From Elusimicrobiota bacterium (lineage in GTDB: Bacteria; Elusimicrobiota; Elusimicrobia; UBA1565; UBA9628), in assembly GCA_033875325.1 (NCBI GenBank), contig JANRKA010000111.1:249-64248 (forward strand): a DNA stretch of 64,000 nt. Reading direction: 5' to 3'. The translations under genes and the position numbers were made by a program. Of this stretch, positions 1 through 64,000 are shown one piece after another. Under the pieces are notes generated by a model. It saw only the letters and a program-made list of their open reading frames with translations, did no database searches and had not been told where the DNA came from. Every line of letters begins with the position of its first letter. Within the stretch, counting starts at the first letter, position 1.

Positions 1-756
1 GTGGTGGACATGCGCGCGGCCTTCGAGCGCTTCTTCGACCATCCCGCCGTCGGCGACGAGGCGCGCGCCTCCTTCGAGGCGTTCATGGCCCGCGCCAGCG
101 TCTACAACACCGAGCGCCGCTCGCACACCTACCTTTATAAGACCATCCGCGACGCGATGATCAAGGCGTCGCTCCTCAAGCCCGAGGCCCTGGCTCCCTT
201 CTTCGACGGCCTGCTGCTCGAGGAGATGACGCGCGAGACCGAGGCTTTCCAGAGCCAGGGCGAGCAGAAGCGGGTCGCCGACGCCTTCCGCGCGGCCCTG
301 CTCCAGGTCCTCGACGAGGAGGACCCTCGCGACAAGAGTCGCGTCGTGGCCGCCGTCGTGCTCGGCAGCTTCGCCTCCGGCGCGGCCGGTCCGCGCAGCG
401 ACTTCGACGTCGAGGTCATCACCGCCAACGGCTCCGACCGCCGCGTGAAGGCTTTCTCCGACCGCATCGTGGCGGCATGGACCGCCGCGGGACTGCACGC
501 CACCAACCCCGTGTCGGTGCACGACCACGCCGCGCGCCCGTCTCGCGCCTACCTCGACCTCGTGCACTCCGCGGACTACTTCATCGTGGCCCGAAACCCC
601 GCTTTGGCCGCGGAGCTCTCCCGGGCCCCGGGCGAGCGACCCGCCTTCACCGTGGACCGCGTCCGTTCCGCGCGCGGCCGCGCCGGCCTCCTGCTCCAAG
701 GCGCCATCGTGCGCGGCACCATCCTCGTCGAAGAACTCAAAGCCGTCCTCCGATAA
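1..756 (+). CDS. Nucleotidyltransferase (Pol-beta-type NTase fold) domain protein; true 5' end may lie outside the window
   Basis: ORF open from base 1 to TAA 754-756. Motif GSFASGAAGPRSDFDVEV matches the G-S...D-x-D signature of minimal nucleotidyltransferases. Confidence 0.6.
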   Translation: MVDMRAAFERFFDHPAVGDEARASFEAFMARASVYNTERRSHTYLYKTIRDAMIKASLLKPEALAPFFDGLLLEEMTRETEAFQSQGEQKRVADAFRAALLQVLDEEDPRDKSRVVAAVVLGSFASGAAGPRSDFDVEVITANGSDRRVKAFSDRIVAAWTAAGLHATNPVSVHDHAARPSRAYLDLVHSADYFIVARNPALAAELSRAPGERPAFTVDRVRSARGRAGLLLQGAIVRGTILVEELKAVLR

Positions 757-758
757 CC

Positions 759-852
759 CATAACAAAGGGGACATAACAAAGGGGACAGGCACTTTTGTT
801 ATGCCCCTATACCAAAAGTGCCTGTCCCCTTTGTTATGTCCCCTTCGTTATA
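759..852. repeat. Nested palindrome built from a 14-nt unit ATAACAAAGGGGAC; candidate bidirectional terminator or REP/MITE-like element
   Basis: Direct copies at 760-773 and 774-787. Perfect 24-nt inverted repeat 774-797 vs 814-837. Outer imperfect arm 759-773 vs 838-852 (13/15). Degenerate copy in the loop (798-808). Lies between convergent stop codons (756 and 931) and is AT-richer than its flanks. Confidence 0.8.
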
Positions 853-930
853 CCTTGGCAAGAGGAGCCCCCCGGCGCCGAGTCGGGGGGCTCCGTGCGG
901 CTGCCGCGCAGGACGCGCGGGGGCGTCAGG

Positions 931-2031
931 TCACTGGGTGCCCGTCTCCGAGGTCTTGAGACCCCGGATGTGCTCCAGGCTTCCCGTCAGCTCGGCCTTC
1001 AGCACCGGCTCGGTCTCCGACTCGACGCGGCCGGCGAGCAGCGACTCGCCCTTGGCGAGATCCACGATCTTGGACGCGACCGCCTGCCGCACGGCCTGAG
1101 CGGCGACGCGGCGCGTCTCCGCGTCGGGCGCCGACAGGCCCTTCTCGAGCCCGGCGACGCCGACGCGGCTGAGCGTCGGCCGCGCCCGCAGGGCCATCAT
1201 GCCCCGGCGCAGGCGCGCGCCATCGGCGGCCTGGAGGTGCGCGTCGAGCAGCGGCGCGCTCACCCAGGGCATGGTCACGGAGGAGTCGAGCATGCCGAGC
1301 TGCTCGAGCCGCTCGAAGACGGGGCCGAGCAGCTGCGGGTCACGGTAGTCCTGCAGGGCGACCGCGCAGGCCGAGACGAGTTTCTTGCTCGTGGCCGAGG
1401 ACAGCAGCTCCAGGATGGGCTCCTTGGCCTTCACGCCGCCGGAGCGCCGCAGCGAGCCGGGCAGCAGGGCTTCGGGGACGCTCCCGGCGGCCTGCAGCTC
1501 GCGCACCTTGGCGAACAGCTCGGGGCCGCGCACGCCGCCGGGGCGGCCGAGTTGACGCAGCGCCTCGTCTCGCAAGGTCCGGGGTCCCTCCGTGAGGACC
1601 TTCAGGGCGAACTCCTTGCTCTCGGGGCCCGTGGTGCGGCCCACGACCACGGCGACGGCGCGGCGGCGCAGGTCCAGGCCCTCGGGCGACTCGTCGGGCG
1701 AGGCGGCGAGGGCGGCGATGACGGCCTTGGCGAGCGTCTCGCCGACCTCGCCGTCCACCGGCTGCGTGGAGAGCTCAGGAGTCTCGAGCGCGGTCAGCAG
1801 CGCGCCCAGGTAGGTGAGCCGGTCCGCGTCGGGCGCGCCTTCGGACTGGGTGAGGTAGGCGTGCAGCACCGTGTCCACGCTGACCACGGGGCGGCTCTCG
1901 CGGACGAGCTCCACCCCGCGTTCGGGGGAGGGGGTCTCGGCGAGGGCCTTGAGCTGGAAGTACTTGCGGCCGCCGCCCGCGGCGAGCAGGCTGAGCACGG
2001 CCAGACCGGCGACGGCTTGAGGACGGGTCAT
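931..2031 (-). CDS. Exported or membrane-anchored alpha-helical (HEAT-like) repeat protein, function unknown
   Basis: N-terminus MTRPQAVAGLAVLSLLAAGG is hydrophobic. GGAGA lies 7 nt upstream of the ATG at 2031. Repetitive helical segments (AETRRVAAQAVRQ etc.). The opposite-strand ORF 796-2154 has shadow-like composition. Confidence 0.55.
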   Translation of the reverse strand: MTRPQAVAGLAVLSLLAAGGGRKYFQLKALAETPSPERGVELVRESRPVVSVDTVLHAYLTQSEGAPDADRLTYLGALLTALETPELSTQPVDGEVGETLAKAVIAALAASPDESPEGLDLRRRAVAVVVGRTTGPESKEFALKVLTEGPRTLRDEALRQLGRPGGVRGPELFAKVRELQAAGSVPEALLPGSLRRSGGVKAKEPILELLSSATSKKLVSACAVALQDYRDPQLLGPVFERLEQLGMLDSSVTMPWVSAPLLDAHLQAADGARLRRGMMALRARPTLSRVGVAGLEKGLSAPDAETRRVAAQAVRQAVASKIVDLAKGESLLAGRVESETEPVLKAELTGSLEHIRGLKTSETGTQ

Positions 2032-2146
2032 GTCGGTTTCTCCGGACGGGTCGGGACCCTCTGCGGCCGCGGGTCCTGCGTCCGCCCTCTATACGCCGCG
2101 CGCGCCCCGGGACTTACAGCCCCGCGCGCGGTCCCGGGCGGGGGAC

Positions 2147-2175
2147 TTGATTAATCCTTCCAACGCCTCTACACT
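2147..2175 (+). promoter_or_regulatory. Sigma70-like promoter TTGATT-17-TACACT, 9 nt upstream of the receiver gene ATG
   Basis: TTGATT 2147-2152, 17-nt spacer, TACACT 2170-2175, ATG at 2185; no SD between them. Confidence 0.4.
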
Positions 2176-2184
2176 ACGGCTGGC

Positions 2185-2553
2185 ATGGCAAAGGTACTGA
2201 TCATCGATGACAACTCCGCGGTCCGGCTCATCCTCTCCGGGATGCTCGAGGAGCTCGGCCACCAGGTGGTGGGCGAGGCCGCGGACGCGGCGGCCGCGCT
2301 GAAGGCGTACCAGGCGCTCAAGCCCGACCTCGTGACGCTGGACCTCTCGCTGAGCGCGTCGGGCGAGGCGGACGGCACCACGGTGCTCGACGCCCTCATC
2401 AAGGCGGACGCCAAGGCGCGCGTCATCGTCATCTCCGGAAACGCGCAGGCCAAGCTGCGCGAGCGCCTGACCGCCGCGGGCGCCAAAGGTTTCGTGGGCA
2501 AGCCCATCCAGGAAGAAGACCTCAAGTCGGCCATCGCGGGAGCCGTCGCGTGA
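2185..2553 (+). CDS. CheY-like single-domain response regulator receiver
   Basis: MAKVLIIDDNSAVR... with acidic pair DD, phospho-acceptor context VTLDLSL and conserved Lys in GFVGKP; 122 aa. Confidence 0.9.
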   Translation: MAKVLIIDDNSAVRLILSGMLEELGHQVVGEAADAAAALKAYQALKPDLVTLDLSLSASGEADGTTVLDALIKADAKARVIVISGNAQAKLRERLTAAGAKGFVGKPIQEEDLKSAIAGAVA

Positions 2554-3131
2554 CCGACGCCGAGCAGGCCCTGCTGCGCGTCATCGAGGAAGGCGTGTCG
2601 CTGAGCGCGGACGCGCTCGCCAAGGTCTCGCGCACCGCCTGGACCACCTCCAGCGTCTCCATCGACGCCGCCGGAGTCGACAAGATGCGCGGCCGCCTGG
2701 CGGGCGACGAGGCCGAGCATTACGGCGCCCTGCTTTCGGTGCCCGGAGCGGTGTTCGCCATGCTCCTGCCCAAGGCCAGCGGCCTGGAGCTCTCCAAGGC
2801 CTTCCTGGGCGAACGCGCCATCCGCCCCGGGTTCCGGCTCCCCAAGGAGCAGGACTGCGTGGCGGAGATCGCCAACGTGGTCGTCCACACCGTCGCCAAC
2901 TCCTTGGCCGACGCCTGCGGCGACGCCTTCATGCTCTCCGCGCCGCAGATGGTGGTCGGGCGCAAGGTGGACCTGCTCGACCTGGCGCTGGCCGAACTGC
3001 GCACCACCGGCGAGAACTACGCCGTGATGAGTTACGTGCACATGTCCTCCGAGGAGCTCTCCTCGGATTGCACGGTCCTGCTCTTCATGACGCCTTCCTT
3101 CCGCGGGCGTCTGCTGAAGGCCCTGGCTTAA
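2550..3131 (+). CDS. CheC/CheX-like CheY-P phosphatase family protein
   Basis: GTGA overlap with the receiver gene (GTG 2550, TGA 2551-2553). E-x2-N motif in CVAEIANVVVHTVANS. Size (193 aa) fits CheX/CheC-like proteins. Confidence 0.6.
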   Translation: MTDAEQALLRVIEEGVSLSADALAKVSRTAWTTSSVSIDAAGVDKMRGRLAGDEAEHYGALLSVPGAVFAMLLPKASGLELSKAFLGERAIRPGFRLPKEQDCVAEIANVVVHTVANSLADACGDAFMLSAPQMVVGRKVDLLDLALAELRTTGENYAVMSYVHMSSEELSSDCTVLLFMTPSFRGRLLKALA

Positions 3132-3150
3132 GACGGGGTCCCGCCGGACA

Positions 3151-3159
3151 TGCGATAAT
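3151..3159 (+). promoter_or_regulatory. Extended -10-like element TGcGATAAT, 8 nt upstream of the ygiQ GTG
   Basis: tgcgataat at 3151-3159; GTG start at 3168. Confidence 0.3.
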
Positions 3160-3167
3160 AGACCGTC

Positions 3168-5120
3168 GTGCCTCCTTCCCTCCAGCCGCCGGCCCGTTTC
3201 CTGCCCACCACGCCCGCCGAGGTCGCCGCGCGCGGCTGGGACGCGGTGGACGTCGTCTTCGTGTCCGGCGACGCGTATATCGACCACTCCTCCTTCGCGG
3301 CGGCCATGCTCGGGCGCGTGCTCGAGGCCGCGGGCTTGCGCGTCGCGCTGTTGTGCCAGCCGGATTGGCGCTCCGCCGAGCCGTGGCGGACCTTCGGGCG
3401 GCCGCGCCTGTTCTTCGCGGTGTCCGCGGGGAACATGGACTCGATGATCAACCACTACACGGCGAACAAGAAGGTGCGCAACGACGACGCCTATTCACCG
3501 GGCGGGCAGATCGGCCTGCGACCGGACCGGGCCACCATCCCCTACAGCCAGCGCGCGCGCGAAGCCTACCCGGGCGTCCCCGTCGTGATCGGCGGCGTGG
3601 AGGCGTCCTTGCGGCGCCTGGCGCATTTCGACTACTGGTCCGAGACGGTTCGCCCCTCCATTCTTCACGACACGAAAGCGGACCTCCTCGCTTACGGCAT
3701 GGGCGAGGAGGTCATCGTCGAAATCGCGCGGCGCCTGGCGGCAGGCAAAACCCTCAAAGACTGCCGCGACCTGCGCGGCGTCGCCTATTACCTCGGCGCC
3801 TCCGAAGCGCCGCCCTCGGGGCCGGATTGGGTGACGCTGCCGAGTTTCGAGGAGGTGAAGGCCTCCAAGGACCACTTCCTGACGATGGCGCGCCTTGCCC
3901 ACCGCGAGACCAGCCCGTTCAACGCCAAGGGCTTGGTGCAGCGACACGCCGCGCGGACCGTCGTGGTCACCCCGCCGCAGCTTCCCGTGAGCCAGGAGCG
4001 GATGGACTATTACTACGGCCTGCCGTTCACGCGGCGGCCGCATCCGCGCTACCTCGACAGGCCCATCCCCGCCTGGGAGATGATCAAGGACTCGGTCACC
4101 ATCATGCGCGGCTGTTTCGGCGGCTGCACCTTCTGCTCCATCACGGCGCACCAGGGGCGCACCATCCAGTCGCGTTCGGAGGCGAGCGTGCTGAGCGAGC
4201 TCAAGCAGATGGCCGCCGACCCGCAGTTCAAAGGCGTGGTCTCCGACATCGGCGGCCCCACGGCCAACATGTACCGGATGCGCTGCACCAAGCCCGAGAT
4301 CGAGGCCATCTGCAAGCGTCAGTCCTGCGTGCACCCCACCGTCTGCAAGTGTTTGGGCACCGACCACGGGCCCGTCATCGGCTTGATGAAGAAGGCGCGC
4401 GAACTCCCGGGCATCAAGAAGGTGTTCGTGTCCTCCGGCATCCGCATGGACCTGGCCCGGCTCTCCCCGGAGTACGTCTCGGAACTGACCCGGCATCACG
4501 TCTCCGGCCGCCTCAAGATCGCGCCCGAGCACACCGACCCGGCGACGCTCGAGCTGATGAAGAAGCCGCGGCATTGGACCTTCGAGGACTTCGCCAAGCA
4601 GTTCGAGGCGGAGAGCGCGAAGGCCGGCAAGAAGCAGTTCCTCGTCCCCTATTTCATCGCTTCGCATCCCGGCTCCGGCCTCAAGGCCATGATCGACCTG
4701 GCCGTGTTCCTCAAGCGCAACGGCTACAAGCCCGACCAGGTCCAGGACTTCATTCCCGCGCCGCACGACCTGGCGACCGCGATGTACTACACCGGCAAGA
4801 ACCCCGAGACCGGCCTGCCCGTGCCCGTCGCCAAAGGCCTGCGCGACCGGCGCCTGCAGCGCGCCCTGCTGCAGTTCTTCAAGCCGGAGAACTACTTCGA
4901 GGTGCGCGAGGCCCTTCTGTCGGCCGGTCGCAAGGACCTCATCGGCGACGGCTGCGACTGCCTCATCGCGGCCCACCCTCCGAGGGAGGCCTTGATGGCC
5001 CGCCGCGAGCGCGCCAACAGGGATTTCCACGAGCACACGCATCTCAAGGACGGGCCCCGGACGCAGAAGAAGGGCTACCGGCCCGGGCGCTCCACTCACG
5101 AACGGCGGGAGCGGAAATGA
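3168..5120 (+). CDS. ygiQ: YgiQ-family (UPF0313) radical SAM protein
   Basis: N-terminal FLPTTPAEVAARGWDAVDVVFVSGDAYIDHSSF block, CFGGCTFCS (CX3CX2C) cluster motif, about 650 aa, typical basic C-terminal tail. Confidence 0.9.
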   Translation: MPPSLQPPARFLPTTPAEVAARGWDAVDVVFVSGDAYIDHSSFAAAMLGRVLEAAGLRVALLCQPDWRSAEPWRTFGRPRLFFAVSAGNMDSMINHYTANKKVRNDDAYSPGGQIGLRPDRATIPYSQRAREAYPGVPVVIGGVEASLRRLAHFDYWSETVRPSILHDTKADLLAYGMGEEVIVEIARRLAAGKTLKDCRDLRGVAYYLGASEAPPSGPDWVTLPSFEEVKASKDHFLTMARLAHRETSPFNAKGLVQRHAARTVVVTPPQLPVSQERMDYYYGLPFTRRPHPRYLDRPIPAWEMIKDSVTIMRGCFGGCTFCSITAHQGRTIQSRSEASVLSELKQMAADPQFKGVVSDIGGPTANMYRMRCTKPEIEAICKRQSCVHPTVCKCLGTDHGPVIGLMKKARELPGIKKVFVSSGIRMDLARLSPEYVSELTRHHVSGRLKIAPEHTDPATLELMKKPRHWTFEDFAKQFEAESAKAGKKQFLVPYFIASHPGSGLKAMIDLAVFLKRNGYKPDQVQDFIPAPHDLATAMYYTGKNPETGLPVPVAKGLRDRRLQRALLQFFKPENYFEVREALLSAGRKDLIGDGCDCLIAAHPPREALMARRERANRDFHEHTHLKDGPRTQKKGYRPGRSTHERRERK

Positions 5121-5809
5121 CGAGCGAGCCACAGCCCAAGCTGGTCCGGTTGGGAGGGCTGGACGCCATCGAATTAAAGAACGGATCGGCGCACGACCTG
5201 ACGGTCGTGTGCCTGCATGGCTACGGCGCGGACATGCGGGACTTGGCGCCGCTGGCGCTGGAGACGCCGGTCTCGCGTCCTTTGCGCTGGGTGTTCCCCG
5301 ACGCGCCCGGCCGTCTGGAATGGGGCGGGCGCGCGTGGTGGCCCATCGACATCGCCGCCTTCGAGGCCGCGCAGCGCGGGGGCGTGCCGCGCGACCTGTC
5401 GCGCGAGGAGCCCGCGGGCCTGTCCGCGGCGCGCGAGGCCCTCCAAGGCTTGCTCGCCGGGCTCGGGACGCCGTGGTCGAGACTCGTGCTCATGGGTTTC
5501 TCCCAAGGCTCCATGCTCGCCGTGGACCTGGCCTTGCGCGCCCCCGAGCGCCCGGCCGGTGTCGCGGTCCTGTCGGGCAGCCTCGTGGACGCGAAGTCGG
5601 TGCGCGCGCTCGCTCCGGCGAAGAAAGGACTGCCCTTCTTCCAGAGCCACGGCTCGGCGGACCCCATCCTCGGCTTCGCTCAGGCGCTGGCCCTCGAGAA
5701 GGAACTCGCGGCGGCGGGCTGGGTCGGGAGGCTCCTGCGTTTCGAAGGCGGGCACGCCATCCCGGGCGAGGCGCTCGAAGCGCTCGGCGCGTGGTTGGAC
5801 GGCCTATGA
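5117..5809 (+). CDS. Phospholipase/carboxylesterase-family alpha/beta hydrolase
   Basis: ATGA overlap with ygiQ (ATG 5117). Nucleophile elbow GFSQGS, LHGYGAD, C-terminal HGSADP...GGH triad context. Confidence 0.8.
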   Translation: MTSEPQPKLVRLGGLDAIELKNGSAHDLTVVCLHGYGADMRDLAPLALETPVSRPLRWVFPDAPGRLEWGGRAWWPIDIAAFEAAQRGGVPRDLSREEPAGLSAAREALQGLLAGLGTPWSRLVLMGFSQGSMLAVDLALRAPERPAGVAVLSGSLVDAKSVRALAPAKKGLPFFQSHGSADPILGFAQALALEKELAAAGWVGRLLRFEGGHAIPGEALEALGAWLDGL

Positions 5810-6552
5810 GCAACGGCTGGATCGAGACCTTCTTTCGCGTCCCGGTCTTCGACCCGGGCGCGCCCGAGGCCGTGGACGCGGCGGCCGGCGAGGCCGCCTT
5901 CGTCTGGAAGGCGCTCGGGCTGAAGGCGGGCGAGCGGGTGCTCGACGTGCCCTGCGGCGCGGGCCGCCACGCCTTGGAGCTGGCGCGCCGCGGCGCGCTC
6001 GTGCTCGGCGTGGACAAGACCGAGGCGTACCTGCGCGCCGCGCGCAAGGCCGGCGCGCGCCAGCCGCGCGCCCGCTTCGCGCGCGGCGACATGCGCCGCC
6101 TGCCTTTCCGCGGGGAGTTCGACGCGGCGGTCAACCTCTGGACCAGCTTCGGCTACTTCGCGCGTTACGCCGACGACCTGAAGGTCCTCAAGGGGGTCGC
6201 GCGGGCCCTGCGTCCGGGCGGACGTTTCCTCATCGACGTGCGCGACCTCGCGGCGGTGCGGCGCCAACCCACGCTCCGGCACTGGGACCGCCGCGCCGAC
6301 GGCGCCTTCGTCCTGCAGGATGCTTGGCTCGTCGAGGGACGCGACCCCAGGATCGTCAACGAATGGACCGTCCTGCATCCCGGCAAGCGCCCCATCAAGG
6401 CGCGCTTCATCCTGCGCGGCTACGACCGCGCGCGTCTCTACGCCGCGTTGCGGCGCGCCGGCCTCGAGCCGGCGCGTACCTGGCGCTCCTTCCGCGCCGA
6501 TGGGCGCCCGTCAGGGCGCCTCATCGTCCTGGCGAGAAAGCCCCGCGATTGA
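5806..6552 (+). CDS. Class I SAM-dependent methyltransferase
   Basis: ATGA overlap (ATG 5806). SAM motif I VLDVPCGAGRH; acidic loop LGVD; post-I motifs. Confidence 0.8.
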   Translation: MSNGWIETFFRVPVFDPGAPEAVDAAAGEAAFVWKALGLKAGERVLDVPCGAGRHALELARRGALVLGVDKTEAYLRAARKAGARQPRARFARGDMRRLPFRGEFDAAVNLWTSFGYFARYADDLKVLKGVARALRPGGRFLIDVRDLAAVRRQPTLRHWDRRADGAFVLQDAWLVEGRDPRIVNEWTVLHPGKRPIKARFILRGYDRARLYAALRRAGLEPARTWRSFRADGRPSGRLIVLARKPRD

Positions 6553-8148
6553 AGCGCCGCCTCCGCGAGGCAGCGGCATCCGGGCGACGATCAGGCTCGC
6601 CTGGGCGAGCATGGTGAGCGCGCTGGGGGGCAGTCCGCGGGTCAGGGCGGGGTCGCTGAACGGGTCGAGCTCGCGCAGCGAGCGGGCGTGAAGACCGCGC
6701 AGGAACCACTCGCGACGCTGGGCGGTGCTGCCGTGGGTGAAGTCGTCGGGCCGCACGGGAAGGTTCATCTCGCGGCGCAGCGTGTCGTCGCCGATGCTGG
6801 CCGTGACCTCGGCCGCGACCTCCAGGTCGCCGGGCTCGACGATGCCGACGCGCGCGGCGTGGGCGGCGAAGTAGCCTGAGAGCGCGTCGGCGTGCAGCTC
6901 GAGGATGACCTCGAGGCGTTTCTTCTCGGTCTCGGATAGCTGCGGGCGCGCCGCTTCGAGGTATCCGTGGATGCCGGTGAACACCTGCACGTGATGGCCG
7001 TATTCATGGGCGAGCATGTGCAGGCGCGCGTAGCCGCCGTCCCCGCCGAAGCGCTCGACGAGCATGTCGTAGAACTCCTGCGGGAGATAGGTCTTTTTGT
7101 TGGCGGGATGATAGATGGGTCCACCGACTCCGCTGGCCCATCCTGTCGGCGTGAGGATGCGTTTCTCGAAGAGGACCAGCACGGAGGCGTTCCGCGGCTC
7201 GGCGAGCGCGGGGTAGTGGGACGCCCAGAAATCCTCGAGCGCGCCCCACATCTGTCGCGCCTGGGTCACGATGGCGCGCGGCGCGCGGCCGCGCACGCTC
7301 CCGAAGAACAGGCGCGTCGGCTTCGTCAGCTTCATGACGTCCTTCTTGCGGTCGTGGCGCACCGGCTGCCAGGTGGCGCCGCCGTCGAGAGAGACTTCGC
7401 GGGTGGGAGCGCTTCCGGAGGCGTCCCGGCTGACGCGCAGGATGAGCCGGCCCTCGAAGCGCCGGACCTCGGCGCGCCCGTCGGTCTCGATGGTCACTTC
7501 CCTGTCGCCGTCGCTGAAAGTGCCGATGAGCGGCCGGTCTCGTGGGAAACCGAAGCGCGCTTTTTCCACCATCGTGAGGCTGCGCGGCGGCCCCGGCCGC
7601 GACGGGGGCGTCGCGCGCGGGCCGCGCGGGGAGCGCCCGAAGATGGCCGCCGCCGCGCGCGTCCCGAAGTGGCGTCGGCCCTCCTCGATGCGCGCCGCGA
7701 CGGCGGCCGCTCGCGCTCGCCAGGCGGCCGTGCCGGCGCCCGCGTCGGGCGCGACCGTCGGTCCGGCTTGCGGGGGAGCCGCGTCCACGCCCTCAGGCAA
7801 AGCCTCTTCACTCGGGCTTCGGCCCGGAGCGGGCGTCGAGCGCGGAAGGGGCAGCGGCGCTGGGAGCGGGGGCGCCATGACCGGCAGAACGCGCGGCGCG
7901 CCGCGCGACGGCTCCTGCGCGATGGCGGAGGCCGCGCGTTCGATGACCAGGTTCACCGGCGCGACGACCGGGGTTTGCGTGAGTGTTGCGGCGAAGGAGG
8001 GCGCGACGAGTCCCGCGGGGGCGGAGATGCCGGCGGGCGCTCGTCCGGCCGGGCGAGCGGCGCGTACAGGCGCCATGCCAGCGTCGGCTGAGACGACGCA
8101 GCAGAGCGTCGTGACCAACGCCGCCAGCCGACGCAGTGCGAGGCTCAT
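6511..8148 (-). CDS. Secreted YpfJ-like neutral zinc metallopeptidase with low-complexity Pro/Ala N-terminal region
   Basis: HEYGHHVQ zinc motif in the context LHMLAHEYGHHVQ...ELHADALSGYF. Start chosen at the ATG (8148) preceding signal-like MSLALRRLAALVTTLCCVVSADA. 3' end overlaps the convergent methyltransferase by 42 nt. Confidence 0.7.
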   Translation of the reverse strand: MSLALRRLAALVTTLCCVVSADAGMAPVRAARPAGRAPAGISAPAGLVAPSFAATLTQTPVVAPVNLVIERAASAIAQEPSRGAPRVLPVMAPPLPAPLPLPRSTPAPGRSPSEEALPEGVDAAPPQAGPTVAPDAGAGTAAWRARAAAVAARIEEGRRHFGTRAAAAIFGRSPRGPRATPPSRPGPPRSLTMVEKARFGFPRDRPLIGTFSDGDREVTIETDGRAEVRRFEGRLILRVSRDASGSAPTREVSLDGGATWQPVRHDRKKDVMKLTKPTRLFFGSVRGRAPRAIVTQARQMWGALEDFWASHYPALAEPRNASVLVLFEKRILTPTGWASGVGGPIYHPANKKTYLPQEFYDMLVERFGGDGGYARLHMLAHEYGHHVQVFTGIHGYLEAARPQLSETEKKRLEVILELHADALSGYFAAHAARVGIVEPGDLEVAAEVTASIGDDTLRREMNLPVRPDDFTHGSTAQRREWFLRGLHARSLRELDPFSDPALTRGLPPSALTMLAQASLIVARMPLPRGGGASIAGLSRQDDEAP

Positions 8149-8366
8149 GAGGAACAGGGTAGCCGGGCACGGCCCTCCGGCCCAGGGACGAGCGGCCCAA
8201 CGCGGGGGCGCCGACGGCACCAGAAACACCGCGGCGCGACTCGCGTCGGATTGTGAAGGAGCATTTCAACCTCGTCGTGCCCGTCTTTACCCGGCCGTCA
8301 CGCCGGGCAAACACGCCGGCGCTATCATGGACGGGTCGTCATCCCCTACACCGAGGTCTCCCCGAC

Positions 8367-8990
8367 ATGTACCTGAAGCTCGCCGCCGTTCTCGCCGTGT
8401 TGCCCGTCGCCGCATCCGCCGCTCCGCGTTCCGTGACCCTCTCGCTGCCCTCCCGCGTCCTCGGGCAGGTCGAGGTCGCCGTGACCCTCTCGCTCAACGC
8501 CCTGCCCGTCGCCGCCGTCGAGTGCGGCATGCGCGAGCTCGGCGACACCGGCGACGGCATCAGCGAGATCCGACCCGTGCGCGCCTTGTCCCAGTCCGGC
8601 GCGGGCACGCTCAGCCTGACCGTCAACGGCGACCCCGCCGTCTACCCCGTCGCGACCTCCGCCCGCATCGTGGGCGGGGAGGAGCAGACCTGCCGCGACC
8701 TGCCCGTCTTCGACGGCCCCGTCGAGTTGTGGGTCGCGCAGGAAGGCGGGCGCGGATTCGAGCGTCAGGTGCTCGTCTCCGGCGACCGCTACCTCTACGT
8801 CTCCGTGCAGCAGCCCCGGCTCGACGCGCGCGCCTCCAACGACGCCGTGGCCGCGGTCGGCGGTTTTCGCGGCGCGGTGCACGTCTCCGTCATCCGCGTC
8901 ACGCGCCACGCGGACGGCCGCAGCAGCACGCTCTTCGAGGAGCACCTGACGCCGCGCCCGTTCGTCCTCGAGGCCGGCTCCGCCCGCTGA
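8367..8990 (+). CDS. Secreted hypothetical protein
   Basis: Start at ATG 8367 gives the signal peptide MYLKLAAVLAVLPVAASAAP. Coding-like composition; no recognised motif. Confidence 0.5.
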   Translation: MYLKLAAVLAVLPVAASAAPRSVTLSLPSRVLGQVEVAVTLSLNALPVAAVECGMRELGDTGDGISEIRPVRALSQSGAGTLSLTVNGDPAVYPVATSARIVGGEEQTCRDLPVFDGPVELWVAQEGGRGFERQVLVSGDRYLYVSVQQPRLDARASNDAVAAVGGFRGAVHVSVIRVTRHADGRSSTLFEEHLTPRPFVLEAGSAR

Positions 8991-8994
8991 GCCG

Positions 8995-9993
8995 TCAGGG
9001 CGTCGTCACCATCGCCGTCAGGCGTCCGGCCAGGTCCGGGGAGACCTGCGCCGGGCGCCGGACGGCGACGGCCGCCTCGGCGGCCTCGGCCAGGACGCCT
9101 TCGCGCACGGCGCGCACCGCGGCGTCGATGCGGGCGCGTTGAGCGGTCACGGCGATCTTGCGGTCGTTGCCGATGACCGAGAAGACGATGACGCCGGCCT
9201 CGCCGGCGTCCACGAAGCCGGCCAGCGACGCCACGCCGGTGCGCGGCAGGGTCCCGGTCTTGGCGTGCACTCGTCCCGCCAGGTCGCCCAGGCGCGCGCG
9301 CAGCGTGCCGGCCTCGCCGGGCTCGGCCATGAGGGCCTTGAACTCCGCGTAGTGCTCCGAGCGCTTGATGTGCTCGAGCAAAGCGACCTCCAGGCGCGCC
9401 GAGGCGCGGTTGCGCGCGCTCAGGCCCGCGCCGTCGGCGACCACCAGCGACTCCGTGGGCAGTCCCAGTCCCGCGTAGAAACGCGTCATGGCGGCCGCGC
9501 CGCCGGAAAGGCGCAAGATGAGGTTGGCCATCGGGTTCACGCTGGCCTTGATCATGGTCGCGGCGTAGGCCAGGAAGGTGCGGAAGGGCGCCGGGTAGCG
9601 GCGACGCGCCTCCTTCTCCTTGATGAAGCCGAACCAGCCGGTGAACAGCTTCATGGTGGAGGCCGGGATCATCGCGACCTCGTTGTTGACCTGGGCCAAC
9701 GGGCGCGCGCGGCCGTCGGGCGCGACGAGCCGGAACTCGGCTCCCCAGTTGCCGCCGCCCAACGCCTGCTTGAGGGCGCGCTCATGGCGGTCCTCGGAGC
9801 CGGCCAGGCGGACCGGGGCGACGGGCTCGGGCCCGCCGTCTTCGGCCAATGCCGCGGCTTCCTCCGCGTCGTTCTCGTCGCAGAGCTCGCCTTCGCGCTC
9901 GGCGCAGGCGGCGGCGTCGTAGGCGGACGCGGAGGGAGCGAACAGGCACGGCGTGAAGAGCGCGGCGGCGAGGAGGAGGGGTCGGTGGCTCAT
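8995..9993 (-). CDS. Penicillin-binding / DD-peptidase-like serine hydrolase (compact S13/PBP4-like)
   Basis: SxxK (STMK), SxN (SVN) and KTG (HAKTGTL) motifs in order. Signal peptide MSHRPLLLAAALFTPCLFAPSASA from ATG 9993. Confidence 0.6.
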   Translation of the reverse strand: MSHRPLLLAAALFTPCLFAPSASAYDAAACAEREGELCDENDAEEAAALAEDGGPEPVAPVRLAGSEDRHERALKQALGGGNWGAEFRLVAPDGRARPLAQVNNEVAMIPASTMKLFTGWFGFIKEKEARRRYPAPFRTFLAYAATMIKASVNPMANLILRLSGGAAAMTRFYAGLGLPTESLVVADGAGLSARNRASARLEVALLEHIKRSEHYAEFKALMAEPGEAGTLRARLGDLAGRVHAKTGTLPRTGVASLAGFVDAGEAGVIVFSVIGNDRKIAVTAQRARIDAAVRAVREGVLAEAAEAAVAVRRPAQVSPDLAGRLTAMVTTP

Positions 9994-10136
9994 GCGACAG
10001 TGTGGCGTCGGCGCCGCGCGCCCTCGTGGGCCTAAAGACCCAGAGGCGGTAAAAACCGGGTAATACGGCATCTAGGACTTTCGGCCCATACCGCGGCACG
10101 CCTCCGCGAGGCATCCTACGGGAGTCGGGAGGTACC

Positions 10137-10874
10137 ATGACCACGCGAGAACCCCTCACGCTGCTCCTGCTGTTGGCCGCCTTCAACTCGCCGGCGCGCG
10201 CGGAGGACGCGACGCCGCCGACGGCGCCGCTCGTCGCGCAGATGCGAGCCGTGGGCGCGGGCGGCGCCTGTCGCCCGGTGCCGACGCGCGCGGGATTCCA
10301 ACGCCTGGACGCGTCCTGTCGCCACCGCCTCGCCTGCGAGACCATGCGCGAGCGCCTCAAGACGGCCCGGGAGCTCCTGCGCAGGCCGGCCTGCGACGCC
10401 TTGTTCCGCCGCGCGCGCGTCATCGGCATCAAGAACCACGGGCAGAGCCCGCTGTACTACTTCGACGCGCTCGACGACGCCGGCGTGTGCGCGGACAACC
10501 CGAACCTCACGCCCGAGCAGAACTTGAACCAGAGCTTCGAGAGCGCCGTCTCCAAGGTGTTCATCTCGGACTCCTGCGGCGGCGGGCTGGCCAACGGCCA
10601 GGGCCGCGGCTCGGAAGGCAAGATGTGCATCACGGCCGAGAACTTCCTCTACGGCGTCGCCGACGGCTTCGACGAGCGCACGGGGGTGTACTGGAGCCAG
10701 CTCCAGCTCATCCTGCACGAGTTCGGCCACAACCTCGACGCCATCTACGACGAGAACGGCGAAGGCTCGAGCGTGGACAACCAGCGCCTCATCGGCTGGC
10801 ACTGCATCGAGCAGTCGGGCGACCCCGCGGCGGCCGCGGCCTACCAGGGTTCCGCCGTGCCGCTGCGCCCCTAG
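10137..10874 (+). CDS. Secreted putative zinc metalloprotease (HExxH)
   Basis: GGGAGG SD 4 nt before ATG 10137. Signal peptide ...LLLLAAFNSPARAED. ILHEFGHNLD zinc-binding motif. Confidence 0.6.
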   Translation: MTTREPLTLLLLLAAFNSPARAEDATPPTAPLVAQMRAVGAGGACRPVPTRAGFQRLDASCRHRLACETMRERLKTARELLRRPACDALFRRARVIGIKNHGQSPLYYFDALDDAGVCADNPNLTPEQNLNQSFESAVSKVFISDSCGGGLANGQGRGSEGKMCITAENFLYGVADGFDERTGVYWSQLQLILHEFGHNLDAIYDENGEGSSVDNQRLIGWHCIEQSGDPAAAAAYQGSAVPLRP

Positions 10875-11536
10875 CGGGCAGACAGCGTCAAGTCCGCGTA
10901 CCAGGCCTCGGCCGTCCCGCGGGTGTCGTCGGCGTCGGTCATGACGGCGATGCCGGCGTAGGGCGGGGGCTCCTCGCCGAAGAGCCGCCGGTAATCGGCC
11001 AACACGTCGCGTTCTTCCGCGCGCCAGCTTCCGGCCTCCCCGTCGCCCGAGCGCACGGCGACCATCATGACGCGGTCGGAGTAGGCGTTGGGCACGGAGC
11101 GTCCCGCGTCGAGCTTGTTGGCCCAGATGTAGTTGATGGCCGCGTGCGGGGGGTATTCGCCGCGCAGCCGCTTGGCCAAGCCGTATTTGAAACGCATGCC
11201 GGCGCTCGCGCGGGCCGGGTCGTAGATGAAAGCCACGTAGACGCGCGCCGCGTAGTCGTCGCCCGACTTGCGGCGCTCGTCGCCTTCGGGCAAAGTCCCG
11301 GCGACCTTCCAGCGCCAACGCAGCACGGGCGTCTCGGCGACGGGCCGCTTGAAGCGGACGATGAGCCCGGAAGCCGACGCGTCGGCTTTGGCGTGCAGCG
11401 CGCGCTCGACGGGCGACCACTCGTAGGCGGTCGTCGCGCGTTTGGCGAAGGACAACGGCTCCCAGCCCGAGGGCAGGCCCGCCGGGCCCAGGAGGGGGGC
11501 CGAGGAGAGCAGGACGGTCAGGACGGCCGCGTGCAT
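10871..11536 (-). CDS. DUF3047-like secreted protein
   Basis: Signal-like N-terminus. Blocks WRWKV...DDYAARVYVAF...INYIWAN...AVMTDADDT resemble DUF3047 as I recall it. The stop overlaps the convergent gene stop (CTAG). Confidence 0.55.
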   Translation of the reverse strand: MHAAVLTVLLSSAPLLGPAGLPSGWEPLSFAKRATTAYEWSPVERALHAKADASASGLIVRFKRPVAETPVLRWRWKVAGTLPEGDERRKSGDDYAARVYVAFIYDPARASAGMRFKYGLAKRLRGEYPPHAAINYIWANKLDAGRSVPNAYSDRVMMVAVRSGDGEAGSWRAEERDVLADYRRLFGEEPPPYAGIAVMTDADDTRGTAEAWYADLTLSAR

Positions 11537-11570
11537 GGGCGAGAAGTTAGCATTCTCCTGCGCGCGGGTG

Positions 11571-11579
11571 TGCTATCGT
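11571..11579 (+). promoter_or_regulatory. Extended -10-like element TGcTATCGT, 6 nt upstream of the caspase-like gene ATG
   Basis: tgctatcgt 11571-11579; ATG 11586. The divergent partner TGcTAACTT is on the minus strand at 11552-11544, 7 nt from ATG 11536. Confidence 0.35.
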
Positions 11580-11585
11580 AATTTC

Positions 11586-13583
11586 ATGCGAATTCAATCC
11601 GTGGCCGTCATCCTGGCTGTGGCGGGGACCTTGCCGTGCGCAGCGGCGCGGCACGAGGCGCGCATGCTCGGCGAGCAGCCGGGGCAGCCTACTTTGGGCG
11701 CCTCGGCGATGTACCGAGAATCGGCGACGAGCATCGTCGTCTGGCGGCTGCCGGACGGCGAGCAGGTGGCCTTCTACCCGCGGCCGCGTCCCGCCAAAGG
11801 ACACCGCGCGGCCGGGTTCGTCGCGGCGGGCTTGCCGACCGGACAGCGGCGGTTGCTCGCGTGGACATTCGACGAGAGCCTTTCCACGGGCACGCCGCGT
11901 TCCATGCTGGCGCGGCTGCACGCGTTCGAGGCGCCGGGCGAAGAACCCGGTCGAGAGCTCTTCGCGACGCGCTTGGACGCGACGCTTCATGAAGCGGTCA
12001 ATCTCGTCCGAGCCGAGTATTCGCCGGGTGAGCGCCGCGCCGTGGTGCGGATCAAGTCGCCCGACCATGTCCGCAAGTCCTACGCCTTCCATCGCTTGAC
12101 GGTGGACCTGGAGGCGGGACGCGTCGAGGTCGCCTCGGCGACCTACGCGATGGACGCGCGTCACCACGCCGGTTACGCCTACGCATACGACGCTGAGGAC
12201 CCCATCCCGCACAGCGACCACGCCGAGGTCAAGATCGACGACGACGGCCGTCTCATCGCGCTGGAGTACGAGAACGACACGGCGATGACGGTTGACGCGC
12301 GTACCGGCAAGCGCATCGCCTTGCTTCAGGGCGTGCCCGCGAAATCCTATCGAGGAACCTGGCTCGACGGGCCCGGACACGCCTTCGAGCTCTCTGACGC
12401 GGACGCGGGGCGCGTCCGATTGATGATCTGGGATGCGATGACGGGCCGCAAGAACGTGGAGCGAGTCTTGCCCGACTCGGTCTTGAAGCAGGGCTTGGAG
12501 TTCGCGCCGCGCAAGGCGCTGTTCCTGGAGCGGGCGTCGTCTGACAGCGTTCGGGTCTGGGATCTCGCTTCGCAGGACGAGCCCGCCACCATAGGGCCCT
12601 TGTCGGAGGTGGACCGATGGGGTGGCTTCGTCCCGGGTCACGGTCGTCAGGCGCAGCTTTCAGACGACGGCTCCTATCTGGTCTATCGCTCGAGCGGGCG
12701 CTACCGCGTGGCGTCGATCGACCCGCCCATCACGCCATCGTATTCGCCCGCGGGGCATGCGTCGTCCGTGGCCGCGCTCGTCAACGTGGATGACCCGCCC
12801 GTGACGCGTACTCCTCGGGCCCCGGATGCCTATGCGGTGGTCATCGGTGTGTCGAAGTACAGGTCGAACGGCATCCCGCCGGTCTCCGACGCGCTCCGTG
12901 ACGCGCGGGCCGTGTACGCGACCTTGACGCGCTCCATGGGTTTCGACGCAGCCAACACGCTCCTACTGCTCGATGGGCAGGCCGGCCGGGCCGACCTCGA
13001 CAAGAGCCTGGGTCCGTGGCTGCGCAACCGTGTCGGGCCGCGCTCGCGCGTCTTCGTCTATTTCTCCGGTCACGGCGCGCCCAATCCCGTCTCAGGCGAG
13101 GGCTACCTCATGCCCTTCGACGGAGACCCCAACTACCTCGCCGAGACCGCTTATCCGCTGACCCGCCTCTACGCCGAGCTCGCGGCCTTGCCCACGCGAG
13201 AGGTCACCGTCGTGCTCGATTCCTGCTTCTCGGGACGCGGCGACAGATCTCTTCTGGCCGCCGGCGCCAGGCCTCTGGTCGTCTCCAAGCCGCAGGCGGC
13301 GGGCGACAATACCGTCGTCATCTCGGCCTCCGCCTCGACCCAGATCAGCTTATCGCACCGGCGCGCCCGTCATGGGCTGCTCACCTATCATCTGCTGGAG
13401 GGCTTGCGCGGTCCGGCCGACGCCGATGGGGACGGCCAGGTCACGGCGGCGGAAGCGTTCGGCTACGCGCGGCCGGCCGTTGAACGCGAAGCCCGGCTGC
13501 AGAACGCCGAGCAGACGCCGGTAGCGTCGCCTTCCCAGGAGAGGTTGGCGGCGACCGCTCCCTGGGTGCTGCTCAAAAAATAG
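11586..13583 (+). CDS. Exported caspase-family (peptidase C14) protein with N-terminal WD40-like beta-propeller region and C-terminal EF-hand-like loop
   Basis: Signal peptide MRIQSVAVILAVAGTLPCAAA. Blade-like segments (VRVWDL, MIWDAMTGR, LSDDGSYLVY). Catalytic dyad contexts YFSGHGAP and VVLDSCFSG. DADGDGQVTAAE matches a 12-residue EF-hand loop. Confidence 0.8.
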   Translation: MRIQSVAVILAVAGTLPCAAARHEARMLGEQPGQPTLGASAMYRESATSIVVWRLPDGEQVAFYPRPRPAKGHRAAGFVAAGLPTGQRRLLAWTFDESLSTGTPRSMLARLHAFEAPGEEPGRELFATRLDATLHEAVNLVRAEYSPGERRAVVRIKSPDHVRKSYAFHRLTVDLEAGRVEVASATYAMDARHHAGYAYAYDAEDPIPHSDHAEVKIDDDGRLIALEYENDTAMTVDARTGKRIALLQGVPAKSYRGTWLDGPGHAFELSDADAGRVRLMIWDAMTGRKNVERVLPDSVLKQGLEFAPRKALFLERASSDSVRVWDLASQDEPATIGPLSEVDRWGGFVPGHGRQAQLSDDGSYLVYRSSGRYRVASIDPPITPSYSPAGHASSVAALVNVDDPPVTRTPRAPDAYAVVIGVSKYRSNGIPPVSDALRDARAVYATLTRSMGFDAANTLLLLDGQAGRADLDKSLGPWLRNRVGPRSRVFVYFSGHGAPNPVSGEGYLMPFDGDPNYLAETAYPLTRLYAELAALPTREVTVVLDSCFSGRGDRSLLAAGARPLVVSKPQAAGDNTVVISASASTQISLSHRRARHGLLTYHLLEGLRGPADADGDGQVTAAEAFGYARPAVEREARLQNAEQTPVASPSQERLAATAPWVLLKK

Positions 13584-13590
13584 GCGGCGT

Positions 13591-14367
13591 TCACAGCCGA
13601 GGCGACTGGGGCTCGCCGGAGCGCCCGAGGCGCGCGTCGGAGCGGACGGGCTCGACGGGCGCGGTCGCGGCGTCTCCCGGAGCGCGCAAGAGCAGCAGCA
13701 GCGGGTCCTCGGCGCCGGCGGCTTCGGCAAGGACCTTCGCCTCTTCCGGCGTGACGGCGAGCTGCACGCTGGCCCATTCCTCCTCGCTGCGGGCCTGGTC
13801 GCGCCCGAGCACGAGCGCGTCCTGGACGGCGACGCGCGCCACGAGCTCCTCCTTGGCGCCTTTGGCGCCGGCGCGGGTGAGCACCGCGTCCACGCGTTGG
13901 CCCGGGGACAGGAACTCGACCTGGTCCGGGTGCGCGACGACGGCGGCGCCGACTCGTCCCGGTCCGAGAGCGGCGGGCGAGGCGGCGCGCGCCCGCGACA
14001 GGGCGGCGCGCGGCCGCGCGAGCTCGTGGAGCAGCAGCTTCCTCTCCAGGTCGAGCGCGAGAGCGACCCACTGCGCCTGGGCGGGGGTCAAGGCGACCTG
14101 GACGAGCGCGTTCTCCTTCGACCAGGCGGCGTCCACGCGCAGGACCTCGGCGTCCGGCGCCACGGACTCCGAGCGAGGGTCCGGCGCGCCGTCCGGCCGC
14201 GTGCCGTCCGTCAGCACGACGAGCTCGACCGTGTCGCCGGGCTGGAGGTAGCGCGCTTGTCCGGGCGCGACGGGAACGGTCACGCCGCGTTTGCCCGCGG
14301 GCGGGGCGTACCCGGGCCCCGCGGGAGAGCAGGAGGCGAGCGCGGCGACCAGGAGGAGGCGGCGCAT
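13591..14367 (-). CDS. Lipoprotein with two tandem RcpC/CpaB-like beta-clip repeats
   Basis: ATG 14367 shares one base with the SprA-like stop (TGATG). Lipobox LVAALASC. Two repeats share the pattern L-PGD-V-(L/A)V...DA-VL...V-LA(L/V)TP--A--(V/L)A-A...L-L-L typical of the RcpC C-terminal domain. Confidence 0.6.
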   Translation of the reverse strand: MRRLLLVAALASCSPAGPGYAPPAGKRGVTVPVAPGQARYLQPGDTVELVVLTDGTRPDGAPDPRSESVAPDAEVLRVDAAWSKENALVQVALTPAQAQWVALALDLERKLLLHELARPRAALSRARAASPAALGPGRVGAAVVAHPDQVEFLSPGQRVDAVLTRAGAKGAKEELVARVAVQDALVLGRDQARSEEEWASVQLAVTPEEAKVLAEAAGAEDPLLLLLRAPGDAATAPVEPVRSDARLGRSGEPQSPRL

Positions 14368-17300
14368 CAGAATTGGAAGGTGAGGGTCGTGCCGAACTGA
14401 TAGGACACGAAGTCCTCCTCCTTGAGAAATTTGTGCCACAGGCGCTGCATCGAGCCGTTGAGGGTCATGCGCAGGTTCTTGGCGATCTCGTAGTCGCCGC
14501 TGGTGTTGAAGGAGAAGAGGCGCGAGTTGTCGGCGACGGTCACCGGCGAGCGGCGCATCGCCATGGACAAGGTCGAGGTCCAGATGATGCGGTTGGTGAA
14601 CAGCAGGGGTTTGGCCGAGCCGGGCAGGCGCAGGCCCGCCGGCAGGGCCAGGTCGGCGCGGGCCAGCACGCTGGGCGTGATGACCTCGACGTCCTGGGTC
14701 TTCACGCCGGTGCCGAGCTGGTTGGAGTCCTTGGAGTAGTCGGTCTTGGGCGTGAGGCGGAACTTGCCCAGGTCGAAGGTGACCTGGACGGTGGCGTCCT
14801 CGTGTTTGGTGAGCTGGGTGTTGGCGTCCACGCGCAGGTCCTTGTTGTCGGTGCGGCGGCGGTTGTAGCTGATGAGGGTGTCGTAGCGCTTCCACGCGAT
14901 GGTGCGCAGGTCGGTGCCGAAGCTGTCCTCGGTGTTGAAAGTGGAGCCCACGTTCTCGACGGTGCGGCGCGCGAACTTGAAGTTCATCTGGGCGTTCGAC
15001 AGGAAACGCTCCGCGAACCAGAGCTGCTCGAGCTGCGCCAGGCTGATGACGGCGTCAGGCAGAGTGCGCGAGACGGTCTTCGACTGCGTGCCCGTCACCT
15101 CGGACTTCTGGACGCTGAGCACGTAGTTGTTGGACAGCGACAGCGTCTTGAAGGACGCCAGGCGCCCGCGGATGTCGTAGGCCTCCAGCGGCGACCAGCG
15201 CTGGGTCGAGCTCCAGGTGTCGCGCACCGTGAGGTTGGCTCGCTGCGCCGCGGGGTTGTTCGGGCGCAGCGGCGAGCGCACCCACAATGCGGTCTTGGTG
15301 TCGAGGTCCTTCTCCACCTGGTTCCAGACGTCGCCGTCCTGCAGCTGGTAGCCGGAGACGATGTTCATCGAGCGCAGCAGCTTCACGCGCTGGGTGATGT
15401 CGCCGATGGTCAGCGGCAGGGAGATGGAGCCGTTGGCCGAGCGGTTGACCGTCTTGATGTCGCCGACCTGGAAGACGTAGGTGGAGGTGCGCACCACGAA
15501 GGTCGAGATGTTGAGGATGTTGTTCTCGATGGTGTCCACCTGGTAGTTGACCTGCGGGTTGAGCCAGCGGGTGAGGCGGAAGTTCGACGAGAAGCCCGCG
15601 CTCTGGTTGAAGGACTTCGGGTAGCGCGAGCTGACCGGCAGGCCGGTCTGGAACTCGGTACGGTTCTCGGTCACCTTGGTCATGCTCCAGGTCGGGTTGA
15701 ACGAGGACGCCGTCCAGGGCTGGAAGGTCAGGCGCAGGCCGTAGCTGTTGGTCCGCTCCTCGGTGTTGAAGTTGCCGGGCAGAGCGCGCACGTCCGGGCG
15801 CTCGAAGCTGACGTCATAGCGGATGTGGCCGGCGGTGGCGTCCACGGTTTTGGGCAGGAAGCGGCTGTCCCACGGCACGCCGTACTGGAGCGTGCCGTTG
15901 AAGGTCTTGCGGTCGTCCAAACGGGTGAGCAGGTCGTATTCGATGCGGTTGCGCGTGTGCGACATGGAGAGGCGGGGGTAGGCGCCGTAGGCGACGTTGC
16001 CCTGGGCGCTGCCCGTCCAGGTCGTGACCTTGCCCTGCTGGAGCAGGTTCACGAGGTTGGACAGCTGCCCGGTCTGGACCGTGCTCGGCGTGTCGGTCAC
16101 CGTGCGCTGCAGGTTGAAGGTCATGGGGAACCAGGAGAGCCGCGTCCAGTTGAGGTAGGCGGAGTCGTCGCGGCGGTCCTGGTTGGAGACCACCGAGGTC
16201 GGCGTCTGGAAGTTCTTGTCCACGAAGCGGTGTTTGGCCCCGAAGGTCGCCCAACCGGGCACCTCGAAGTCGGCCGACAGTTTCTGCGCGTTGCCGACGC
16301 GCGTCACCGGCTCGGCCACGTGGATCTCGTTGAGGAAGATGGTGCCGCAGGCCGTGGTGTTGGGCGTGCAGTTGTTGTCCGTCACGGGGCCGGTCACCCG
16401 CACGCCGGCGTAGAGAGCGCCGACCTGCTGGAGCGTGGGCGCGCCGCTGGTCACGACCACGGTGCCCGGCGTCGCGGACTTCCAGACGTCGGCCACGGAG
16501 TCGGAGTTCACGTCGCTCTGCTCGATGCGAATCTTCTGCCAGCCGGTGGAGCCCAGGGGCACCTGCACCTCGAAGAAGTCGCGGTCGGAGCCGGCGCGCA
16601 GGAAGAAGACGGCGTTCGTGCTGATGGCGACTCCCGTGCCGCCGCTCGTGTTGAGCAGGAAGTTGAAGTATTTGTGCTGGCTGATGTCCACGGCGCGCGA
16701 GAACACGCGCTTGGTGTGCACGGTCGCGCTGCTCGTCATGCCGTCGAAACGCAGCTGCAGGGCCTGCTCGGACAGGTTCTTGGAGTTGGCCTGCTTCTGC
16801 AGGTTGCTCAGGCTGCCGTAGAGGTCGTTGAAGACGGAGGCCGCGTCGCCGCCGGCGTTGTAGATGGGCGTGTAGGTGGGGTTGTCCACGCTGTTGACGG
16901 GCGTGACGACGAGCGCCTCGCTCGCGACCGGCAGCGCGGTGCTCGACGGGTCGCCGGCCGCTCCGCGCAGCCAGGTGTTGCCGACGACGGCGATGCGCGC
17001 GAACTTCACGCCACCGGCGGCCGCGCCGCCGGCCGGCCGGCGGATGGTCACGCGCAGCTGCTTGACCGCCGTCCAGGCCGACGCGGTGCCCGACGAGATG
17101 TTGAGCGGTATCTGCAGCGTGTGCCAGCCGGTGTTCGCCCCGGTCGGGCCGAAGTCGATGGCCGTGCGCGTGCTGGAGGTCGTCGCGTCGAAGAGTTTGT
17201 CGGCCGTCGCGGAGGTGCAGTTGGCCCCGCCGGTGCGGCAGGCGAAGCCGAAGCTGCCGCCGGTGAAGTCCAACGGGTCGAGCTTGCCGTTGCGGTTCAA

Positions 17301-19991
17301 GTCCTCGGCGTCGAGAAGGCCGTTGCCGGCCGTATAGTTCTTCGACGCCTTGCCGGCGGGGTTGTAGGTGAAGCCGATGTCCTCGGCCGGCTGGAGGATG
17401 TTGTCGTTGTTGGCGTCCTCCGTGTCGAGCGCGCCGTCGGCATCGGCGTCCTCGGCGATGCCGCCGAGGTGGAAGTTGATCTCGTTGTTGGAGGCGTCGC
17501 CGAGCATCACGACCTCGAGGATGGTGCGCTGCGACATGTCCACGCCCGCCACGGCGAAGGGATAAACGATGGAGACCTGGTCGGTGGAGTTGGCCACCGA
17601 GAAGTCGTAGTTGAAGTTGAGGACCTTCTGCGTCTCCTGGCTGTTGGCCTGGGCGTTGGGGTTGATCTTCAGCAGCTCGACGTCCTCGTTGACCAGGCTG
17701 AACTGGTTGGGGTCGGCGGGCACGCCGCCCATGGTGCCGACCGTGGGATTGGCCGCGACCTGCCACTGCGAGAGGATGAGGGAGGCGGAGTCCTCCTGCT
17801 TGAGGCCTTCCATGTTGTCGATGAGGGCGAAGGGGTTGAGGTTGAGGTTCTGTCGGCTCTGGGCGAACTCGCCGGCCAAAGAGACGATGAGGCGATCGCC
17901 CAGCTTCAGGCGCTGCACCTTGGCGTCGAACTCGTAGACGACGAGGCTGCGGGCCAGCTCGGTGATCTGGGGGACCGTCGGGGACTTCGAGCCCGCCTGG
18001 TAGAGCAAGGTGGTGCCCACGGAGGCGACCTCGTTGAAGTCGTGCGAGACGCGCGCGCCGAGGAGGGAGTCGTTGCCCGTCGCGCCGGCGAAGGGCGCGA
18101 CCTCGTAGGTCATGTCGATGACGGAGTTCGGGCCGATGCGGTCGGGGTTGAAGAAGGTGATGAAGCCCGCCTCGTAGTCGATGAAGTAGTCGACGTTGCG
18201 GTTGAGCTTCTGGTTGTCGAGCAGCACGATCTCGGACTGCACCACGAGGTTGGGCTCGAGGAAGAAGGTCTTGAACCGGAAGTTGTACTCCACGCGGAAC
18301 AGGCGCTTGTGGATGGGCGTGGGCGCGTACACGTCGGGGTCGGGCGTCGTCGGCGAGGTGTTGGAGACCGAGAAGGGCTGCAGGAGGCGGAACACGCCGT
18401 TCTCGAAGTCCACCTCGATGGAGTCGGGATATTTCTGGACGGGGTTGAGGCCGGAGCCCACCTCGTCGCGGTTCTGGTCGAGCACGCGCAGGATGAAGTT
18501 GCCGCGGCCGTTGTCGCGCACGATCTGGTTCTGCCCGATGGAGTAGAAGGTGAGCAGCTCGCGGTTCCAGCCGGCCTCGGTGCCGCTGGAGACGATGGGC
18601 AGCTCCGAGGCCGTCTTCATGATCTTGAAGCGGTCGGGACGGGCGGGGTTGGAGGCCAGCGTCGTCGTCGAGGTCTGGAAGGCCAGGCGGTTGCCGTTGG
18701 CGTCCTCGTAGTCGATGGCGACGACGTACTGCGCCAGCAGCTGCGTGCGGAACTGGACGATGCCCTTGGCGTAGTCGATGGTGTAGTCCTGGCCCGCGAT
18801 CTGCGGCAGGAACCGGCCCGTGAAGGAGGAGGAGTTGACGCAGTTGGCGCCCACGCAGACGAGGTCGTCCACGGTGAGGGTCTGCTCGTTGACGTTGGGC
18901 AGGCCGGGGTCCTGGCGGGCGAGGAAGATGCGCTCGGTGCCGGACTTGATGGGCAGGCGCGCGTTCACGCCGAAGGCCACGTCGTAGTACTGGCGCCGGA
19001 GGTAGGAGGTGTCGAGGATGTCGGTCGTGACGAACTGGGTGTTGCCGCTGAACTGGCGCGACTTGGTCGTGCCCTTGGTGCGCGAGCCGATGAAGGTCGC
19101 CTTGAAGCCTTTGTACTTGATGTCGGCCCGGATGCCGAAGAGCTGTTTGTTGTAGGACACGAACTCGGTGGCGGGCAGCGACAGGTCGATGTCGCCGAAG
19201 GAGACGTTCTGCACCACCTCGTTGGGGTCGCCCTGATAGACGACGGAGATGTCCTGCTGGTTCTCCTTGGTGTCGTCGTAGTCCACGTTGACCGTGATCT
19301 TGGGGCCGACCTTGCCCTGCATGCGCAGCTGCAGCTGCTGGTCGATCTCGACGAGGTTGGTCGTCGCGGGGCGGCCGGTCGTCTTCTGGGCGGCGAGGAA
19401 GCGCTTCTCGGAGAAGTTGAACCCGATGACCTTGCGGCCCGTGACGGAGAGGCTGGTGCCGTAGGTGGGCAGCTCGACTTCGGGCGGCGGCGGCTTGGCC
19501 GCGGCCGTGGAGAGATCGAGGTCCTCGATGGCGATGGGGCGCCCGTCCGGGCCGGCCACGCGCTCCTCCCAGGGCTCCTCGCCGCGGTCCACCGCGTCGC
19601 GCACGCGCCGGAAGCGGTCGGCGTCGTATTCGACGGGCTTGAGTCCTTCACGGACTTGGCGCGGGTCGCGCGGAGCGCGAGAGGGCGCCGTCGAGACCGT
19701 GGGCGGCGGGGCGCCGAAGAAGCCGCCGGCGCCCCGGTCGTAGAGTTTGAAGTCGGACGCTTTGGGCGCGCCGAGCGGCTTATAACCGGGCACGGACTCG
19801 GGCGCGGCGTCCGGAGAGACGGCCGGTGCGGGAGCGGGCGCGGGCGCCGGAGCGGGAGCCGGCGCAGGCGTCGTCGGCGCGAAATCCGGGTCGTACGGCG
19901 TCTCGAACTGGGGCGACGCGGGCGCGGCGAAGCCCGCCAAGAGGGCGAGGAGAAGGGCGCCGACGCGGGTTCGTGAGCGTTGCAGGAGCAA
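14367..19991 (-). CDS. sprA: SprA/Sov-family-like giant outer-membrane beta-barrel protein (T9SS translocon family), 1874 aa
   Basis: Signal peptide (TTG start 19991), (PA)7 linker, C-terminal ...TLTFQF aromatic OMP terminus. Blocks DQQLQLRMQGKVGPKITVNVDYDDT, VQNVSFGDIDLSLP and QLFGIRADIKYKGFKATFIGSRTKGTTKSRQFSG resemble conserved N-terminal SprA blocks as I recall them. Ca-binding-like DxDxDG / EDLNRNGKLD loops. Confidence 0.7.
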   Translation of the reverse strand: MLLQRSRTRVGALLLALLAGFAAPASPQFETPYDPDFAPTTPAPAPAPAPAPAPAPAVSPDAAPESVPGYKPLGAPKASDFKLYDRGAGGFFGAPPPTVSTAPSRAPRDPRQVREGLKPVEYDADRFRRVRDAVDRGEEPWEERVAGPDGRPIAIEDLDLSTAAAKPPPPEVELPTYGTSLSVTGRKVIGFNFSEKRFLAAQKTTGRPATTNLVEIDQQLQLRMQGKVGPKITVNVDYDDTKENQQDISVVYQGDPNEVVQNVSFGDIDLSLPATEFVSYNKQLFGIRADIKYKGFKATFIGSRTKGTTKSRQFSGNTQFVTTDILDTSYLRRQYYDVAFGVNARLPIKSGTERIFLARQDPGLPNVNEQTLTVDDLVCVGANCVNSSSFTGRFLPQIAGQDYTIDYAKGIVQFRTQLLAQYVVAIDYEDANGNRLAFQTSTTTLASNPARPDRFKIMKTASELPIVSSGTEAGWNRELLTFYSIGQNQIVRDNGRGNFILRVLDQNRDEVGSGLNPVQKYPDSIEVDFENGVFRLLQPFSVSNTSPTTPDPDVYAPTPIHKRLFRVEYNFRFKTFFLEPNLVVQSEIVLLDNQKLNRNVDYFIDYEAGFITFFNPDRIGPNSVIDMTYEVAPFAGATGNDSLLGARVSHDFNEVASVGTTLLYQAGSKSPTVPQITELARSLVVYEFDAKVQRLKLGDRLIVSLAGEFAQSRQNLNLNPFALIDNMEGLKQEDSASLILSQWQVAANPTVGTMGGVPADPNQFSLVNEDVELLKINPNAQANSQETQKVLNFNYDFSVANSTDQVSIVYPFAVAGVDMSQRTILEVVMLGDASNNEINFHLGGIAEDADADGALDTEDANNDNILQPAEDIGFTYNPAGKASKNYTAGNGLLDAEDLNRNGKLDPLDFTGGSFGFACRTGGANCTSATADKLFDATTSSTRTAIDFGPTGANTGWHTLQIPLNISSGTASAWTAVKQLRVTIRRPAGGAAAGGVKFARIAVVGNTWLRGAAGDPSSTALPVASEALVVTPVNSVDNPTYTPIYNAGGDAASVFNDLYGSLSNLQKQANSKNLSEQALQLRFDGMTSSATVHTKRVFSRAVDISQHKYFNFLLNTSGGTGVAISTNAVFFLRAGSDRDFFEVQVPLGSTGWQKIRIEQSDVNSDSVADVWKSATPGTVVVTSGAPTLQQVGALYAGVRVTGPVTDNNCTPNTTACGTIFLNEIHVAEPVTRVGNAQKLSADFEVPGWATFGAKHRFVDKNFQTPTSVVSNQDRRDDSAYLNWTRLSWFPMTFNLQRTVTDTPSTVQTGQLSNLVNLLQQGKVTTWTGSAQGNVAYGAYPRLSMSHTRNRIEYDLLTRLDDRKTFNGTLQYGVPWDSRFLPKTVDATAGHIRYDVSFERPDVRALPGNFNTEERTNSYGLRLTFQPWTASSFNPTWSMTKVTENRTEFQTGLPVSSRYPKSFNQSAGFSSNFRLTRWLNPQVNYQVDTIENNILNISTFVVRTSTYVFQVGDIKTVNRSANGSISLPLTIGDITQRVKLLRSMNIVSGYQLQDGDVWNQVEKDLDTKTALWVRSPLRPNNPAAQRANLTVRDTWSSTQRWSPLEAYDIRGRLASFKTLSLSNNYVLSVQKSEVTGTQSKTVSRTLPDAVISLAQLEQLWFAERFLSNAQMNFKFARRTVENVGSTFNTEDSFGTDLRTIAWKRYDTLISYNRRRTDNKDLRVDANTQLTKHEDATVQVTFDLGKFRLTPKTDYSKDSNQLGTGVKTQDVEVITPSVLARADLALPAGLRLPGSAKPLLFTNRIIWTSTLSMAMRRSPVTVADNSRLFSFNTSGDYEIAKNLRMTLNGSMQRLWHKFLKEEDFVSYQFGTTLTFQF

Positions 19992-20149
19992 GATGCCGTC
20001 GTCCCGCCCTTCCCCGAAAAAAAAGGGAAGCGCCCGCGGATAAGGTCGGCGTTCCTTATACGCGCGCGCGAGACGCCCGGGAGTATAGCGGGGCCGTGTT
20101 ACGGCGTCAAGTCATGCCTCCGGACGCGAGCGCCCCGAGGCCTTCGCGG

Positions 20150-20416
20150 CTAGATCCCGATGGAGGCGAGGAGGCGGGAGGCGCGGTCGAGGTAGGCGGT
20201 GAGGGTCGGGTGGGAGGCTTCGAGGCCGACCGCGCTGCTCTCCAGGGCGGTGATGAGGTCGTCGAGCGGGCCGTGGTCCTCGGCGCGGATGCCCGCTTTG
20301 AGCTGCCGCAGCGACGCGATGACCTGCGCCTTCTTGGCGGGGTCGGAGGCGTGTCCGTCTTTGATCGCCGCTTCGATGGAGGTGATGAGGCGTTCCAGCT
20401 CTTTTTTATCGGCCAT
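20150..20416 (-). CDS. Small helical protein, DUF4404-like
   Basis: 88 aa, MADKKELERLITSIEAAIKDG...LLASIGI. Clean promoter immediately upstream. The longer track ORF (to 20893) runs into the amine oxidase gene region. Confidence 0.5.
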   Translation of the reverse strand: MADKKELERLITSIEAAIKDGHASDPAKKAQVIASLRQLKAGIRAEDHGPLDDLITALESSAVGLEASHPTLTAYLDRASRLLASIGI

Positions 20417-20422
20417 GGGGGT

Positions 20423-20451
20423 GTTATAGCCTCGTTTCGGGTTCCCGTCAA
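20423..20451 (-). promoter_or_regulatory. Sigma70-like promoter TTGACG-17-TATAAC, only 6 nt from the ATG (leaderless-type)
   Basis: Minus strand: TTGACG 20451-20446, 17-nt spacer, TATAAC 20428-20423, ATG 20416. Confidence 0.45.
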
Positions 20452-20498
20452 GCGGTGGCGGAGCAACGCTCCGACCTGACGAGATAATCCTTTTTATT

Positions 20499-22427
20499 TC
20501 AGCGGATATCCAGGGCCGGGTTGCGGTGGAAGAACCCGCTGGGCAGGAGCTGGAACCCGGTTTTGTGCGTGGGCATGACCGGCCAGTCCTCGGGTCGCGG
20601 GATGTGGGTGACCCCGAAGGTGTACCAGAGCACCACGTCCTCGCCGTCCAACGCCCGGTCGGCCTTCTGCCAGGCGGGCAGGCCCTGGTCCGCGGCGCCC
20701 TGGTTGGGGTAGCGGCCCGCGGCGTAGAGCTCGGCATCGTCGTGGCGCGTGACCCACAGGTGGTGCTCGATGAAGCGGCCTTTGCGGCGCACCGGGGAGT
20801 CCTCGAGCAGGTAGGGACGGCTGTTCTCGCCCGGGATGAGGACGAAGCCCGTGGGCTCGCCCAGCGCGTTTTTCGCGGTGGACGACAACACACGCCACTT
20901 GCGCGCCTTGGACAGGTCCATGTCGCGGCGCGCGGCGCTCTCGCGGGCGATGACGGTCTCGCGCATGACGATGGCGTTGGACAGCGGGTTGGCCTTGCCC
21001 TTGGGCGCGGAGAACACCTCGTGCTCGACGACGCGGTTGGCGGGGCCGTCCACGTCGAAGTCGAGCCGGAAGTTGAAGAAGTGCTGGTGGTGCGGGGCGG
21101 CCACGCCCGGCGCCACGAGGTGGGCGTGGTGGGCCGCGTGGTCGGCGCCGAGCTCCGACGCGGTCGCCGCTTTCACGCCTTTGGCGAGCATGATGCCGGT
21201 CAGGCCCGACTCCATGAGGAGCGCGCCGTCCTGCTTGAACACCCAGGAGAGCTGGTAGTCGTAGTTGGAGATGGTCGCCACGAAGGTCATCACCAGCTCG
21301 CGCCCGCGGCGCGACTCGGAGCGGCCGTTGATCATGTCGAGGTGCTTCCAGAGGATGCCGCCGTCGCGCTCGTAGAAGGCCACGGCCCGCTCGGCCTTGT
21401 AGGACTTGCCGAGGTCGTCGGCGAAGGTCGCGTCGCGGTACACGGCGTTGGCCGGCGCGTCGGCGCCGGGCACGAGCGGCCCGGCCATGCGGCCGATGCC
21501 GTATTCACCCTCGTCGAAGGCGTTGCGGAACGACCAGTTCGAGTCGGGGTCGCCGTAGGGCACGAGCATCTCGGAGAGCGAGGCGCGGTAGAGCACGGGG
21601 CGCACGACGCCGCCGTCCTCGAAGCCGACCTGGTAGAGGACCGGGCCCTCGCGCGGGTGCAGCGCCCAGCGGAAGCGCCAGCCCTGCCAGCGGACCTCGT
21701 GGCCGTCGAGCGTGAAGGAGGGGCCGTCCGGCTGGGAGACGACCAGCGGGCGCAGCCCCGGCCGAGCGGCCGGGACCGCGGACGGGTCGAAGTCGCCGGG
21801 CGCCGTCGAGACGGCGACGACGCCGGTGTCGATGAATTCCACGACCGCGCGTTTGTTGGCGTCGATGACAGCGACCACGCCTTCGACGGGATGGGCGTAG
21901 GCGTTGGTGTTGCCCTCCGTGGCGTAGGAGAGTCCGCGCAGCAGACGGGCGCCGGACTTCGCCTCGGCCGCCGACGTCGGACCGGGCGCCCACAGGTCCA
22001 CCCAGACCGCGTCCGGCTTCAAGCCGCGTTTCTCCATCGCGGCGCGCCAGCGCGGGTCGGCCTTCACCACGGCGGGGAACTTCTCGAACTCCTCGAGCAT
22101 GACGTTGGGCTGGGCGCCGGGGCGCGGGGTCCAGGAGGCGAGGGCCTTCGTCTCGAGGTCCACGACGGCCTCCGCCGTCTCGTTCTTGGCCCGGTCATAA
22201 ACGGTCACGAAGGCGCGGCGAGGGAACGGCCGGCCGGGCTTCCAGGCGAGGACCTCCTTCTTGGCGGGCTCATCGAGCGTGACGACGGGGAAGAACACGC
22301 CCTCCGGCAGGTCCTTGGCGGCGCGCACGGCCGCGACGGCGGCGGGCACCTCGTCGGCGTCGAGCGGGTCGAGGGGATGGACGGCGGCGGCGGCGACGGA
22401 GGCGAGCAGGAGGGCGAGGGCGTTCAT
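20499..22427 (-). CDS. Copper-containing primary amine oxidase (TPQ enzyme), periplasmic
   Basis: Signal peptide MNALALLLASVAAAA. TPQ consensus TISNYDY. Copper His ligands in HHQHFFNFRLD. ATGA overlap with the upstream GT4 gene. Confidence 0.9.
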   Translation of the reverse strand: MNALALLLASVAAAAVHPLDPLDADEVPAAVAAVRAAKDLPEGVFFPVVTLDEPAKKEVLAWKPGRPFPRRAFVTVYDRAKNETAEAVVDLETKALASWTPRPGAQPNVMLEEFEKFPAVVKADPRWRAAMEKRGLKPDAVWVDLWAPGPTSAAEAKSGARLLRGLSYATEGNTNAYAHPVEGVVAVIDANKRAVVEFIDTGVVAVSTAPGDFDPSAVPAARPGLRPLVVSQPDGPSFTLDGHEVRWQGWRFRWALHPREGPVLYQVGFEDGGVVRPVLYRASLSEMLVPYGDPDSNWSFRNAFDEGEYGIGRMAGPLVPGADAPANAVYRDATFADDLGKSYKAERAVAFYERDGGILWKHLDMINGRSESRRGRELVMTFVATISNYDYQLSWVFKQDGALLMESGLTGIMLAKGVKAATASELGADHAAHHAHLVAPGVAAPHHQHFFNFRLDFDVDGPANRVVEHEVFSAPKGKANPLSNAIVMRETVIARESAARRDMDLSKARKWRVLSSTAKNALGEPTGFVLIPGENSRPYLLEDSPVRRKGRFIEHHLWVTRHDDAELYAAGRYPNQGAADQGLPAWQKADRALDGEDVVLWYTFGVTHIPRPEDWPVMPTHKTGFQLLPSGFFHRNPALDIR

Positions 22428-23533
22428 GGGGCTCCAAGGACGGCGCGATAGGTCTCTTCGTATTCGGCGATCATGCGGCGCAGGGTGAACTTCTCGGCGA
22501 CGACGGCCGCGGCGGCGGGGCCGAGCCGGCCGCGCAGCGCGAAGTCGGTGACGAGCCGGCGCAGCGCGGCGCCCAGCGCCTTCGGGTCGTCGGGCGGGAC
22601 CAGCAGGCCGCTTTTCTCGTGCTCGACGGCCTCGGGCACGCCGTCCACGGCGGAGGCCACCACCGGCAGGCCCAGCGCCATGGCCTCGAGCAGGGCGTTG
22701 GGCAGCCCCTCCCAACGCGAGGGCAGGCAATACACGTCGAAAGCGGAGAGCCAGGACGGCACGTCGGCCCGCTCGCCCAGCAGCCAGACCGACTTCTCGA
22801 GCTGGTGTTTGCGCACCAGCCCCTCGAGTTTGCCGCGCGCCGGGCCTTCGCCCAGGATGACGCACTTGATGGGGAAACTCTTGAGGCCGGCCATCGCCTC
22901 GATGAGCGTGTCGAAGCCTTTCTGGTCGTCGAGCCGACCGACCGCGCCGACGAGGAGGTCGTTGGCGCCCAGGCGCAGCTCGAGGCGGTGTTTGGCGCGG
23001 TCCACCTTGGAGGCGGGCCAGCCCGCGGTCTCGATGCCGTTGCGGATGACCTTGACCCGCTCCCGCGAGTAACCCTGCCGCTTGACCAGGAAGTCGGCGC
23101 TGGCCTGGCATTCGGCGATGAGCAGGTCGTCGCGGTCCTTCTGCCAGCGGTCGATGGCCAAGGTCAAGGTCGAGCGCGTGCGGTAGTTGACGCGCGGCGA
23201 GCTCACGAGCTTGAAGGCGACGGAGGCCTGGGTTTTGGCCATGCGCGCGACCTGGATGGCGGAGAACATCAGGGCGTGCACGACGTCGGGGCGCTCGCGG
23301 TCGATGATGGCGGCCAAGGTCTTGGCGTCGCGCGGACGCGGGGAGGCCGCGCCGAGGGACTCCACCTTCACGCCCGCCTCGCGCAGGCGCCGGCCGTATT
23401 CGCCCTCGGGCTTGAGGCTGACGACCCCGGCCACCGTGAACGCCTTGTGGTCGAGCAAGGTCGCCAGGTTGAACAGCGTCTTCTCCGCGCCGCCGACCGT
23501 GGTGGAGGTCGAGACGAAGAGGACGCGGCTCAC
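22424..23533 (-). CDS. Glycosyltransferase family 4 (GT-B)
   Basis: MSRVLFVSTSTTVGGAEK N-terminus, C-terminal E-x7-E-like region PSRWEGLPNALLEAMALGLPVV. GTG start in a GTGA overlap with the aminotransferase stop. Confidence 0.85.
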   Translation of the reverse strand: MSRVLFVSTSTTVGGAEKTLFNLATLLDHKAFTVAGVVSLKPEGEYGRRLREAGVKVESLGAASPRPRDAKTLAAIIDRERPDVVHALMFSAIQVARMAKTQASVAFKLVSSPRVNYRTRSTLTLAIDRWQKDRDDLLIAECQASADFLVKRQGYSRERVKVIRNGIETAGWPASKVDRAKHRLELRLGANDLLVGAVGRLDDQKGFDTLIEAMAGLKSFPIKCVILGEGPARGKLEGLVRKHQLEKSVWLLGERADVPSWLSAFDVYCLPSRWEGLPNALLEAMALGLPVVASAVDGVPEAVEHEKSGLLVPPDDPKALGAALRRLVTDFALRGRLGPAAAAVVAEKFTLRRMIAEYEETYRAVLGAP

Positions 23534-24654
23534 GCGGCGAAGAAGCGCCGGACGGCGTCGATGACGCGGTCCTGGTCGGCCGGCGCCAGGTCCGGGAACA
23601 TGGGCAGGGCCAGCACCTCGGCGGACGCCTTCTCCGAGACGGGCAGGGGCACCGTCGTCGGCGCTTTGGCGTAGGCGGGCTGGCGGTGCACGGGCGCGGG
23701 GTAATACACGGCGGTCCCGACGCCGTGGCGCTTGAGGTGCTCGGCCAGGGCGTCGCGGCGCTCGCAGCGGATGACGAACAGGCAGAACACGGGCTGCGTC
23801 GCGCCCGCGCCCAGCGGCGGGAGCTTCACGGGCAGGTCCGCGAAAGCCTCGAGGTAGCGCTTGGCGACGGCGCGGCGCGCCTCGGTCCAGGCCTTGAGGC
23901 GGCGCAGCTTCACGCGCAGCACCGCGGCCTGGACCTCGTCGAGGCGCGCGTTGTGGCCGACGCGCACGTGATGGTAGGACTTGCCCGGGGCGCGGCCGCA
24001 GTTGCGCAGCTCCAGCAAGGCGTCCCGGAGCGCGTCGTCGTTGGTCGTCACCGCGCCGGCGTCGCCGGCCGCGCCGAGGTTCTTGGTCGGGTAGAAGCTG
24101 AAGCAGCCGGCGTCGCCGAGCGTGCCCGTGGCCTTGCCTTCGTGCGTCGCCAGGTGCGACTGGGCGCAGTCCTCGACGACGCGGATGCCCTTGGCGCGGG
24201 CGATGGGCAGGATGGCGGACATGTCGGCGGGCTGGCCGAAAAGATGAACGGGCACCACGGCTTTCGTCTTGGGCGTGACGGCCTTCTCGAAGGAACGGGC
24301 GTCCAGCGTCAGCGTGTCAGGGTCCACGTCGGCGAACACGGGTTTGGCGCCGAGCACGGACGCGGCGTCGGCCGTCGCCACGAAGGTGAACGAGGGCACG
24401 ACGACCTCGTCGCCGGGGCCCACGCCGCAGGCCTCCAGCGCGAGCTCGAGGGCGGAGGTCCCGGAATCCACGCCCATGGCGTGGCGGGCGCCCAGCGCCG
24501 CGGCGAACTCCGCGTCGAAGCCGGCGTTCTCGGGGCCCAGGATGAAGACGCCGGAGTCGAGCACGCGGCCGACGGCGGCCTTGACTTCGGCGCCGACCTC
24601 GGCGTTCTGTCCTTTGAGGGAGAAAAGCGGCACGGCGGTGACGGTCGCGGTCAA
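23530..24654 (-). CDS. DegT/DnrJ/EryC1/StrS-family sugar aminotransferase
   Basis: PLFSLKGQN..., DSGTSALELAL, FSFYPTKNLGAAGDAG (PLP Lys). No ATG near the N-terminus. TTG at 24654 (TTGA overlap, AGGGGG 4 nt upstream) chosen; GTG 24633 is the alternative. Confidence 0.8.
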   Translation of the reverse strand: MTATVTAVPLFSLKGQNAEVGAEVKAAVGRVLDSGVFILGPENAGFDAEFAAALGARHAMGVDSGTSALELALEACGVGPGDEVVVPSFTFVATADAASVLGAKPVFADVDPDTLTLDARSFEKAVTPKTKAVVPVHLFGQPADMSAILPIARAKGIRVVEDCAQSHLATHEGKATGTLGDAGCFSFYPTKNLGAAGDAGAVTTNDDALRDALLELRNCGRAPGKSYHHVRVGHNARLDEVQAAVLRVKLRRLKAWTEARRAVAKRYLEAFADLPVKLPPLGAGATQPVFCLFVIRCERRDALAEHLKRHGVGTAVYYPAPVHRQPAYAKAPTTVPLPVSEKASAEVLALPMFPDLAPADQDRVIDAVRRFFAA

Positions 24655-26120
24655 TAGGCCCCCTTGCCGAACAACATGACGCCGGGCGTCTTGAGGATGA
24701 TCTCCAGATCCAGACCCAGCGACCAGTGCTCGATGTAGAACAGGTCCAACCCGAAACGCTGCTCGCTGGAGACGTCGGAGCGCCCCGACACCTGCCAGAG
24801 GCCCGTGATGCCGGGCAGGATGTTCATGCGCTTCTTGGCGGTCTCGCCGAAGTCGCGCTGCAGGGCCTCCACCTCGCCGGTCGTCAACGCCAGCGGGCGC
24901 GGGCCCACGACGCTCATGTCGCCGAGCAGGACGTTGAGGAATTGGGGGAACTCGTCGAAGGAGAAGCGCCGCAGGTATTTGCCGACGCGCGTGACGCGCG
25001 GGTCGTCCTTGGCCTTGAAAAAAGCGCCCTGGTCGCCGCCGGCGGCCTTGACCTCGGCGATGCGTTTCTCGGCGTCGACGACCATGGTGCGGAATTTGAA
25101 GGCCTGGAAGGTGCGGCCTTTGTAGCCGTAACGCGCCTGGGTGAAGAGGATGGGGCCCTTGGAGTCGAGCTTGATGAGCAGGCAGATGACCAGCCACAGC
25201 GGCGCCGAAGCGGCCAGCAGCAGCACGGAGAAAACGAGGTCGAAGGTGCGTTTGGCGATGAAGTTCGCGCGGGTGAAGGAGGTGTGCTTGATGCGGTAGG
25301 CCGGGATGCCCAGGTGATGGTCCATCTGCACCTCGCCCATGCGGATCTCGAGGAGGTCGGGGACCATCTTGAAGCCCACGCCGCGCGCGTCGCAGGCCTC
25401 GGCGGCGGCCAGGATGCGCTCGTGGCTGTCCTTGGTGCGCAGCAGCAGGAGCTCGTACCACGGCCGCGACTCCAGCAGCCGCTCGAGCTCGGCCTGGGGC
25501 GGAAGGGCGTCGAGCTCCTCGACGGCGGCGCCGGGGTGGCGGGCGAGGATGCGCTCGCGCAGCACGGGCGCGACCGAGCCGCCGCCCACCAGCAGCACGG
25601 GTTTGGCGGCCTCCATCGAGGCCAGGAAGTCGTCGAGCTTGAGCGCCAGCCACTGGGTGAAGCTCAGCAGGAGCAGGCCGATGGGGAACACCGCGGCGAG
25701 CATCACGCGCGAGTAGGCCAGGCGCTCGTAGAGGAACGCGGCCACCAGGGTCGTTCCCGCCCCCAGGGCGCACGCCCGCACGATCTGCAGGAAGCGGTCG
25801 GCGCCCGTCATCCAGGAGGCGGTGTAGAGGCGGGCGGAATAGAGGCAGAACAGCCAGATGGGAACGGCGCCCGACAGCAGCGCCTGGTATTTCTCCCACA
25901 ACGCGGGCTCGCCCGAGGGAGGGATTTGCGCGACGAACCAGCCCCACTCGAAGCGCGCCCAGAACGCCAGGCGGTAGGCCAGGGCCACGGCGGCGGCGTC
26001 GAAGACCAGGTGCAGGGTCGTGCGCAGGGCGTGGCGCAGCCAGGGAGGCAGGCCGACGGCCGAAGACGCGGCGGGCGCCGTGGGTGCTTCGCGGCGCGGA
26101 CGGGCGGCGCGCGTGCTCAT
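24651..26120 (-). CDS. Polyprenyl-phosphate glycosyl-1-phosphate transferase (WbaP/EpsB-type priming enzyme)
   Basis: Multi-TM N-terminus, Rossmann-like middle, bacterial sugar transferase domain KRTFDLVFS...DPRVTRVGKYLRRFSFDEFPQFLNVLLGDMSVVGPRP. Confidence 0.9.
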   Translation of the reverse strand: MSTRAARPRREAPTAPAASSAVGLPPWLRHALRTTLHLVFDAAAVALAYRLAFWARFEWGWFVAQIPPSGEPALWEKYQALLSGAVPIWLFCLYSARLYTASWMTGADRFLQIVRACALGAGTTLVAAFLYERLAYSRVMLAAVFPIGLLLLSFTQWLALKLDDFLASMEAAKPVLLVGGGSVAPVLRERILARHPGAAVEELDALPPQAELERLLESRPWYELLLLRTKDSHERILAAAEACDARGVGFKMVPDLLEIRMGEVQMDHHLGIPAYRIKHTSFTRANFIAKRTFDLVFSVLLLAASAPLWLVICLLIKLDSKGPILFTQARYGYKGRTFQAFKFRTMVVDAEKRIAEVKAAGGDQGAFFKAKDDPRVTRVGKYLRRFSFDEFPQFLNVLLGDMSVVGPRPLALTTGEVEALQRDFGETAKKRMNILPGITGLWQVSGRSDVSSEQRFGLDLFYIEHWSLGLDLEIILKTPGVMLFGKGAY

Positions 26121-26130
26121 CTGGTCCCCG

Positions 26131-26139
26131 ATTATATCA
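26131..26139 (-). promoter_or_regulatory. Extended -10 TGaTATAAT, 10 nt upstream of the priming-transferase ATG; part of an 18-nt cassette repeated at 40243-40260
   Basis: Minus strand GTGAATTGATATAATCGGGGACCAGATG. The TGA is also the stop of the upstream radical SAM gene. Confidence 0.4.
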
Positions 26140-27669
26140 ATTCACCGTCGGGGCACGGGAGACGAGGCGGCGGCGCCGCACGAGGGCGAAAAGCCGCTGC
26201 TCGATGACGGTGTCCGAGCGGCCCGCCCGGAAGTTGCGCCAGGCGCGCAGGAGCGCGGCGGGGTGCAGGAGGTAGTGGAGCCCGTAGAACACGCACAGCC
26301 CCAGGACCCGGTAGAAGGCGATCTCCCGGGCGCCTACGTTCTCGCAGTAGTTGGTGGGCTGGCTGACGTCCATGAAGGTCATGAGGCTTTCGAAATAGGG
26401 GCGGTCCATGCGCGGGATGGAGCCCGTTTTGCGCAGGTAGTCGTAGAGCTCGGAGCCGTGGTAGGGCGAATAGGTATAGAGGCCGCAGTCGTCCACGCCC
26501 GACAGCGCGAAACGCGCCGCGGCCCAGACGGTCTTGAGCATGTCGGCGCGCGTTTCGCGCGGGAAGCCGATGATGAGGTTGCACTTCACGAAGATGCCCT
26601 CGCGCTTGGCGTGACGGATGGACTCGTAGAGGCGGGGCAGGTTCACCTTCTTCTTGATGTCCTCGAGCACGCGCTCCGAGCCGCTTTCGGGCGCGTAGGT
26701 CATGTTCGTGCAGCCGGTGGCCGCCATCGCGGCGAGCACCTCGGCGTCCAACGCCTCGGAACGGGTGCCGCTGGGCAGCTGCCAGGTGAAGCGCAAGCCG
26801 CGGTGCTCGATGGCGCGGCAGAAATCCATCACCCAGGACTTCTTGACGATGGCGGTGAGGTCGTAGAAGTCTATGTTGTCGGCGCGGTAGGCCTTCTGGT
26901 AATGCTCGATCTCGTCGAGCACCCGCTCGGGGTCGCGCATGACGTAGCGCGTGGTCCACATCAGCGGATTGGAGCAGAAGGTGCATTGATAGGGGCAGCC
27001 GCGCGTGGCCACCAGCGGCATGGAGCGGCCGCGTTCGACGCCGTGTCCCTCGCCCACGCGGAAGTACGGCTCCAGGTCGAAGAGGTGCCAGGCCGGCAGG
27101 GGCAGGTCGTCGGGCGCGCGCAGGCGCGCGCGCGGGGGGTTGGCGACGGGCGCTCCGCCCTCGCCGCGGTAATGCAGGCCGGCGATGGCCGCCGTCGAGC
27201 CGCGGCCGTCGAGTGCGTCCGCGAACTCCACCATCGTCCGCTCGCCCTCGCCGGATGCCACGAAGTCCACCTGCGGCGAGTCGCGCAGGATGTATTCGGC
27301 GCACGCCGTGGCGTGTTCGCCGCCGACGATGATGGGCGCGTCCGGGAAGCGGGCGCGCAGGGCGGCGATGACGCCTTCGATGTGGGGCCAATCCTGCGAG
27401 AACATCGTGGTGACCCCGATGGCGTCCGGGCGCGCCCGCGCGCGCGCCGCGATTTCTTCCGACGAAAGGCCGCGGTAGCGCACGCCCGGGCCGTAGGAGA
27501 CGCCGATGCGGTCGATGGCCTCTCCCAGGCCGTCGATGCACTCGACCTCGTGGCCCGCCGCGAGCAGGCTCGACGCGAGATAGGCGATGGACAGCGGCAT
27601 GGTCACGGGCGCGCTGCCGCTGGCGGCGGAGAAGACCGACGGAGGCCGCACGAGCAGGAGGCGGGCCAC
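26137..27669 (-). CDS. Cobalamin-binding-domain (class B type) radical SAM enzyme
   Basis: N-terminal B12-binding-like Rossmann (LLLVRPP..., DAIGVTTMF, IIVGGEHAT). RGCPYQCTFCSN CX3CX2C motif. GTG 27669 shares one base with the upstream TAG stop; ATG 27600 is the alternative. Confidence 0.8.
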   Translation of the reverse strand: MARLLLVRPPSVFSAASGSAPVTMPLSIAYLASSLLAAGHEVECIDGLGEAIDRIGVSYGPGVRYRGLSSEEIAARARARPDAIGVTTMFSQDWPHIEGVIAALRARFPDAPIIVGGEHATACAEYILRDSPQVDFVASGEGERTMVEFADALDGRGSTAAIAGLHYRGEGGAPVANPPRARLRAPDDLPLPAWHLFDLEPYFRVGEGHGVERGRSMPLVATRGCPYQCTFCSNPLMWTTRYVMRDPERVLDEIEHYQKAYRADNIDFYDLTAIVKKSWVMDFCRAIEHRGLRFTWQLPSGTRSEALDAEVLAAMAATGCTNMTYAPESGSERVLEDIKKKVNLPRLYESIRHAKREGIFVKCNLIIGFPRETRADMLKTVWAAARFALSGVDDCGLYTYSPYHGSELYDYLRKTGSIPRMDRPYFESLMTFMDVSQPTNYCENVGAREIAFYRVLGLCVFYGLHYLLHPAALLRAWRNFRAGRSDTVIEQRLFALVRRRRLVSRAPTVN

Positions 27670-28622
27670 TAGGGCTCGGAGGGGGCGGCGAGGTTGTGGC
27701 GCTTGTCCACGACGTAGAGCGGCCGAGCCTTCACCTCGGAGTGGATGCGGCCGACGTATTCGCCCAGGATGCCGATGGAGATGAGCTGGACGCCGCCCAG
27801 GAAGAACATGCCGGCGGTCAGGGTGGCCCAACCGGGGATGACGCTGCTCGAATCGGCGAACAGGCGCCAGAACACGACGTAGGCGGTCCACAAGAACGCG
27901 CCGGCCGCGATGAAGGAGCCGAAATACATGGACCACTGCAGCGGCTGCTCGCTGAAAGTGAAGATGCCGTCGAGCGCCAGGCGCATGAGCTTGGCGAGGG
28001 TGTACTGGGAGCGGCCGCTCTCGCGCGCGGCGCGTTTGTACTCATGTCCGGTCTGGCGGAAGCCGACCCAGCTGCGCAGGCCGCGCACGAAGCGGTGCCG
28101 CTCGGGCATCGCGTTCATGAGGCGCACCACGCGCGCGCTCATCACGCAGAAGTCGCCGGAATCCAAGGGGATGGGCACGGCCGCGAGCCCGCGCAGGATG
28201 CGGTAGAACGCGGCGTAGGCCGTCCTCTTGAGGAATCCTTCCTGGCGGTCGCGCCTGACGGCGTAGACGACGTCGTAGCCCTCTTGGAGCTTGGCGTACA
28301 GCTCGGCGACGAGTTCCGGCGGGTCCTGCAGGTCGCCGTCGATGACGGCGACGGCGCCGCCGCGGGCGTGCTGCAGGCCGGCCGTCACCGCGATCTGATG
28401 GCCGAAATTGCGCGAGAGCGCGAGCCCGCGCGCCCAGTCGTGTTTGCGGCAGGCGGCCTCGATGAGCGCCGGGGTGCCGTCGACGCTCCCGTCGTCGACG
28501 AACACGACTTCATGGGTCAGGCCGAGGGCGGGAAGCGCGGTCTCCAGCCGCGCCAGGAGCCGGGGGAACACCGCGCTCTCGTTGTAGAGCGGCACGACCA
28601 GCGACAGCTGCGGCGTCTTCAC
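27669..28622 (-). CDS. GT2 polyprenol-phosphate glycosyltransferase (GtrB/ArnC/DPM1-like)
   Basis: LSLVVPLYNE, VFVDDGSVDGT, IDGDLQDPPE, two C-terminal TM helices. GTG start in a GTGA overlap. Confidence 0.85.
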   Translation of the reverse strand: MKTPQLSLVVPLYNESAVFPRLLARLETALPALGLTHEVVFVDDGSVDGTPALIEAACRKHDWARGLALSRNFGHQIAVTAGLQHARGGAVAVIDGDLQDPPELVAELYAKLQEGYDVVYAVRRDRQEGFLKRTAYAAFYRILRGLAAVPIPLDSGDFCVMSARVVRLMNAMPERHRFVRGLRSWVGFRQTGHEYKRAARESGRSQYTLAKLMRLALDGIFTFSEQPLQWSMYFGSFIAAGAFLWTAYVVFWRLFADSSSVIPGWATLTAGMFFLGGVQLISIGILGEYVGRIHSEVKARPLYVVDKRHNLAAPSEP

Positions 28623-29347
28623 GCGGCCTCCGGACGGCGGGCGAGGGCGAACAAGGAGGAGCCGCAGGGGGTGCCGCCGCGGCCGGTCAGCGCCTGTTCG
28701 GCCACGCTGGCGGCGTAGAGCAGCGCGTTCACGGGGCTTGGCGGCGGCTTCACCGCGTAATCGGCGGCGCCGGAGCCGCCGACGAGCTTGCGGGCGTAGA
28801 GCGGCAGCAGCGCCCAGCCGAAGTAGTAGTTCATCCGCTCGACGGCGAGGCCGGCGGATTCGAGCGCCGCGCCCAAAGTCTCTCGCGTATAGCGCCGGAA
28901 GTGGCGGTTGGCCTCGTCATGCACGCTCCAGAGGCTCGGCAGAGCCGGCACCGTGACGAAAAGGAAGCCGCCCGGCTCCAGCAGCGCCGCCGCGCGCGCC
29001 GCCGCGGACCGGTCGTCCTCGATGTGCTCCAACGAGTCGAGCATCAAGACGAGGTCGTAGCGGCGCTCGTCGCGGAAGCCCCCGTCGAAAGCCTCCACGC
29101 GGATGCGCGACGCCCACTTGCCGTCCGGGTCCACGAGCGAGGCGTCGTTCTCCACGCCCCAGGGTTCGCCGTAGCGCGACAGGCGGTCGAAGTACAGCCC
29201 GTCGCCGCAGCCGACGTCGAGGATGCGCTTGAGCGGGCGGCGGCGCGACAGCGAATCGAGCCAGCCGTCGACGAAGCGGCGGCGGGCCTGCCACCACCAA
29301 TGCTCCTCCCAGAGACGACGGTAGTTCTCGGAATACGCCGGGAGCAT
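28619..29347 (-). CDS. Class I SAM-dependent methyltransferase
   Basis: ILDVGCGDGLYF motif I. Start placed at ATG 29347 (TACAAT 6 nt upstream) rather than 29404, which would collide with the divergent gene start. Confidence 0.7.
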   Translation of the reverse strand: MLPAYSENYRRLWEEHWWWQARRRFVDGWLDSLSRRRPLKRILDVGCGDGLYFDRLSRYGEPWGVENDASLVDPDGKWASRIRVEAFDGGFRDERRYDLVLMLDSLEHIEDDRSAAARAAALLEPGGFLFVTVPALPSLWSVHDEANRHFRRYTRETLGAALESAGLAVERMNYYFGWALLPLYARKLVGGSGAADYAVKPPPSPVNALLYAASVAEQALTGRGGTPCGSSLFALARRPEAA

Positions 29348-29388
29348 GGGTCCATTGTAGCCTTTTGCCCGGCCCGCTCGTCGGGCTT

Positions 29389-29397
29389 TGATAGAAT
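29389..29397 (+). promoter_or_regulatory. Extended -10 TGaTAGAAT, 5 nt upstream of ATG 29403
   Basis: ctttgatagaatgcgccATG. The divergent TACAAT is on the minus strand at 29359-29354. Confidence 0.4.
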
Positions 29398-29402
29398 GCG
29401 CC

Positions 29403-30908
29403 ATGAGCCCGAACGCGCGCGCCGGCGGGCGCGAGGACCTGCCGCCGCTGCTGCTTCTCCTGGCGGCCGCGTTCGTCTGCCGCGGCGGGCCGGCCGGCTT
29501 GTTCGGCCTGGGCTTCTATCTCGACGATTGGTCGCTCCTGTGCGACGCCGCTTTCCATGAGGGCGCGAGCCCGTTCCTGGACGGGTTGAAGACGCACGCC
29601 TCGCGCCCCTTCTCGTTTCTGGCCTGGACGGTGCCCTATCTCCTGTTCGGGCTGAAGGCGCCGCTGTGGCACGCGTTGATGACCGCCCTCCAATGGGCGG
29701 CGAGTTTCGCCGCTTACCGCGCCTTCCGCGGCTTCGGCGTGGGCCGCGGCGCGGCCCTGCTCGGGGCGGCGCTTTTTCTCGCGCTGCCCAACAAGGACGC
29801 GACCGTGTATTGGCCCGCGGTCTCGCTGCTCAACACCTCGGCGCTCCTGCTCTGGCTGGGCTCGTGGCTGGCTCACGCCCGCTACGCGGCCGCCGGCGGC
29901 ACGCGCTGGCTGGTCGCGGCCGCGGTCATGCTGGCGGCGTCGCTCGGCTTTTATGAGCAGGGCTTCTTCCTCCTCCCGGTCTGGCTACTCGCGCCCGGCG
30001 CCGACGCCCGCCGGCTCAAACGCAGCCTGCTCGTCTGCGGCGCGGCCTTGCTGGCGTTCGCGGCTTACAAGTTCGTCCTGCTGCCCCGATTCCTGCCCTA
30101 CACCAAGAACGTGCGGGCCTCGCCGGGCCACGCCGTGTTCGTCTATTACATGGCGGCGCGCGCCTGGCTGGACCCGCGCTGGCTGCGTTATCTCGCCGGC
30201 TGCGTCGCGGAGGCGGCCATGCGGGCGCCGCTGTTGGCCGCGGCGGCGCTCGCGCTGCCGTGGGCCGCGTGGGCCGCGACGAACCGGGACGCCGACGAGC
30301 CGGGCGAAGACGGCCCGCGGCGCCTCGTCCTCTGGGGAGCCGCCGTTTGGCTCCTCGGTTATCTGCCGTTCTGCTTCAGCGAGTACGCGCCCGCCGCTTA
30401 CGACGAGATGAACAGGCTCAACCAGCTTCCGGCTCTCGGGGCGGCGGCCGCGTTGTGCGGGCTTGCGTCGGCGACGGCGGCGCGCCGCGCGGTCCTGGCG
30501 GGACTCGCGGCCTTCGGCCTGCTCGCGCACGTCGAGTTCGCGGAGATCTGGCAGGAATCCTATCGGCGCCAGCTGCAGGTGCGCCGGCGCGTTCTCGAGG
30601 AACTGCCGAGGTGGCCGCGCGACAAGGGGCTCGTCATCCGTCTGCCCGAGGACCGCGTCGCGCGCAAGGCGCCCGTCTTCATCGCCAAATACGACGCGTC
30701 AGGCGCGATCCGGCTGTGGACGGGGGACCCGCGGCGCGAAGCGTGGCCGGTGGTGCCGCAGACGCGCTTCGAAGCGGACGCGGCCATGCTCTACGGGGAA
30801 CGCCGGGCGTACGAATCCCTCCTGCTCCTGGACATGACGACGGGCCTCTTGAGCCCTCTGTCCGACGCGGCGGCGCGGCGCTCGCTGCCGCCTCCCGGCG
30901 GAGGCTAG
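29403..30908 (+). CDS. Polytopic membrane protein, GT-C-like (ArnT/PMT/GtrC-type) putative glycosyltransferase
   Basis: About 10 or more hydrophobic segments, early loop motif FYLDDWS, soluble C-terminal domain. Divergent from the GtrB-like GT2 operon. Confidence 0.5.
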   Translation: MSPNARAGGREDLPPLLLLLAAAFVCRGGPAGLFGLGFYLDDWSLLCDAAFHEGASPFLDGLKTHASRPFSFLAWTVPYLLFGLKAPLWHALMTALQWAASFAAYRAFRGFGVGRGAALLGAALFLALPNKDATVYWPAVSLLNTSALLLWLGSWLAHARYAAAGGTRWLVAAAVMLAASLGFYEQGFFLLPVWLLAPGADARRLKRSLLVCGAALLAFAAYKFVLLPRFLPYTKNVRASPGHAVFVYYMAARAWLDPRWLRYLAGCVAEAAMRAPLLAAAALALPWAAWAATNRDADEPGEDGPRRLVLWGAAVWLLGYLPFCFSEYAPAAYDEMNRLNQLPALGAAAALCGLASATAARRAVLAGLAAFGLLAHVEFAEIWQESYRRQLQVRRRVLEELPRWPRDKGLVIRLPEDRVARKAPVFIAKYDASGAIRLWTGDPRREAWPVVPQTRFEADAAMLYGERRAYESLLLLDMTTGLLSPLSDAAARRSLPPPGGG

Positions 30909-30915
30909 CGGCGCG

Positions 30916-31470
30916 TCACGACACGCGGTAGTCGATGTTGTCGAAGTCCACGACGCTGACGAAGCGGCGGGACCCGGAGGCGGGCGGACGCTCGAGCGAG
31001 GCGTAGAACACCGTTTCGGCGCCGGCGGGCACGCCGTCGAAGCCCGCGGCGAAGGTGAAGCGCGCCCCGTCCAGGCCGTGGCCCTCCGCGGTCTCGCGCA
31101 GCAGCTCGAGCAGTTCGTGGTCGGCGACGAAGACGAAGTCGCGCCGGCCCGAGGCGTATTCGCGGTCCAGGACTGCGGCGATGTTCTCCTGGAGTTGGCG
31201 GAAGATGCGCAAGGTGTAGACGGTGTAGTGGTAGGCCTTGCGGCTCTTCTCCAGAGCGCCTTCCAGGGTGAGCAGGTAGCGCGTGCGCTTCCAGTCGAGC
31301 TGGGTGACCTTGAGCAGGCCTTTGCGGGCGAGCCGGCGGATGAGGAGGTTGGTCGTCCCCAAAGACAGGCCGAGGCTCTCCGACAGGTGCCGTTGAGTGG
31401 CCTCCGGGTTGCGGGAGATCTCCTGGATGAGCAGGAACTCCTTCTCGGCGAGACCGTCTTTGGTAGCCAT
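30916..31470 (-). CDS. Winged-helix regulator, EPS-associated MarR-like N-terminal domain plus about 85-aa C-terminal domain of unknown function
   Basis: NPEATQRHLSESLGLSLGTTNLLIRRLARKGLLKV...YLLTLEGALEKSR resembles the EPS-associated MarR family pattern. Its own promoter region carries the GTTC-N7-GAAC motif. Confidence 0.65.
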   Translation of the reverse strand: MATKDGLAEKEFLLIQEISRNPEATQRHLSESLGLSLGTTNLLIRRLARKGLLKVTQLDWKRTRYLLTLEGALEKSRKAYHYTVYTLRIFRQLQENIAAVLDREYASGRRDFVFVADHELLELLRETAEGHGLDGARFTFAAGFDGVPAGAETVFYASLERPPASGSRRFVSVVDFDNIDYRVS

Positions 31471-31472
31471 GC

Positions 31473-31489
31473 GTTCGATTATTGAACAT
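31473..31489. promoter_or_regulatory. Candidate operator site S1: GTTCG-ATTAT-TGAACAT
   Basis: 11-nt core TTATTGAACAT is identical at 31479-31489, 42919-42929 and 59979-59989. Lies between the divergent regulator (ATG 31470) and epimerase (ATG 31532) genes. Confidence 0.5.
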
Positions 31490-31531
31490 CATACCTTATT
31501 CTGTGTTCATAATTTGTACGATGGGCCGGAT

Positions 31532-32497
31532 ATGAAGCCTGGCCTCTCCGGGTCCACGGTGCTCGTCACCGGCGCGTACGGCTTTTTGGGCCAAGGGCTG
31601 GTCGCGGCACTGCTCGACGCGGGCGCCTCGGTCGCGGCCGTGGGCCGGGACGCCGGCAAGGCGCGGGAGCGTCTGGGCGAGCGCCGGGGATTGCGCTTCA
31701 TCGCCGGCGACGTCAACGAACCGCTCGCCTACGACGGCCCGGCCGACTTCGTCGTCCACGCGGCCAGCGCCGCCGCGCCGAAGCGTTTCGGCGTCGACCC
31801 CGTGGGCGTGCTCTCGCCCAACGTGTTCGGAACCCGCAACCTGCTCGAACTGGCGCGCGCCCGCAAGACGCGCAAGTTCCTTTTCGTCTCCAGCGCCGAG
31901 GTGTACGGGGTCGTGCCCGAGTCCCGCCAACCCATCCTCGAGTCGGAGCCCGGCGGCGTGGACCCCACGGCGCTGCGCTCCTGCTACGCCGAATCCAAGC
32001 GCATGGGCGAGGCCCTGTGCGCGGCCTGGCACCGACAACACGGCGTGCCCGCCGTCATCGGGCGCCTCTTCCACACCTACGGACCCGGCATGGACCCCGA
32101 CGACGGCCGCGTGTTCGCGGATTTCACGGCCGACGCGGTCGCCGGGCGGGCCATCACGGTCAAGGGCGACGGGCTCGACCGCCGCGCGTTCTGCCATCGC
32201 GACGACGCCGTGGCCGGCCTGCTGACCTTGCTCGAGCGCGGCGTCCCCGGCGAGGCCTACAACGTGGCCAACGACGAGGCCGAATGCGGCGTGTTGGAAC
32301 TCGCCGAGCGGATCCAACGCCTGTTCCCGAAGCGGGTGCCCGGCGTCATCAAGGCGCCGCGTCCCGCCGGCCCCGCCTTCGCCGCCAGCCCCGTGCGCCG
32401 CTCGCTGCCCTCCACGGCCAAGCTGCGCGCCCTGGGCTGGGCGCCGCGCATCGGCCTCGACGAGGGCTTCCGCCGCACCGTGGAGAGCTACCTATGA
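31532..32497 (+). CDS. NAD-dependent sugar-nucleotide epimerase/dehydratase (SDR)
   Basis: VLVTGAYGFLGQGL glycine motif, YAESKRMGE (YxxxK). Confidence 0.85.
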   Translation: MKPGLSGSTVLVTGAYGFLGQGLVAALLDAGASVAAVGRDAGKARERLGERRGLRFIAGDVNEPLAYDGPADFVVHAASAAAPKRFGVDPVGVLSPNVFGTRNLLELARARKTRKFLFVSSAEVYGVVPESRQPILESEPGGVDPTALRSCYAESKRMGEALCAAWHRQHGVPAVIGRLFHTYGPGMDPDDGRVFADFTADAVAGRAITVKGDGLDRRAFCHRDDAVAGLLTLLERGVPGEAYNVANDEAECGVLELAERIQRLFPKRVPGVIKAPRPAGPAFAASPVRRSLPSTAKLRALGWAPRIGLDEGFRRTVESYL

Positions 32498-33393
32498 GCG
32501 TTCTCAAGCTGCGCGAGGAGTTCCTCGCCGGCCGTCTGGACAAGCCCGCGTACATCAAGGCCATGACCGCGGAGCACGCGGCGCTGCACGAATACGCCGT
32601 CCTGCTCAAGGACTCGCAAGTCGAGCGCCTGGACATCACCGAGGACGGCGTCGTCGCCGTCACGCGCGACGGCCTGCGGCTCGTCCTGGTGTCCGGCGAC
32701 GCGCGCCTGGCGCAGGCCGAGATGCTGAACTTCGGCAGCTACGAGCAGGAGTTATGGGACACGGCCTTCGCCTTGGTCCCGAAAGGCGCGATCGTCTACG
32801 ACGTCGGCGCCAACGCCGGCGTCTTCGCCCTCGCCCTGGCGCGCCGCGTCCCCGGCGCCGTCGTGCACGCCTTCGAGCCCGTCCCGACGACCTTTGCCCT
32901 GCTCGAACGCCATCTGGCGATGAACGGCGGCGCGTCCGTGCGGCCGCACCCCTACGGCCTCTCGGACAAGACCGGGACCGTGACCTTCCACATCTCCGAC
33001 CAGGGTTCGGCCAACGCGTCGGCCGCGCAGCTGGGCAACGGGCCCACGCTGACGGCGGAGGGGAAGCTGAGGACGATGGACGGCGTCGCTGGCGAGCTCG
33101 GCGACCCCGCCTTCGTCAAATGCGACGTGGAGGGCGGCGAACTGCTCGCCTTCCGCGGCGGGCTCAAGACCTTGGAGCGCGCCAAACCCGTCGTGATGAC
33201 CGAGATGCTGCGCAAATGGGCGGCGGGCTTCGGCTACCACCCCAACGACATCATCGATTTATTCGCCGGGCTCGGCTACCGTTGCTTCGATTCCCGGCTC
33301 AAACCCTTCGGCCGCGTCGACGAGAAGACGTCGGAGACGAACTACTTCTTCCTCCACCCGGCCAAACACGCCGGGCTCATCCCCGCGGCCTGA
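32494..33393 (+). CDS. FkbM-family methyltransferase
   Basis: ATGA overlap. VYDVGANAGVFALALA..., FEPVP, DVEGGEL blocks typical of FkbM. Confidence 0.8.
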   Translation: MSVLKLREEFLAGRLDKPAYIKAMTAEHAALHEYAVLLKDSQVERLDITEDGVVAVTRDGLRLVLVSGDARLAQAEMLNFGSYEQELWDTAFALVPKGAIVYDVGANAGVFALALARRVPGAVVHAFEPVPTTFALLERHLAMNGGASVRPHPYGLSDKTGTVTFHISDQGSANASAAQLGNGPTLTAEGKLRTMDGVAGELGDPAFVKCDVEGGELLAFRGGLKTLERAKPVVMTEMLRKWAAGFGYHPNDIIDLFAGLGYRCFDSRLKPFGRVDEKTSETNYFFLHPAKHAGLIPAA

Positions 33394-33405
33394 GCCGGAA
33401 CGCGG

Positions 33406-35313
33406 TCAGCGGCCCGCGCGCAACGGCGCCATCTCGGGCGTGGCGTCGAGCTTCTCCGACGCGTCCTTCACCTGTTTGCGCAGCGACACGCCTTCCTCGA
33501 CCGGCTTCGGGGTCCACAGGGTGACCGCGTTGCGGCCGAACTTGCGCAGCTGGTAGGCGAAGTATTCCGCGAAGTTCTTCATCGCGGCCCGGAAGCCGCG
33601 GCGGCGGAATTCCTTGACGCCGATGACGAGGGGGATGAGGCGCCGCAGGTGGTAGAGCGCGATGGGGTGGCGCAGGAGGATGGGGCCGAGTTCGGTGGCG
33701 CCCTGGATCTTCCCGCTGCGGTAATCCCGATCCATCTGCCGGATGGCGGCCTTGATGTCCTCGAAAGAGCCGCTGAGGCCGGTGATGACCTTGGAGTCGG
33801 CGAAATAGGTCTTGCCGTCGCTGTCGCGCACCGATACGCCGTAGGGCTTGTAGTGGACCCGGTTCCAGAGGTCGAACTCCTTCAAGCCGAACTTCCGGAT
33901 GTAGGCGTAGTTGGCGCTGGCGCGGATCTGGTGAGCCCAGGACTTCCAGATCAGGTGCGGGACCTCGGTGTGGTTGACGGTCGAATCGATGTCGCGCGCG
34001 TTTTTGTCCGAAACGCGGAACAAGTAGGCTTCCTCGCCGTCGATGGTCGGCTCGATGTGGCCGCAGACGCGGCCGGATTCGTACAGCGGCGTGCCCGGCA
34101 GGGCCTGGGCGTAGTTGACCGAAAGCTCCGCGGGGTGGACGAAAGGGTCCTCGCTGTAGACCGCGCGCAGGAAGGCGTCGGTCTCCTCGATGGTCTCCTC
34201 GGTCTCGCCGGGCATGCCGACGACCATCTGGGGGCTGTAGTAGAGGTTGGCGGCCGGAGTGAGCTTCACGACCTTGTAGTTGTCGGCCAAGGTCAGCGCC
34301 TTCTCCATGACCGCGAGCATCTTCTCGCTGCCCGTCTCCGTGCCGTAGGCGACGCTGGTGCAGCCGGCGTCGTACATCTTCTTGAGCGACTCCGCGTTGA
34401 TGCGGTTGACCCGGATCCCGCCCACGCCCCACAACACGTCGAACTTCTTGATCATGTCGCAGAACGGATGCAGCCAGGCCGCGTGCGTGCCGAAGTTCTC
34501 GTCCGTGAAATACACGAAGCCGATGTTGTAGCGCCGGATGAGCTCTCCCAGGCGCTTCTCGATGAGCTCGACGGGCATGTAGCGGATGCCTTTCGTGAAG
34601 CGGTGGCAGAAGGTGCAGCGGGCCACGCAGCCCTTGGAGGCGTAGAAGCGGCCGAAGCGCTTGCCGCGCCGCTTGGGGTCGTAGTAGCGGATGTCCGAGA
34701 CGAAAACGCCGTGCTGGCCGAGGTCGGCGGAGAAGCAGCGCTCCACTCCGGGCGTGGCGTCGGCGATGTCCCAGTCCACGTCGAAGATCTCCGTGTCCTC
34801 GAGCTGCGGGGCGTAGGGCGTGATGACCATCTTGCGGTTCTCGTCGCGGAAGGCGATGCCCTTGATGGCGCCGAGCTCCTGAGGCGACATCGTGCCGGCG
34901 ACCCAGTGGTCGACGATCTCGCGCATGGTGACTTCGCCTTCGCCCGTGCAGCAGATGTCGATCTCGGTCTTGGCCATGAGCACGTTGACGTTGGCCACGA
35001 GGTTGCCGCCGCAGACGATGAGAAGGTCCGGGTACATCTTGCGCAGGTCGGCGGCGAGCTGCTTGACGAACGCGTAGGAGGTGGAGACCACGGCGCTCAG
35101 GCCCACGATGTCGGGTTTTTGGAGCCGGAAATACTCGAGGACTTCCTCGTATTTGGGCCGCAGGATGTTGATCTCGTAGAGCGACACGTTGTCGTAGCCG
35201 TGGCGCTTGAGGGCGGTCATGATGGCCAGCGACGCGATGGGGAGGTGGGATGACGGAGCCCGCAGCGGGATGGTGGCGAAGACGATCTTCGGGTTCTTCG
35301 TCTTGGTGGTCAT
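33406..35313 (-). CDS. Cobalamin-binding-domain (class B type) radical SAM enzyme
   Basis: N-terminal B12-binding-like domain (PDIVGLSAVVSTSY, LIVCGGNLVA). KGCVARCTFCHR CX3CX2C motif. 635 aa. Confidence 0.85.
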   Translation of the reverse strand: MTTKTKNPKIVFATIPLRAPSSHLPIASLAIMTALKRHGYDNVSLYEINILRPKYEEVLEYFRLQKPDIVGLSAVVSTSYAFVKQLAADLRKMYPDLLIVCGGNLVANVNVLMAKTEIDICCTGEGEVTMREIVDHWVAGTMSPQELGAIKGIAFRDENRKMVITPYAPQLEDTEIFDVDWDIADATPGVERCFSADLGQHGVFVSDIRYYDPKRRGKRFGRFYASKGCVARCTFCHRFTKGIRYMPVELIEKRLGELIRRYNIGFVYFTDENFGTHAAWLHPFCDMIKKFDVLWGVGGIRVNRINAESLKKMYDAGCTSVAYGTETGSEKMLAVMEKALTLADNYKVVKLTPAANLYYSPQMVVGMPGETEETIEETDAFLRAVYSEDPFVHPAELSVNYAQALPGTPLYESGRVCGHIEPTIDGEEAYLFRVSDKNARDIDSTVNHTEVPHLIWKSWAHQIRASANYAYIRKFGLKEFDLWNRVHYKPYGVSVRDSDGKTYFADSKVITGLSGSFEDIKAAIRQMDRDYRSGKIQGATELGPILLRHPIALYHLRRLIPLVIGVKEFRRRGFRAAMKNFAEYFAYQLRKFGRNAVTLWTPKPVEEGVSLRKQVKDASEKLDATPEMAPLRAGR

Positions 35314-35373
35314 GGGGGGGCCTCGGCGGGGGCGTAGTGGGGCTTCGACGGTAATTTTACTACATTGCGGCCG

Positions 35374-37089
35374 TCAGGTCCCTTCCATCTCCGTCGGTTT
35401 GACCTGGGGTTCCATGTCGGTCATGGGGCGGCCGAAGGCGATCTTGGGGTAGGCGTTGGCGGTCATCGGGACGGCCACTTCCAGCAGGAACGGCGCGGTG
35501 GGGTCCTTCCACAAGGCGGCCAGCCCCGCGGCCACGCCGGCGGGGCCCTCCACGCGCGCCGCGCCGATGCCGTAGGCCTTGGCCACCGCGACGAAGTCCG
35601 GCGCGGAGTAGCCGTCCACGGTGGAGCCGTAACGCGCGTCGAAATAGCTCTCCTGGAACTGGCGGACCATGCCGTGGCATTCGTTGTCGAGCACGACCAT
35701 CTTCACGGGCAGCTTGTGGTGGGCGATGGTCTGCAGTTCCTGGACGTTGAGCTGGAAGCCGCCGTCGCCCGCGACGGCGAGCCAGGGCTTGCCGCCGGAG
35801 GCGAACACCGCGCCCATCGCCGCGGGCAAGGCGAAGCCCATCGCGCCCATGCCGCCCGAGGTGTGGAACTCCTGGGCGGGGGTCAGGCGGGCGGACTGGG
35901 CCGCCCACATCTGGTGCTGGCCCACGTCCACGCACCAGCCCGCCGCGGCGCCGGAGGCGGCGGAGAGCTCGCGCATGAAGAGGTTGGGATTGACGCCCTG
36001 GAGGCCGGCCAGCTCGTTCTCCTCGGGCCACTGCCGCCGCAGCCCGTCGATCTCGGCCAGCCAGGCGGAGCGGTCGCGTCCGGCGCCCGCCGCGAGCGGG
36101 GCGGCCTCCTCGAGGAATGCCGCGAGGTCGGCGTGAACGGTCGTGCAGCCGGGCACCCGGTTGTTCATCTCGGACGCGTCGGCGTCGACGTGCACGATGG
36201 TCCGCCCTTTGCGCCAGGACTCCACGTCGGCGCCGGTCTGTCGGATGTCGAGGCGGCTGCCCAGGACCAGCACCGCGTCTGCGCGGCCCATGGCGAGGTT
36301 CGTCCAACGGTTGCCGTAGCTGCCGATGAGCCCGGCGCGCAGGGGATGGCCGCCCGGGAGGGCGTCCACGGCCATCAAGGAGTGGATGACGGGCGCGCCC
36401 AACGCCTCGACGAACGCGCGGAAGGCGGCGCGGGCGCGGGACGCGCGCAGGCCGCCGCCGACGAGGATGAGAGGGCGTTCGGCCTTGGCGATGACGGCCA
36501 GCGCCGCGGCGACGGAGCCCGCGGGGGCGCGGCGCCCGGGCTCGGCGACGACGCGCCTGACGGGGTCCTTGAGGTCCGCGCGCTGAAGGTCCATGGGGAT
36601 GTCCACGAGCACGGGTCCGGGGCGTCCGGACAAGGCGACGCGGAAAGCCCGCTCCAGCGTCGGGGCGATGTCCTCGGCCTTCGTGACGCGGTAGGCGGCC
36701 TTCGTCACCGGGCCGGCCATCGCGACGACGTCGGTCTCTTGGAAGCCGAGTTGGCGCACGCCGCGCGCGCCTTTCTGCTCATGGAGGTTGACCTGGCCGG
36801 TGATGAACACCGCGGGCGAGGAGTCGAAATGGCAGGAGCCCACGCCGGTGAGCAGGTTCACCGCGCCCGGCCCGCTGGTGGCCATCGCGACTCCGGGCGT
36901 GCCCGCGACGCGGCCCCAGGCGTCGGCCGCGAACGCCGCCCCCTGCTCGTGGCGGACGCTGACGAGGCCGGGCGCGCCGCGGCGGTGGAAGGAGTCCACG
37001 AGATGCGCGATCATGCCGCCGACGACCTCGAAGGCGCGGCTCGTGCCTTGCGCGGCGACGAAATCGGCGATCCAGTCGGAGGCTTTCAC
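35374..37089 (-). CDS. Thiamine-diphosphate-dependent enzyme, acetolactate-synthase-large-subunit-like (YerE-like candidate)
   Basis: GTG 37089 in a GTGA overlap with the rfbH stop. ATSGPGAVNLLTG; ThDP motif GDGGFQLNVQELQT...VVLDNE. Confidence 0.8.
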   Translation of the reverse strand: MKASDWIADFVAAQGTSRAFEVVGGMIAHLVDSFHRRGAPGLVSVRHEQGAAFAADAWGRVAGTPGVAMATSGPGAVNLLTGVGSCHFDSSPAVFITGQVNLHEQKGARGVRQLGFQETDVVAMAGPVTKAAYRVTKAEDIAPTLERAFRVALSGRPGPVLVDIPMDLQRADLKDPVRRVVAEPGRRAPAGSVAAALAVIAKAERPLILVGGGLRASRARAAFRAFVEALGAPVIHSLMAVDALPGGHPLRAGLIGSYGNRWTNLAMGRADAVLVLGSRLDIRQTGADVESWRKGRTIVHVDADASEMNNRVPGCTTVHADLAAFLEEAAPLAAGAGRDRSAWLAEIDGLRRQWPEENELAGLQGVNPNLFMRELSAASGAAAGWCVDVGQHQMWAAQSARLTPAQEFHTSGGMGAMGFALPAAMGAVFASGGKPWLAVAGDGGFQLNVQELQTIAHHKLPVKMVVLDNECHGMVRQFQESYFDARYGSTVDGYSAPDFVAVAKAYGIGAARVEGPAGVAAGLAALWKDPTAPFLLEVAVPMTANAYPKIAFGRPMTDMEPQVKPTEMEGT

Positions 37090-38411
37090 AGGGCTTTGAA
37101 GAAGGCGTCGAAGCGCTCGAGCATGTAGGCGACGCGCGCCTCGTCGATGGAGGGGTGCACGCCCACCCAGAAGGTGCCGCGCATGACTTGGTCGGCGCCG
37201 GTCAGAGAACCCACGCGGCGGTGCGCGACGCCCTTGAAGTAGGGCTGACGCAGGATGTTGCCCGCGAACAACGGGCGCGTCCCGACCATGTTGGCCTCGA
37301 GGAACGAGGTCAGCTTCTCGCGTTTGAACGGGGCGCCTTCGCGCACGGTCAAAGGCAGGCCGAACCAGGAGGGCTCGGAGTCCGCCGTGGCCTCCGGCAG
37401 GATGAGGTGCGCCTCGTGCCGCTTCAAGCCCGCCACGAGCGCGTCGAAGTTGCGCCGGCGCGCGGCGACGAACCGGTCCAGGCGCTTGAGTTGGACCGTG
37501 CCGACCGCGGCCTGCAGGTCGGTGGCCTTGAGGTTGTAGCCCGCGTTGGAGTAGGTGTACTTGTGGTCGTAGCCGTGCGGCAGTTCGCCCAGGTCCCAGT
37601 CGAAGCGTTTGCCGCAGGTGTTGTCCTGGCCGGTCGGGCACCAGCAGTCGCGGCCCCAGTCGCGGAAAGACTCGAGCGGCCGCTTGAGCGAGCTCTTGGA
37701 GGTGACGACGGCTCCGCCCTCGCCCGTGGTGATGTGATGCGCCGGGAAGAAGGAGAAGGTGCCGGCGTCGCCGAAGGTGGAGACGAGTCTGCCCCGGTGC
37801 GTCGCGCCCAGCGCGTCGCAGCAGTCCTCGATGAGCCAGAGTCCCTTCTTCTCGCAGAGCTCGGCCAGCTTCGCGGCCTCGAACGGGTTGCCCAGCGTGT
37901 GCGCGAGCATCACGGCCTTGGTCTTGGGCCCGACGGCCTCCGCCACCATGTCCGCGGTGGCGTTGTAGGTCGGGAGGTGGACGTCCACGAACACGGGCGT
38001 CAGCCCGTTCTGCAGCACGGGGTTGACCGTGGTGGGAAAGGACGCGGCGGTGACGACGACCTCGTCGCCGGGCTTGAGCGCGCGCTCCGCCAGGGAGGGC
38101 GCGGTGAGCGCGGAGAGCGCGAGCAGGTTGGCGGAGGACCCGGAATTGACGAAGAAGGCGAAACGCGCGCCCGCGGCCTTGGCCAGTTCCGCCTCGAACG
38201 CGTCGGCGTAGCGCCCCGCGGTCAGCCAGAAATCCAGGCTCGCGTCCACGAGCGCGGCGACCTCGTCCTCGTCGAACCACTTGCCCGACGGAGGGATGTA
38301 GGTTTTGCCCGGCTCGAACGCCCTCGGGGCGAAGCGCTCTCGCGCGTAGGCGCGGGCGGCGCCCAGCGCGGCGGCGCGTTTCTCGGGGTCGGGGGCGGGG
38401 CGCAGGCTCAC
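37086..38411 (-). CDS. rfbH: CDP-4-keto-6-deoxy-D-glucose 3-dehydrase (E1; RfbH/DdhC)
   Basis: FSFFPAHHITTGEGG (His replaces the PLP Lys) and the Fe-S motif DWGRDCWCPTGQDNTCGKRF. GTG 38411 in a GTGA overlap. Confidence 0.9.
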   Translation of the reverse strand: MSLRPAPDPEKRAAALGAARAYARERFAPRAFEPGKTYIPPSGKWFDEDEVAALVDASLDFWLTAGRYADAFEAELAKAAGARFAFFVNSGSSANLLALSALTAPSLAERALKPGDEVVVTAASFPTTVNPVLQNGLTPVFVDVHLPTYNATADMVAEAVGPKTKAVMLAHTLGNPFEAAKLAELCEKKGLWLIEDCCDALGATHRGRLVSTFGDAGTFSFFPAHHITTGEGGAVVTSKSSLKRPLESFRDWGRDCWCPTGQDNTCGKRFDWDLGELPHGYDHKYTYSNAGYNLKATDLQAAVGTVQLKRLDRFVAARRRNFDALVAGLKRHEAHLILPEATADSEPSWFGLPLTVREGAPFKREKLTSFLEANMVGTRPLFAGNILRQPYFKGVAHRRVGSLTGADQVMRGTFWVGVHPSIDEARVAYMLERFDAFFKAL

Positions 38412-39475
38412 GGGCGTCCCGCCGGGACGGCGGCCGCGTAGTCGGCGATCTGGCGGCGCGTATAGGCGCGCGCGTCGAAGCCGGGCGCGGAGGCGGCCTT
38501 GTACCAGACCATGGCGGCGGACACCGCGCCGCGGGCGTCCCACACCGGCGACCACTTCAAGCGCGTCCGGGCGAGCGTGGAGTCCAGGCGCAGCGCGGCG
38601 GCCTCGTGCGGGGTTTGGGCCGGCTGGGGTTTCCAGGCGGCGTCCCCGCCCCAGGCCGCGGCGGCGGCGTCGGCCACCTGGGCGACGGTGACGCCGTCTT
38701 CGGCCGGGCCGAAGTTCCAGGCGCGGGCCGCGTCCCGGTCGCCGGCGAGCAGGCGCGCGCCGAGCGTGAGGTAGCCCGACAGCGGCTCCAGCACGTGCTG
38801 CCAGGGGCGAATGGAGCTCGGATTGCGCACGAGAGCTTCGCGTCCCGCCGCGAAGGCGCGCGCGCAGTCGGGCACGAGGCGGTCGGCGGCGAAATCGCCG
38901 CCTCCGACGACGTTGCCCGCGCGGGCCGAGGCCACGGGCAGAGAGAACGAGCGGCGATAAGACGCGGCGACGACTTCGGCGCCGGCCTTGCTCGCGCTGT
39001 AGGGGTCGTGACCGCCCAAGGAGTCGGCTTCGGCTCGCGGGCGGGGGTCCTCGACGCCTTCGTAGACCTTGTCGGTGGTGACGACGACCAGCGCCTTGGC
39101 CGTCGGCGCGCGGCGCGCGGCGTCGAGCACGCGCGCGGTGCCCATGACGTTGACCTCGAAGGTGTCGAGCGGCTCCGCGTAGGAGCGCAGGACCAGGGCC
39201 TGAGCCGCCAGGTGGAACACGGCCTCCGGGCGAGCCGCGGCGAAGGCGGCGTCCACGGTTTTCTGGTCGCGGACGTCGCCGATGCGCGACTTCACCGTCG
39301 CGTCGAGGCCCAGACGGGAGTACAGAGGCGCGTCGCCCTCGGGCGGCAGCGCCAGGCCGTGCACCTCGGCGCCGAGCTCGGCCAGCCACAGCGACAGCCA
39401 GGAGCCCTTGAAGCCGGTGTGGCCGGTGACCAGGACGCGGCGGCCCTTGTAGGCGCCCCCGAAAGCCGTGTTCAC
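38408..39475 (-). CDS. rfbG: CDP-glucose 4,6-dehydratase
   Basis: VLVTGHTGFKGSWL, YSASKAGAE. GTG 39475 in a GTGA overlap with the rfbF stop. Confidence 0.9.
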   Translation of the reverse strand: MNTAFGGAYKGRRVLVTGHTGFKGSWLSLWLAELGAEVHGLALPPEGDAPLYSRLGLDATVKSRIGDVRDQKTVDAAFAAARPEAVFHLAAQALVLRSYAEPLDTFEVNVMGTARVLDAARRAPTAKALVVVTTDKVYEGVEDPRPRAEADSLGGHDPYSASKAGAEVVAASYRRSFSLPVASARAGNVVGGGDFAADRLVPDCARAFAAGREALVRNPSSIRPWQHVLEPLSGYLTLGARLLAGDRDAARAWNFGPAEDGVTVAQVADAAAAAWGGDAAWKPQPAQTPHEAAALRLDSTLARTRLKWSPVWDARGAVSAAMVWYKAASAPGFDARAYTRRQIADYAAAVPAGRP

Positions 39476-40239
39476 CAGACTTTCCACGGCGCGCGGCCGG
39501 TGGCCCACAACGACTCGAGGTTCGTTTTGTCGCGCAAGGTGTCCATCGCGCACCAGAAACCCTCGTGACGGTAGGCCCCCAGGCGTCCGCGCCGGGCGAG
39601 CTCGGTGACGGGCTCGCCCTCCCAGCGCGTGGCGTCGTCCTTGACGAGGTCGAGCGCCTTGGGTTCGACGACGAAGAAGCCGCCGTTGATCCAGGTGCCG
39701 TCGGCGTCGGCTTTCTCCCGGAACTCCTTCACCTTGGTTCCGGAGAGGTCCAAGGTCCCGAAGCGCATCGGGGCGCGCACGGCGGTGAGCGTGGCGTCGG
39801 ACTTGCCCTTCTTGTGCGCGGCCGTCAGCGCGCGCAGGTCCACGTCGGAGACGCCGTCGCCGTAGGTCATGTGGAAAGGACCGCGGTCGAGGTAGGGCCG
39901 CACGCGTTTGAGGCGGCCGCCGGTCATGGTGTCGGCGCCGGTGTCCACGAGGGTCACCTTCCACGGTTCGGCGGCGCGGTGATGGACCGTCATCTTGTTG
40001 CGCGCCATGTCGAAGGTGACGTCGGAGCTGTGCAGGAAGTAGTTGGCGAAGTACTCCTTGATGACGAACCCCTTGTAGCCCAGGCAGATGACGAAGTCGT
40101 TGACGCCGTGGGCGGAGTATATCTTGAGGATGTGCCAGAGGATGGGCTTGCCCCCGACTTCCACCATGGGTTTGGGGCGCGTGCCCGTTTCTTCGGAAAT
40201 CCGAGTCCCAAGTCCGCCGGCGAGGATGACCGCTTTCAT
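39472..40239 (-). CDS. rfbF: Glucose-1-phosphate cytidylyltransferase
   Basis: MKAVILAGGLGTRISEETGTRPKPMVEVGGKPILWHI...; 255 aa. Confidence 0.92.
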   Translation of the reverse strand: MKAVILAGGLGTRISEETGTRPKPMVEVGGKPILWHILKIYSAHGVNDFVICLGYKGFVIKEYFANYFLHSSDVTFDMARNKMTVHHRAAEPWKVTLVDTGADTMTGGRLKRVRPYLDRGPFHMTYGDGVSDVDLRALTAAHKKGKSDATLTAVRAPMRFGTLDLSGTKVKEFREKADADGTWINGGFFVVEPKALDLVKDDATRWEGEPVTELARRGRLGAYRHEGFWCAMDTLRDKTNLESLWATGRAPWKVW

Positions 40240-40249
40240 CGTTCCTCCG

Positions 40250-40258
40250 ATTTTATCA
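40250..40258 (-). promoter_or_regulatory. Extended -10 TGaTAAAAT, 10 nt upstream of the rfbF ATG; second copy of the 18-nt cassette
   Basis: Minus strand GTGAAATGATAAAATCGGAGGAACGATG. The TGA is also the stop of the upstream GT2 gene. Confidence 0.4.
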
Positions 40259-41263
40259 TTTCACGCCCGCGGCCGCCCCGAGCTTGCGGGCGGCGTAATA
40301 CAAGGGGGAGAGCCAGGCGTTGGGGTACGGCGCGGCGCTCAGGAGAATCCGGACCAGGTCGGCGTAGGCCCAACCAGAGGCGTCGCGATGGACGAACATG
40401 TTGGCGAGGTCGGGAAGCAGGTGCGCGAGCGCCCGGTTCTTGCAGCGCCGATAGCGGTCTTCGGGAAGGCCGTTTTTGCGGTACTCATCGAGGGCTTCGA
40501 TGAGGCGCACGCTGCGCAGGAACGGGTACAGCGGCGCCCATTCGCGCGCGCCGGTGAGGCAGGCGGTGAGCGGTCCCGGGTGGAAGTAGGCCGTCGAGCG
40601 CGCGAAGGCCTTGGCGAAGATCTTCAAGTGCGGGCAGGTGTTGTCGAAAGTCGAGAGATGGCGGGTGTCGGACACCGCCGCGTCGTCGAGGACGCCGGCG
40701 TTCTTCACCCAGGCTTCTCGCCGGAACACCGACAGGAAGATGCCCAGAAGGAAGTCGAAAGAAACATCAGGGTCCACGAGGTCGAAGAAGGGCAGCGGAC
40801 CTTCCTGGAGCCGGGGCGAGAAGCGCGGCAGCTCCGCGGGGAGGTTCGTCGTGTCGAAGGGCTGGGGGAAGCCCAGGACGAATTCCGCGTCCACGCGGGA
40901 GGCGTTGACGAAGAAATAATCCACGGAAGGGTTGGCGGCGAGCAGGCGCAGCGCGGTGTCCAGAGCGTCGGGGCGCAGCAGGTCGTCGTCGCCGAGAAGC
41001 CAGACGAACTCGCCGCGAGCCGGTTCGACCGCCTTCAGGTAATTCTTCGCCGCGCCGAGATTGGTCTCGTTGCGGCGATAATCCACGCTCATCTTCTTGG
41101 CCATCGCCGCAACGATCGTTGCCGTGTCGTCCGTCGACGCGTTGTCGGAGACGCACACCTGCACCTCGCCCTCGGCGCGCTCGCGCGCGATGCGGATGGA
41201 TTCGAGGCAGTTGGCGAGGTGCCCGGCCCGGTTGTAGGTCGGGACGCAGACGGACAGCTTCAT
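40256..41263 (-). CDS. Glycosyltransferase family 2
   Basis: LSVCVPTYNRAGHL, VSDNASTDDT, LLGDDD. ATGA overlap with the ABC gene stop. Confidence 0.8.
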   Translation of the reverse strand: MKLSVCVPTYNRAGHLANCLESIRIARERAEGEVQVCVSDNASTDDTATIVAAMAKKMSVDYRRNETNLGAAKNYLKAVEPARGEFVWLLGDDDLLRPDALDTALRLLAANPSVDYFFVNASRVDAEFVLGFPQPFDTTNLPAELPRFSPRLQEGPLPFFDLVDPDVSFDFLLGIFLSVFRREAWVKNAGVLDDAAVSDTRHLSTFDNTCPHLKIFAKAFARSTAYFHPGPLTACLTGAREWAPLYPFLRSVRLIEALDEYRKNGLPEDRYRRCKNRALAHLLPDLANMFVHRDASGWAYADLVRILLSAAPYPNAWLSPLYYAARKLGAAAGVK

Positions 41264-42918
41264 CGGGCCGCGGCGGCCAAGACGAAGGAGCGCGGATTCG
41301 CGGGAGCGAAGGCCGCGGCGTCGTGCGTCACGGCCACGACGGGCAGTTCTCGGGCCAGCTCCGCGATGCTCGCCACCAAAGACGCCTTGCTCGCCTCGTC
41401 GAGGCCGTTGGTGACCTCGTCGAGGGCGAGCAGGTCGGCTTCCTGGGCCAGGGCCCGGGCCACGGCGAGGCGGCGGCGTTCGCCGCCCGACAAGGAGCGC
41501 CCGGCTTCGGCGAGCGCGGCGTCCAAGCCGCCGCGGGCGCGCACGAAGTCCGCGGCGCCGGCGCGCTCGAGGCTGCGCCAAAGGGCCGCGTCATCGAGAC
41601 GCCCGGAGGCGTCGAGGTTCTCGCGCACGGTCCCGCTGAAGAGGTGGACTTCCTGCGCGACGTAAGCGATGCGCGCGCGGCGGGTCGTCGCGTCGAATTC
41701 GGCGCCGGAGGCGCCGCGGTAGACGACGCGCCCCTTCTCCGGGGCGAAAAGGCCGGCGAGCAGATTGACGAGGGTGGTTTTGCCGGCGCCCGAGGGTCCG
41801 GTGACGAGCAGGAGGCGGCCGGGTTCCACGGTCAAAGTCACCCCGTCGAGCACGCGCCGTCCGCCGTGCGAGTAGGTCACGGCGTCGAGACGCGCGGCCG
41901 CGAGGCGCTCGCCGAGCGGCGCGCGGTCGGGCCCGGCGGGCACCGTCACGAGCGCGGCGACGGGCGCGATGCTTCCCGAGAGCCGCGTGAGGTTGCCGAT
42001 GGCGTTGACGAGGCCGTTGAGTTGGGCCGCCGCGCGCGTCGCCAGGACGCCGACGCCTCCCAGCGCGGCGAGCCCGCCTTCGGAGCCCCACGCGGCGACG
42101 CCCAGCAGGATCAGGCCCATGCCCAGCGGGTTGAAGGCGGTGAGCAGTCCGAGGGTGCCCCCGAGTTGGAGCTCGCGGTTATAGATGTCGTCTTGCCGCC
42201 GCAGACCGCGCCGCGTCAAGCCGGCCTCGTCGCCGGAGGCCTTGGCTTGGAACAGGCCGCTGAGCGTCTCGGTGAGGTCCGCGGCGAGACCCTGGCGCGA
42301 CTCGGCCTGGCTGCGGGAGAGCCGCGTCTGCAGGCCGTAGACGCCCTTGAGGAAAAGCCACGCGGGCGCGCCGACGGCGACGAGGACGATGAAAAGGGAA
42401 GGCGCGAGCGCCACGGCCATGCCGGTCAACAGGCCGGCCGTGAGCACGGCGTACACGGCGGTGAAAAACGAGGTGACCAGCTTGGTCAGGGTCGCCGCCT
42501 CCTCGGTGAGCGCTCCGGTCCAGCGTCCGACCTGCTGAGAGCTGAGGGCGTCCCAACGCCCGTGAGCCAGCTTCTCGAAGCAGGCCGCTTGGATGTCGCG
42601 CCGCAGGCGGCCGCCCATCACCGTCTCGATGAAGGTCAACAGCGCCAGGAGCAGTCCTTTGGCGAGGAACAGGGCCCCGACGGCGGCGGCGGTGGGCGCG
42701 CCGAGTCTATTGAGGAGAGGCGTCAGGAAGCCGGTGTCGGGCGCCGCTCCGGCGGCGACGAGGCGCACGAGTTGGATCCAGGCCAGCCCGTCGATGGCGG
42801 CGCTGACGGGGGTGAGCACGTAATAGGATGCCAACAGGGCCCACAGCGCGCGGTCGGGGAGGCCGCAGCAGCGAAGGGTTTTCCATGCTTGCCGCAGGGC
42901 GTCGGCCAGCTTGTTCAT
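41260..42918 (-). CDS. ABC exporter, fused permease/ATPase half-transporter (MsbA/PglK-like)
   Basis: Six-TM-type N-terminal half. Walker A GPSGAGKTT, signature LSGGERRRL, Walker B LLALDE. Confidence 0.85.
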   Translation of the reverse strand: MNKLADALRQAWKTLRCCGLPDRALWALLASYYVLTPVSAAIDGLAWIQLVRLVAAGAAPDTGFLTPLLNRLGAPTAAAVGALFLAKGLLLALLTFIETVMGGRLRRDIQAACFEKLAHGRWDALSSQQVGRWTGALTEEAATLTKLVTSFFTAVYAVLTAGLLTGMAVALAPSLFIVLVAVGAPAWLFLKGVYGLQTRLSRSQAESRQGLAADLTETLSGLFQAKASGDEAGLTRRGLRRQDDIYNRELQLGGTLGLLTAFNPLGMGLILLGVAAWGSEGGLAALGGVGVLATRAAAQLNGLVNAIGNLTRLSGSIAPVAALVTVPAGPDRAPLGERLAAARLDAVTYSHGGRRVLDGVTLTVEPGRLLLVTGPSGAGKTTLVNLLAGLFAPEKGRVVYRGASGAEFDATTRRARIAYVAQEVHLFSGTVRENLDASGRLDDAALWRSLERAGAADFVRARGGLDAALAEAGRSLSGGERRRLAVARALAQEADLLALDEVTNGLDEASKASLVASIAELARELPVVAVTHDAAAFAPANPRSFVLAAAAR

Positions 42919-42956
42919 TTATTGAACATTCTACCCCCTACCGAGGGCAGGGTCAA
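42913..42956 (-). promoter_or_regulatory. Promoter TTGACC-17-TAGAAT plus candidate operator site S2 (GTTCA-TTTAT-TGAACAT, 42913-42929) overlapping the ABC gene ATG
   Basis: Minus strand: TTGACC 42956-42951, TAGAAT 42933-42928, then GTTCAATAA, then ATG 42918. Confidence 0.5.
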
Positions 42957-44791
42957 GAGCGGGGCTTGAGTCCGGCGACGGCCCGTTTCCAGGCCGCGGG
43001 CCAATCCGCGTCCGTCCAGGCGTACTCGCGGCGGAACGCCTCGATGGCGGCGCACCGCGCCGGGTCTCGCATCCAGGCATCGGGCGACGCGGAAAAGTCC
43101 TCGTAAGCGCGCAGCAGAGAGTCCACTCCGCGGTGGATGACGCCGACTTTTTCCAGGGCGTCGAAGAACCCCCGCGCGCGCGGCGCCTCGCGATAATATG
43201 TGCGGGGCCAATGGACCATGGCGGGCACGCCCGCGCCCAGGCATTCGACGAACCCGGTGCTGGGCTGGTCCCACAACACGAGACGGCATTGCCCCAACAG
43301 CTCGGCGGTCAGGCCTTTGTCGAGTTCCGGGCGGCACCGGTACAACGGGCCGGCTGTCGACTCGAGGCGCGTTATGGTCTTTCGCGTGAAGCGGCGGGAC
43401 GCGTGGTTGTAGGGCTTGTGGAGGACGCGCGCGCCGCGCGAGTTGAGCCCGGTGACCAAGGCTTCCAAGCCGAGCGCGATGTCGCGCGCGAAGTCGTTGC
43501 GGGAGATGCCCGCGCCGCTCGAAGTCGGCGGGAAGCGCTGGTATTTGTCGGAGACCAGCAGGACATCGTAGGGTTTGGCGGCGGCCGAGACCGACTGCCA
43601 GGTCCGCGCCAGGGCGGCGCGTTCTTCGCTCAACCACGGACAGGGAAGCGGCGCGGCTTTGAGGCCGCGGCAGCGCGGGTGATCGGGAAACTCCGTCCAG
43701 CCCCAGGTGATGAAGCGGTCGCATGCCGCCAGCTCGAGCTCGATGACGGCGGAGAAATCATCAGTGAACCCGTAATGCACGCCGTGCTGGCAGCCGACGA
43801 CCTCCATGCCGAGTGAGCGGGCCGCCGCCAGCATGTAGGCGGGGTATTCGCCGCCGCCGCCGGAGAACAGGAGCGGCGCCGGCGCGAAAGAGGCCAGGCG
43901 CTCGCGACAGGCGCGCAGGCGCTCGGGCGCGGCCTCGAGAAGCGACGGGGGAAGGCATTTCGTCAGGAAGCGCCTGAACACGGAGACGGCCGTCGCGCGC
44001 GCGCTCGGCTCGACGATGCCCGCCAGGGCGAGCACCCTCTCGAGAGCGGGCAGCGCCGGCGCGAGCGCCGAGTCGAGGACGCGCTCGCGCAGTTTCGCAT
44101 CGGGCGCGGCGTCCTCCCAAGCGGGCGGCCGCGACTGCTCGGAGAGGCGTCCCGGCGCGTAAAGGGCTTTGTCGCGCAGGGGGATGGCCGCGTAGGCCAT
44201 CGCCAGCGCCGGCACGGAGCCCCAACGGCGCGAGGAGACGGCGAGCAGGCGGTTGCGCACGCGCCGCAGGAGGGGCAACCGCTTGAAATTGTGATTGGGG
44301 AACGCGGCTTCCCGCGTCGCGTCAGCGAGGAGTCCGTGCGTCTCGGTTTTCAGCGACCAGCATTCCCCCAGCATGACGAGGACGGCTTGATTGAAGACGG
44401 CGCCGTCGCAGACGTGAGCGTTGAGGTCATCGAGGCGGCTGATGGCGGGGAGCGGGCCGTAGTCGGCGAGCACGATGGAGTCGCTCGATCGCGCGTCGAG
44501 CGCGCCGCGCAGGCGCAGCAGGCGGTCCCCGAAACAGTGGGTGGGGGGCACCGCGGCTTGGCGCGCGAGAACGCGGCAGGCCGCCGGATCCAGGCCGAGT
44601 TCGCGCGCCATGGCGTCTCCCAGGGCGCGAGAGAGGTCCTCGTAGAGAGGGGAGAGGGCCGCGTTGAGAGCGGACAGAGAGGCCGCGGGGAGCGGATGGC
44701 CGCCGCCATCCTCATCGGGGAAAAAGCCGGCCGACCCTGGATGGCGCTCCGGTTCGACGCTGAGGAGCGCGCGGTGCCCGTCGGACGGCAT
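42953..44791 (-). CDS. Uncharacterised protein, possibly LIC12162-family putative transferase (GT-B-like C-terminal half)
   Basis: 612-aa coding-like ORF. Its ATG directly follows the upstream TAG (TAGATG). C-terminal pattern LVLWDQPSTGFVECLGAGVPAMV resembles a nucleotide-sugar-binding Rossmann half. The family call is from memory only. Confidence 0.45.
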   Translation of the reverse strand: MPSDGHRALLSVEPERHPGSAGFFPDEDGGGHPLPAASLSALNAALSPLYEDLSRALGDAMARELGLDPAACRVLARQAAVPPTHCFGDRLLRLRGALDARSSDSIVLADYGPLPAISRLDDLNAHVCDGAVFNQAVLVMLGECWSLKTETHGLLADATREAAFPNHNFKRLPLLRRVRNRLLAVSSRRWGSVPALAMAYAAIPLRDKALYAPGRLSEQSRPPAWEDAAPDAKLRERVLDSALAPALPALERVLALAGIVEPSARATAVSVFRRFLTKCLPPSLLEAAPERLRACRERLASFAPAPLLFSGGGGEYPAYMLAAARSLGMEVVGCQHGVHYGFTDDFSAVIELELAACDRFITWGWTEFPDHPRCRGLKAAPLPCPWLSEERAALARTWQSVSAAAKPYDVLLVSDKYQRFPPTSSGAGISRNDFARDIALGLEALVTGLNSRGARVLHKPYNHASRRFTRKTITRLESTAGPLYRCRPELDKGLTAELLGQCRLVLWDQPSTGFVECLGAGVPAMVHWPRTYYREAPRARGFFDALEKVGVIHRGVDSLLRAYEDFSASPDAWMRDPARCAAIEAFRREYAWTDADWPAAWKRAVAGLKPRS

Positions 44792-45682
44792 CTAGGCTTT
44801 CTGGAACAGCACGGTCATCATGTTCCCCCAGAACGCGGGGCTGCGGGCGACCTCGTCGCGGCGGCCTTGGCGGATGAGATCGGCGTCGCGCAGGACGGTC
44901 TCATGGTCCTTCGCTGGCGAAGCGTAAGGCGTTTCGAGGTAGGGATGCGCCTGGAAGACGAGCTTGAGCCCGACGGAGGCGCACAGGCGCGACAGGGTGT
45001 CCACGCTGAAGTAGTAGATGTGCTGGATGGGGTCGAATTGGTTCCACTTCTCCCGGTAGAGGTCGGCCGAGTAGCTCGACACGTCCGGCGTCGCCGTGAT
45101 GTAGAAGCGCCCGCCCGGGCGCAGCAGCTCGGCGACGCGTTTGACCGCGGCGCGGGGGTCGGGGAGATGCTCGATGACGCCGCGCATGGTGACGACGTCG
45201 AAGGAGGCCGGGGCGAAGCCGTCCTGGCCCAACTCGCGGTTCTGGATGCGCTCCGCCAAACGCGGGTTGCGTTCCCGCGCGAGGGCGACCGCCGCCGGGT
45301 CCTTCTCCAGGCCGTTCTTGGTGAAGCGGTCGGAGAGCTTTTCCAGGAAGAAGCCCGCGCTGCAGCCGACGTCGAGCAGGTCGCCGCGGTCGACGAACTG
45401 TTCCAGGTAGGCGCGGTCGATCTCGTACATGCGCCCGCGCTGCTCCATCTTCTTGGCGTCGCTGAGCCGGAACTTGATGTAGTCGGTGTAGTACAGGTTA
45501 AAGCCGGCCTCGGTGAGAAAGGGGTCCACCCAGACCAGGCCGCACGCGCGGCAGCGCACCGCGCGGAACACGCCGACTCGCGCCCACTCCTCCTTGTCGC
45601 CGCCCCCGCAGATGAGGCAGGGGCGCGGCTGGGCGAGGTGCTTCTCGAAAGGGGAGTAGTCCACGGTCTCGATGCGGATCAT
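44792..45682 (-). CDS. SAM-dependent methyltransferase with N-terminal Cys4 zinc-ribbon
   Basis: CLICGG...CRACG, motif I LLDVGCSAGFF. Confidence 0.8.
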   Translation of the reverse strand: MIRIETVDYSPFEKHLAQPRPCLICGGGDKEEWARVGVFRAVRCRACGLVWVDPFLTEAGFNLYYTDYIKFRLSDAKKMEQRGRMYEIDRAYLEQFVDRGDLLDVGCSAGFFLEKLSDRFTKNGLEKDPAAVALARERNPRLAERIQNRELGQDGFAPASFDVVTMRGVIEHLPDPRAAVKRVAELLRPGGRFYITATPDVSSYSADLYREKWNQFDPIQHIYYFSVDTLSRLCASVGLKLVFQAHPYLETPYASPAKDHETVLRDADLIRQGRRDEVARSPAFWGNMMTVLFQKA

Positions 45683-45722
45683 GAGGTGTTCTCCTGGTGG
45701 TCGGCGGGGCGAGGGTTCCCGC

Positions 45723-46394
45723 TCAGGCGGTTTTGCGCGCGTACCAGCGCTCGAAGCTGTTGTCCTTGAGGTATTGCGGGGCGAGCGTGGGTTTGTCTTT
45801 TTTGTCCGCGAAGTACTCGTCGATGGCCTTGCGCGCGCCGGGGTATTTGATGGAGTAGTACTCGTCGAAAATCATGACGCCGCCGACGGACAAGCGTGGC
45901 CACAACTCCCTAAGGCAGATCTGGTAGGACTCATAGAAGTCGCAGTCGAGGAACGCGAGCGAGAGGCGCGCCGGCGCCTTCGAGAGCGTGTCCTGGAACC
46001 AGCCGGGCACGACGTGCACGGGACCCTCGTAAGCGACCGCCTCGAGCTTGCGGCGCACGAGCTCGATGCTGGTGTCGCCGAAGTACCCCTGCGCGGCCTT
46101 CCGGTTCTGCGCGCCGTCCACGAGTTGGGTGTCCGCCTCCTTCGGGGCCGGCAGGCCTTGGAAGCTGTCGAACGCCCAAAGCCCTTTGCGGCTGCCCAGG
46201 GAGCGGAGCTTGGCCGCGATGGCGGCCAACGAGCTGCCGCGGAAGATGCCGCATTCGGCCACGTCGCCGGGGATTTCACGGGTCGTCTCGAGCATGTCCA
46301 AGACGATGGAGATGTTGCTGGGCTTGCGCGGGTTGGTGATCTCGCGCGACTCCCAGTCGCCGTCGGTCCAGGTCGTCAAGAGGTCCGTGGTCAT
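45723..46394 (-). CDS. TylF/MycF-family (macrocin-type) O-methyltransferase
   Basis: GDVAECGIFRGSS, FDSFQGLP, FLDCDFYES, VMIFDEY blocks. Confidence 0.75.
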   Translation of the reverse strand: MTTDLLTTWTDGDWESREITNPRKPSNISIVLDMLETTREIPGDVAECGIFRGSSLAAIAAKLRSLGSRKGLWAFDSFQGLPAPKEADTQLVDGAQNRKAAQGYFGDTSIELVRRKLEAVAYEGPVHVVPGWFQDTLSKAPARLSLAFLDCDFYESYQICLRELWPRLSVGGVMIFDEYYSIKYPGARKAIDEYFADKKDKPTLAPQYLKDNSFERWYARKTA

Positions 46395-47356
46395 CGGGCG
46401 CGTCGCTCCTTGAAAAAAGATACCAGTTTGCCCGCGGCGTGCGTGAAGGCCTTCTCCTGGCCATCGTAGGACATGCCGCCGCAGTGGGGCGTAATCATGA
46501 GATTGTCGTGGGCCCGGGCGTAGCGCACGAGCGGGTGGCGGCTCATGTCGCCCTCGATCTCGCCGTCGAGCACGTCCAGGCCCGCGGCGCGGACCCGTCC
46601 CGACTTCAGCGCCGCGAGCAGGGCGCGCTCATCGACGAGGCCGCCGCGGGAGGTGTTGACGAAGAAGACCCCCGGACGCATGCGCCGGAACCAGGAGGCG
46701 TCCACCATGCCGCGCGTCTCGGGCGTCAGGTGCACGTGCAAGGTGATGATCTCGCTGCGGCGCAGGAGCGCGTCGAGGCCCACCTGCTCCACCCAGCGGT
46801 CCTTGACCTTGACGAAGGGGTCGTGGGCCAGGACCTTCATGTCGAAGCCGCGGGCGAAGCGGGAGTACATGCTTCCCAGCCGGCCGTAGCCCACGATGCC
46901 CACGGTCCTCCCCTGCAGCTCGCGACCCCGGAAACGCGTGTAGTCCCACTCGCCTTTGCGCGCCGAGTCGAAGCTCCAGGGCATGTTGCGCGCGATGTTG
47001 AGCGTGAGGCCGAACGCGTGCTCGGCCGTCGAGGTGATGGTCTTGAGCAGGGCCATGTCCTTGGTGAGGGACATGACCGTGACCCCGCGCGCGGCGCACG
47101 CGGCCTTGTCGATGTGGTCCGTGCCGGTGGACGGCGTGCAGATGACGCGCAGGCGCGGCGCGGCGTCGAGCACCTCGCGGTCGAGCATCAGCTTGGTGTT
47201 GGGGAAGATGGCGTCGGCGTCCCGCGCGAGCCGCAGGGTCTCGCGGCGCGAAGGATGGTCGGTATAGACGACGCGCCCGGCGCTTTCCAAGAGCCGGCGG
47301 GTCTCGCGCAGATGGCTTACGGGGACGGTGACGAGGATCTTAGGCTTTCTGCGCAT
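46391..47356 (-). CDS. D-isomer-specific 2-hydroxyacid dehydrogenase (PGDH-like)
   Basis: GRTVGIVGYGRLGS NAD motif, catalytic-domain blocks, PHCGG. Start overlaps the upstream gene by 17 nt. Confidence 0.85.
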   Translation of the reverse strand: MRRKPKILVTVPVSHLRETRRLLESAGRVVYTDHPSRRETLRLARDADAIFPNTKLMLDREVLDAAPRLRVICTPSTGTDHIDKAACAARGVTVMSLTKDMALLKTITSTAEHAFGLTLNIARNMPWSFDSARKGEWDYTRFRGRELQGRTVGIVGYGRLGSMYSRFARGFDMKVLAHDPFVKVKDRWVEQVGLDALLRRSEIITLHVHLTPETRGMVDASWFRRMRPGVFFVNTSRGGLVDERALLAALKSGRVRAAGLDVLDGEIEGDMSRHPLVRYARAHDNLMITPHCGGMSYDGQEKAFTHAAGKLVSFFKERRAR

Positions 47357-49145
47357 GGGGCTCCGGGGGCGCCGCGCGCCGCAGTCGCTGTTCGGCGACG
47401 AACCAGTCCTCTTCCGAGTCGATGTTGACGCTGCGCTCCGGGGGGAAGTAGTAGGGCCTCGAATCGGCGGTGCCGTAGCGCTTGTCCTGGATCATCAGGA
47501 CGTCCCGGCGCATGGCGTAGATGGAGCCGTTGCGGATGAAGGCGTCCGGCTTGAGGTCCTGGCGCCGGGCGTCGAGGGGCTCGGGCACGCAGAAGTCGGT
47601 GATGCGGTCGTCCACGATGCGCTTGATGCGCGCCGGATGATGGTCGAAGAGCTGGACGACGCCGATCACCGAATCGGCGCCCGTGGAGAGGAGTTTGTCG
47701 AGGCAGCCGTCGATGTCCGCGGCGGTCTTCAACGGATTGGTGCACATCAGCTCCACGACGTAGTCGTAGGGCTTGCCCTCCTCCTTCTCGGCGAACGCGG
47801 TGGCGTGTTGGAGGCCGTCCTTGGAGGTCGCGGTGTCGGTCGCCAGGTGCGCGGGGCGCAGGAACGGGACCTCGGCGCCGTGCTGGCGCGCGACGGCGGC
47901 GATCTCCTCGCTCTCCGTCGAGACGATGAGACGCGTGATGCGCGGGCATTTGAGCGCCTCGCGGATGGTGTAGGCGATGGTCGGCAGGCCGTTGAGCGGC
48001 CGGATGTTCTTCTTGGGCACGCTTTTGGAGCCGCCGCGCGCCAGCACGATGGCCAGCACGCGCGGCGCGGCCGGGGTCCGGGGCGCGGGCGGGGCCTCGA
48101 GCATCGCGGGCTCGAGCAGCGCGTCGGCGGGAATGTCGGTCTTGGCCTTGCAGCCGACGACCTGATCCTTCTTCCAGGCCGGGATGCCGGTGCCGGGGTT
48201 CTTGAGCGTCAACATCTCGGCGGTGACGACCGTGCCGGCCTTGATGGCGGTCTTGGACACCCAGGAGACGTGGTATTTGTCGCGTGTGATCTGCTCGACG
48301 GGCAGCAGGCGCTTGACCCCGTCGCCGAGCATGATCTCGACGGCGCGGATGTCGGCCACGACCTGCTTGAGCTGGACCGGGTCGATGGAGAGTTTGTGGT
48401 CGAAGCCCATCATCTTGGTGTCGAGCGTGATGTGCCGCTCCACCACGCAGGCGCCGCGCGAGACGGCGGCGATGGTGGCCAAGGTCCCCACCTCGTGGCC
48501 GGAGTAGCCGACGGGCAGGGCGTAACGCTGGGCGAGCGCGTCCATCACGCGCAGGTTGGCGTGCTCGTAGGGCGTGGGGTAGGAGGACACGCAATGAAGC
48601 AGGATGAGAGGGCAGCCGGCCTTCTTGAAGACGTCGACGGCGCGGTCCACCTCCTCGGGCAGGGCCATGCCCGTGGAGAGGATGCACGGCTTCTTGCGCG
48701 CGGCCGCGTGCTCGAGGAAGGGCAGGTTGGTGAGGCTGTGGCTGGCGAGCTTGTAGGCCTCCATGCCCAGGTCCTCGAGGAACTCGAAGGACGGGACGTC
48801 GAACGGCGTGCAGAAGAAGGGCAGGCCCGCGGCGCGCGCGTGCGCGATGAGCTCCTGGAACTCGGCTTTGTCGAACTCCATGTGCTCGCGGATGGCGCGG
48901 TAGGTCGCGCCGAAGGCGGGAAAACGGGAGTCGGCGGCGTCGAGGACCGAGCCGACGGCCAGGTTGGCGACGTCGCGCTTCTGGAACTTCACCGCGTCGC
49001 AGCCGGCCGCCTTGGCGGCGTCGATGAGCTTCTTGGCGATGTCGAGCTCGCCGTTGTGGTTGAGTCCGATCTCGGCGATGACGAAGACGGGCTTGCCAGG
49101 GCCGATCTCGCGGCCGAGGAAGCGGACGGGGGCGATGGGGTTCAT
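47340..49145 (-). CDS. Fusion: NeuB-type nonulosonic acid synthase (N-terminal) + NeuA-type CMP-sugar cytidylyltransferase (C-terminal)
   Basis: IAEIGLNHNGELDIAKKLIDAAKAAGCDAVKFQ...SGHE...SAF-like domain. After a Pro/Ala linker, AIVLARGGSKSVPKKNIRPLNG. Confidence 0.85.
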   Translation of the reverse strand: MNPIAPVRFLGREIGPGKPVFVIAEIGLNHNGELDIAKKLIDAAKAAGCDAVKFQKRDVANLAVGSVLDAADSRFPAFGATYRAIREHMEFDKAEFQELIAHARAAGLPFFCTPFDVPSFEFLEDLGMEAYKLASHSLTNLPFLEHAAARKKPCILSTGMALPEEVDRAVDVFKKAGCPLILLHCVSSYPTPYEHANLRVMDALAQRYALPVGYSGHEVGTLATIAAVSRGACVVERHITLDTKMMGFDHKLSIDPVQLKQVVADIRAVEIMLGDGVKRLLPVEQITRDKYHVSWVSKTAIKAGTVVTAEMLTLKNPGTGIPAWKKDQVVGCKAKTDIPADALLEPAMLEAPPAPRTPAAPRVLAIVLARGGSKSVPKKNIRPLNGLPTIAYTIREALKCPRITRLIVSTESEEIAAVARQHGAEVPFLRPAHLATDTATSKDGLQHATAFAEKEEGKPYDYVVELMCTNPLKTAADIDGCLDKLLSTGADSVIGVVQLFDHHPARIKRIVDDRITDFCVPEPLDARRQDLKPDAFIRNGSIYAMRRDVLMIQDKRYGTADSRPYYFPPERSVNIDSEEDWFVAEQRLRRAAPPEPHAQKA

Positions 49146-50488
49146 GCGAACTCCTGGGGGCCCTTCTCGAGGGCGAGCTGGATGACGGCGAGGTCGAAGG
49201 GGTCGTTGGCCTTCATGGCGTAAAGCTTGTTGTCCAGCGGGGCGAGCGCGACGTTGGCGCCCAAGAGCTGGCCTTGGCGCACGAACTCGCAGCTCGAGAC
49301 GGTGCCCAGTCCCGTGAGGCCGCGCTGCATGGGCTTCTTGAGCTCGTGGGGATGGAAGCCCGTGTCGCTGCGCACGATGCGGCCCTCGGTCTCGTTCCAA
49401 GAGGCCACGTAGTCCGGCAAAGTCGGCACCAGGCTGTCGGCCCCGCTTTGCGCGAACCGGCCGGCCAGGTCTTGGAAGAAGCGCTCGGGTCGGAACGGGA
49501 ACAGGTAATTGACGTAGAGCACGGCGTCGAAGTGCTCGTCTCCCTCTTCGGCCTTCTGCAGGGCGTGGCGCAGGACCTGCTCGATGCCGACCTCCGGGCG
49601 CAGCAGCTCGGGCGGACGCCCCAGCGCAAGCGCGCCGAGCCGGCGAGCGGTCTCCAGCGCGTCCGGGTGCTCCGCGATGACGGCGACCTTGCGGGCGACC
49701 TTGGAGGCGAGGACCTCGCGCAGGCAGCGCTCGAGCAGGTCGCGGCCCGCGACGGTCTTGACCGGGCCGAGCACGGGCAGGATGGCGAGCAAGTCGAGGT
49801 CGTTGGCGGGCGTCGTGGCCGCATCGCTCTCCGAGAGCGACTCGAGGATGCGCACCACGTTGCGGGCGCGTTCGGGGTCCCCGTCCTGGTGGATGCCGTG
49901 GTAGTGGTACACCGCGGCCTCGGGCTCGTAGACGAGCTTGAAGCCCTTCTCGATGACGGCCTTGCCCCAGATGCGGTCCTCGATGTTGGTGGCTTCGGCG
50001 TCGAAGGGGATCTGCTCCCAGACGGCGCGGCGCAGCAGGCTGTTGGCGTTGTGGAAGAAGGTGTCCTTGACCTGGATGCGGCGATCGAGCCCGAAGATGT
50101 TGAGCAGGTCGCGTTTGTCCTGAGGCGTGCTGTAGGCCATGGGCAGCTGGCGGCCGTAGACGCCGGCGACCTCCGGGTTCTCCATGTTGGCCAGGAGGCG
50201 GCTGAGCCAGTCCGCGCGCTGAGGGATGCAATGCGCCGAGACGCAGACGATGAACTCGCCGCTGGAGGCGCGGATGCCGGCGTTGAGCGCGTCGCCGGGC
50301 CGGTAGCGGTCGATGGTGACGAGCTTCACCGGGTATTTCTTGGCCACGGCCACGGTGTGGTCGGTGCTGCGGTTGTCCACCAGGATGACCTCGAAATCCT
50401 TGAAGTCCTGCTGGTAGATCATCCGCAGGCAGCGGCCGACCCAGCGTTCCTCGTTTTTGGTGCGGACGATGATGGAGATCTTGGGCAT
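49142..50488 (-). CDS. Fusion: GT2 glycosyltransferase (N-terminal) + degenerate cytidylyltransferase-like domain (C-terminal)
   Basis: ISIIVRTKNEE, VDNRSTDHT, ED motif region. The C-terminal half is AILPVLGPVKTVAGRDLL... with the NeuA-like fold pattern but without the RGGSKG loop. Confidence 0.65.
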   Translation of the reverse strand: MPKISIIVRTKNEERWVGRCLRMIYQQDFKDFEVILVDNRSTDHTVAVAKKYPVKLVTIDRYRPGDALNAGIRASSGEFIVCVSAHCIPQRADWLSRLLANMENPEVAGVYGRQLPMAYSTPQDKRDLLNIFGLDRRIQVKDTFFHNANSLLRRAVWEQIPFDAEATNIEDRIWGKAVIEKGFKLVYEPEAAVYHYHGIHQDGDPERARNVVRILESLSESDAATTPANDLDLLAILPVLGPVKTVAGRDLLERCLREVLASKVARKVAVIAEHPDALETARRLGALALGRPPELLRPEVGIEQVLRHALQKAEEGDEHFDAVLYVNYLFPFRPERFFQDLAGRFAQSGADSLVPTLPDYVASWNETEGRIVRSDTGFHPHELKKPMQRGLTGLGTVSSCEFVRQGQLLGANVALAPLDNKLYAMKANDPFDLAVIQLALEKGPQEFA

Positions 50489-50493
50489 GGTCC

Positions 50494-51324
50494 TCAGCGA
50501 GTGTACTTCTTCAAGAGCCCGGCTTCCTCGCCGAGGTCGAGGCCTTTGACCTCGGAGGGCTCCGGCGGCAGGACGGACGGGAAGACGGTGAAGTTGAGCG
50601 CCTCGCGGAAGCCCCGTGCCGGGTCCCAGGCGCGGTGCACGGCGTTGTTCTCGAAGACGATGACCGTGCCGGGTTCGCCCAGGGCGTGGACGAGCTCGAA
50701 TCGCTCCTTTACCCAGGCGTCCTCGTAGCGGTCGCCGACCTTGCCGAGCTCCGGCTTGAAGCCCTTCTGCGAGCCCTTGGCCACGGTCAGCGGGCCGTCC
50801 TCGAGCCCGCGCACGGGCGTGAGGTAGGTCATCACCTTGAGGCTGCCCGTCGGGTAGTTGTCGCGGTGCCAGGCGTAGCTTCCCTGCACGGCCGGCACGG
50901 GCTGGTTGCGGTAGCAGTAGATGTCGCGGGCCCGCCAGCGTGCGCCGTAGAAGGCGCGCAACACGGGGTCGAGCGCCTCGCCGAACACGCGGTACAAGTC
51001 GAACTTCCGCTGGTAGTTCTTCACGTGGAGGAAGTAATAGCGCTCCACCTCGGCGCGCGTCGCGCCGGCCGCCTCGAGGAGCTGCTTGCCGTCCGGGCTG
51101 AAGACGAGTTCCTCGCGATGGTCGAAGTCGAACCACTCCGCATTGGCCGCCCGGATGCGCGCCACCGTCGCGGCGTCGAGCAGGCCCGGCAGGACGACCA
51201 GGCCGTCTTCGGCGAGACGCGCGGCGCGAGCGTCCGGGGCGGGCGTCTGCGCCGTCAGCAGGCGCGCCAGGCGCGCGCGGGAGGCGTAGACGGCCTCGAC
51301 GGCCCGTCCGAGGAAGTCGCTCAC
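50494..51324 (-). CDS. PhyH-like Fe(II)/2-oxoglutarate dioxygenase
   Basis: GTG 51324 in a GTGA overlap. WHRD (HxD) and distal NNAVHRAW His. Confidence 0.65.
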   Translation of the reverse strand: MSDFLGRAVEAVYASRARLARLLTAQTPAPDARAARLAEDGLVVLPGLLDAATVARIRAANAEWFDFDHREELVFSPDGKQLLEAAGATRAEVERYYFLHVKNYQRKFDLYRVFGEALDPVLRAFYGARWRARDIYCYRNQPVPAVQGSYAWHRDNYPTGSLKVMTYLTPVRGLEDGPLTVAKGSQKGFKPELGKVGDRYEDAWVKERFELVHALGEPGTVIVFENNAVHRAWDPARGFREALNFTVFPSVLPPEPSEVKGLDLGEEAGLLKKYTR

Positions 51325-52772
51325 GCGGCTCTCCCTTCGTCGAGGGCGTTGACGAACTCCGCGACGCGGCGCTGCGCGAGGCCGTCGAAGTATGCGTGCC
51401 GCTCGCGTGCCACGGCGGGAGGCTCGGGCAGGTCCAGCTCCAGCAGTTCGAACACGCGCCGCTCGTAGCGGCCATAATCGGCGGTCTCGTCGGTCAACTG
51501 GAAGCGCTCGTCGGCGCTGTAGTTCTCGTAGGGGTTGCCCGCGTAGTTGACGAACAAGGCCTTGAGACCGCGGCGCAGGAAGAAGGCCTCGTAGCCCAAG
51601 GTCGAGTTGAAGGTGACGGCCAGCCGCGACTTGTAGAGGCTGGCGTAGCTGTCGCCGTTCTTCTCGTTGGGCAGAATCTCGACGCCGTCGGTGAGCAGGC
51701 GCGCGAGCACCGCGCGCGTGTCGCGGCCCGGGATGGAGCCCGCGCCGTAGCCGCGCAGTTGGTAGGCCACGCGCAGATGCGGGTTGCGCTTCTTGAGCTC
51801 GTTGAGGTTGCGCATCATCGTCTCGAAGGAGAGCGCCGTCTTCAAGTCCAGGCCGCAGTGCGGGTAGACGCCCTGGTCGATCATCAAGACGTCCCAGGTG
51901 ACGGGCTCCCCGGCGCGTTCGAGGGCGCGCACGCGTTCGTAGTGCTCGTTGAGGCACAGCGCCCCGACCGCGTGATGGCGTCCGACGCGCATGCGCAGCG
52001 GCCCGGCCATGGTTTTGGCGAAGTCGCCGAAGGTGAGGTAAGCGTCCATGGCGCTGTAGGCGTAGAAGGGATGCAGGCCGCGCTCGCCGTTCTGGATGAC
52101 GACCAAGGAACCCGAGCAGTTGTGCTTGAAGGCCAGCCAGCGGCAGGGGTGGTTGAGCTCGTCGGCGTAGGTGACGAAGTGGCGGCAAGGCCAGCGACGG
52201 AAATGGCCTTCGTAGACGGCGTAGGTGCCCAAGCAGCGGCGGTAGGACTTGAGCAGGTTCAGACCATAGCGGCGCGAGAGCGCCCACAGCGCCGGGATGA
52301 ACAGCGGGGCGGCGAGCAGCCAGGGCAGCGCGCGCGGCGAGATGGTGCCCTCGACCGGGCCGGTCGAAGGGTAGCCGTCGAAGTCGCCGCGCGGCGCGAC
52401 GCGTTTGCTCCCGTCGAAACCCGCGAAGGACTCCGCGAACCACTTCTCGAAGTAAGCGCGGTCGATGGTCTCGATCTGCGTCCGCACGGGCGCCTCGCGC
52501 CGCCACAGCCAGGTTTTCCTGAGCGCGTAGAAGAAGGGATGCAGCAACGAGTCCAGCGCCACGCGGGAGAGTTTCTCCGCCTGGTAGTTCACCTGCGGCT
52601 GGGCGTCGCAGAACATCTTCTTCATGACGAGCTCGAGCTCGTCCTCGCTCGCCCGGAGATAGGCGCGCAGGAAGCGGAACGCCGCGTCGCCTTTATGCGC
52701 CGCGGCGAAGGCCTCGGCCCTCGGGATGAAGGCGAGCGCGGGGTTGGCGGCGGCGGTCGCGGTCGCGCTCAT
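51321..52772 (-). CDS. Uncharacterised 483-aa protein, putative transferase (Rossmann-like C-terminal half)
   Basis: ATGA overlap on both sides. One hydrophobic segment. C-terminal pattern RLAVTFNSTLGYEAFFLRRGLKALFV resembles that of the 612-aa protein at 42953-44791. Confidence 0.5.
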   Translation of the reverse strand: MSATATAAANPALAFIPRAEAFAAAHKGDAAFRFLRAYLRASEDELELVMKKMFCDAQPQVNYQAEKLSRVALDSLLHPFFYALRKTWLWRREAPVRTQIETIDRAYFEKWFAESFAGFDGSKRVAPRGDFDGYPSTGPVEGTISPRALPWLLAAPLFIPALWALSRRYGLNLLKSYRRCLGTYAVYEGHFRRWPCRHFVTYADELNHPCRWLAFKHNCSGSLVVIQNGERGLHPFYAYSAMDAYLTFGDFAKTMAGPLRMRVGRHHAVGALCLNEHYERVRALERAGEPVTWDVLMIDQGVYPHCGLDLKTALSFETMMRNLNELKKRNPHLRVAYQLRGYGAGSIPGRDTRAVLARLLTDGVEILPNEKNGDSYASLYKSRLAVTFNSTLGYEAFFLRRGLKALFVNYAGNPYENYSADERFQLTDETADYGRYERRVFELLELDLPEPPAVARERHAYFDGLAQRRVAEFVNALDEGRAA

Positions 52773-53845
52773 TGTTTCCCGAAGTGCGCGGTGTAGTCGC
52801 TCGTGGCTCGCTCGTGGTCGGAAAGCCGCCCCACGTCGAGCCAGTATTCCTGAAGGGGGAAACAGGCGATGCTCTTGGCGCGGCGAGCGCGCAGGCGCGC
52901 GAGCAGCTCGGGCATGTCGCAGCGACGGTCTTTGGGCAGGGCTTTGAGCGCCGCGGGCTCGAGCGCGTAGATGCCCGCGTTGACGAAGCAGCGCTGCACC
53001 GGCTTCTCGACGAAGCGTTCGAGCTTGTTGTCCGCCAGCTCGATGACGCCGTAGGGGATCTGCACCTCGTGCTGCTTGATGCAGAGGGTCGCCAGGGCCT
53101 TCTCGCTCTTGTGGAAGTCGAGCAAAGCGCGGAAGTCCACCTTGGTCATGATGTCGCCGTTGACCACGAAGAATGTGTCCTCGAGGTCGCGTTTGATGAG
53201 GCCCAGCGCGCCGGCCGTGCCCAGCGGCTTGGTCTCGTGGACGTACTCGAAGCGGGCGTCCCAACGCTCGCCGTCGCCGAAGTGGTCCTTGATCTGGTTG
53301 GCGAGGTAGTTGACCGAGAAGATGAAGCGGTGGAAGCCCGCGGCGACGAGTTGGTCGATGAGGATCTCCATGATGGGCTTGCCGCCCACCTTGACCAGGG
53401 GCTTGGGGGTGTTGGCGGTCAGCGGCAGCAGGCGCTTGCCCGCGCCGCCGGCCATGATGACCACCCAGTTGGGGTGGCGCGTGGGGATGGTGACATGGTC
53501 GAGCAGCGCGGCCAGATCTTTGAGGACGCCGGCGCGATCCACGACGGGGATGTAGGCGTGCGAGGTGCGGCGGAAGGCCTCGGAAAGCGTCTCGCGCGAG
53601 GAACCCTCGGGCACGGTCACGGGCTTCTTATTCATCGCCCCGCTGACGGGCGCCTCGAGCGGGCGTTTGCTCAGCAGGGCGCGGCGGATGTCGATGTCGG
53701 TGACCACGCCGAGCAGCCGGCGGCGGCCGTCCACCACCAAGGCGATGCCCAGTCCGGTCTTGGTCATGGCCGCCACGGCGTCGCGCAGGCGCGCGCCGGG
53801 CTTGAGCAGGATGGCGGGGTGTTTCTTCAGCAGGTTCGCGGGCAT
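52769..53845 (-). CDS. CBS-pair + sugar-1-phosphate nucleotidyltransferase (PtmE-like)
   Basis: CBS-like N-terminus (ALVVDGRRRLLGVVTDIDIRR), then VIMAGGAGKRLLPLTANTPKPLVKVGGKPIME. Confidence 0.8.
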   Translation of the reverse strand: MPANLLKKHPAILLKPGARLRDAVAAMTKTGLGIALVVDGRRRLLGVVTDIDIRRALLSKRPLEAPVSGAMNKKPVTVPEGSSRETLSEAFRRTSHAYIPVVDRAGVLKDLAALLDHVTIPTRHPNWVVIMAGGAGKRLLPLTANTPKPLVKVGGKPIMEILIDQLVAAGFHRFIFSVNYLANQIKDHFGDGERWDARFEYVHETKPLGTAGALGLIKRDLEDTFFVVNGDIMTKVDFRALLDFHKSEKALATLCIKQHEVQIPYGVIELADNKLERFVEKPVQRCFVNAGIYALEPAALKALPKDRRCDMPELLARLRARRAKSIACFPLQEYWLDVGRLSDHERATSDYTAHFGKQ

Positions 53846-53846
53846 G

Positions 53847-54473
53847 TCAGGACTCCTTCGCGGGGACGCCCACGGCGGTGACACCGGGGCGGACGTCGCG
53901 CGTCGCGACCGCGCCGGCCCCGAGTCGCGCGCCTTCGCCCACGGTCACGCCGGGCAGGACCACGGCGCCGGCGCCGATGAAGGCGCGCGCGCCGATCCGC
54001 GCGCCGCCGCACACCACCGCGCCGGGGCTCACGAAGGCGTGGGCGCCGACGACGGCGTCGTGTTCGATGACGGCCGCGGTGTTGACCACCGCGTTCTCGC
54101 CGACGACCGCGCGCGGGTGGACCACGGCGCGCGTGAGCACCTGGCAGCCCGCGCCCAACGAGGCGGAGGGCGCGACCACGGCGGAGGCGGCGACGACGGG
54201 CGGGAATCGGAAGCCGCGCTCGCGCCATGTCTCGAAGAGGCGGCGGCGCGGGCCGGTGTCGCCGGTCGTGCCCAGGCCGTTGACGAGGCGTGTGGCGGAG
54301 GGCTCGAGTTCCGCCAGGAACTCGTCGCCGCCGAGCACCTTCAGGCCTTCGACCGTCGTGCCGCGCCGTTGGGGGTTCGCGTCCGTGAAACCCGCGACGC
54401 GGGTCTTGGCGGCGCGCAGCGTCTCGGCGAGCACGACGGCGTGCCCGCCCGCGGCGAGGATGACGGTCTTCAT
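53847..54473 (-). CDS. NeuD/PglD-family sugar N-acetyltransferase (left-handed beta-helix)
   Basis: N-terminal Rossmann-like MKTVILAAGGHA, then hexapeptide repeats. GGAGG SD 6 nt upstream. ATGA overlap. Confidence 0.85.
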   Translation of the reverse strand: MKTVILAAGGHAVVLAETLRAAKTRVAGFTDANPQRRGTTVEGLKVLGGDEFLAELEPSATRLVNGLGTTGDTGPRRRLFETWRERGFRFPPVVAASAVVAPSASLGAGCQVLTRAVVHPRAVVGENAVVNTAAVIEHDAVVGAHAFVSPGAVVCGGARIGARAFIGAGAVVLPGVTVGEGARLGAGAVATRDVRPGVTAVGVPAKES

Positions 54474-55606
54474 GCGCGGCCTCCGTGGAAGGTCTTGCGG
54501 GGCGCCGCGGCCAGGTCCGCGGTCGCCAGGACGGCGGCGATGCGTTCGGCGACCGCCCCGCCGCGGTAGGGGCTGCGGCCCTTGAGGCGGGAGCGGAAAG
54601 AGGGAGAGAGGACGCGGCGCAAAGCCGCGGACACGGCGGCGGCCGACGGCGCGCAATCCACGACCGAGGGGGCCTTCAGGCGCCCGTCCTGGCGCGCGCC
54701 GGCGTTGACCGTGGGCACGCGCAGCAGAGGCGCCTCGATGACCCCGCTCGACGAGTTCCCGACGCAGGCGGCGGCGCGACGCAGCAGGCTCAGCCAGCCG
54801 CGGGCTCCGAGCGAGGCGTGGACGCGGTAACGGCGCGGGTCGCGGGACGCGAAAGCTTTCAGGCGCGCGTTGACCGCGCGCCCGCCCGCGTCCGCGCCGG
54901 CGAAGGTGAACACGGCGCGGCGGCCGCTCGCCGCGACGGCTGACAGGATGCCGTCGAGTTCGCCCAGGGGGTTCTTCCCGCAGGGGTGGTAGGTCACCAC
55001 CAGCGGCGGCGGAGTCAGGGGCAGACCCACGAGTTTGGACAACTCGGCGTCAGGGAGCGGCTTGAGCCCCGCGGCGTTCTCCAGGCCCGGCGCCCCGGAG
55101 AGGAACACGCGCCGCGGGTCCTCTCCCATGGCGATCACGCGCCGGCGGTAAGGCTCGGCCGCGACGAAGTGCAGGTAGGAGAGCTTGGTCAGGGCGTGGC
55201 GCACCTGCTCGTCGATGACGCCTTCGCTGGCCTCGCCGCCGTGCAGGTGCGCGATGGGGATCTTCAGCGCCACGGCCGCGGTCGCGGGCGCGAGCAGCTC
55301 GTAGCGGTCGCCGAGCAGGACGAGGAGGTCGGGCCTCAGGCGCGCGAACGCGGCGGCGAAGGATCCCACGGCGCGTCCGACCGCCTTGGCCTGGGACGCG
55401 GCATCGTCGCCGGCGGGCATGGGGATGCGCGCGGCGATGGGAAGCCGGATGGCGCGTTCGGTACGACCGAACGCGCGACTAAGATGCGAGCCGGAGACCA
55501 CGAGCTGCAGGCGCAGGCCGCGGCGGGCCGCGATGGCGCGGGCCACGGGCTCGAGCAGCCCGTACTCCGCGCGCGAGGTGGTGACGACGCAGACCTTGCG
55601 GCTCAG
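54470..55606 (-). CDS. Hydrolysing NDP-N-acetylhexosamine 2-epimerase (NeuC/LegG-like); probable CTG start
   Basis: KVCVVTTSRAEYGLL, IAHLHGGE. No ATG/GTG/TTG in the 25 in-frame codons upstream. CTG 55606 sits in a CTGA overlap with GGGAGG (55619-55614) 7 nt upstream. Confidence 0.75.
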   Translation of the reverse strand: MSRKVCVVTTSRAEYGLLEPVARAIAARRGLRLQLVVSGSHLSRAFGRTERAIRLPIAARIPMPAGDDAASQAKAVGRAVGSFAAAFARLRPDLLVLLGDRYELLAPATAAVALKIPIAHLHGGEASEGVIDEQVRHALTKLSYLHFVAAEPYRRRVIAMGEDPRRVFLSGAPGLENAAGLKPLPDAELSKLVGLPLTPPPLVVTYHPCGKNPLGELDGILSAVAASGRRAVFTFAGADAGGRAVNARLKAFASRDPRRYRVHASLGARGWLSLLRRAAACVGNSSSGVIEAPLLRVPTVNAGARQDGRLKAPSVVDCAPSAAAVSAALRRVLSPSFRSRLKGRSPYRGGAVAERIAAVLATADLAAAPRKTFHGGRA

Positions 55607-57315
55607 GCGAGGGCCTCCCAGGTCAAGGTCTCGTCGGCCGCGACGGCCTTCTTCAGGCGACGGCCGGGCAGGCGCTCCAACTCGGCCGGCGCGATGCCGT
55701 CGCCCGGGCGCTTGAGCGCGAGGTCGGCCGCGGCGAGCGTGTGGCCCGCGGGCAGGTCGCGCGCGGCGACGACAGAGCGCCGGGCCACGGTGCGGTTGGC
55801 GGCCTCGCAGGGCGCGGCGCGCTTGATCCCGTCGCCGAGCGCGGCGGTCACGGCGCGCACGGCTTTGACCAGCGCCGCGAACTCGGCGGGGTCGAGCGAC
55901 GCCGCCTGGTCCGGGCCGGGCAGCGCCTTGTCGAGCGTGAGGTGCTTCTCGATGACGGCCGCGCCGCGCGCGGCGGCCGCGACCGACACCTCGATGCCGG
56001 GCGTGTGGTCGGAGTAGCCCACCGGCAGGCCGAAGTGCTCGCGCAAGGTGTCCATGGCGAGCAAGTTCACCTGCTCGACGGGCGCGGGGTATTCGGTGAG
56101 GCAATGCAGCAAGGTCAGCGGGGCGGAGGAGACCTCGCGCGCCCAACGCACGGCGTCGGCGACCTCGGAGAGGGTGCTCATGCCGGTGGAGACGATGAGG
56201 GGCTTGCCTTTGGACGCGACGTGTCGGATGAGGGGCTTGTTGGTGATTTCGCCGGAGGGCACTTTGAGCAAGGGCACGCCGAGCCCGTCGAGCAGGTCGG
56301 CGCTGTCGGCGTCGAAGGGGGTCGAGAGGAAGGTGATGCCGATGCTCCGGCAGTAGGCCGCGAGTTCGCGATGCGCGGCGTCGGAGAGCTGCAGGCCCTT
56401 GATCATGTCGAGCTGGCTCTGCTCGCCGCCCGTGGTCTTCTTCTGGTACTCGGCCTTGGCCGCGCGGCGCGAGACCAGGCCTTCGGCTTTGAACGACTGG
56501 TATTTGACCGCGTCGGCGCCGCAGGCTTTCGCGGCGTCGGCGAGTTTCTTGGCCGAAGCGAGGTCGCCGTTGTGGTTCACGCCGGCCTCGGCGATCACGA
56601 ATACGCGAGAAGGCGGGGTCTGCGCCCGCGCGCGTTCGGCCTGGAGACCGGAGACGACCGCCCAATCATAGGGCGTGTCCACGTCCGCGGCTTCCTCGGA
56701 CGACACGACGATGGCCCGGCGCGGTTGCGCATGGAAGGTCTTGGTCTTGCGAAGCGTGTCCACGGAGACCATGAACACGGAACCGTCGAGCGCGTAGGCT
56801 TCAGGCAATTGCTGGCGCGGCGCGGGCGTGCCGAGACCGTCGATGAAGGAGGTCAAACGCCCGTCTTTCTCGACGAGGTAGCACCAATGCGGATGGAAGC
56901 GGGACGGGGTCACGGAGACGACGGACTCGCCGGTCGACCGAAAGAGCTCCACGGCTTTGAGGATGGTCTGGGCGGAGCGGAACGGCGAAGTCGGCTGGAG
57001 CACCAGCACGGCGTCCGGCTTGTAGCCCTCGTCTTGGGCGAGCTTGTCGAGCAGATGCAGCGTCGCGTCCACGAGGGCCGAGCCGTCCTGCGCCAATTCC
57101 GGCGGACGCAGCCACGGCACCTTCACGCCGTATTCTTCGGCGACGGCCGCGATGGCCGCGTCGTCGGTGGAGACCCACAGTCGGTCGCAGACCCCGGCCT
57201 CGCGCGCGGACAGGATGGCCCGGCCCAGCAGGGGCACGCCGCCCAGCGGCTTGATGTTCTTGCCGGGTACCCCCTTGGAGCCGCCGCGCGCCGGGATGAG
57301 GCCGAGGATCTTCAC
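55603..57315 (-). CDS. Fusion: NeuA-type cytidylyltransferase (N-terminal) + NeuB-type nonulosonic acid synthase (C-terminal)
   Basis: GTG start. LGLIPARGGSKGVPGKNIKPLGG..., then IAEAGVNHNGDLASAKKLADAAKACGADAVKYQ...SDHT...SAF-like end. Confidence 0.85.
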   Translation of the reverse strand: MKILGLIPARGGSKGVPGKNIKPLGGVPLLGRAILSAREAGVCDRLWVSTDDAAIAAVAEEYGVKVPWLRPPELAQDGSALVDATLHLLDKLAQDEGYKPDAVLVLQPTSPFRSAQTILKAVELFRSTGESVVSVTPSRFHPHWCYLVEKDGRLTSFIDGLGTPAPRQQLPEAYALDGSVFMVSVDTLRKTKTFHAQPRRAIVVSSEEAADVDTPYDWAVVSGLQAERARAQTPPSRVFVIAEAGVNHNGDLASAKKLADAAKACGADAVKYQSFKAEGLVSRRAAKAEYQKKTTGGEQSQLDMIKGLQLSDAAHRELAAYCRSIGITFLSTPFDADSADLLDGLGVPLLKVPSGEITNKPLIRHVASKGKPLIVSTGMSTLSEVADAVRWAREVSSAPLTLLHCLTEYPAPVEQVNLLAMDTLREHFGLPVGYSDHTPGIEVSVAAAARGAAVIEKHLTLDKALPGPDQAASLDPAEFAALVKAVRAVTAALGDGIKRAAPCEAANRTVARRSVVAARDLPAGHTLAAADLALKRPGDGIAPAELERLPGRRLKKAVAADETLTWEALA

Positions 57316-57322
57316 GGGTCGG

Positions 57323-58555
57323 TCAGGAGACCCGGTGCTTGAGCTTCCATTCGCCGTTATGGCGCTCCCATAGATGGGGGGAGCGGAACTTGTCCACCGT
57401 GGCGTGGAACTCCTTCTCGTCCATGCCGAGGTACTCGAGGATCTCCTTGTAGTACTTCTTGGGGAACTCGCCGTCGAAGCGGTGCACGAGCGCGACGGCC
57501 TCCTCGCGGTCGATGTGGCCGGAGCGGACCTCCTGGGCGGCGTCGTAGGTGGCGCGGCCGATGCCGTATTTCACGTAGGTCGTCCAGTAATGGAAGCCGT
57601 CGATGCGGTCGTCGAGGCTGTTGTACTTGGAGTAGGTGCCCTCGGTGCGCTCGGGGTTGGCCTCGAAGCCGGTGTGCTCGACGGCGTAGTAGTAGCTCTC
57701 CTGCGGGATCCACTTGATGTAGTAGCCGAGGTAGTGCACCTTCACGCCCAGTTCCTCGAGCTGCGCGTCGTCGGCGGGCAGGTAGGGCTGCAGGTCGGCG
57801 GGCTCGAGCTTGTGTTTCTCGATGAGCTCGGTCAGCGACACGCCGCCCAGGTGGATCTTGTCCTTGCTGGCCTTGGTGAAGTAGTTCTTGGCGCGAAGAG
57901 GGCTCTTGTTGTCGGAGATGGGGTTGCCGTATTCGGCCTCGTTCTCGCCGAAGAACACGAGCGGCACCTTGTGGCGCAGCGCCATGTGCGGGGCGAGCGT
58001 CTTCTGCCCGATCATGAAGGGCTGGAAGGGGTTGAGCAGGTTCTGCACGGCCAGGCGGGTCAGCAGGCGGTGGACCTTTCCGTTGGGGGTGAAGAGGCTG
58101 TTGTCGCAGCCCCCGACGTGGATCCAGTTCTGGAAGTTCTTCCAGCCGATCTCGGTGTAGAGGTGCGGCGCCCAGGTGATGGTCAGCGGGTGCATGCCGT
58201 ACTTGTATTTGAGGACGTGCGAGGCGCGGGCGCTGTCCTTGCCGCCGGAGCCGGGCACGATGCAGTCGTAGGAGCCGTCGTGCCGGCGGTACTGGTCGCA
58301 GAGGTCCTTGAGCTCCTTCTCGCGCTGCTTCCAATCGATGACGTCGCGTTTGACCTCGGCGAAGCGGCAGGCGTCGCACACGCCTTCCTCGTCGATGCGG
58401 ATGGTCTCCTTCTTCGACTCCGCGGTGTGGTAGTACTCCACGCAGGAATTGGGGCGCTGGTTGGAGATGACGCAGCGTTTGCAGAACTTGACCTCGGCGG
58501 GGAGGCCGAAAAGGGCCTCGGCCTTGCGGGTCTTGGCGGCGGCGGGGTTGGTCAT
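57323..58555 (-). CDS. N-acetyl sugar amidotransferase (WbuX/PseA-like PP-loop enzyme)
   Basis: Zn-ribbon CKRC...CDAC; PP-loop VPGSGGKDS. ATGA overlap with the hisH-like gene. Confidence 0.85.
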   Translation of the reverse strand: MTNPAAAKTRKAEALFGLPAEVKFCKRCVISNQRPNSCVEYYHTAESKKETIRIDEEGVCDACRFAEVKRDVIDWKQREKELKDLCDQYRRHDGSYDCIVPGSGGKDSARASHVLKYKYGMHPLTITWAPHLYTEIGWKNFQNWIHVGGCDNSLFTPNGKVHRLLTRLAVQNLLNPFQPFMIGQKTLAPHMALRHKVPLVFFGENEAEYGNPISDNKSPLRAKNYFTKASKDKIHLGGVSLTELIEKHKLEPADLQPYLPADDAQLEELGVKVHYLGYYIKWIPQESYYYAVEHTGFEANPERTEGTYSKYNSLDDRIDGFHYWTTYVKYGIGRATYDAAQEVRSGHIDREEAVALVHRFDGEFPKKYYKEILEYLGMDEKEFHATVDKFRSPHLWERHNGEWKLKHRVS

Positions 58556-59187
58556 GGGTTCTCCAGGAAGCGTCTGAGTATGTCGAGTCCGGCGGGCCCG
58601 CTCTTCTCGGGGTGGAACTGGCAGCCGGTGATGTTGCCCCGGCGCAGGGCGGCGCAGAAGGAGCCGGCGCCGTAGCCGCAGTCGGCGAGGCGGTCGGCTT
58701 TCTCGGCGGGCACGGCGGCGTAAGAATGCACGAAATAGAACTCCGCTCCCTCCGCGGTGCCGGCCAGCGCGGTCTTCGGCCACGGCGAGGCCGGAGAGAG
58801 CGCGCTCCAGCCCACGTGCGGCAGCTTCACGCCGTCGGTGCCCGCGACCAGCTTCTCCACGGAGCCGGGCACCAGGCCCAGGCCCTCGTGCTCGCCGAAT
58901 TCGGAGCTGCGGTCCATGAGCAACTGCATGCCCAGGCAGATGCCCAGCAGCGGGCGCCCGGACTTGGCGTAGGCGCGCAGCGGCTCGACCAAGCCCCGCT
59001 CGCGCAGCCCCTTCATGCCGTCGCCGAAGGCGCCCACGCCGGGCAGGAGCACCCGCGGCGCGCCCACCACGTCGGCGGGGTCGGCGGAGATGTCCGGCTC
59101 GCCGCCGACGGCGCGCACGGCGCGGGCCACGCTGAGCAGGTTGCCCAGGCCGTAGTCCACGATGACGACGCGTTTGGAGCCGCTCAT
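58552..59187 (-). CDS. HisH-like glutamine amidotransferase subunit (WbuY-type)
   Basis: GVGAFG, GICLGMQLL (Cys nucleophile), HSY, QFHPEKS. Confidence 0.9.
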   Translation of the reverse strand: MSGSKRVVIVDYGLGNLLSVARAVRAVGGEPDISADPADVVGAPRVLLPGVGAFGDGMKGLRERGLVEPLRAYAKSGRPLLGICLGMQLLMDRSSEFGEHEGLGLVPGSVEKLVAGTDGVKLPHVGWSALSPASPWPKTALAGTAEGAEFYFVHSYAAVPAEKADRLADCGYGAGSFCAALRRGNITGCQFHPEKSGPAGLDILRRFLENP

Positions 59188-59972
59188 GCGAGGGGGGCGG
59201 CCGCCGGCGGGCGACGCACGGGGACGCCGGCCGACAGCAGCGTCTCCTTGAGCTCGCGCAGGCCGCATTTCTTGAAATGCAGGATGGAGGCGACCGACAC
59301 CGCGTCGGCGCGGCCTTCCTGCACCGCCGCCAGCACGTGTTCGGCCTTGCCCGCCCCGCCGCAGGCGATGACGGGGATGGAGACCGCGGTGGCGAGCTTG
59401 GCGGTCAGCTCCAGGTCGAAGCCCTTGAGCGTGCCCTCCTTGTCCACGGAGGTGACCAGGATCTCGCCCGCGCCCAGGTCGGCGGCCTTGCGCGCCCACT
59501 CGTAGGCGTCCACCCCGGTCTTCTCGCGCCCGTTGTCGGTGAGCGCCTCCCAGCGTCCGGGGCCCTGGGACTTGGCCTCGATGGAGACCACGATGCACTG
59601 GGAGCCGAAGCTGCGGGCGGCCTCGCGGATGAATTCGGGGTTGGCGATGGCGGCGGTGTTGACCGCGACCTTGTCGGCGCCGGCGCGCAGCAGCTTGTAC
59701 ACGTCGTCGAGCTTGCGCACGCCCCCGCCCACCGTCAGCGGGATGAAGATGTCGGCCGCGGCGCGCTCCACGATGTCGAGCAGGTTGTTGCGCCCGTAGA
59801 GGCTGGCCACGATGTCCATGTAGAGCAGTTCATCGGCGCCTTCTTCGTAGTAGCGCCGGGCGTGCTCCGCGGGGTCGCCCACGATGCGCAGCCCCTCCAG
59901 GTGGACCCCCTTCACGATGTTGGGGCCCTTGATGTCCAGGCGGGGGATGATGCGGATGTTGGTCCGGGACAT
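59184..59972 (-). CDS. HisF-like cyclase subunit (WbuZ-type)
   Basis: RIIPRLDIKG, TVGGGV, VAVNTAA, ACGGAG. ATG 59972 chosen; GTG 59978 is an alternative start. Confidence 0.9.
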   Translation of the reverse strand: MSRTNIRIIPRLDIKGPNIVKGVHLEGLRIVGDPAEHARRYYEEGADELLYMDIVASLYGRNNLLDIVERAAADIFIPLTVGGGVRKLDDVYKLLRAGADKVAVNTAAIANPEFIREAARSFGSQCIVVSIEAKSQGPGRWEALTDNGREKTGVDAYEWARKAADLGAGEILVTSVDKEGTLKGFDLELTAKLATAVSIPVIACGGAGKAEHVLAAVQEGRADAVSVASILHFKKCGLRELKETLLSAGVPVRRPPAAAPLA

Positions 59973-60017
59973 GTTCACTTATTGAACATCTTATCAAGTG
60001 GGGGGAGAAGGAGTCAA
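59973..60017 (-). promoter_or_regulatory. Promoter TTGACT-18-TGaTAAGAT plus candidate operator site S3 (GTTCA-CTTAT-TGAACAT, 59973-59989)
   Basis: Minus strand: TTGACT 60017-60012, TAAGAT 59993-59988, then GTTCAATAA, then GTG 59978 / ATG 59972. Confidence 0.5.
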
Positions 60018-60031
60018 ACTCATCCGGCGGC

Positions 60032-60082
60032 TTGACGGGGCCGGTACGATTTCCATATACTGTCCGTTCAGAGATTGAACAT
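60032..60082 (+). promoter_or_regulatory. Promoter TTGACG-18-TATACT plus candidate operator site S4 (GTTCA-GAGAT-TGAACAT, 60066-60082) overlapping ATG 60081
   Basis: TTGACG 60032-60037, TATACT 60056-60061. The inverted repeat covers the expected transcription start and the start codon. Confidence 0.5.
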
Positions 60083-60752
60083 GTCGTCCTCTCCTCATAT
60101 TAAGGCGTTCATCCAGGCCCGCACGTCCTCCCGGCGTTTCCCCGGCAAGGTGCTCACCCCTTTCCGTGGCCGCCCCCTCATCGACTGGGTGTGGGACGCC
60201 GCCGCGAAGGCGGTCCCCCGCTCGGCCATCGTGTTGGCCACCAGCACGGACGCCTCGGACGACGCCCTCGCCGCCCATGCCCTTTCCGCGGGCGTGACGG
60301 TGTTCCGTGGTCCCCTGGACGACGTGTTCGCCCGCTTCTCGCTTTGCCTCAAGGCACACCCCTGCGACTGGTTCTTCCGGGTCTGCGCCGATTCCCCGCT
60401 TCTGGACGGCGGCCTTCTGTCTTGGGCCGCGTCCCAGGCCGGGCCCGGCGTGGACCTCGTCACCAACGTCGCCCCGCGCTCCTTCCCGAAGGGACAGAGC
60501 GTGGAGCTGATCCGCGCCACGGCCTTCGCCGCGGTGGACGCCGCCGCGCTGACGCCGGAGCAGCGCGAGCACGCGACCTTGGCTTTCTACCAGGACGGGC
60601 GTTGGAAGGTGAAGAACCTCGACTCCGGCCGCCCCGAGTGGGCCAAGCTCTCGCTGACCGTGGACTCGCCCGAGGACCTGCGCCGCCTGGAGTCCGAGTA
60701 CCCGGCCGGCAGGCCGCTGCCGGTCTGGACTCCCGCCCGGAGCGCCGCGTGA
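60081..60752 (+). CDS. SpsF/PseF-like cytidylyltransferase-family protein
   Basis: AFIQARTSSRRFPGKVL, LATSTDASDD, ADSPLLD blocks of the SpsF-type CTP-transferase family. Confidence 0.75.
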   Translation: MSSSPHIKAFIQARTSSRRFPGKVLTPFRGRPLIDWVWDAAAKAVPRSAIVLATSTDASDDALAAHALSAGVTVFRGPLDDVFARFSLCLKAHPCDWFFRVCADSPLLDGGLLSWAASQAGPGVDLVTNVAPRSFPKGQSVELIRATAFAAVDAAALTPEQREHATLAFYQDGRWKVKNLDSGRPEWAKLSLTVDSPEDLRRLESEYPAGRPLPVWTPARSAA

Positions 60753-61762
60753 GCGCCAAGACCGCGACGCTCGGCGCCGCCGTCGTCGGCCTGGGCGTGG
60801 GCGAGGCGCATGCGAAGACTTTGGCGGCCGACCCGCGTTGCCGCCTCGTCGCCGTGTGCGACCGTGACGCGGCCCGGGCCGGCGCGGTGGGCGGCGCCCT
60901 CGGGGGCGTGAAGAACGTCGCCTTCGAGGCGATCCTCTCCGACCCCGCCATCTCCCTGGTGTCCATCGCCTCCTTCGACGACGACCACTACGCCCAGGCC
61001 TTGGCCGCGCTCAAGGCGGGCAAACACGTGTTCGTCGAGAAGCCGCTGTGCCGCTCGCTCCCGGAACTGAAGGCCCTCGCCGCCGCCCGCTCCGCCAAGG
61101 GCCTGCATCTGCGCTCCAACCTCGTGCTGCGCGCCGCGCCGTTGTGGCGTTGGCTGCTCGACGCGGTGAGGAACGGCGAGCTGGGGACCGTGTACGCCGT
61201 GGACGGCGACTATCTCTACGGCCGCCTGGAGAAGATGACCGACGGCTGGCGCAAGGACGTGCCCGATTACTCCGTGATGCAGGGCGGGGGCGTGCATCTC
61301 GTGGATCTCATGCTCGCCATCGCCGGAGAGAGACCGCTCAGCGTCTCCGCCTCCTCCTCGCGCATCGCCGCTGCCGGCACCGCCTTCCGCTACGACGACT
61401 TCCACGCCGCCGAATGGCGCTTCCCCTCCGGCCTCGTGGGCCGCGTCACCGCCAACTTCGGCTGCGTGCACCGTCACCAGCACGCCGTGCGCGTCTTCGG
61501 GACGAAGGCGACCTTCATCTACGACGATCAGGGAGCGCGGCTGCATCTCAGCCGCGACCCCGATGCCGCACCCAAACGGATCGACCTCGCGGCCAAGACG
61601 GCCGACAAGGGCGTCTTGCTGCCCGACCTCGTCACGGCCATCGCCGCCGGCGCGGATCCGGCGCCGGCGGCGAGACTTGAATACGACCTCATCGCGGCCT
61701 GTCTGGCCGCGGACGCGGCGCGCGGCCTCGACCGGCGCGTCGCCCTGGAGCCCATCGAATGA
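60749..61762 (+). CDS. Gfo/Idh/MocA-family NAD(P)-dependent oxidoreductase
   Basis: GTGA overlap. AAVVGLGVGEAH, VFVEKPL. Confidence 0.85.
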   Translation: MSAKTATLGAAVVGLGVGEAHAKTLAADPRCRLVAVCDRDAARAGAVGGALGGVKNVAFEAILSDPAISLVSIASFDDDHYAQALAALKAGKHVFVEKPLCRSLPELKALAAARSAKGLHLRSNLVLRAAPLWRWLLDAVRNGELGTVYAVDGDYLYGRLEKMTDGWRKDVPDYSVMQGGGVHLVDLMLAIAGERPLSVSASSSRIAAAGTAFRYDDFHAAEWRFPSGLVGRVTANFGCVHRHQHAVRVFGTKATFIYDDQGARLHLSRDPDAAPKRIDLAAKTADKGVLLPDLVTAIAAGADPAPAARLEYDLIAACLAADAARGLDRRVALEPIE

Positions 61763-62925
61763 GCACGACCACCGTCCGTGAAATCCCCTTCGCCCGCCCT
61801 TGGATCACCCCCGAGGACAAGCAGGCCGTTTTGAAGGTCCTCGACGGGCACGTGCTCACGCACGGCCCGGAGTGCAAGAACTTCGAGGCGGAGTTCTCGG
61901 CCTTCCTGGGCCCCGACGCCCACTCGGTGTCCATGAGCTCCTGCATGGGGGCCCTTCACGTCGCCTACCTGCACTTCGGCATCGGCAAGGGCGACGAGGT
62001 CATCGTGCCCGCGCAGACGCACGCGGCCACCGTGCACGCCGTCGAGTGGGTCGGCGCCACGCCCGTGTTCGCCGACTGCGACCCGGCCACCGGCAACATG
62101 CTGCCCGAAGCCATCGAGAAGCTGGTCACGCCGAAAACCAAGGCGATCTCCGTGGTCCACTTCGTCGGCTTCCCCTGCAAGATGGACGCCATCATGAAGA
62201 TCGCCGAGAGACACAAGCTCAAGGTCGTCGAGGACTGCGCCATCGCCCTGGGCGCGCGCCTGGACGGCCGCCACGTCGGCCTGTGGGGCGACGCCGCGAC
62301 CTTCTCGTTCTACCCGGTCAAACACATCACCACCGGCGAAGGCGGCATGTTCGTCAGCCGCCACAAGGAGGTCGCCGAGGCGGTCGCGCGCCTGCGCGCC
62401 TTCGGCGTGGACCGCACGCACACCGAGCGCGCGGTGCCCGGCTTCTACGACGTGCCCTCGTTGGGCTTGAACTACCGCATGAGCGAGATGCAGGCCGCGC
62501 TCGGCCGCTCGCAGCTCTCGCGCATCACGGAGAACCTCAAGCGCCGCAAGGACAACTTCGAGGCGCTCAAGAAGGAGTTGGCGGACTTCAAGGGGGGGCG
62601 CCTGCTCGATGAGCGCGACCCGCGCATGGTCACCAGCCCCTACTGCGGCTGCCTCATCCTCAACGGGTCGCTCGCGGCCAAGCGCAACGACTTCGTCGCC
62701 AAGCTCAACGCGTTGGGCATCGGCACCAGCATCTACTACCCGCAGCCGGTGCCGCGCATGAAGTACTATCGGACCAAATACGGCTACGACGCGGCGAAAT
62801 ACCCGCGCGCGGCCGAGATCAGCGACAACGGCGTCGCGCTGCCTTGCGGCACTCACCTCGTCCCCGCGGACATGCGGGTCGTGGCCGACGCCGTGCGCCG
62901 CGCCGCCACGGAGGTGCTCGGATGA
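61759..62925 (+). CDS. DegT/DnrJ/EryC1/StrS-family sugar aminotransferase (LegC/PseC-like)
   Basis: ATGA overlap. FSFYPVKHITTGEGG (PLP Lys), VPAQTHAAT. Confidence 0.9.
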   Translation: MSTTTVREIPFARPWITPEDKQAVLKVLDGHVLTHGPECKNFEAEFSAFLGPDAHSVSMSSCMGALHVAYLHFGIGKGDEVIVPAQTHAATVHAVEWVGATPVFADCDPATGNMLPEAIEKLVTPKTKAISVVHFVGFPCKMDAIMKIAERHKLKVVEDCAIALGARLDGRHVGLWGDAATFSFYPVKHITTGEGGMFVSRHKEVAEAVARLRAFGVDRTHTERAVPGFYDVPSLGLNYRMSEMQAALGRSQLSRITENLKRRKDNFEALKKELADFKGGRLLDERDPRMVTSPYCGCLILNGSLAAKRNDFVAKLNALGIGTSIYYPQPVPRMKYYRTKYGYDAAKYPRAAEISDNGVALPCGTHLVPADMRVVADAVRRAATEVLG

Positions 62926-63968
62926 GCCCGGTTCAGGACTTGAAAGGACGCAAGGTCGCCCTCATCGGAGGGGCCGGCTTCATCGGACACAACCTCGCGC
63001 TCAGCCTTCAGGCGCGCGGCGCGGAGGTCGAGATCGTCGACAGCCTGCAGGTCAACAACCTCCTGTCCTTCGCTTCGGAGGGCTCCGCCGCCCCCGACCG
63101 CGAGATGTACATGAAGATGCTCAACCAGCGCCTCGACCTGCTGCGCGCCGCGAAGATCAACATGCACCCCGTGGACGCGCGTGACTATCACGCGCTCTCG
63201 CGCATCCTGGTGCAGATAAAGCCGCAGGCCATCGTGCACCTGGCGGCCATCTCCCACGCGGGCAAGTCCAACAAGGACCCTTTCAGCACCTTCGACCACA
63301 GCCTGCGCACGCTGGAGAACGCGCTCGACTACGCGCGCGGCGGCGGCGTGGACCAGTTCGTGTTCCTGTCCTCGAGCATGGCCTACGGCAACTTCAAGAC
63401 CGCCGAGGTCACCGAGGAGCATCCGCTCGAGCCCATCGGCATCTACGGCGCCCTCAAGCTCGCCGGCGAGAAGATGGTCATCGCCTACAACCAGGTCTTC
63501 GGGCTGCCCTACACCATCCTGCGGCCGTCGGCCCTCTACGGACAGCGCTGCGTCAGCCGCCGCGTGGCCCAGGTCTACATCGAGACCGCGCTCAAGGGCG
63601 GGACCTTGCGCATGGACGGCGACGGCTCCGAGCGCCTGGACTTCACCTACATCGACGATCTCACCGACGGCATCGGCCTGTGCCTGGCCAACCCCAAGGC
63701 GCGCGGCGAGATCTTCAACCTGACTTACGGCGCGGCGCGCTCCATCAAGGAGCTTGGCGAGATTGTGCAGAAACACTTCCCGGGCACCAAGATCGAGAGC
63801 GTGCCTCGCGACGCGCTGATGCCGTTCCGCGGCACGCTCAACGTGGACAAGGCGCGCCGCCTCATCGGCTACGCGCCCAAGAACCCCATCGACGTCGGCA
63901 TCCCCAAATACATCGAGTGGTACCGCTCGCTGACCAACACGCCGGCCCCGAAGCCCGTCAGCGCGTGA
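62922..63968 (+). CDS. NAD-dependent sugar-nucleotide epimerase/dehydratase (SDR)
   Basis: ATGA overlap. ALIGGAGFIGHNL, YGALKLAGE (YxxxK). Confidence 0.85.
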   Translation: MSPVQDLKGRKVALIGGAGFIGHNLALSLQARGAEVEIVDSLQVNNLLSFASEGSAAPDREMYMKMLNQRLDLLRAAKINMHPVDARDYHALSRILVQIKPQAIVHLAAISHAGKSNKDPFSTFDHSLRTLENALDYARGGGVDQFVFLSSSMAYGNFKTAEVTEEHPLEPIGIYGALKLAGEKMVIAYNQVFGLPYTILRPSALYGQRCVSRRVAQVYIETALKGGTLRMDGDGSERLDFTYIDDLTDGIGLCLANPKARGEIFNLTYGAARSIKELGEIVQKHFPGTKIESVPRDALMPFRGTLNVDKARRLIGYAPKNPIDVGIPKYIEWYRSLTNTPAPKPVSA

Positions 63969-64000
63969 GCGGCGGCGTCACCGCCGACGCCTGGCTGACC
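63965..64000 (+). CDS. Possible start of a further operon gene (partial, runs off the window)
   Basis: GTG 63965 in another GTGA overlap. Only 12 codons are visible. Confidence 0.2.
   Translation, partial: MSGGVTADAWLT

Follow-up and report, generated by a model that had tools for sequence, protein, structure and literature searches.

We conclude that the DNA analyzed here carries an ordinary new member of a known and widespread family of branched-sugar modules. Four adjacent genes, rfbF, rfbG, rfbH and a gene for a YerE-like ThDP carboligase, very probably direct the synthesis of a CDP-activated 3,6-dideoxy sugar and its extension by a carbon branch, in the manner known for Yersinia yersiniose. 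We consider it likely that this YerE-type module is one part of an extensive cluster of surface-glycan genes, and that the bacterium carrying it, which has high-GC DNA, is a close relative of an Elusimicrobia MAG. The gene identities, the E1 hallmarks of RfbH, the placement of the ThDP enzyme in the YerE clade, the conserved synteny, and the lack of an E3 reductase gene in the window (the whole 64-kb stretch that was analyzed) were all observed directly.

The four-gene block

The minus strand carries the four genes with exactly the limits given in the preliminary description (Table 1). Their three junctions are indeed GTGA overlaps (39475–39472, 38411–38408, and 37089–37086); use of an alternative in-frame GTG start 33 nt upstream of rfbG would lengthen the rfbF/rfbG overlap to 37 nt but retain it. 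The earlier argument that these overlaps make the four genes one unit held only in part. Because 4-nt ATGA or GTGA overlaps occur at 12 of the 21 junctions in the 22-gene co-directional array from 59972 to 33406, they do not by themselves delimit a four-gene unit. The unit is delimited instead by conservation across phyla: the same rfbF-rfbG-rfbH-ThDP arrangement is also seen in Planctomycetota (Tautonia), Verrucomicrobiota, Bacteroidota, Bacillota, and unclassified MAGs. The ATG start of rfbF lies 16 nt past the stop of the GT2 gene upstream.

RfbH aligned lengthwise with the Yersinia E1 enzyme (PDB 3BCX, 541 bits), and this alignment bore out the E1 hallmarks noted previously. His225 occupies the position of E1 His220, the residue altered in the H220K entry 3BB8, and Cys198, Cys256, Cys258, and Cys266 correspond to the [2Fe-2S] ligands C193, C251, C253, and C261 of E1, with the local Fe-S motif DCWCPTGQDNTC (C-x-C-x7-C). 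The equivalog scores of the three rfb products, together with the clade placement of the ThDP carboligase described below, support the original assignment of these genes to a CDP-3,6-dideoxy-4-ketohexose pathway.

Table 1. Features of the branched-sugar module and its surroundings. Cut-offs for the rfbF, rfbG, and rfbH products are NCBIfam equivalog cut-offs.
Feature	Position	Strand	Length (aa)	Basis
GtrB/ArnC-type polyprenyl-phosphate glycosyltransferase	27669..28622	-	317	PDB 5EKP (sll0501) 266 bits; ArnC 166–176 bits
Polytopic membrane protein	29403..30908	+	501	at least 6 hydrophobic (TM-like) segments
Extended SDR, candidate side-chain ketoreductase and YerF functional analogue	31514..32497	+	327	YxxxK; PF01370, 174 bits
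FkbM-family SAM methyltransferase	32494..33393	+	299	PF05050; TIGR01444, 88 bits (cut-off 37.7)
B12-binding radical SAM protein	33406..35313	-	635	PF02310 and PF04055; CxxxCxxC at 229–236
YerE-like ThDP carboligase, FAD-type fold	35374..37089	-	571	TPP_enzyme_N, _M, and _C domains
rfbH/ddhC, E1-type CDP-6-deoxy-L-threo-D-glycero-4-hexulose 3-dehydrase, PMP and [2Fe-2S] type	37086..38411	-	441	NF011936, 658 bits (cut-off 423)
rfbG/ddhB, CDP-glucose 4,6-dehydratase	38408..39475	-	355	TIGR02622, 424 bits (cut-off 278)
rfbF/ddhA, glucose-1-phosphate cytidylyltransferase	39472..40239	-	255	TIGR02623, 424 bits (cut-off 300)
GT2 glycosyltransferase directly upstream of rfbF	40256..41263	-	335	PF00535, 75 bits

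The ThDP enzyme and its donor

The ThDP enzyme scored 428 bits against TIGR00118, for which the cut-off is 538, and fell below every acetolactate synthase (ALS) cut-off, as did the canonical YerE controls. With the same model, canonical YerE proteins gave 387–443 bits and true ALS enzymes 723–897; the score against the Xsc model was 244 bits, with a cut-off of 620. The best PDB match was 5AHK (430.6 bits over residues 1–561, compared with 296.6 for E. coli AHAS I), which was deposited as 'acetolactate synthase II, large subunit' and which we take to be PpYerE of Pseudomonas protegens. Genomic relatives of 5AHK are found in the ddhD-ddhA-ddhB-ddhC-yerE-yerF loci of Pseudomonas, Yersinia, Aliivibrio, and Legionella. 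Three features of 5AHK are retained in the window enzyme: the catalytic Glu of HEQ, the ThDP motif GDG, and, in GMVR, the Val that corresponds to V479 of PpYerE (PMC12247030). In a neighbor-joining tree it formed a clade with 5AHK and with every other RfbH-linked ThDP enzyme but one (87 of 88; the exception is that of locus L085), and 32 ALS-type sequences lay outside this clade (bootstrap 186/200 exact, 200/200 relaxed). By the tree and by the TIGR00118 and Xsc scores, the enzyme stands apart from both bona fide ALS and sulfoacetaldehyde acetyltransferase, in agreement with the YerE-type reading proposed initially. YerE itself, previously cited as the only known precedent, has company: ErwE, MMAR_2332, MyGE, JanthE, and PpYerE have been characterized, and more than 200 clusters have been predicted for the YerE-like family (PMC9306805, PMC12247030).

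Within the clade, the window enzyme belongs to a separate, uncharacterized sub-clade (15 members here, 200/200) and is only 35–43% identical to the enzymes of the proteobacterial 5AHK-related loci; for this reason donor specificity is not transferable to it. We take pyruvate to be the most likely donor, since there is no gene for an aldolase that could build a longer one: no aldolase Pfam domain was found among the genes of the window or of nine Pfam-annotated window-like loci. It is unlikely, in our view, that a longer or functionalized α-keto acid (2-oxobutyrate, hydroxypyruvate, or a 4-hydroxy-2-oxo acid) is used to form an erwiniose- or caryophyllose-like long-branched sugar. The donors of characterized family members do range from C2 to C8, and pyruvate is not accepted by ErwE (PMC9306805, PMC12247030); the sub-clade is also distinct from the group that includes the pyruvate-using PpYerE, and 9 kb upstream there is a gene for a 2-hydroxyacid dehydrogenase. 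However, the long-branch clusters that have been described contain an aldolase gene beside the ThDP gene (PMC9306805), and in L226 the 2-hydroxyacid dehydrogenase gene accompanies the nonulosonic-acid genes, and other window-like YerE loci do not have it.

Neighboring genes

The gene for the B12-binding radical SAM protein follows the ThDP gene on the same strand after a gap of 60 nt that contains no terminator-like site. This arrangement is kept in L003, and the below-cut-off NCBIfam matches of the protein include class B radical SAM methyltransferases, as might be expected if it acted in the pathway by C-methylating the branched sugar or its side chain, which would be new chemistry. We regard such a role as decidedly improbable. 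The closest homologues (74%, 73%, and 53%) occur in nonulosonic-acid clusters with NeuB, CMP-synthase, PglD, HisHF, and LIC12162 genes, and no RfbH or ThDP gene was found near them. Only in the window and L003 does such a gene stand beside a YerE-like gene; the other window-like YerE loci lack it, and L136 and L137 have an unrelated protein of 475–479 aa at that position. The radical SAM gene is thus probably part of a nonulosonic-acid module and not of the branched-sugar module.

The statement that the window contains no YerF-type reductase needs to be revised, because a candidate PF01370 SDR gene is present whose orthologues, together with the FkbM gene, stand beside YerE-like genes in other phyla. 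Canonical yerF genes likewise encode extended SDRs of PF01370. Orthologues of the window SDR adjoin YerE-like genes in L136 (62%), L138 (53–57% by blastp and tblastn), L084 (49%), and L088 (41–43%), and also in several proteobacterial loci. Of the 89 loci in our comparison sample, all of which contain RfbH and a YerE-like enzyme, 83 have an SDR gene no more than 5 kb from the ThDP gene (median distance, 18 nt). The SDR at the YerF position in A. fischeri had the window SDR as its best match in the window (71 bits, 24%), and the window SDR gave no significant match to the YerF proteins of Pseudomonas and Yersinia; its best solved relative was a UDP-glucuronate decarboxylase. To judge from these comparisons, it is of a different subtype from Pseudomonas and Yersinia YerF. 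The FkbM gene, which overlaps the SDR stop by 4 nt, accompanies the SDR gene beside YerE-like genes in nine sampled loci (among them L136, 73%; L138, 48%; L084, 42%; and L088, 39%), and it is probable that its product methylates the branched sugar.

Homologues of the GtrB-like glycosyltransferase adjoin YerE-like genes in 30 of the 89 loci, and its NCBIfam matches, PgfS (243 bits) and ArnC (184 bits), were both below cut-off. We consider it a candidate for loading the sugar onto undecaprenyl phosphate. The polytopic membrane protein matched no Pfam family; a homologue (38% identical) directly follows FkbM-SDR-GT2 in L136, and a weaker one follows the ThDP gene in L137. It is possibly a GT-C-like transferase partner of the GtrB-like enzyme. 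Neither gene was found in the fetched region of L003, the closest relative. The GT2 gene upstream of rfbF is conserved at the same position in L003 (86%) and showed no specific link to YerE-like loci elsewhere; its product is an alternative candidate transferase for the sugar. The roles that we assign to the SDR, the methyltransferase, and the transferases, and with them the final sugar, are predictions.

Electron supply to RfbH

No Fer2, FAD_binding_6, or NAD_binding_1 domain was found by Pfam among the called genes of the window. The best E-value was 1.5 in a tblastn search of the window with two verified DdhD seeds, and 0.22 when a 38-sequence E3 HMM was run against all ORFs, in six frames, of the window and of 50 E3-less loci. 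The window therefore lacks an E3 gene, as had been observed from the start. The implied oddity of this absence was not borne out, because 51 of the 89 sampled loci have no linked E3 and because the E1 homologue SpnQ runs on general Fd/FNR or Fld/FldR pairs (PMC8987622). By analogy, the electrons for RfbH would come from a reductase encoded outside the locus, most likely a general ferredoxin or flavodoxin reductase system, with an unlinked E3 as the alternative.

Since E3 was not found within 64 kb, and since SpnQ has aminotransferase activity if it is given no reductase (PMC8987622), RfbH might be thought to fail in 3-deoxygenation and to be a transaminase or inactive, leaving the ThDP enzyme to use CDP-4-keto-6-deoxyglucose or the module nonfunctional. 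This is very unlikely. E1 itself showed no transaminase activity under comparable conditions (PMC8987622), and the ORFs are undamaged and have a strong coding bias (GC3 0.92–0.94). The window and 50 of the 51 E3-less loci also retain the catalytic His and the four Fe-S Cys residues, a pattern that speaks for selection on redox function.

Proposed pathway

The reading of the ThDP protein as a biosynthetic or catabolic ALS, or another primary-metabolism ThDP enzyme that is a bystander in the cluster, draws on ALS being its top NCBIfam and Pfam name and on many database copies called 'acetolactate synthase large subunit', but is scarcely credible in view of the scores and tree above, the failure to find ilvN or ilvC nearby, the overlap of its start with the rfbH stop, and its synteny with rfbH across phyla.

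Our scheme for the branched-sugar module is modeled on the YerE/YerF route and on the range of donors that the family uses (PMC9306805, PMC12247030). RfbF would form CDP-D-glucose, RfbG would convert it to CDP-4-keto-6-deoxy-D-glucose, and RfbH, with PMP, its [2Fe-2S] cluster, and electrons supplied as proposed above, would strip the 3-OH to give CDP-4-keto-3,6-dideoxy-D-glucose. The YerE-like enzyme would then decarboxylate an α-keto acid and add the acyl carbanion to the C4 ketone, producing a tertiary alcohol. The convergently transcribed SDR may reduce the side-chain ketone in the role of YerF, after which the FkbM methyltransferase may methylate the sugar. Transfer to the glycan would be carried out by the GtrB/ArnC-like GT2 and the polytopic membrane protein, or by the GT2 encoded upstream of rfbF.

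Comparison with known systems

AHAS enzymes (IlvB/IlvG/IlvI) have the same three-domain ThDP/FAD fold and are 32–41% identical to the window enzyme, which nevertheless scores below the ALS equivalog cut-offs, groups apart from the ALS clade, and is found in sugar-pathway surroundings with no small subunit nearby. From 5AHK it differs in sub-clade, and its ThDP motif ends in DNE where that of most relatives ends in NN. SpnQ of the spinosyn forosamine pathway is likewise an E1-type PMP and [2Fe-2S] 3-dehydrase from a cluster without E3; it belongs, however, to the antibiotic pathway of an actinomycete and acts on a dTDP-2,6-dideoxy sugar, whereas the window RfbH is a close E1/RfbH orthologue for CDP-sugars.

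The long-branch systems ErwE (erwiniose, Pectobacterium), MMAR_2332 (caryophyllose, M. marinum), MyGE (gastriose), and RhopE (R. palustris) also place a ThDP carboligase beside CDP-4-keto-3,6-dideoxyglucose genes and an NAD(P)H reductase, and the R. palustris cluster has a SAM methyltransferase as well (PMC9306805). Compared by description, those clusters differ in encoding an aldolase for synthesis of the long keto-acid donor; the window has no such gene.

The yersiniose A pathway of Y. pseudotuberculosis O:VI and Pseudomonas (ddhD-ddhA-ddhB-ddhC-yerE-yerF) differs from the window operon in having ddhD (E3) at its head. The window ThDP enzyme has the low identity to proteobacterial YerE-type enzymes given above, and the window SDR, besides its different subtype, is encoded convergently at a distance of 2.9 kb and has an FkbM methyltransferase as its partner. 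In common with that pathway, the window has ddhA, ddhB, and ddhC matched at equivalog level, a YerE-clade ThDP gene directly after the E1 gene, and a PF01370 SDR partner.

Organization of the rfb-ThDP locus

The window was approximately 70% G+C by base composition, and because of this the raw ORF lists were full of spurious frames; genes were called by third-position GC. The gene calls and family scores placed rfbF, rfbG, rfbH and the ThDP gene exactly where the preliminary description had put them, and reading the sequence confirmed its GTGA at all three junctions. The start of the ThDP gene overlaps the stop of rfbH, with rfbF and rfbG upstream, and all four genes lie within a co-directional minus-strand array of 22 genes that runs from 59972 down to 33406.

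Principal features of the window, with family scores or context
Feature	Coordinates	Strand	Score or context
rfbF	40239-39472	-	TIGR02623, 424 bits (cut-off 300)
rfbG	39475-38408	-	TIGR02622, 424 bits (cut-off 278)
rfbH	38411-37086	-	NF011936, 658 bits (curated cut-off 423)
ThDP enzyme, 571 aa, three domains	37089-35374	-	TPP_enzyme_N/_M/_C, 106/119/152 bits
B12-binding radical SAM protein, 635 aa	33406-35313	-	60 nt downstream of ThDP gene
FkbM-family methyltransferase	32494-33393	+	overlaps SDR gene
SDR, candidate YerF-type	31514-32497	+	PF01370, YxxxK intact
Polytopic membrane protein	29403-30908		homologue in comparison locus L136
GT2, GtrB/ArnC-type polyprenyl-phosphate glycosyltransferase	28622-27669	-	5EKP 266 bits, ArnC 166-176 bits
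NeuB/CMP-sugar-synthetase fusions, two	47340-49145, 55603-57315	-	opposite domain order

The grouping of these genes into a single unit had been based on the overlaps. Because 12 of the 21 junctions in the array have 4-nt overlaps, these cannot by themselves delimit such a unit; it is delimited instead by the recurrence of the same block in many phyla. The block was found in 88 other loci, and these together with the window made up our comparison sample of 89 loci with RfbH adjoining a YerE-like gene. Window-like loci were gathered from contigs encoding relatives of the window ThDP protein. The closest public relative was the 3.1-Mb contig CBDIQC010000001.1 from an uncultured Elusimicrobia MAG; it matches the window in gene order over more than 20 kb, and its ThDP protein shares 92% identity with the window enzyme. 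A promoter and terminator scan of 31000-41500 gave nothing above shuffled expectation.

Two loci had disrupted copies. At L220, a window-like locus, RfbH was called as a 555-aa product (8273-9940) with an N-terminal PemK_toxin match, and IS elements and 23S_rRNA_IVP genes were scattered among rfbF, rfbG and rfbH; at L221 the RfbH gene was broken into three pieces. At both loci the module seems to be in decay.

Identity of the ThDP enzyme

The catalytic Glu48 of the HEQ motif and the GDGG at 441-444 (from the GDG...N ThDP-binding motif) were invariant in a 20-sequence alignment. The top NCBIfam names for the enzyme were acetolactate synthase (ALS), yet it fell below every cut-off: it scored 428 bits on TIGR00118 (cut-off 538), far below cut-off on the other ALS models, and 244 bits on the sulfoacetaldehyde acetyltransferase (Xsc) model NF005713 (cut-off 620). 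Control ThDP genes from ddhDABC-yerE-yerF and other RfbH-linked loci (Pseudomonas simiae, Yersinia similis, a Gallionella MAG and Tautonia) scored 387-443 bits on TIGR00118, and true ALS controls (Bacillus and a flavobacterium) scored 723-897 bits. No ACT/ALS small-subunit, IlvC or IlvD domains were found by Pfam among the window genes.

The best solved relative was 5AHK (430.6 bits; E. coli AHAS I gave 296.6), which we take to be PpYerE, in keeping with the locus context of its relatives. A genome scan with the 5AHK sequence led to Pseudomonas, Yersinia, Vibrio and Legionella genes in ddhD-ddhA-ddhB-ddhC-yerE-yerF loci; the genes of such loci in Pseudomonas WCS417 are annotated ddhA-D, yerE and yerF (PMC4509608).

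An NJ tree was built from 125 sequences: the window enzyme, 5AHK, 88 RfbH-linked ThDP genes, and 35 without nearby RfbH; 5AHK was its sole characterized member, with YpYerE, ErwE, MMAR_2332, MyGE and JanthE left out. A clade of 92 contained the window enzyme, 5AHK, 87 of the 88 RfbH-linked genes (all except L085), and three loci that had failed the RfbH criterion, being fragmented or cut, and 32 ALS-type sequences fell outside it. This exact clade was recovered in 186 of 200 bootstrap replicates, and a clade joining the window enzyme to 5AHK without any ALS-type sequence in 200 of 200. Clustering with true ALS or sulfoacetaldehyde-type enzymes, named beforehand as the result that would speak against a YerE-type reading, was thus found neither in the tree nor in the ALS and Xsc scores. 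By its sequence, then, the window enzyme is YerE-like, and it is predicted to catalyze carboligation of an alpha-keto acid onto a CDP-4-keto sugar. Family scores, tree and synteny together support well the core reading of YerE-type branched 3,6-dideoxyhexose logic.

Hundreds of proteins approximately 60% identical to the window enzyme (P0012, P0013, P0022 and others among its database relatives) are labelled "acetolactate synthase-1/2/3 large subunit." All 11 that we checked by their encoding contigs or loci occur together with RfbH-type genes, and the labelling looks like systematic mis-annotation.

RfbH and the missing E3 reductase

RfbH aligned over its full length with Yersinia E1 (3BCX, 541 bits). 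His225 corresponds to E1 His220, the catalytic His that replaces the aminotransferase Lys and the site altered in the H220K entry 3BB8. Cys198, 256, 258 and 266 correspond to E1 C193, 251, 253 and 261 in the four-Cys [2Fe-2S] motif C-x57-C-x-C-x7-C; these match the cluster ligands reportedly assigned by Agnihotri et al. 2004. The E1-type four-Cys motif is stated in PMC8987622. The E1 hallmarks previously noted in RfbH were therefore borne out by alignment.

Proteobacterial loci related to 5AHK carry, directly upstream of ddhA, a DdhD/E3 reductase of 323-335 aa with Fer2, FAD_binding_6 and NAD_binding_1 domains. None of these domains was found by Pfam among the called window genes, and tblastn of the window, searched to E = 10, gave a best E of 1.5. 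An E3 HMM built from 38 sequences, which recovers 38/38 positives at 428 bits or more, was run on 7329 six-frame ORFs from the window and 50 other E3-less loci; the best E was 0.22. We therefore rejected an uncalled or divergent ORF as the source of E3 and agree with the preliminary description that none is encoded within the 64 kb.

Its treatment of this absence as an anomaly did not hold. E3 was linked in only 38 of the 89 loci, all 38 of them at least 53% identical to 5AHK and mostly from Gammaproteobacteria. The remaining 51, the majority of the sample, had none within approximately 10 kb. All of the window-like loci are among them, as are Gallionella, Sideroxydans and Methylobacter-type loci. 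Nine window-like loci with independent Pfam annotation likewise had no E3 domains. Because it is absent from so many comparable loci, a linked E3 is no defining feature of E1 itself. Among the 51 E3-less loci, 50 encode an RfbH with the His and the full set of four Cys, so the Fe-S redox function is evidently retained.

A fifth Cys of the E1 Cys-rich loop, Cys257, corresponds to RfbH residue 262, which is Q in the window. Across the aligned 89 loci this position covaried with E3 presence: it was Cys in 38/38 E3-linked loci, and C in 17, K in 24 and other residues in 10 of the E3-less loci. The pattern may reflect a role in E3 docking, or phylogeny only.

Candidate YerF, methyltransferase and transferase genes

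In Pseudomonas, Yersinia and Aliivibrio loci, the gene at the yerF position encodes a PF01370 extended SDR. The Pseudomonas and Yersinia YerF proteins gave no significant match to any window SDR and were rejected as orthologues; the A. fischeri protein was the only yerF-position SDR that matched the SDR beside the operon, whose best solved relative is UDP-glucuronate decarboxylase. The genes for this SDR and the FkbM-family methyltransferase point towards the rfb-ThDP operon and are convergent with it. Their orthologues adjoin YerE-like genes in L136 (62% and 73% identity, SDR and FkbM, respectively), L138 (53-57% by blastp and tblastn, and 48%), L084 from a Bacillota MAG (49% and 42%), L088 from Prosthecobacter (41-43% and 39%), and several proteobacterial loci. 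In 83 of the 89 loci an extended SDR, of one of several subtypes, lay no more than 5 kb from the ThDP gene; the median distance was 18 nt. Because of these orthologues and this frequency, the earlier statement that the window has no YerF-type reductase is not supported; the SDR is a candidate non-orthologous YerF-type enzyme for side-chain reduction.

Homologues of the GtrB/ArnC-like GT2 adjoin YerE-like genes in 30 of the 89 loci, and the gene order in L136 is ThDP, unknown, FkbM, SDR, GT2, and then the homologue of the polytopic membrane protein. These genes suggest a GtrB plus GT-C style of delivery, in which the sugar would pass through an undecaprenyl-phosphate-linked form. Both lie in a segment absent from L003, the closest relative: between MarR and the phosphoglycosyl transferase, the window (26137-30908) has four genes that L003 (15593-16212) lacks, encoding the polytopic membrane protein, a Methyltransf_23 enzyme, the GT2, and another B12 radical SAM protein, which is 510 aa long and shares 26% identity with the first. 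A GT2 just upstream of rfbF (41263-40256) is an alternative transferase.

The B12 radical SAM gene and other genes of the window

The first B12 radical SAM gene could be co-transcribed with the ThDP gene; its product matched no NCBIfam model at cut-off. Its nearest homologues (74%, 73% and 53% identical) are in nonulosonic-acid clusters, of which L223, L224, L225 and L226 were examined. These contain NeuB, CMP-synthase, PglD, CBS-nucleotidyltransferase, HisHF, LIC12162 and ABC genes and no RfbH or ThDP gene, and the same nonulosonic-acid set occupies the upstream half of the window (59972-41260). We therefore placed the gene in the nonulosonic-acid module; a part in the branched-sugar pathway was rejected as the main reading, and action on the branched sugar has a low probability. 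Its context suggests cobalamin-dependent C-methylation of a legionaminic-/pseudaminic-type sugar or of its acyl group. The two NeuB fusions have the domain orders NeuB-SAF-CTP_transf_3 and CTP_transf_3-NeuB-SAF, which would imply two different nonulosonic acids. Near them are genes for a UDP-GlcNAc 2-epimerase, a PglD-like acetyltransferase, a CBS-nucleotidyltransferase, a PhyH dioxygenase and a HisH/HisF-like pair.

A copper amine oxidase gene (20499-22427, minus strand), odd among sugar genes, overlaps the stop of the GT4 gene that ends the glycan cluster, an arrangement kept in L003. An 1874-aa protein (14367-19991, minus strand) has no Pfam domain, a GC3 of 0.96, a signal-peptide-like N-terminus, a (PA)n linker and a C-terminus ending in TLTFQF, and is followed by an RcpC/CpaB-domain gene; its C-terminus looks like an outer-membrane beta-barrel. 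Outside the glycan cluster, on the plus strand, are a 713-aa protein carrying a caspase (Peptidase_C14) domain at its C-terminus (11442-13583) and a YgiQ-type radical SAM protein (Radical_SAM_N and DUF3362; 3168-5120).

Discussion

The preliminary description knew of YerE as the only precedent. YerE transfers acetyl from pyruvate to CDP-4-keto-3,6-dideoxy-D-glucose, after which YerF reduces the side chain (PMC9306805), but ErwE, MMAR_2332 and MyGE are further precedents; these use C4-C8 functionalized keto acids as donors, and their clusters include an aldolase that builds the donor (PMC9306805). "YerE-like" enzymes are now treated as a subclass, with structures given for PpYerE and JanthE, and a 2024 study is cited as predicting more than 200 of them from cluster similarity (PMC12247030).

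Because neither the window nor the window-like loci with Pfam annotation showed an aldolase domain, pyruvate is the default donor, which would give a two-carbon branch. The 2-hydroxyacid dehydrogenase at 46391-47356 was rejected as the source of an unusual keto acid, since it travels with NeuB, LIC12162 and ABC genes and the other window-like YerE loci do not have it. The window enzyme belongs to a sub-clade of 15 members in the sample (bootstrap 200/200), and because this has no characterized member, a donor other than pyruvate is a real possibility, although an unlikely one.

The E1 homologue SpnQ works with ferredoxin/ferredoxin reductase or flavodoxin/flavodoxin reductase instead of E3 (PMC8987622), and reduction of the window E1 by such a pair would be the most economical explanation of the E3-less layout. 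Because only 64 kb of the genome was at hand, an unlinked E3 elsewhere is still conceivable. We tentatively suggest, at rather less than even odds, a joint proposal: that E1 of the window lineage and of most YerE-type loci outside the gammaproteobacterial group has no E3 genome-wide and is reduced by housekeeping ferredoxin or flavodoxin, and that the window-type sub-clade, which has an SDR subtype of its own as well as FkbM, makes an undescribed methylated branched sugar. If this is true, E3-independent synthesis of CDP-3,6-dideoxyhexoses would be the commoner state.

The locus adds a member from a poorly studied phylum to a family that is known and was catalogued recently. With it, YerE-type branched-sugar biosynthesis reaches Elusimicrobia-like bacteria, and current understanding is not overturned. 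The predicted surface sugar of this uncultured lineage is an unusual branched, probably methylated 3,6-dideoxyhexose. For annotation, thousands of "acetolactate synthase large subunit" labels on such proteins are probably wrong. For deoxysugar enzymology, the locus sharpens the niche question of which reductase serves E1 without E3, and the remaining interest lies in that electron donor and in the exact, probably methylated sugar.

The module has at least two layouts, a gammaproteobacterial one headed by ddhD and a more widespread one without E3. In the 51 loci without E3 the four-gene block is preserved, and 47 of these also have an SDR near the ThDP gene. Whereas the window has no ddhD in its 64 kb and no aldolase domain, Pseudomonas/Yersinia-type loci are operons headed by ddhD, and the ErwE, MMAR_2332 and MyGE clusters have an aldolase.

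Follow-up and report, generated by a model that had tools for sequence, protein, structure and literature searches.

Why would one operon encode two proteins that each join a nonulosonic acid synthase (NeuB) to a CMP-transferase (NeuA), but in opposite domain orders, and do the two serve the same sugar? We addressed this question in a 64,000-nucleotide stretch of contig JANRKA010000111.1 from an uncultured Elusimicrobiota bacterium (assembly GCA_033875325.1), hereafter the window. The original prediction took the proteins for independent, functional fusions that provide two parallel, channelled synthase-to-activation steps for two different nine-carbon sugars. Our analysis favors a narrower reading, to which we give a probability of about 0.68: one operon carries two fused synthase/CMP-transferase pairs, of which one (fusion B) would be of legionaminic acid (Leg) type and the other (fusion A) would serve a second sugar acid.

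Two fusions of opposite order in a predicted surface glycan operon

Pfam and the GC3 plot bore out the presence of two NeuB/NeuA fusions of opposite order in one tightly coupled minus-strand gene run, separated by the predicted 6.5 kb (6,458 bp). Fusion A (47340-49145, minus strand, 601 aa) has the order NeuB-SAF-linker-NeuA, with an A-type NeuB synthase and its SAF domain at aa 1-345, a Pro/Ala-rich linker at aa 346-362 (roughly 48060-48110) and an A-type NeuA CMP-transferase at aa 363-600; the Pfam matches are NeuB at aa 40-278 (E 1.6e-78), SAF at 294-350 and CTP_transf_3 at 365-548 (E 1.4e-20). Fusion B (55603-57315, minus strand, 570 aa) runs NeuA-linker-NeuB-SAF, with a NeuA/LegF-like CMP-transferase at aa 1-222, a linker at aa 223-237 (roughly 56605-56649) and a NeuB/LegI-like synthase with SAF at aa 238-569; here Pfam places CTP_transf_3 at aa 5-130 (E 1.7e-20), NeuB at 260-498 (E 7.6e-97) and SAF at 512-569, and the PDB NeuA alignment spans aa 4-219. 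The NHNG...KFQ/KYQ and ARGGSK motifs quoted in the prediction are all found in the respective proteins, as GLNHNG...AVKFQK and LARGGSKS in fusion A and as GVNHNG...AVKYQS and PARGGSKG in fusion B. According to its confident AlphaFold model (mean pLDDT 92.5, below 50 only at linker residues 354-358 and the C-terminal tail), fusion A is a two-domain protein with a disordered linker, and in Foldseek the model matched Neisseria meningitidis NeuB (NmNeuB) with a TM score of 0.90, the Vibrio cholerae CMP-Neu5Ac synthetase with 0.90-0.91 and N. meningitidis NeuA (NmNeuA; PDB 1EYR) with 0.86-0.87. NeuB (PDB 1XUU/1XUZ) and NeuA are separate proteins in Neisseria, whereas they are fused in the window.

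Several signs point to a single operon, namely the GC3 phase plot, 4-nt gene overlaps and the presence of only two sigma-70-like promoters on this strand, one of which (TTGACT-18-TAAGAT, 59988..60017, minus strand) lies directly upstream of the first gene in the run; a conserved 11-mer, ATGTTCAATAA, accompanies the promoter evidence. As predicted from its genes, this ~17-kb minus-strand transcription unit (59978->42953) is a cell-surface glycan operon of the uncultured Elusimicrobiota bacterium. The start codon of fusion A, an ATG, and the stop codon of an upstream GT2 glycosyltransferase gene (49142..50488, minus strand) overlap, and fusion A is followed by a phosphoglycerate-dehydrogenase-like D-2-hydroxyacid dehydrogenase (46391..47356, minus strand; Pfam; TIGR01327 221 bits, below cut-off). 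A PhyH-family Fe/2OG dioxygenase (50494-51324, minus strand; Pfam) and a conserved 483-aa protein (51321-52772, minus strand), which had no match to a family in Pfam or NCBIfam even at E<=1, separate the Leg genes from the A module, a position kept in the related loci L001, L004/L005 and L010. The downstream end of the run holds, all on the minus strand, a TylF-type O-methyltransferase (45723-46394) and a class I methyltransferase (44792-45682), both from Pfam, and a 612-aa LIC12162-family transferase (42953-44791), for which Pfam gave no match and NCBIfam a partial match to TIGR04331 only. A divergent plus-strand operon (60075..63968) encodes, by Pfam, an SpsF-like CTP_transf_3 protein (60075-60752), a GFO/IDH/MocA oxidoreductase (to 61762), a DegT aminotransferase (61759-62925) and an SDR 4,6-dehydratase-like protein (62844-63968).

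Four cytidylyltransferase-family domains had been counted within 13 kb. Three of these, in the two fusions and the SpsF-like protein, are significant CTP_transf_3 matches in Pfam, but the fourth, fused to the GT2 domain (49145-49813), matches NTP_transf_3 only marginally (33.7 bits within the full-length protein and 23.1 alone, against a cut-off of 27). This degenerate NeuA/MobA-like domain has no Arg/Lys P-loop, with VLGPVKTVAGRD in place of ARGGSKxxPxKN, and is probably non-catalytic. A PDB search with the GT2 fusion returned only generic GT2 enzymes, matched to its N-terminal half.

Origin and distribution of the two domain orders

The related locus L010 has this operon too, but there neuB-A (348 aa) and neuA-A (238 aa) are separate genes, in that order, 11 nt apart and in different frames, so the domain order of fusion A merely copies a gene order. 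Across the genomes compared, fusion A is a young read-through fusion of these adjacent genes, and the opposite domain orders would mirror the gene orders present when each fusion arose. Both proteins, as far as their sequences tell, are ordinary joins of neighboring genes, and the swapped order that had been singled out is ancestral gene order rather than a new principle. The independence of the two fusions was upheld: their NeuB domains are 40% and their NeuA domains 33% identical, and domain-wise neighbor-joining (NJ) trees, which are distance-based and give the core A clade moderate bootstrap support, place the A and B domains in different clades.

The two orders differ greatly in frequency. 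Among 504 fetched homologues, the architecture is NeuA-NeuB in 177 and NeuB-NeuA in 8, and fusion B is therefore not the unusual protein it had seemed. The best 120 matches to fusion B are nearly all full-length (45-89% identity) and come from many phyla, including Elusimicrobiota, Omnitrophica, Gemmatimonadales, Thermoanaerobaculia and a Thermoplasmata archaeon. In public metagenomes and metagenome-assembled genomes (MAGs), NeuA-NeuB proteins annotated as 'N-acetylneuraminate synthase' or 'N,N'-diacetyllegionaminate synthase' have the architecture of fusion B and a similar length (~570-600 aa), with no difference of kind, making fusion B one more member. Judged from this distribution, it is old and widespread, having a NeuB architecture that is among the commonest in metagenomes, though our literature search found no description of the NeuA-NeuB architecture. 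The order of fusion A is confined to eight 90%-identity clusters, all close relatives, plus two independent cases; among 1.84 billion 50%-identity representatives there was one collinear protein (P0005) besides the independent P0317 and P0282. Elusimicrobiota MAGs carry the same fusion as the window at 94% and 91% identity. Five further matches in the fusion A search, covering ~55% of the query (P0034 and others), were rejected as additional examples, being order-B proteins aligned over their NeuB half only. Literature searches on natural NeuA/NeuB fusions, on nonulosonic acids of Elusimicrobia and on 2-hydroxyacid dehydrogenases within nonulosonic acid (NulO) clusters yielded nothing relevant beyond a Leptospira precedent for a different NeuB fusion.

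That either fusion is an artefact of assembly or frameshift is a suggestion we give almost no credence. The complete genome CP096137.1 (L001) is scrambled over a stretch inside its NeuA-B region, and neighboring gene calls are fragmented, so such errors do occur in this clade. However, independent assemblies from NCBI, ENA, JGI and Logan (L003-L007, P0002-P0008) contain fusion A intact, as more than 100 clusters do fusion B, a single unbroken coding phase runs across each fusion and over both junctions in the GC3 frame plot, and the linkers vary in sequence yet remain in frame. All four domains have dN/dS of ~0.12-0.17 (0.12-0.17 in both domains of fusion A; 0.12-0.14 for fusion B against L006), indicating purifying selection. 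The 'unfused' NeuB-B of CP096137.1 was considered as a natural split and discarded, since the frame is open across the junction and the scrambled stretch in the NeuA part suggests frameshift errors or decay.

A probable legionaminic-type route around fusion B

Fusion B retains all canonical NmNeuB and NmNeuA residues in the PDB alignments, and its synthase is a member of TIGR03569 (449.3 bits against a cut-off of 399.65), from which fusion A (330.0 bits) stands apart as an outlier subfamily. Both fall below the cut-offs of the pseudaminic acid models PseI (TIGR03586; fusion A 242.8 and fusion B 279.8 bits, cut-off 340.25) and PseF (TIGR03584; 140.2 and 131.7 bits, cut-off 205.7). Judging by its neighbors, fusion B most likely serves a legionaminic-acid-type sugar as a LegF-LegI enzyme. 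A LegG/NeuC-type hydrolysing 2-epimerase gene (54470..55612, minus strand; TIGR03568 326 bits, cut-off 235.9), whose likely CTG start overlaps the fusion B stop codon, and a LegH/NeuD/PglD-family N-acetyltransferase (53847..54473, minus strand; TIGR03570 211.8 bits, cut-off 160.8; Pfam PglD_N and Hexapep) lie close to the synthase, both above their NCBIfam cut-offs, and next to legH is a PtmE-like sugar-1-phosphate nucleotidyltransferase with CBS domains (52769..53845, minus strand; Pfam CBS x2 and NTP_transferase). On the other side of fusion B, a WbuX-type N-acetyl-sugar amidotransferase (57323-58555; TIGR03573 383 bits, cut-off 203) and HisH-like (58552-59187) and HisF/WbuZ-like (59184-59978) genes, all three on the minus strand, form what by Pfam and NCBIfam assignment is an acetamidino-forming module (57323..59978). 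Acetamidino genes of this WbuX/HisH/HisF kind are typical of diamino nonulosonic acids. Fusion B would join phosphoenolpyruvate (PEP) to the hexose that LegG releases, after which it would activate the product with CTP; this product would probably be a 5,7-diamino legionaminic-acid-type sugar, which WbuX/HisH/HisF would also furnish with an acetamidino group.

The legionaminic pathway of Campylobacter jejuni and Leptospira (PtmE, LegB, LegC, LegH, LegG, LegI and LegF) offers a close comparison, as the window likewise has PtmE-like, LegH-type and LegG-type proteins, a synthase that passes TIGR03569 and a NeuA-type transferase, in a gene neighborhood resembling that of the Leptospira Leg cluster. 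It differs in having LegF and LegI as one polypeptide, in adding the acetamidino module and in its candidate LegB and LegC, which are encoded in the divergent operon by the SDR and DegT genes (61759-63968, plus strand) and score below the NCBIfam cut-offs (91.7 against 475 and 206.4 against 420). Given these low scores and the divergent location, the pathway around fusion B could be of N-acetylneuraminic acid (Neu5Ac) type or another Leg-like one. A Neu5Ac route through a NeuC/NeuB/NeuA/NeuD set would also accord with the NeuB_NnaB, NeuC_NnaA and NeuD_NnaD models all scoring above cut-off, but we consider it rather improbable in view of the PtmE-like gene next to legH, the DegT aminotransferase found within the operon itself in relatives L004 and L010, the acetamidino genes, the Leptospira-like gene order and the JGI names of homologues, many of which are given as N,N'-diacetyllegionaminate synthase and most, by KO, as legionaminate synthase.

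The A-type subfamily and its product

Both fusions had been expected to keep their catalytic blocks. Residues mapped through PDB alignments in NmNeuB and NmNeuA numbering agree with this for the reaction core: the synthase metal ligands His215 and His236, the PEP/catalytic residues Glu25, Lys53, Gln55, Lys129, Ser132, Ser154, Tyr186, Ser213, Glu234 and Asp247, and the transferase P-loop residues Arg12, Ser15, Lys16 and Lys21 with Arg165-Gln166 from the dimerisation domain are common to both. The expectation is incomplete as regards the substrate pocket, where the signatures of the two differ. The sugar contacts Glu134 and Arg314 (the latter from the SAF domain) are present in fusion B but replaced by Ser134 and Asn314 (KNPGTG) in fusion A, which also has Gly for Asp214; Arg314 is essential in NmNeuB. 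Likewise, the NmNeuA sugar contact Gln104 and metal ligands Asp209 and Asp211 are Q104/D209/D211 in fusion B and M104/N209/D211 in fusion A.

These replacements (Arg314Asn and Glu134Ser in the synthase, Asp209Asn and Gln104Met in the transferase) could be taken to mean that fusion A is a decayed, non-catalytic paralogue, the more so as two close relatives (L008 and L009, 86-89% identity) keep NeuB-A and have wholly lost the NeuA-A domain, implying that the fused transferase is dispensable or replaceable in some lineages. We regard this as very improbable. The S134/G214/N314 signature occurs in 96 of 381 NeuB domains and M104/N209 in 118 of 122 stand-alone NeuA-A homologues (60-73% identity, several phyla), and substitutions fixed subfamily-wide are not signs of decay; moreover, both domains are under purifying selection, the PEP/metal and P-loop residues are intact, the predicted model is of high confidence, and A-type genes are the sole synthase and CMP-transferase in loci such as L012. 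The neuB-A and neuA-A gene types also share contigs, with 13 match pairs on contigs of equal size. By these signatures, the A-type synthase and transferase are a distinct, widespread and uncharacterized subfamily pair.

It is also conceivable, if unlikely, that fusions A and B share a legionaminic-type sugar, or differ only in which close N-acyl variant of it they use, as redundant or specialized isozymes, so that A would not represent a separate pathway. At least four lineages (the window, L004/L005, L006 and L007) have the two fusions in a single operon, some NeuA-A homologues bear the JGI name 'CMP-N,N'-diacetyllegionaminic acid synthase', and the operon has one hydrolysing 2-epimerase (LegG) only. 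Against this, the A module stands without nearby Leg genes in L003, L012 and the P0008 contig, identity between the A and B domains is low, the sugar-contact residues differ systematically, and the TIGR03569 cut-off is failed by the A-type NeuB and passed by B. Instead, the A pair most likely produces a further 2-keto-3-deoxy sugar acid, distinct from that of fusion B, and activates it, since the pair's PEP/metal and P-loop residues are intact, its sugar-contact residues are replaced subfamily-wide, it is constantly accompanied by the GT2 fusion (adjoining NeuB-A in L002-L005, L010, L012 and the P0008 contig) and by the D-2-hydroxyacid dehydrogenase (downstream in L003, L004/L005, L010, L012 and the P0008 contig), and Leg genes are sometimes absent. 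Fusions that are independent, selected and distinct in their pockets are thus best read as two parallel synthase-to-activation steps for two sugar acids, as originally predicted; the word channelled overstates what is a physical linkage of the domains, and a nine-carbon product of A is one possibility. Fusion would give 1:1 stoichiometry and proximity of consecutive steps, which might carry a kinetic benefit.

Two synthases and two CMP-synthetases also occur together in the Leptospira NulO cluster, one of the synthases being a fusion (PMC3438082). The partner in this Leptospira interrogans synthase is a phosphatase-type domain (Ricaldi et al. 2012, PMC3438082), in contrast to the CMP-transferase of fusion A. 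Arg314 is likewise missing from the Leptospira-type synthases and from related NeuB-AP_endonuc_2 and NeuB-HAD fusions, where position 214 is occupied by Gly or Ser; all 30 Arg314-less sequences cluster in the NJ tree (bootstrap 68%, or 52% with 6NCS included), and phosphatase-fused NeuBs group with the A-type clade (joint-clade support 52-68%). Unlike in the phosphatase-coupled systems, no phosphatase gene was seen in the A module, and neither fusion A nor the rest of the operon gave a Pfam match to HAD or AP_endonuc_2. A paper on Kdn gives no residue-level rule for substrate choice, and one on Tannerella describes NulO-modifying enzymes as poorly known. We offer, as a tentative and rather doubtful extension, that the four-part module (GT2 with its P-loop-less NeuA-like domain, A-type NeuB, A-type NeuA and the phosphoglycerate-dehydrogenase-like protein) might, separately from the Neu, Leg and Pse routes, make and activate an undescribed CMP-linked ulosonic acid whose precursor is a phosphorylated or non-acetamido aldose. 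Such a pathway would be spread widely among environmental bacteria and archaea (Elusimicrobiota, Magnetococcales, Vicinamibacterales, Gallionellales and Methanoregula), and the Elusimicrobiota fusion A would be its natural bifunctional enzyme.

Many bacteria and archaea display nonulosonic acids on their surfaces, and the environmental diversity of these sugars is poorly charted. Neither fusion alters the understanding of these enzyme families. Fusion B indicates that a one-polypeptide LegF-LegI is a common solution in many uncultured lineages, and it could be a handy catalyst for CMP-legionaminic-type donors. Fusion A acts as a 'Rosetta stone' tying an uncharacterized synthase subfamily to an uncharacterized CMP-transferase subfamily, and it flags a conserved module that is probably devoted to an undescribed sugar acid.

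Two fusions in one minus-strand operon

Third-position GC plotting of the window (G+C content ~70%) revealed a single unbroken minus-strand gene run at 39.4-60.0 kb, in which adjacent genes mostly overlap by 4 nt or are separated by a few bases. A single operon here encodes two intact pairs of synthase and CMP-transferase, each pair as one polypeptide. Fusion A (47340-49145, minus strand; 601 aa) carries Pfam NeuB (aa 40-278), SAF (294-350) and CTP_transf_3 (365-548) domains, and fusion B (55603-57315, minus strand; 570 aa) has an N-terminal CTP_transf_3 domain, with an alignment to PDB NeuA spanning aa 4-219, followed by NeuB (260-498) and SAF (512-569). The genes are 6,458 bp apart, bearing out the original prediction of two fusions with opposite domain order on the same strand, and the synthase and cytidylyltransferase motifs that it quoted were found in both.

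The operon with both fusions is driven by a sigma-70-like promoter (60017-59988, minus strand), and a divergent operon (60075-63968, plus strand) encodes an SpsF-like CTP_transf_3 protein, a GFO-family oxidoreductase, a DegT aminotransferase and an SDR dehydratase-like protein. An identical 11-mer, ATGTTCAATAA, occurs three times on the minus strand (59979-59989, 42919-42929 and 31479-31489; 0.02 expected by chance), each copy overlapping the -10 box of a sigma-70-like promoter (TAAGAT, TAGAAT and TATGAT) and followed 0-8 nt past its end by a start codon; two of those genes open with [A/G]TGAAC. This arrangement suggests leaderless or very short-leader transcripts and a common promoter design, and the positions of these promoter sites suggest that the 20-kb gene run is divided into two transcription units. 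The second ends with a glucose-1-phosphate cytidylyltransferase (39472-40239, minus strand; 424 bits with TIGR02623, cut-off 300), implying that a CDP-hexose branch also belongs to the cluster.

Two conserved proteins hold constant positions in the operon across relatives, one of 483 aa (51321-52772, minus strand) with no family match and one of 612 aa (42953-44791, minus strand) with a partial LIC12162-family match, and both are candidates for the missing ulosonic-acid transferases. The same glycan region encodes two radical SAM proteins of the B12-binding type (minus strand, 33406-35373 and 26137-28041) and a Bac_transf initiating sugar transferase (24651-26141). An open reading frame of 1,914 aa (14367-20111, minus strand; third-position GC 0.96) had no Pfam match and could encode a large surface protein on which the glycan machinery might act.

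The possibility that either fusion is an assembly artefact, as the original prediction had allowed, or a pseudogene was ruled out by independent assemblies, an in-frame linker and dN/dS. Fusion A recurs uninterrupted (66-94% identity) in independent assemblies from NCBI, ENA, JGI and Logan, including the nearest genomes, two uncultured Elusimicrobiota MAGs (CBDIQC010000001.1, 94% identity; JAKFCD010000080.1, 91%), with a Pro/Ala-rich linker that varies in sequence and always keeps the frame; fusion B is intact in >100 protein clusters. Relative to the closest related locus (L006), dN/dS was 0.17 (NeuB) and 0.12 (NeuA) in fusion A, and 0.14 (NeuA) and 0.12 (NeuB) in fusion B. An AlphaFold model of fusion A built on a 52-sequence alignment had a mean pLDDT of 92.5, with values under 50 confined to residues 354-358 in the linker and to the C-terminal tail, and its halves superposed on Neisseria meningitidis NeuB (TM 0.90) and Vibrio cholerae CMP-Neu5Ac synthetase (TM 0.90-0.91). 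In the "complete" Elusimicrobiota genome CP096137.1 (L001/L008), an open frame at 1835-3538 spans all of fusion B, with ~60 residues of the NeuA part scrambled and adjacent genes in fragments, which points to frameshift errors or decay.

Fusion B and its legionaminic-type surroundings

Fusion B is an ordinary further member of an architecture frequent in databases. A survey of both fusion orders, as the original prediction had proposed, recovered the NeuA-NeuB order in 177 of 504 fetched proteins, and literature searches found no paper describing it. The set of 120 best fusion B homologues is nearly all full-length (45-89% identity), spans several bacterial phyla and includes a Thermoplasmata archaeon, and JGI often labels its members N,N'-diacetyllegionaminate synthase. 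The synthase half of fusion B scores 449 bits with TIGR03569, above the curated threshold of 399.65, and family cut-offs are likewise exceeded by a nearby LegG/NeuC-type hydrolysing epimerase (326 against 235.9) and LegH/NeuD-family acetyltransferase (211.8 against 160.8); a PtmE-like CBS-nucleotidyltransferase and a WbuX/HisH/HisF amidotransferase set are also encoded in the surroundings. The DegT and SDR genes of the divergent operon score under the LegC and LegB cut-offs. In this setting, fusion B would make and activate a legionaminic-type sugar, possibly one bearing an acetamidino group.

In the legG/neuC-like gene (55546-55612, minus strand), the first ATG, GTG or TTG falls downstream of the conserved N-terminal motif KVCVVTTSRAEYGLL. 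The L006 counterpart starts at a GTG overlapping the fusion B stop (GTGA), and the codon there in the window is CTG (CTGA), implying either a CTG start, possibly with coupled re-initiation, or an N-terminal truncation.

Divergent pockets and the origin of fusion A

The NeuB domains of the two fusions share 40% identity and the NeuA domains 33%. The original prediction held that both fusions keep their catalytic blocks, and this stands for most positions mapped onto the N. meningitidis enzymes: Glu25, Lys53, Gln55, Lys129, Ser132, Ser154, Tyr186, Ser213, His215, Glu234, His236 and Asp247 of NeuB, and Arg12, Ser15, Lys16, Lys21, Thr106, Arg165-Gln166 and Asp211 of NeuA, are kept in both. It does not hold at five positions in fusion A, where the synthase has Glu134 replaced by Ser, Asp214 by Gly and Arg314 by Asn, and the transferase has Gln104 replaced by Met and Asp209 by Asn. 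We take Arg314 and Glu134 of NeuB and Gln104 of NeuA to be sugar contacts, and Asp209 of NeuA a metal ligand. The Ser134/Gly214/Asn314 signature is fixed throughout the A-type clade and was counted in 96 of 381 NeuB domains; A-type NeuB scores below both the NeuB/LegI and PseI cut-offs. Met104/Asn209 is likewise fixed, being present in 118 of 122 stand-alone relatives of the fusion A transferase (60-73% identity) from Elusimicrobia, Magnetococcales, Vicinamibacterales, Gallionellales and Methanoregula. By these alignments the fusions are distant paralogues with different predicted pockets.

The two pairs differ in distribution as well as in pocket residues. The NeuB-NeuA order occurred in only eight 90%-identity clusters (P0001-P0008) of the census, and among 1.84 billion 50%-identity representatives only P0005 was collinear with fusion A over its full length. 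Two unrelated proteins with the same domain order, P0317 (NeuB-SAF-CTP_transf_3) and P0282 (NeuB-NeuB-SAF-CTP_transf_3), show that this order arose independently elsewhere. The operon recurs in a more distant relative from the Elusimicrobiota (L010, 70% identity), where neuB-A (348 aa) and neuA-A (238 aa) are separate genes in different frames, 11 nt apart and in the domain order of fusion A. The opposite orders of fusions A and B therefore copy the gene orders at each fusion event, and the swapped domain order requires no functional explanation. Fused and unfused proteins are intermixed in a neighbour-joining tree, and at two loci (L008 and L009, 86-89% identity in NeuB-A) NeuB-A stands alone, lacks any NeuA-A domain and has a convergent gene after it, so that the fusion was lost from, or never present in, some sublineages. 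A NeuA-like remnant (46% identity) follows the unfused NeuB-A of CP096137.1 (L001/L008) on the other strand, at 12885-13427. Fusion A is thus rare, young and built from neighbouring genes.

The A module and its product

The A module was compared in the window, L003, L004/L005, L010, L012 and the P0008 contig; for 13 pairs of NeuB-A and NeuA-A matches, the longest contigs were equal in size. At every locus examined a ~450-aa GT2 fusion protein precedes NeuB-A, and a phosphoglycerate-dehydrogenase-like D-2-hydroxyacid dehydrogenase usually comes after the A pair. No legionaminic-acid pathway genes or hydrolysing epimerase were found near the module in L003, L012 or the P0008 contig, and a polysialyltransferase-family gene comes after it in L012. 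The original prediction had counted the NeuA/MobA-like C-terminal domain of the GT2 protein (49145-49813, minus strand) among the cytidylyltransferase family. Its resemblance to NeuA is weak and it has VLGPVKTVAGRD in place of the catalytic Arg/Lys P-loop; cytidylyltransferase activity is unlikely, and it may instead be a nucleotide-sugar-binding or docking domain. It is conserved beside A-type NeuB in many lineages.

NeuB fusions of the phosphatase type (AP_endonuc_2 and HAD) also lack Arg314, have Gly or Ser at 214, and cluster with the A-type clade in neighbour-joining trees (the extended A clade had 90% bootstrap support, the Arg314-less group 68%). These shared features hint that the A-pair substrate may be a phosphorylated or non-acetamido aldose; the A module itself has no phosphatase. 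NeuB fusion partners in metagenomes comprise methyltransferase, GT2, radical SAM, formyltransferase, NeuC, HAD, HAD-NeuA and AP_endonuc_2 domains, and fusions of this sort were seen in P0240, P0266, P0286, P0308, P0341, P0344, P0359 and P0377.

Each fusion would enforce 1:1 stoichiometry and proximity of synthase and CMP-transferase. As NeuB and NeuA are each homodimers in solved structures, fusions A and B could form dimers or larger assemblies. Leptospira offers a precedent, with several nonulosonic-acid pathways per cluster and enzymes fused to neighbouring pathway enzymes, including the NeuB-AP_endonuc_2 architecture noted by Ricaldi et al. (PMC3438082). Together with the many metagenomic NeuB partners, this makes fusion of nonulosonic-acid enzymes an already known kind of event, of which fusion A is a rare architecture from an uncharacterised subfamily. 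Fusion A would make and activate a second 2-keto-3-deoxy sugar acid, other than that of fusion B, and the main lead is the product of the A module rather than the swapped domain order.
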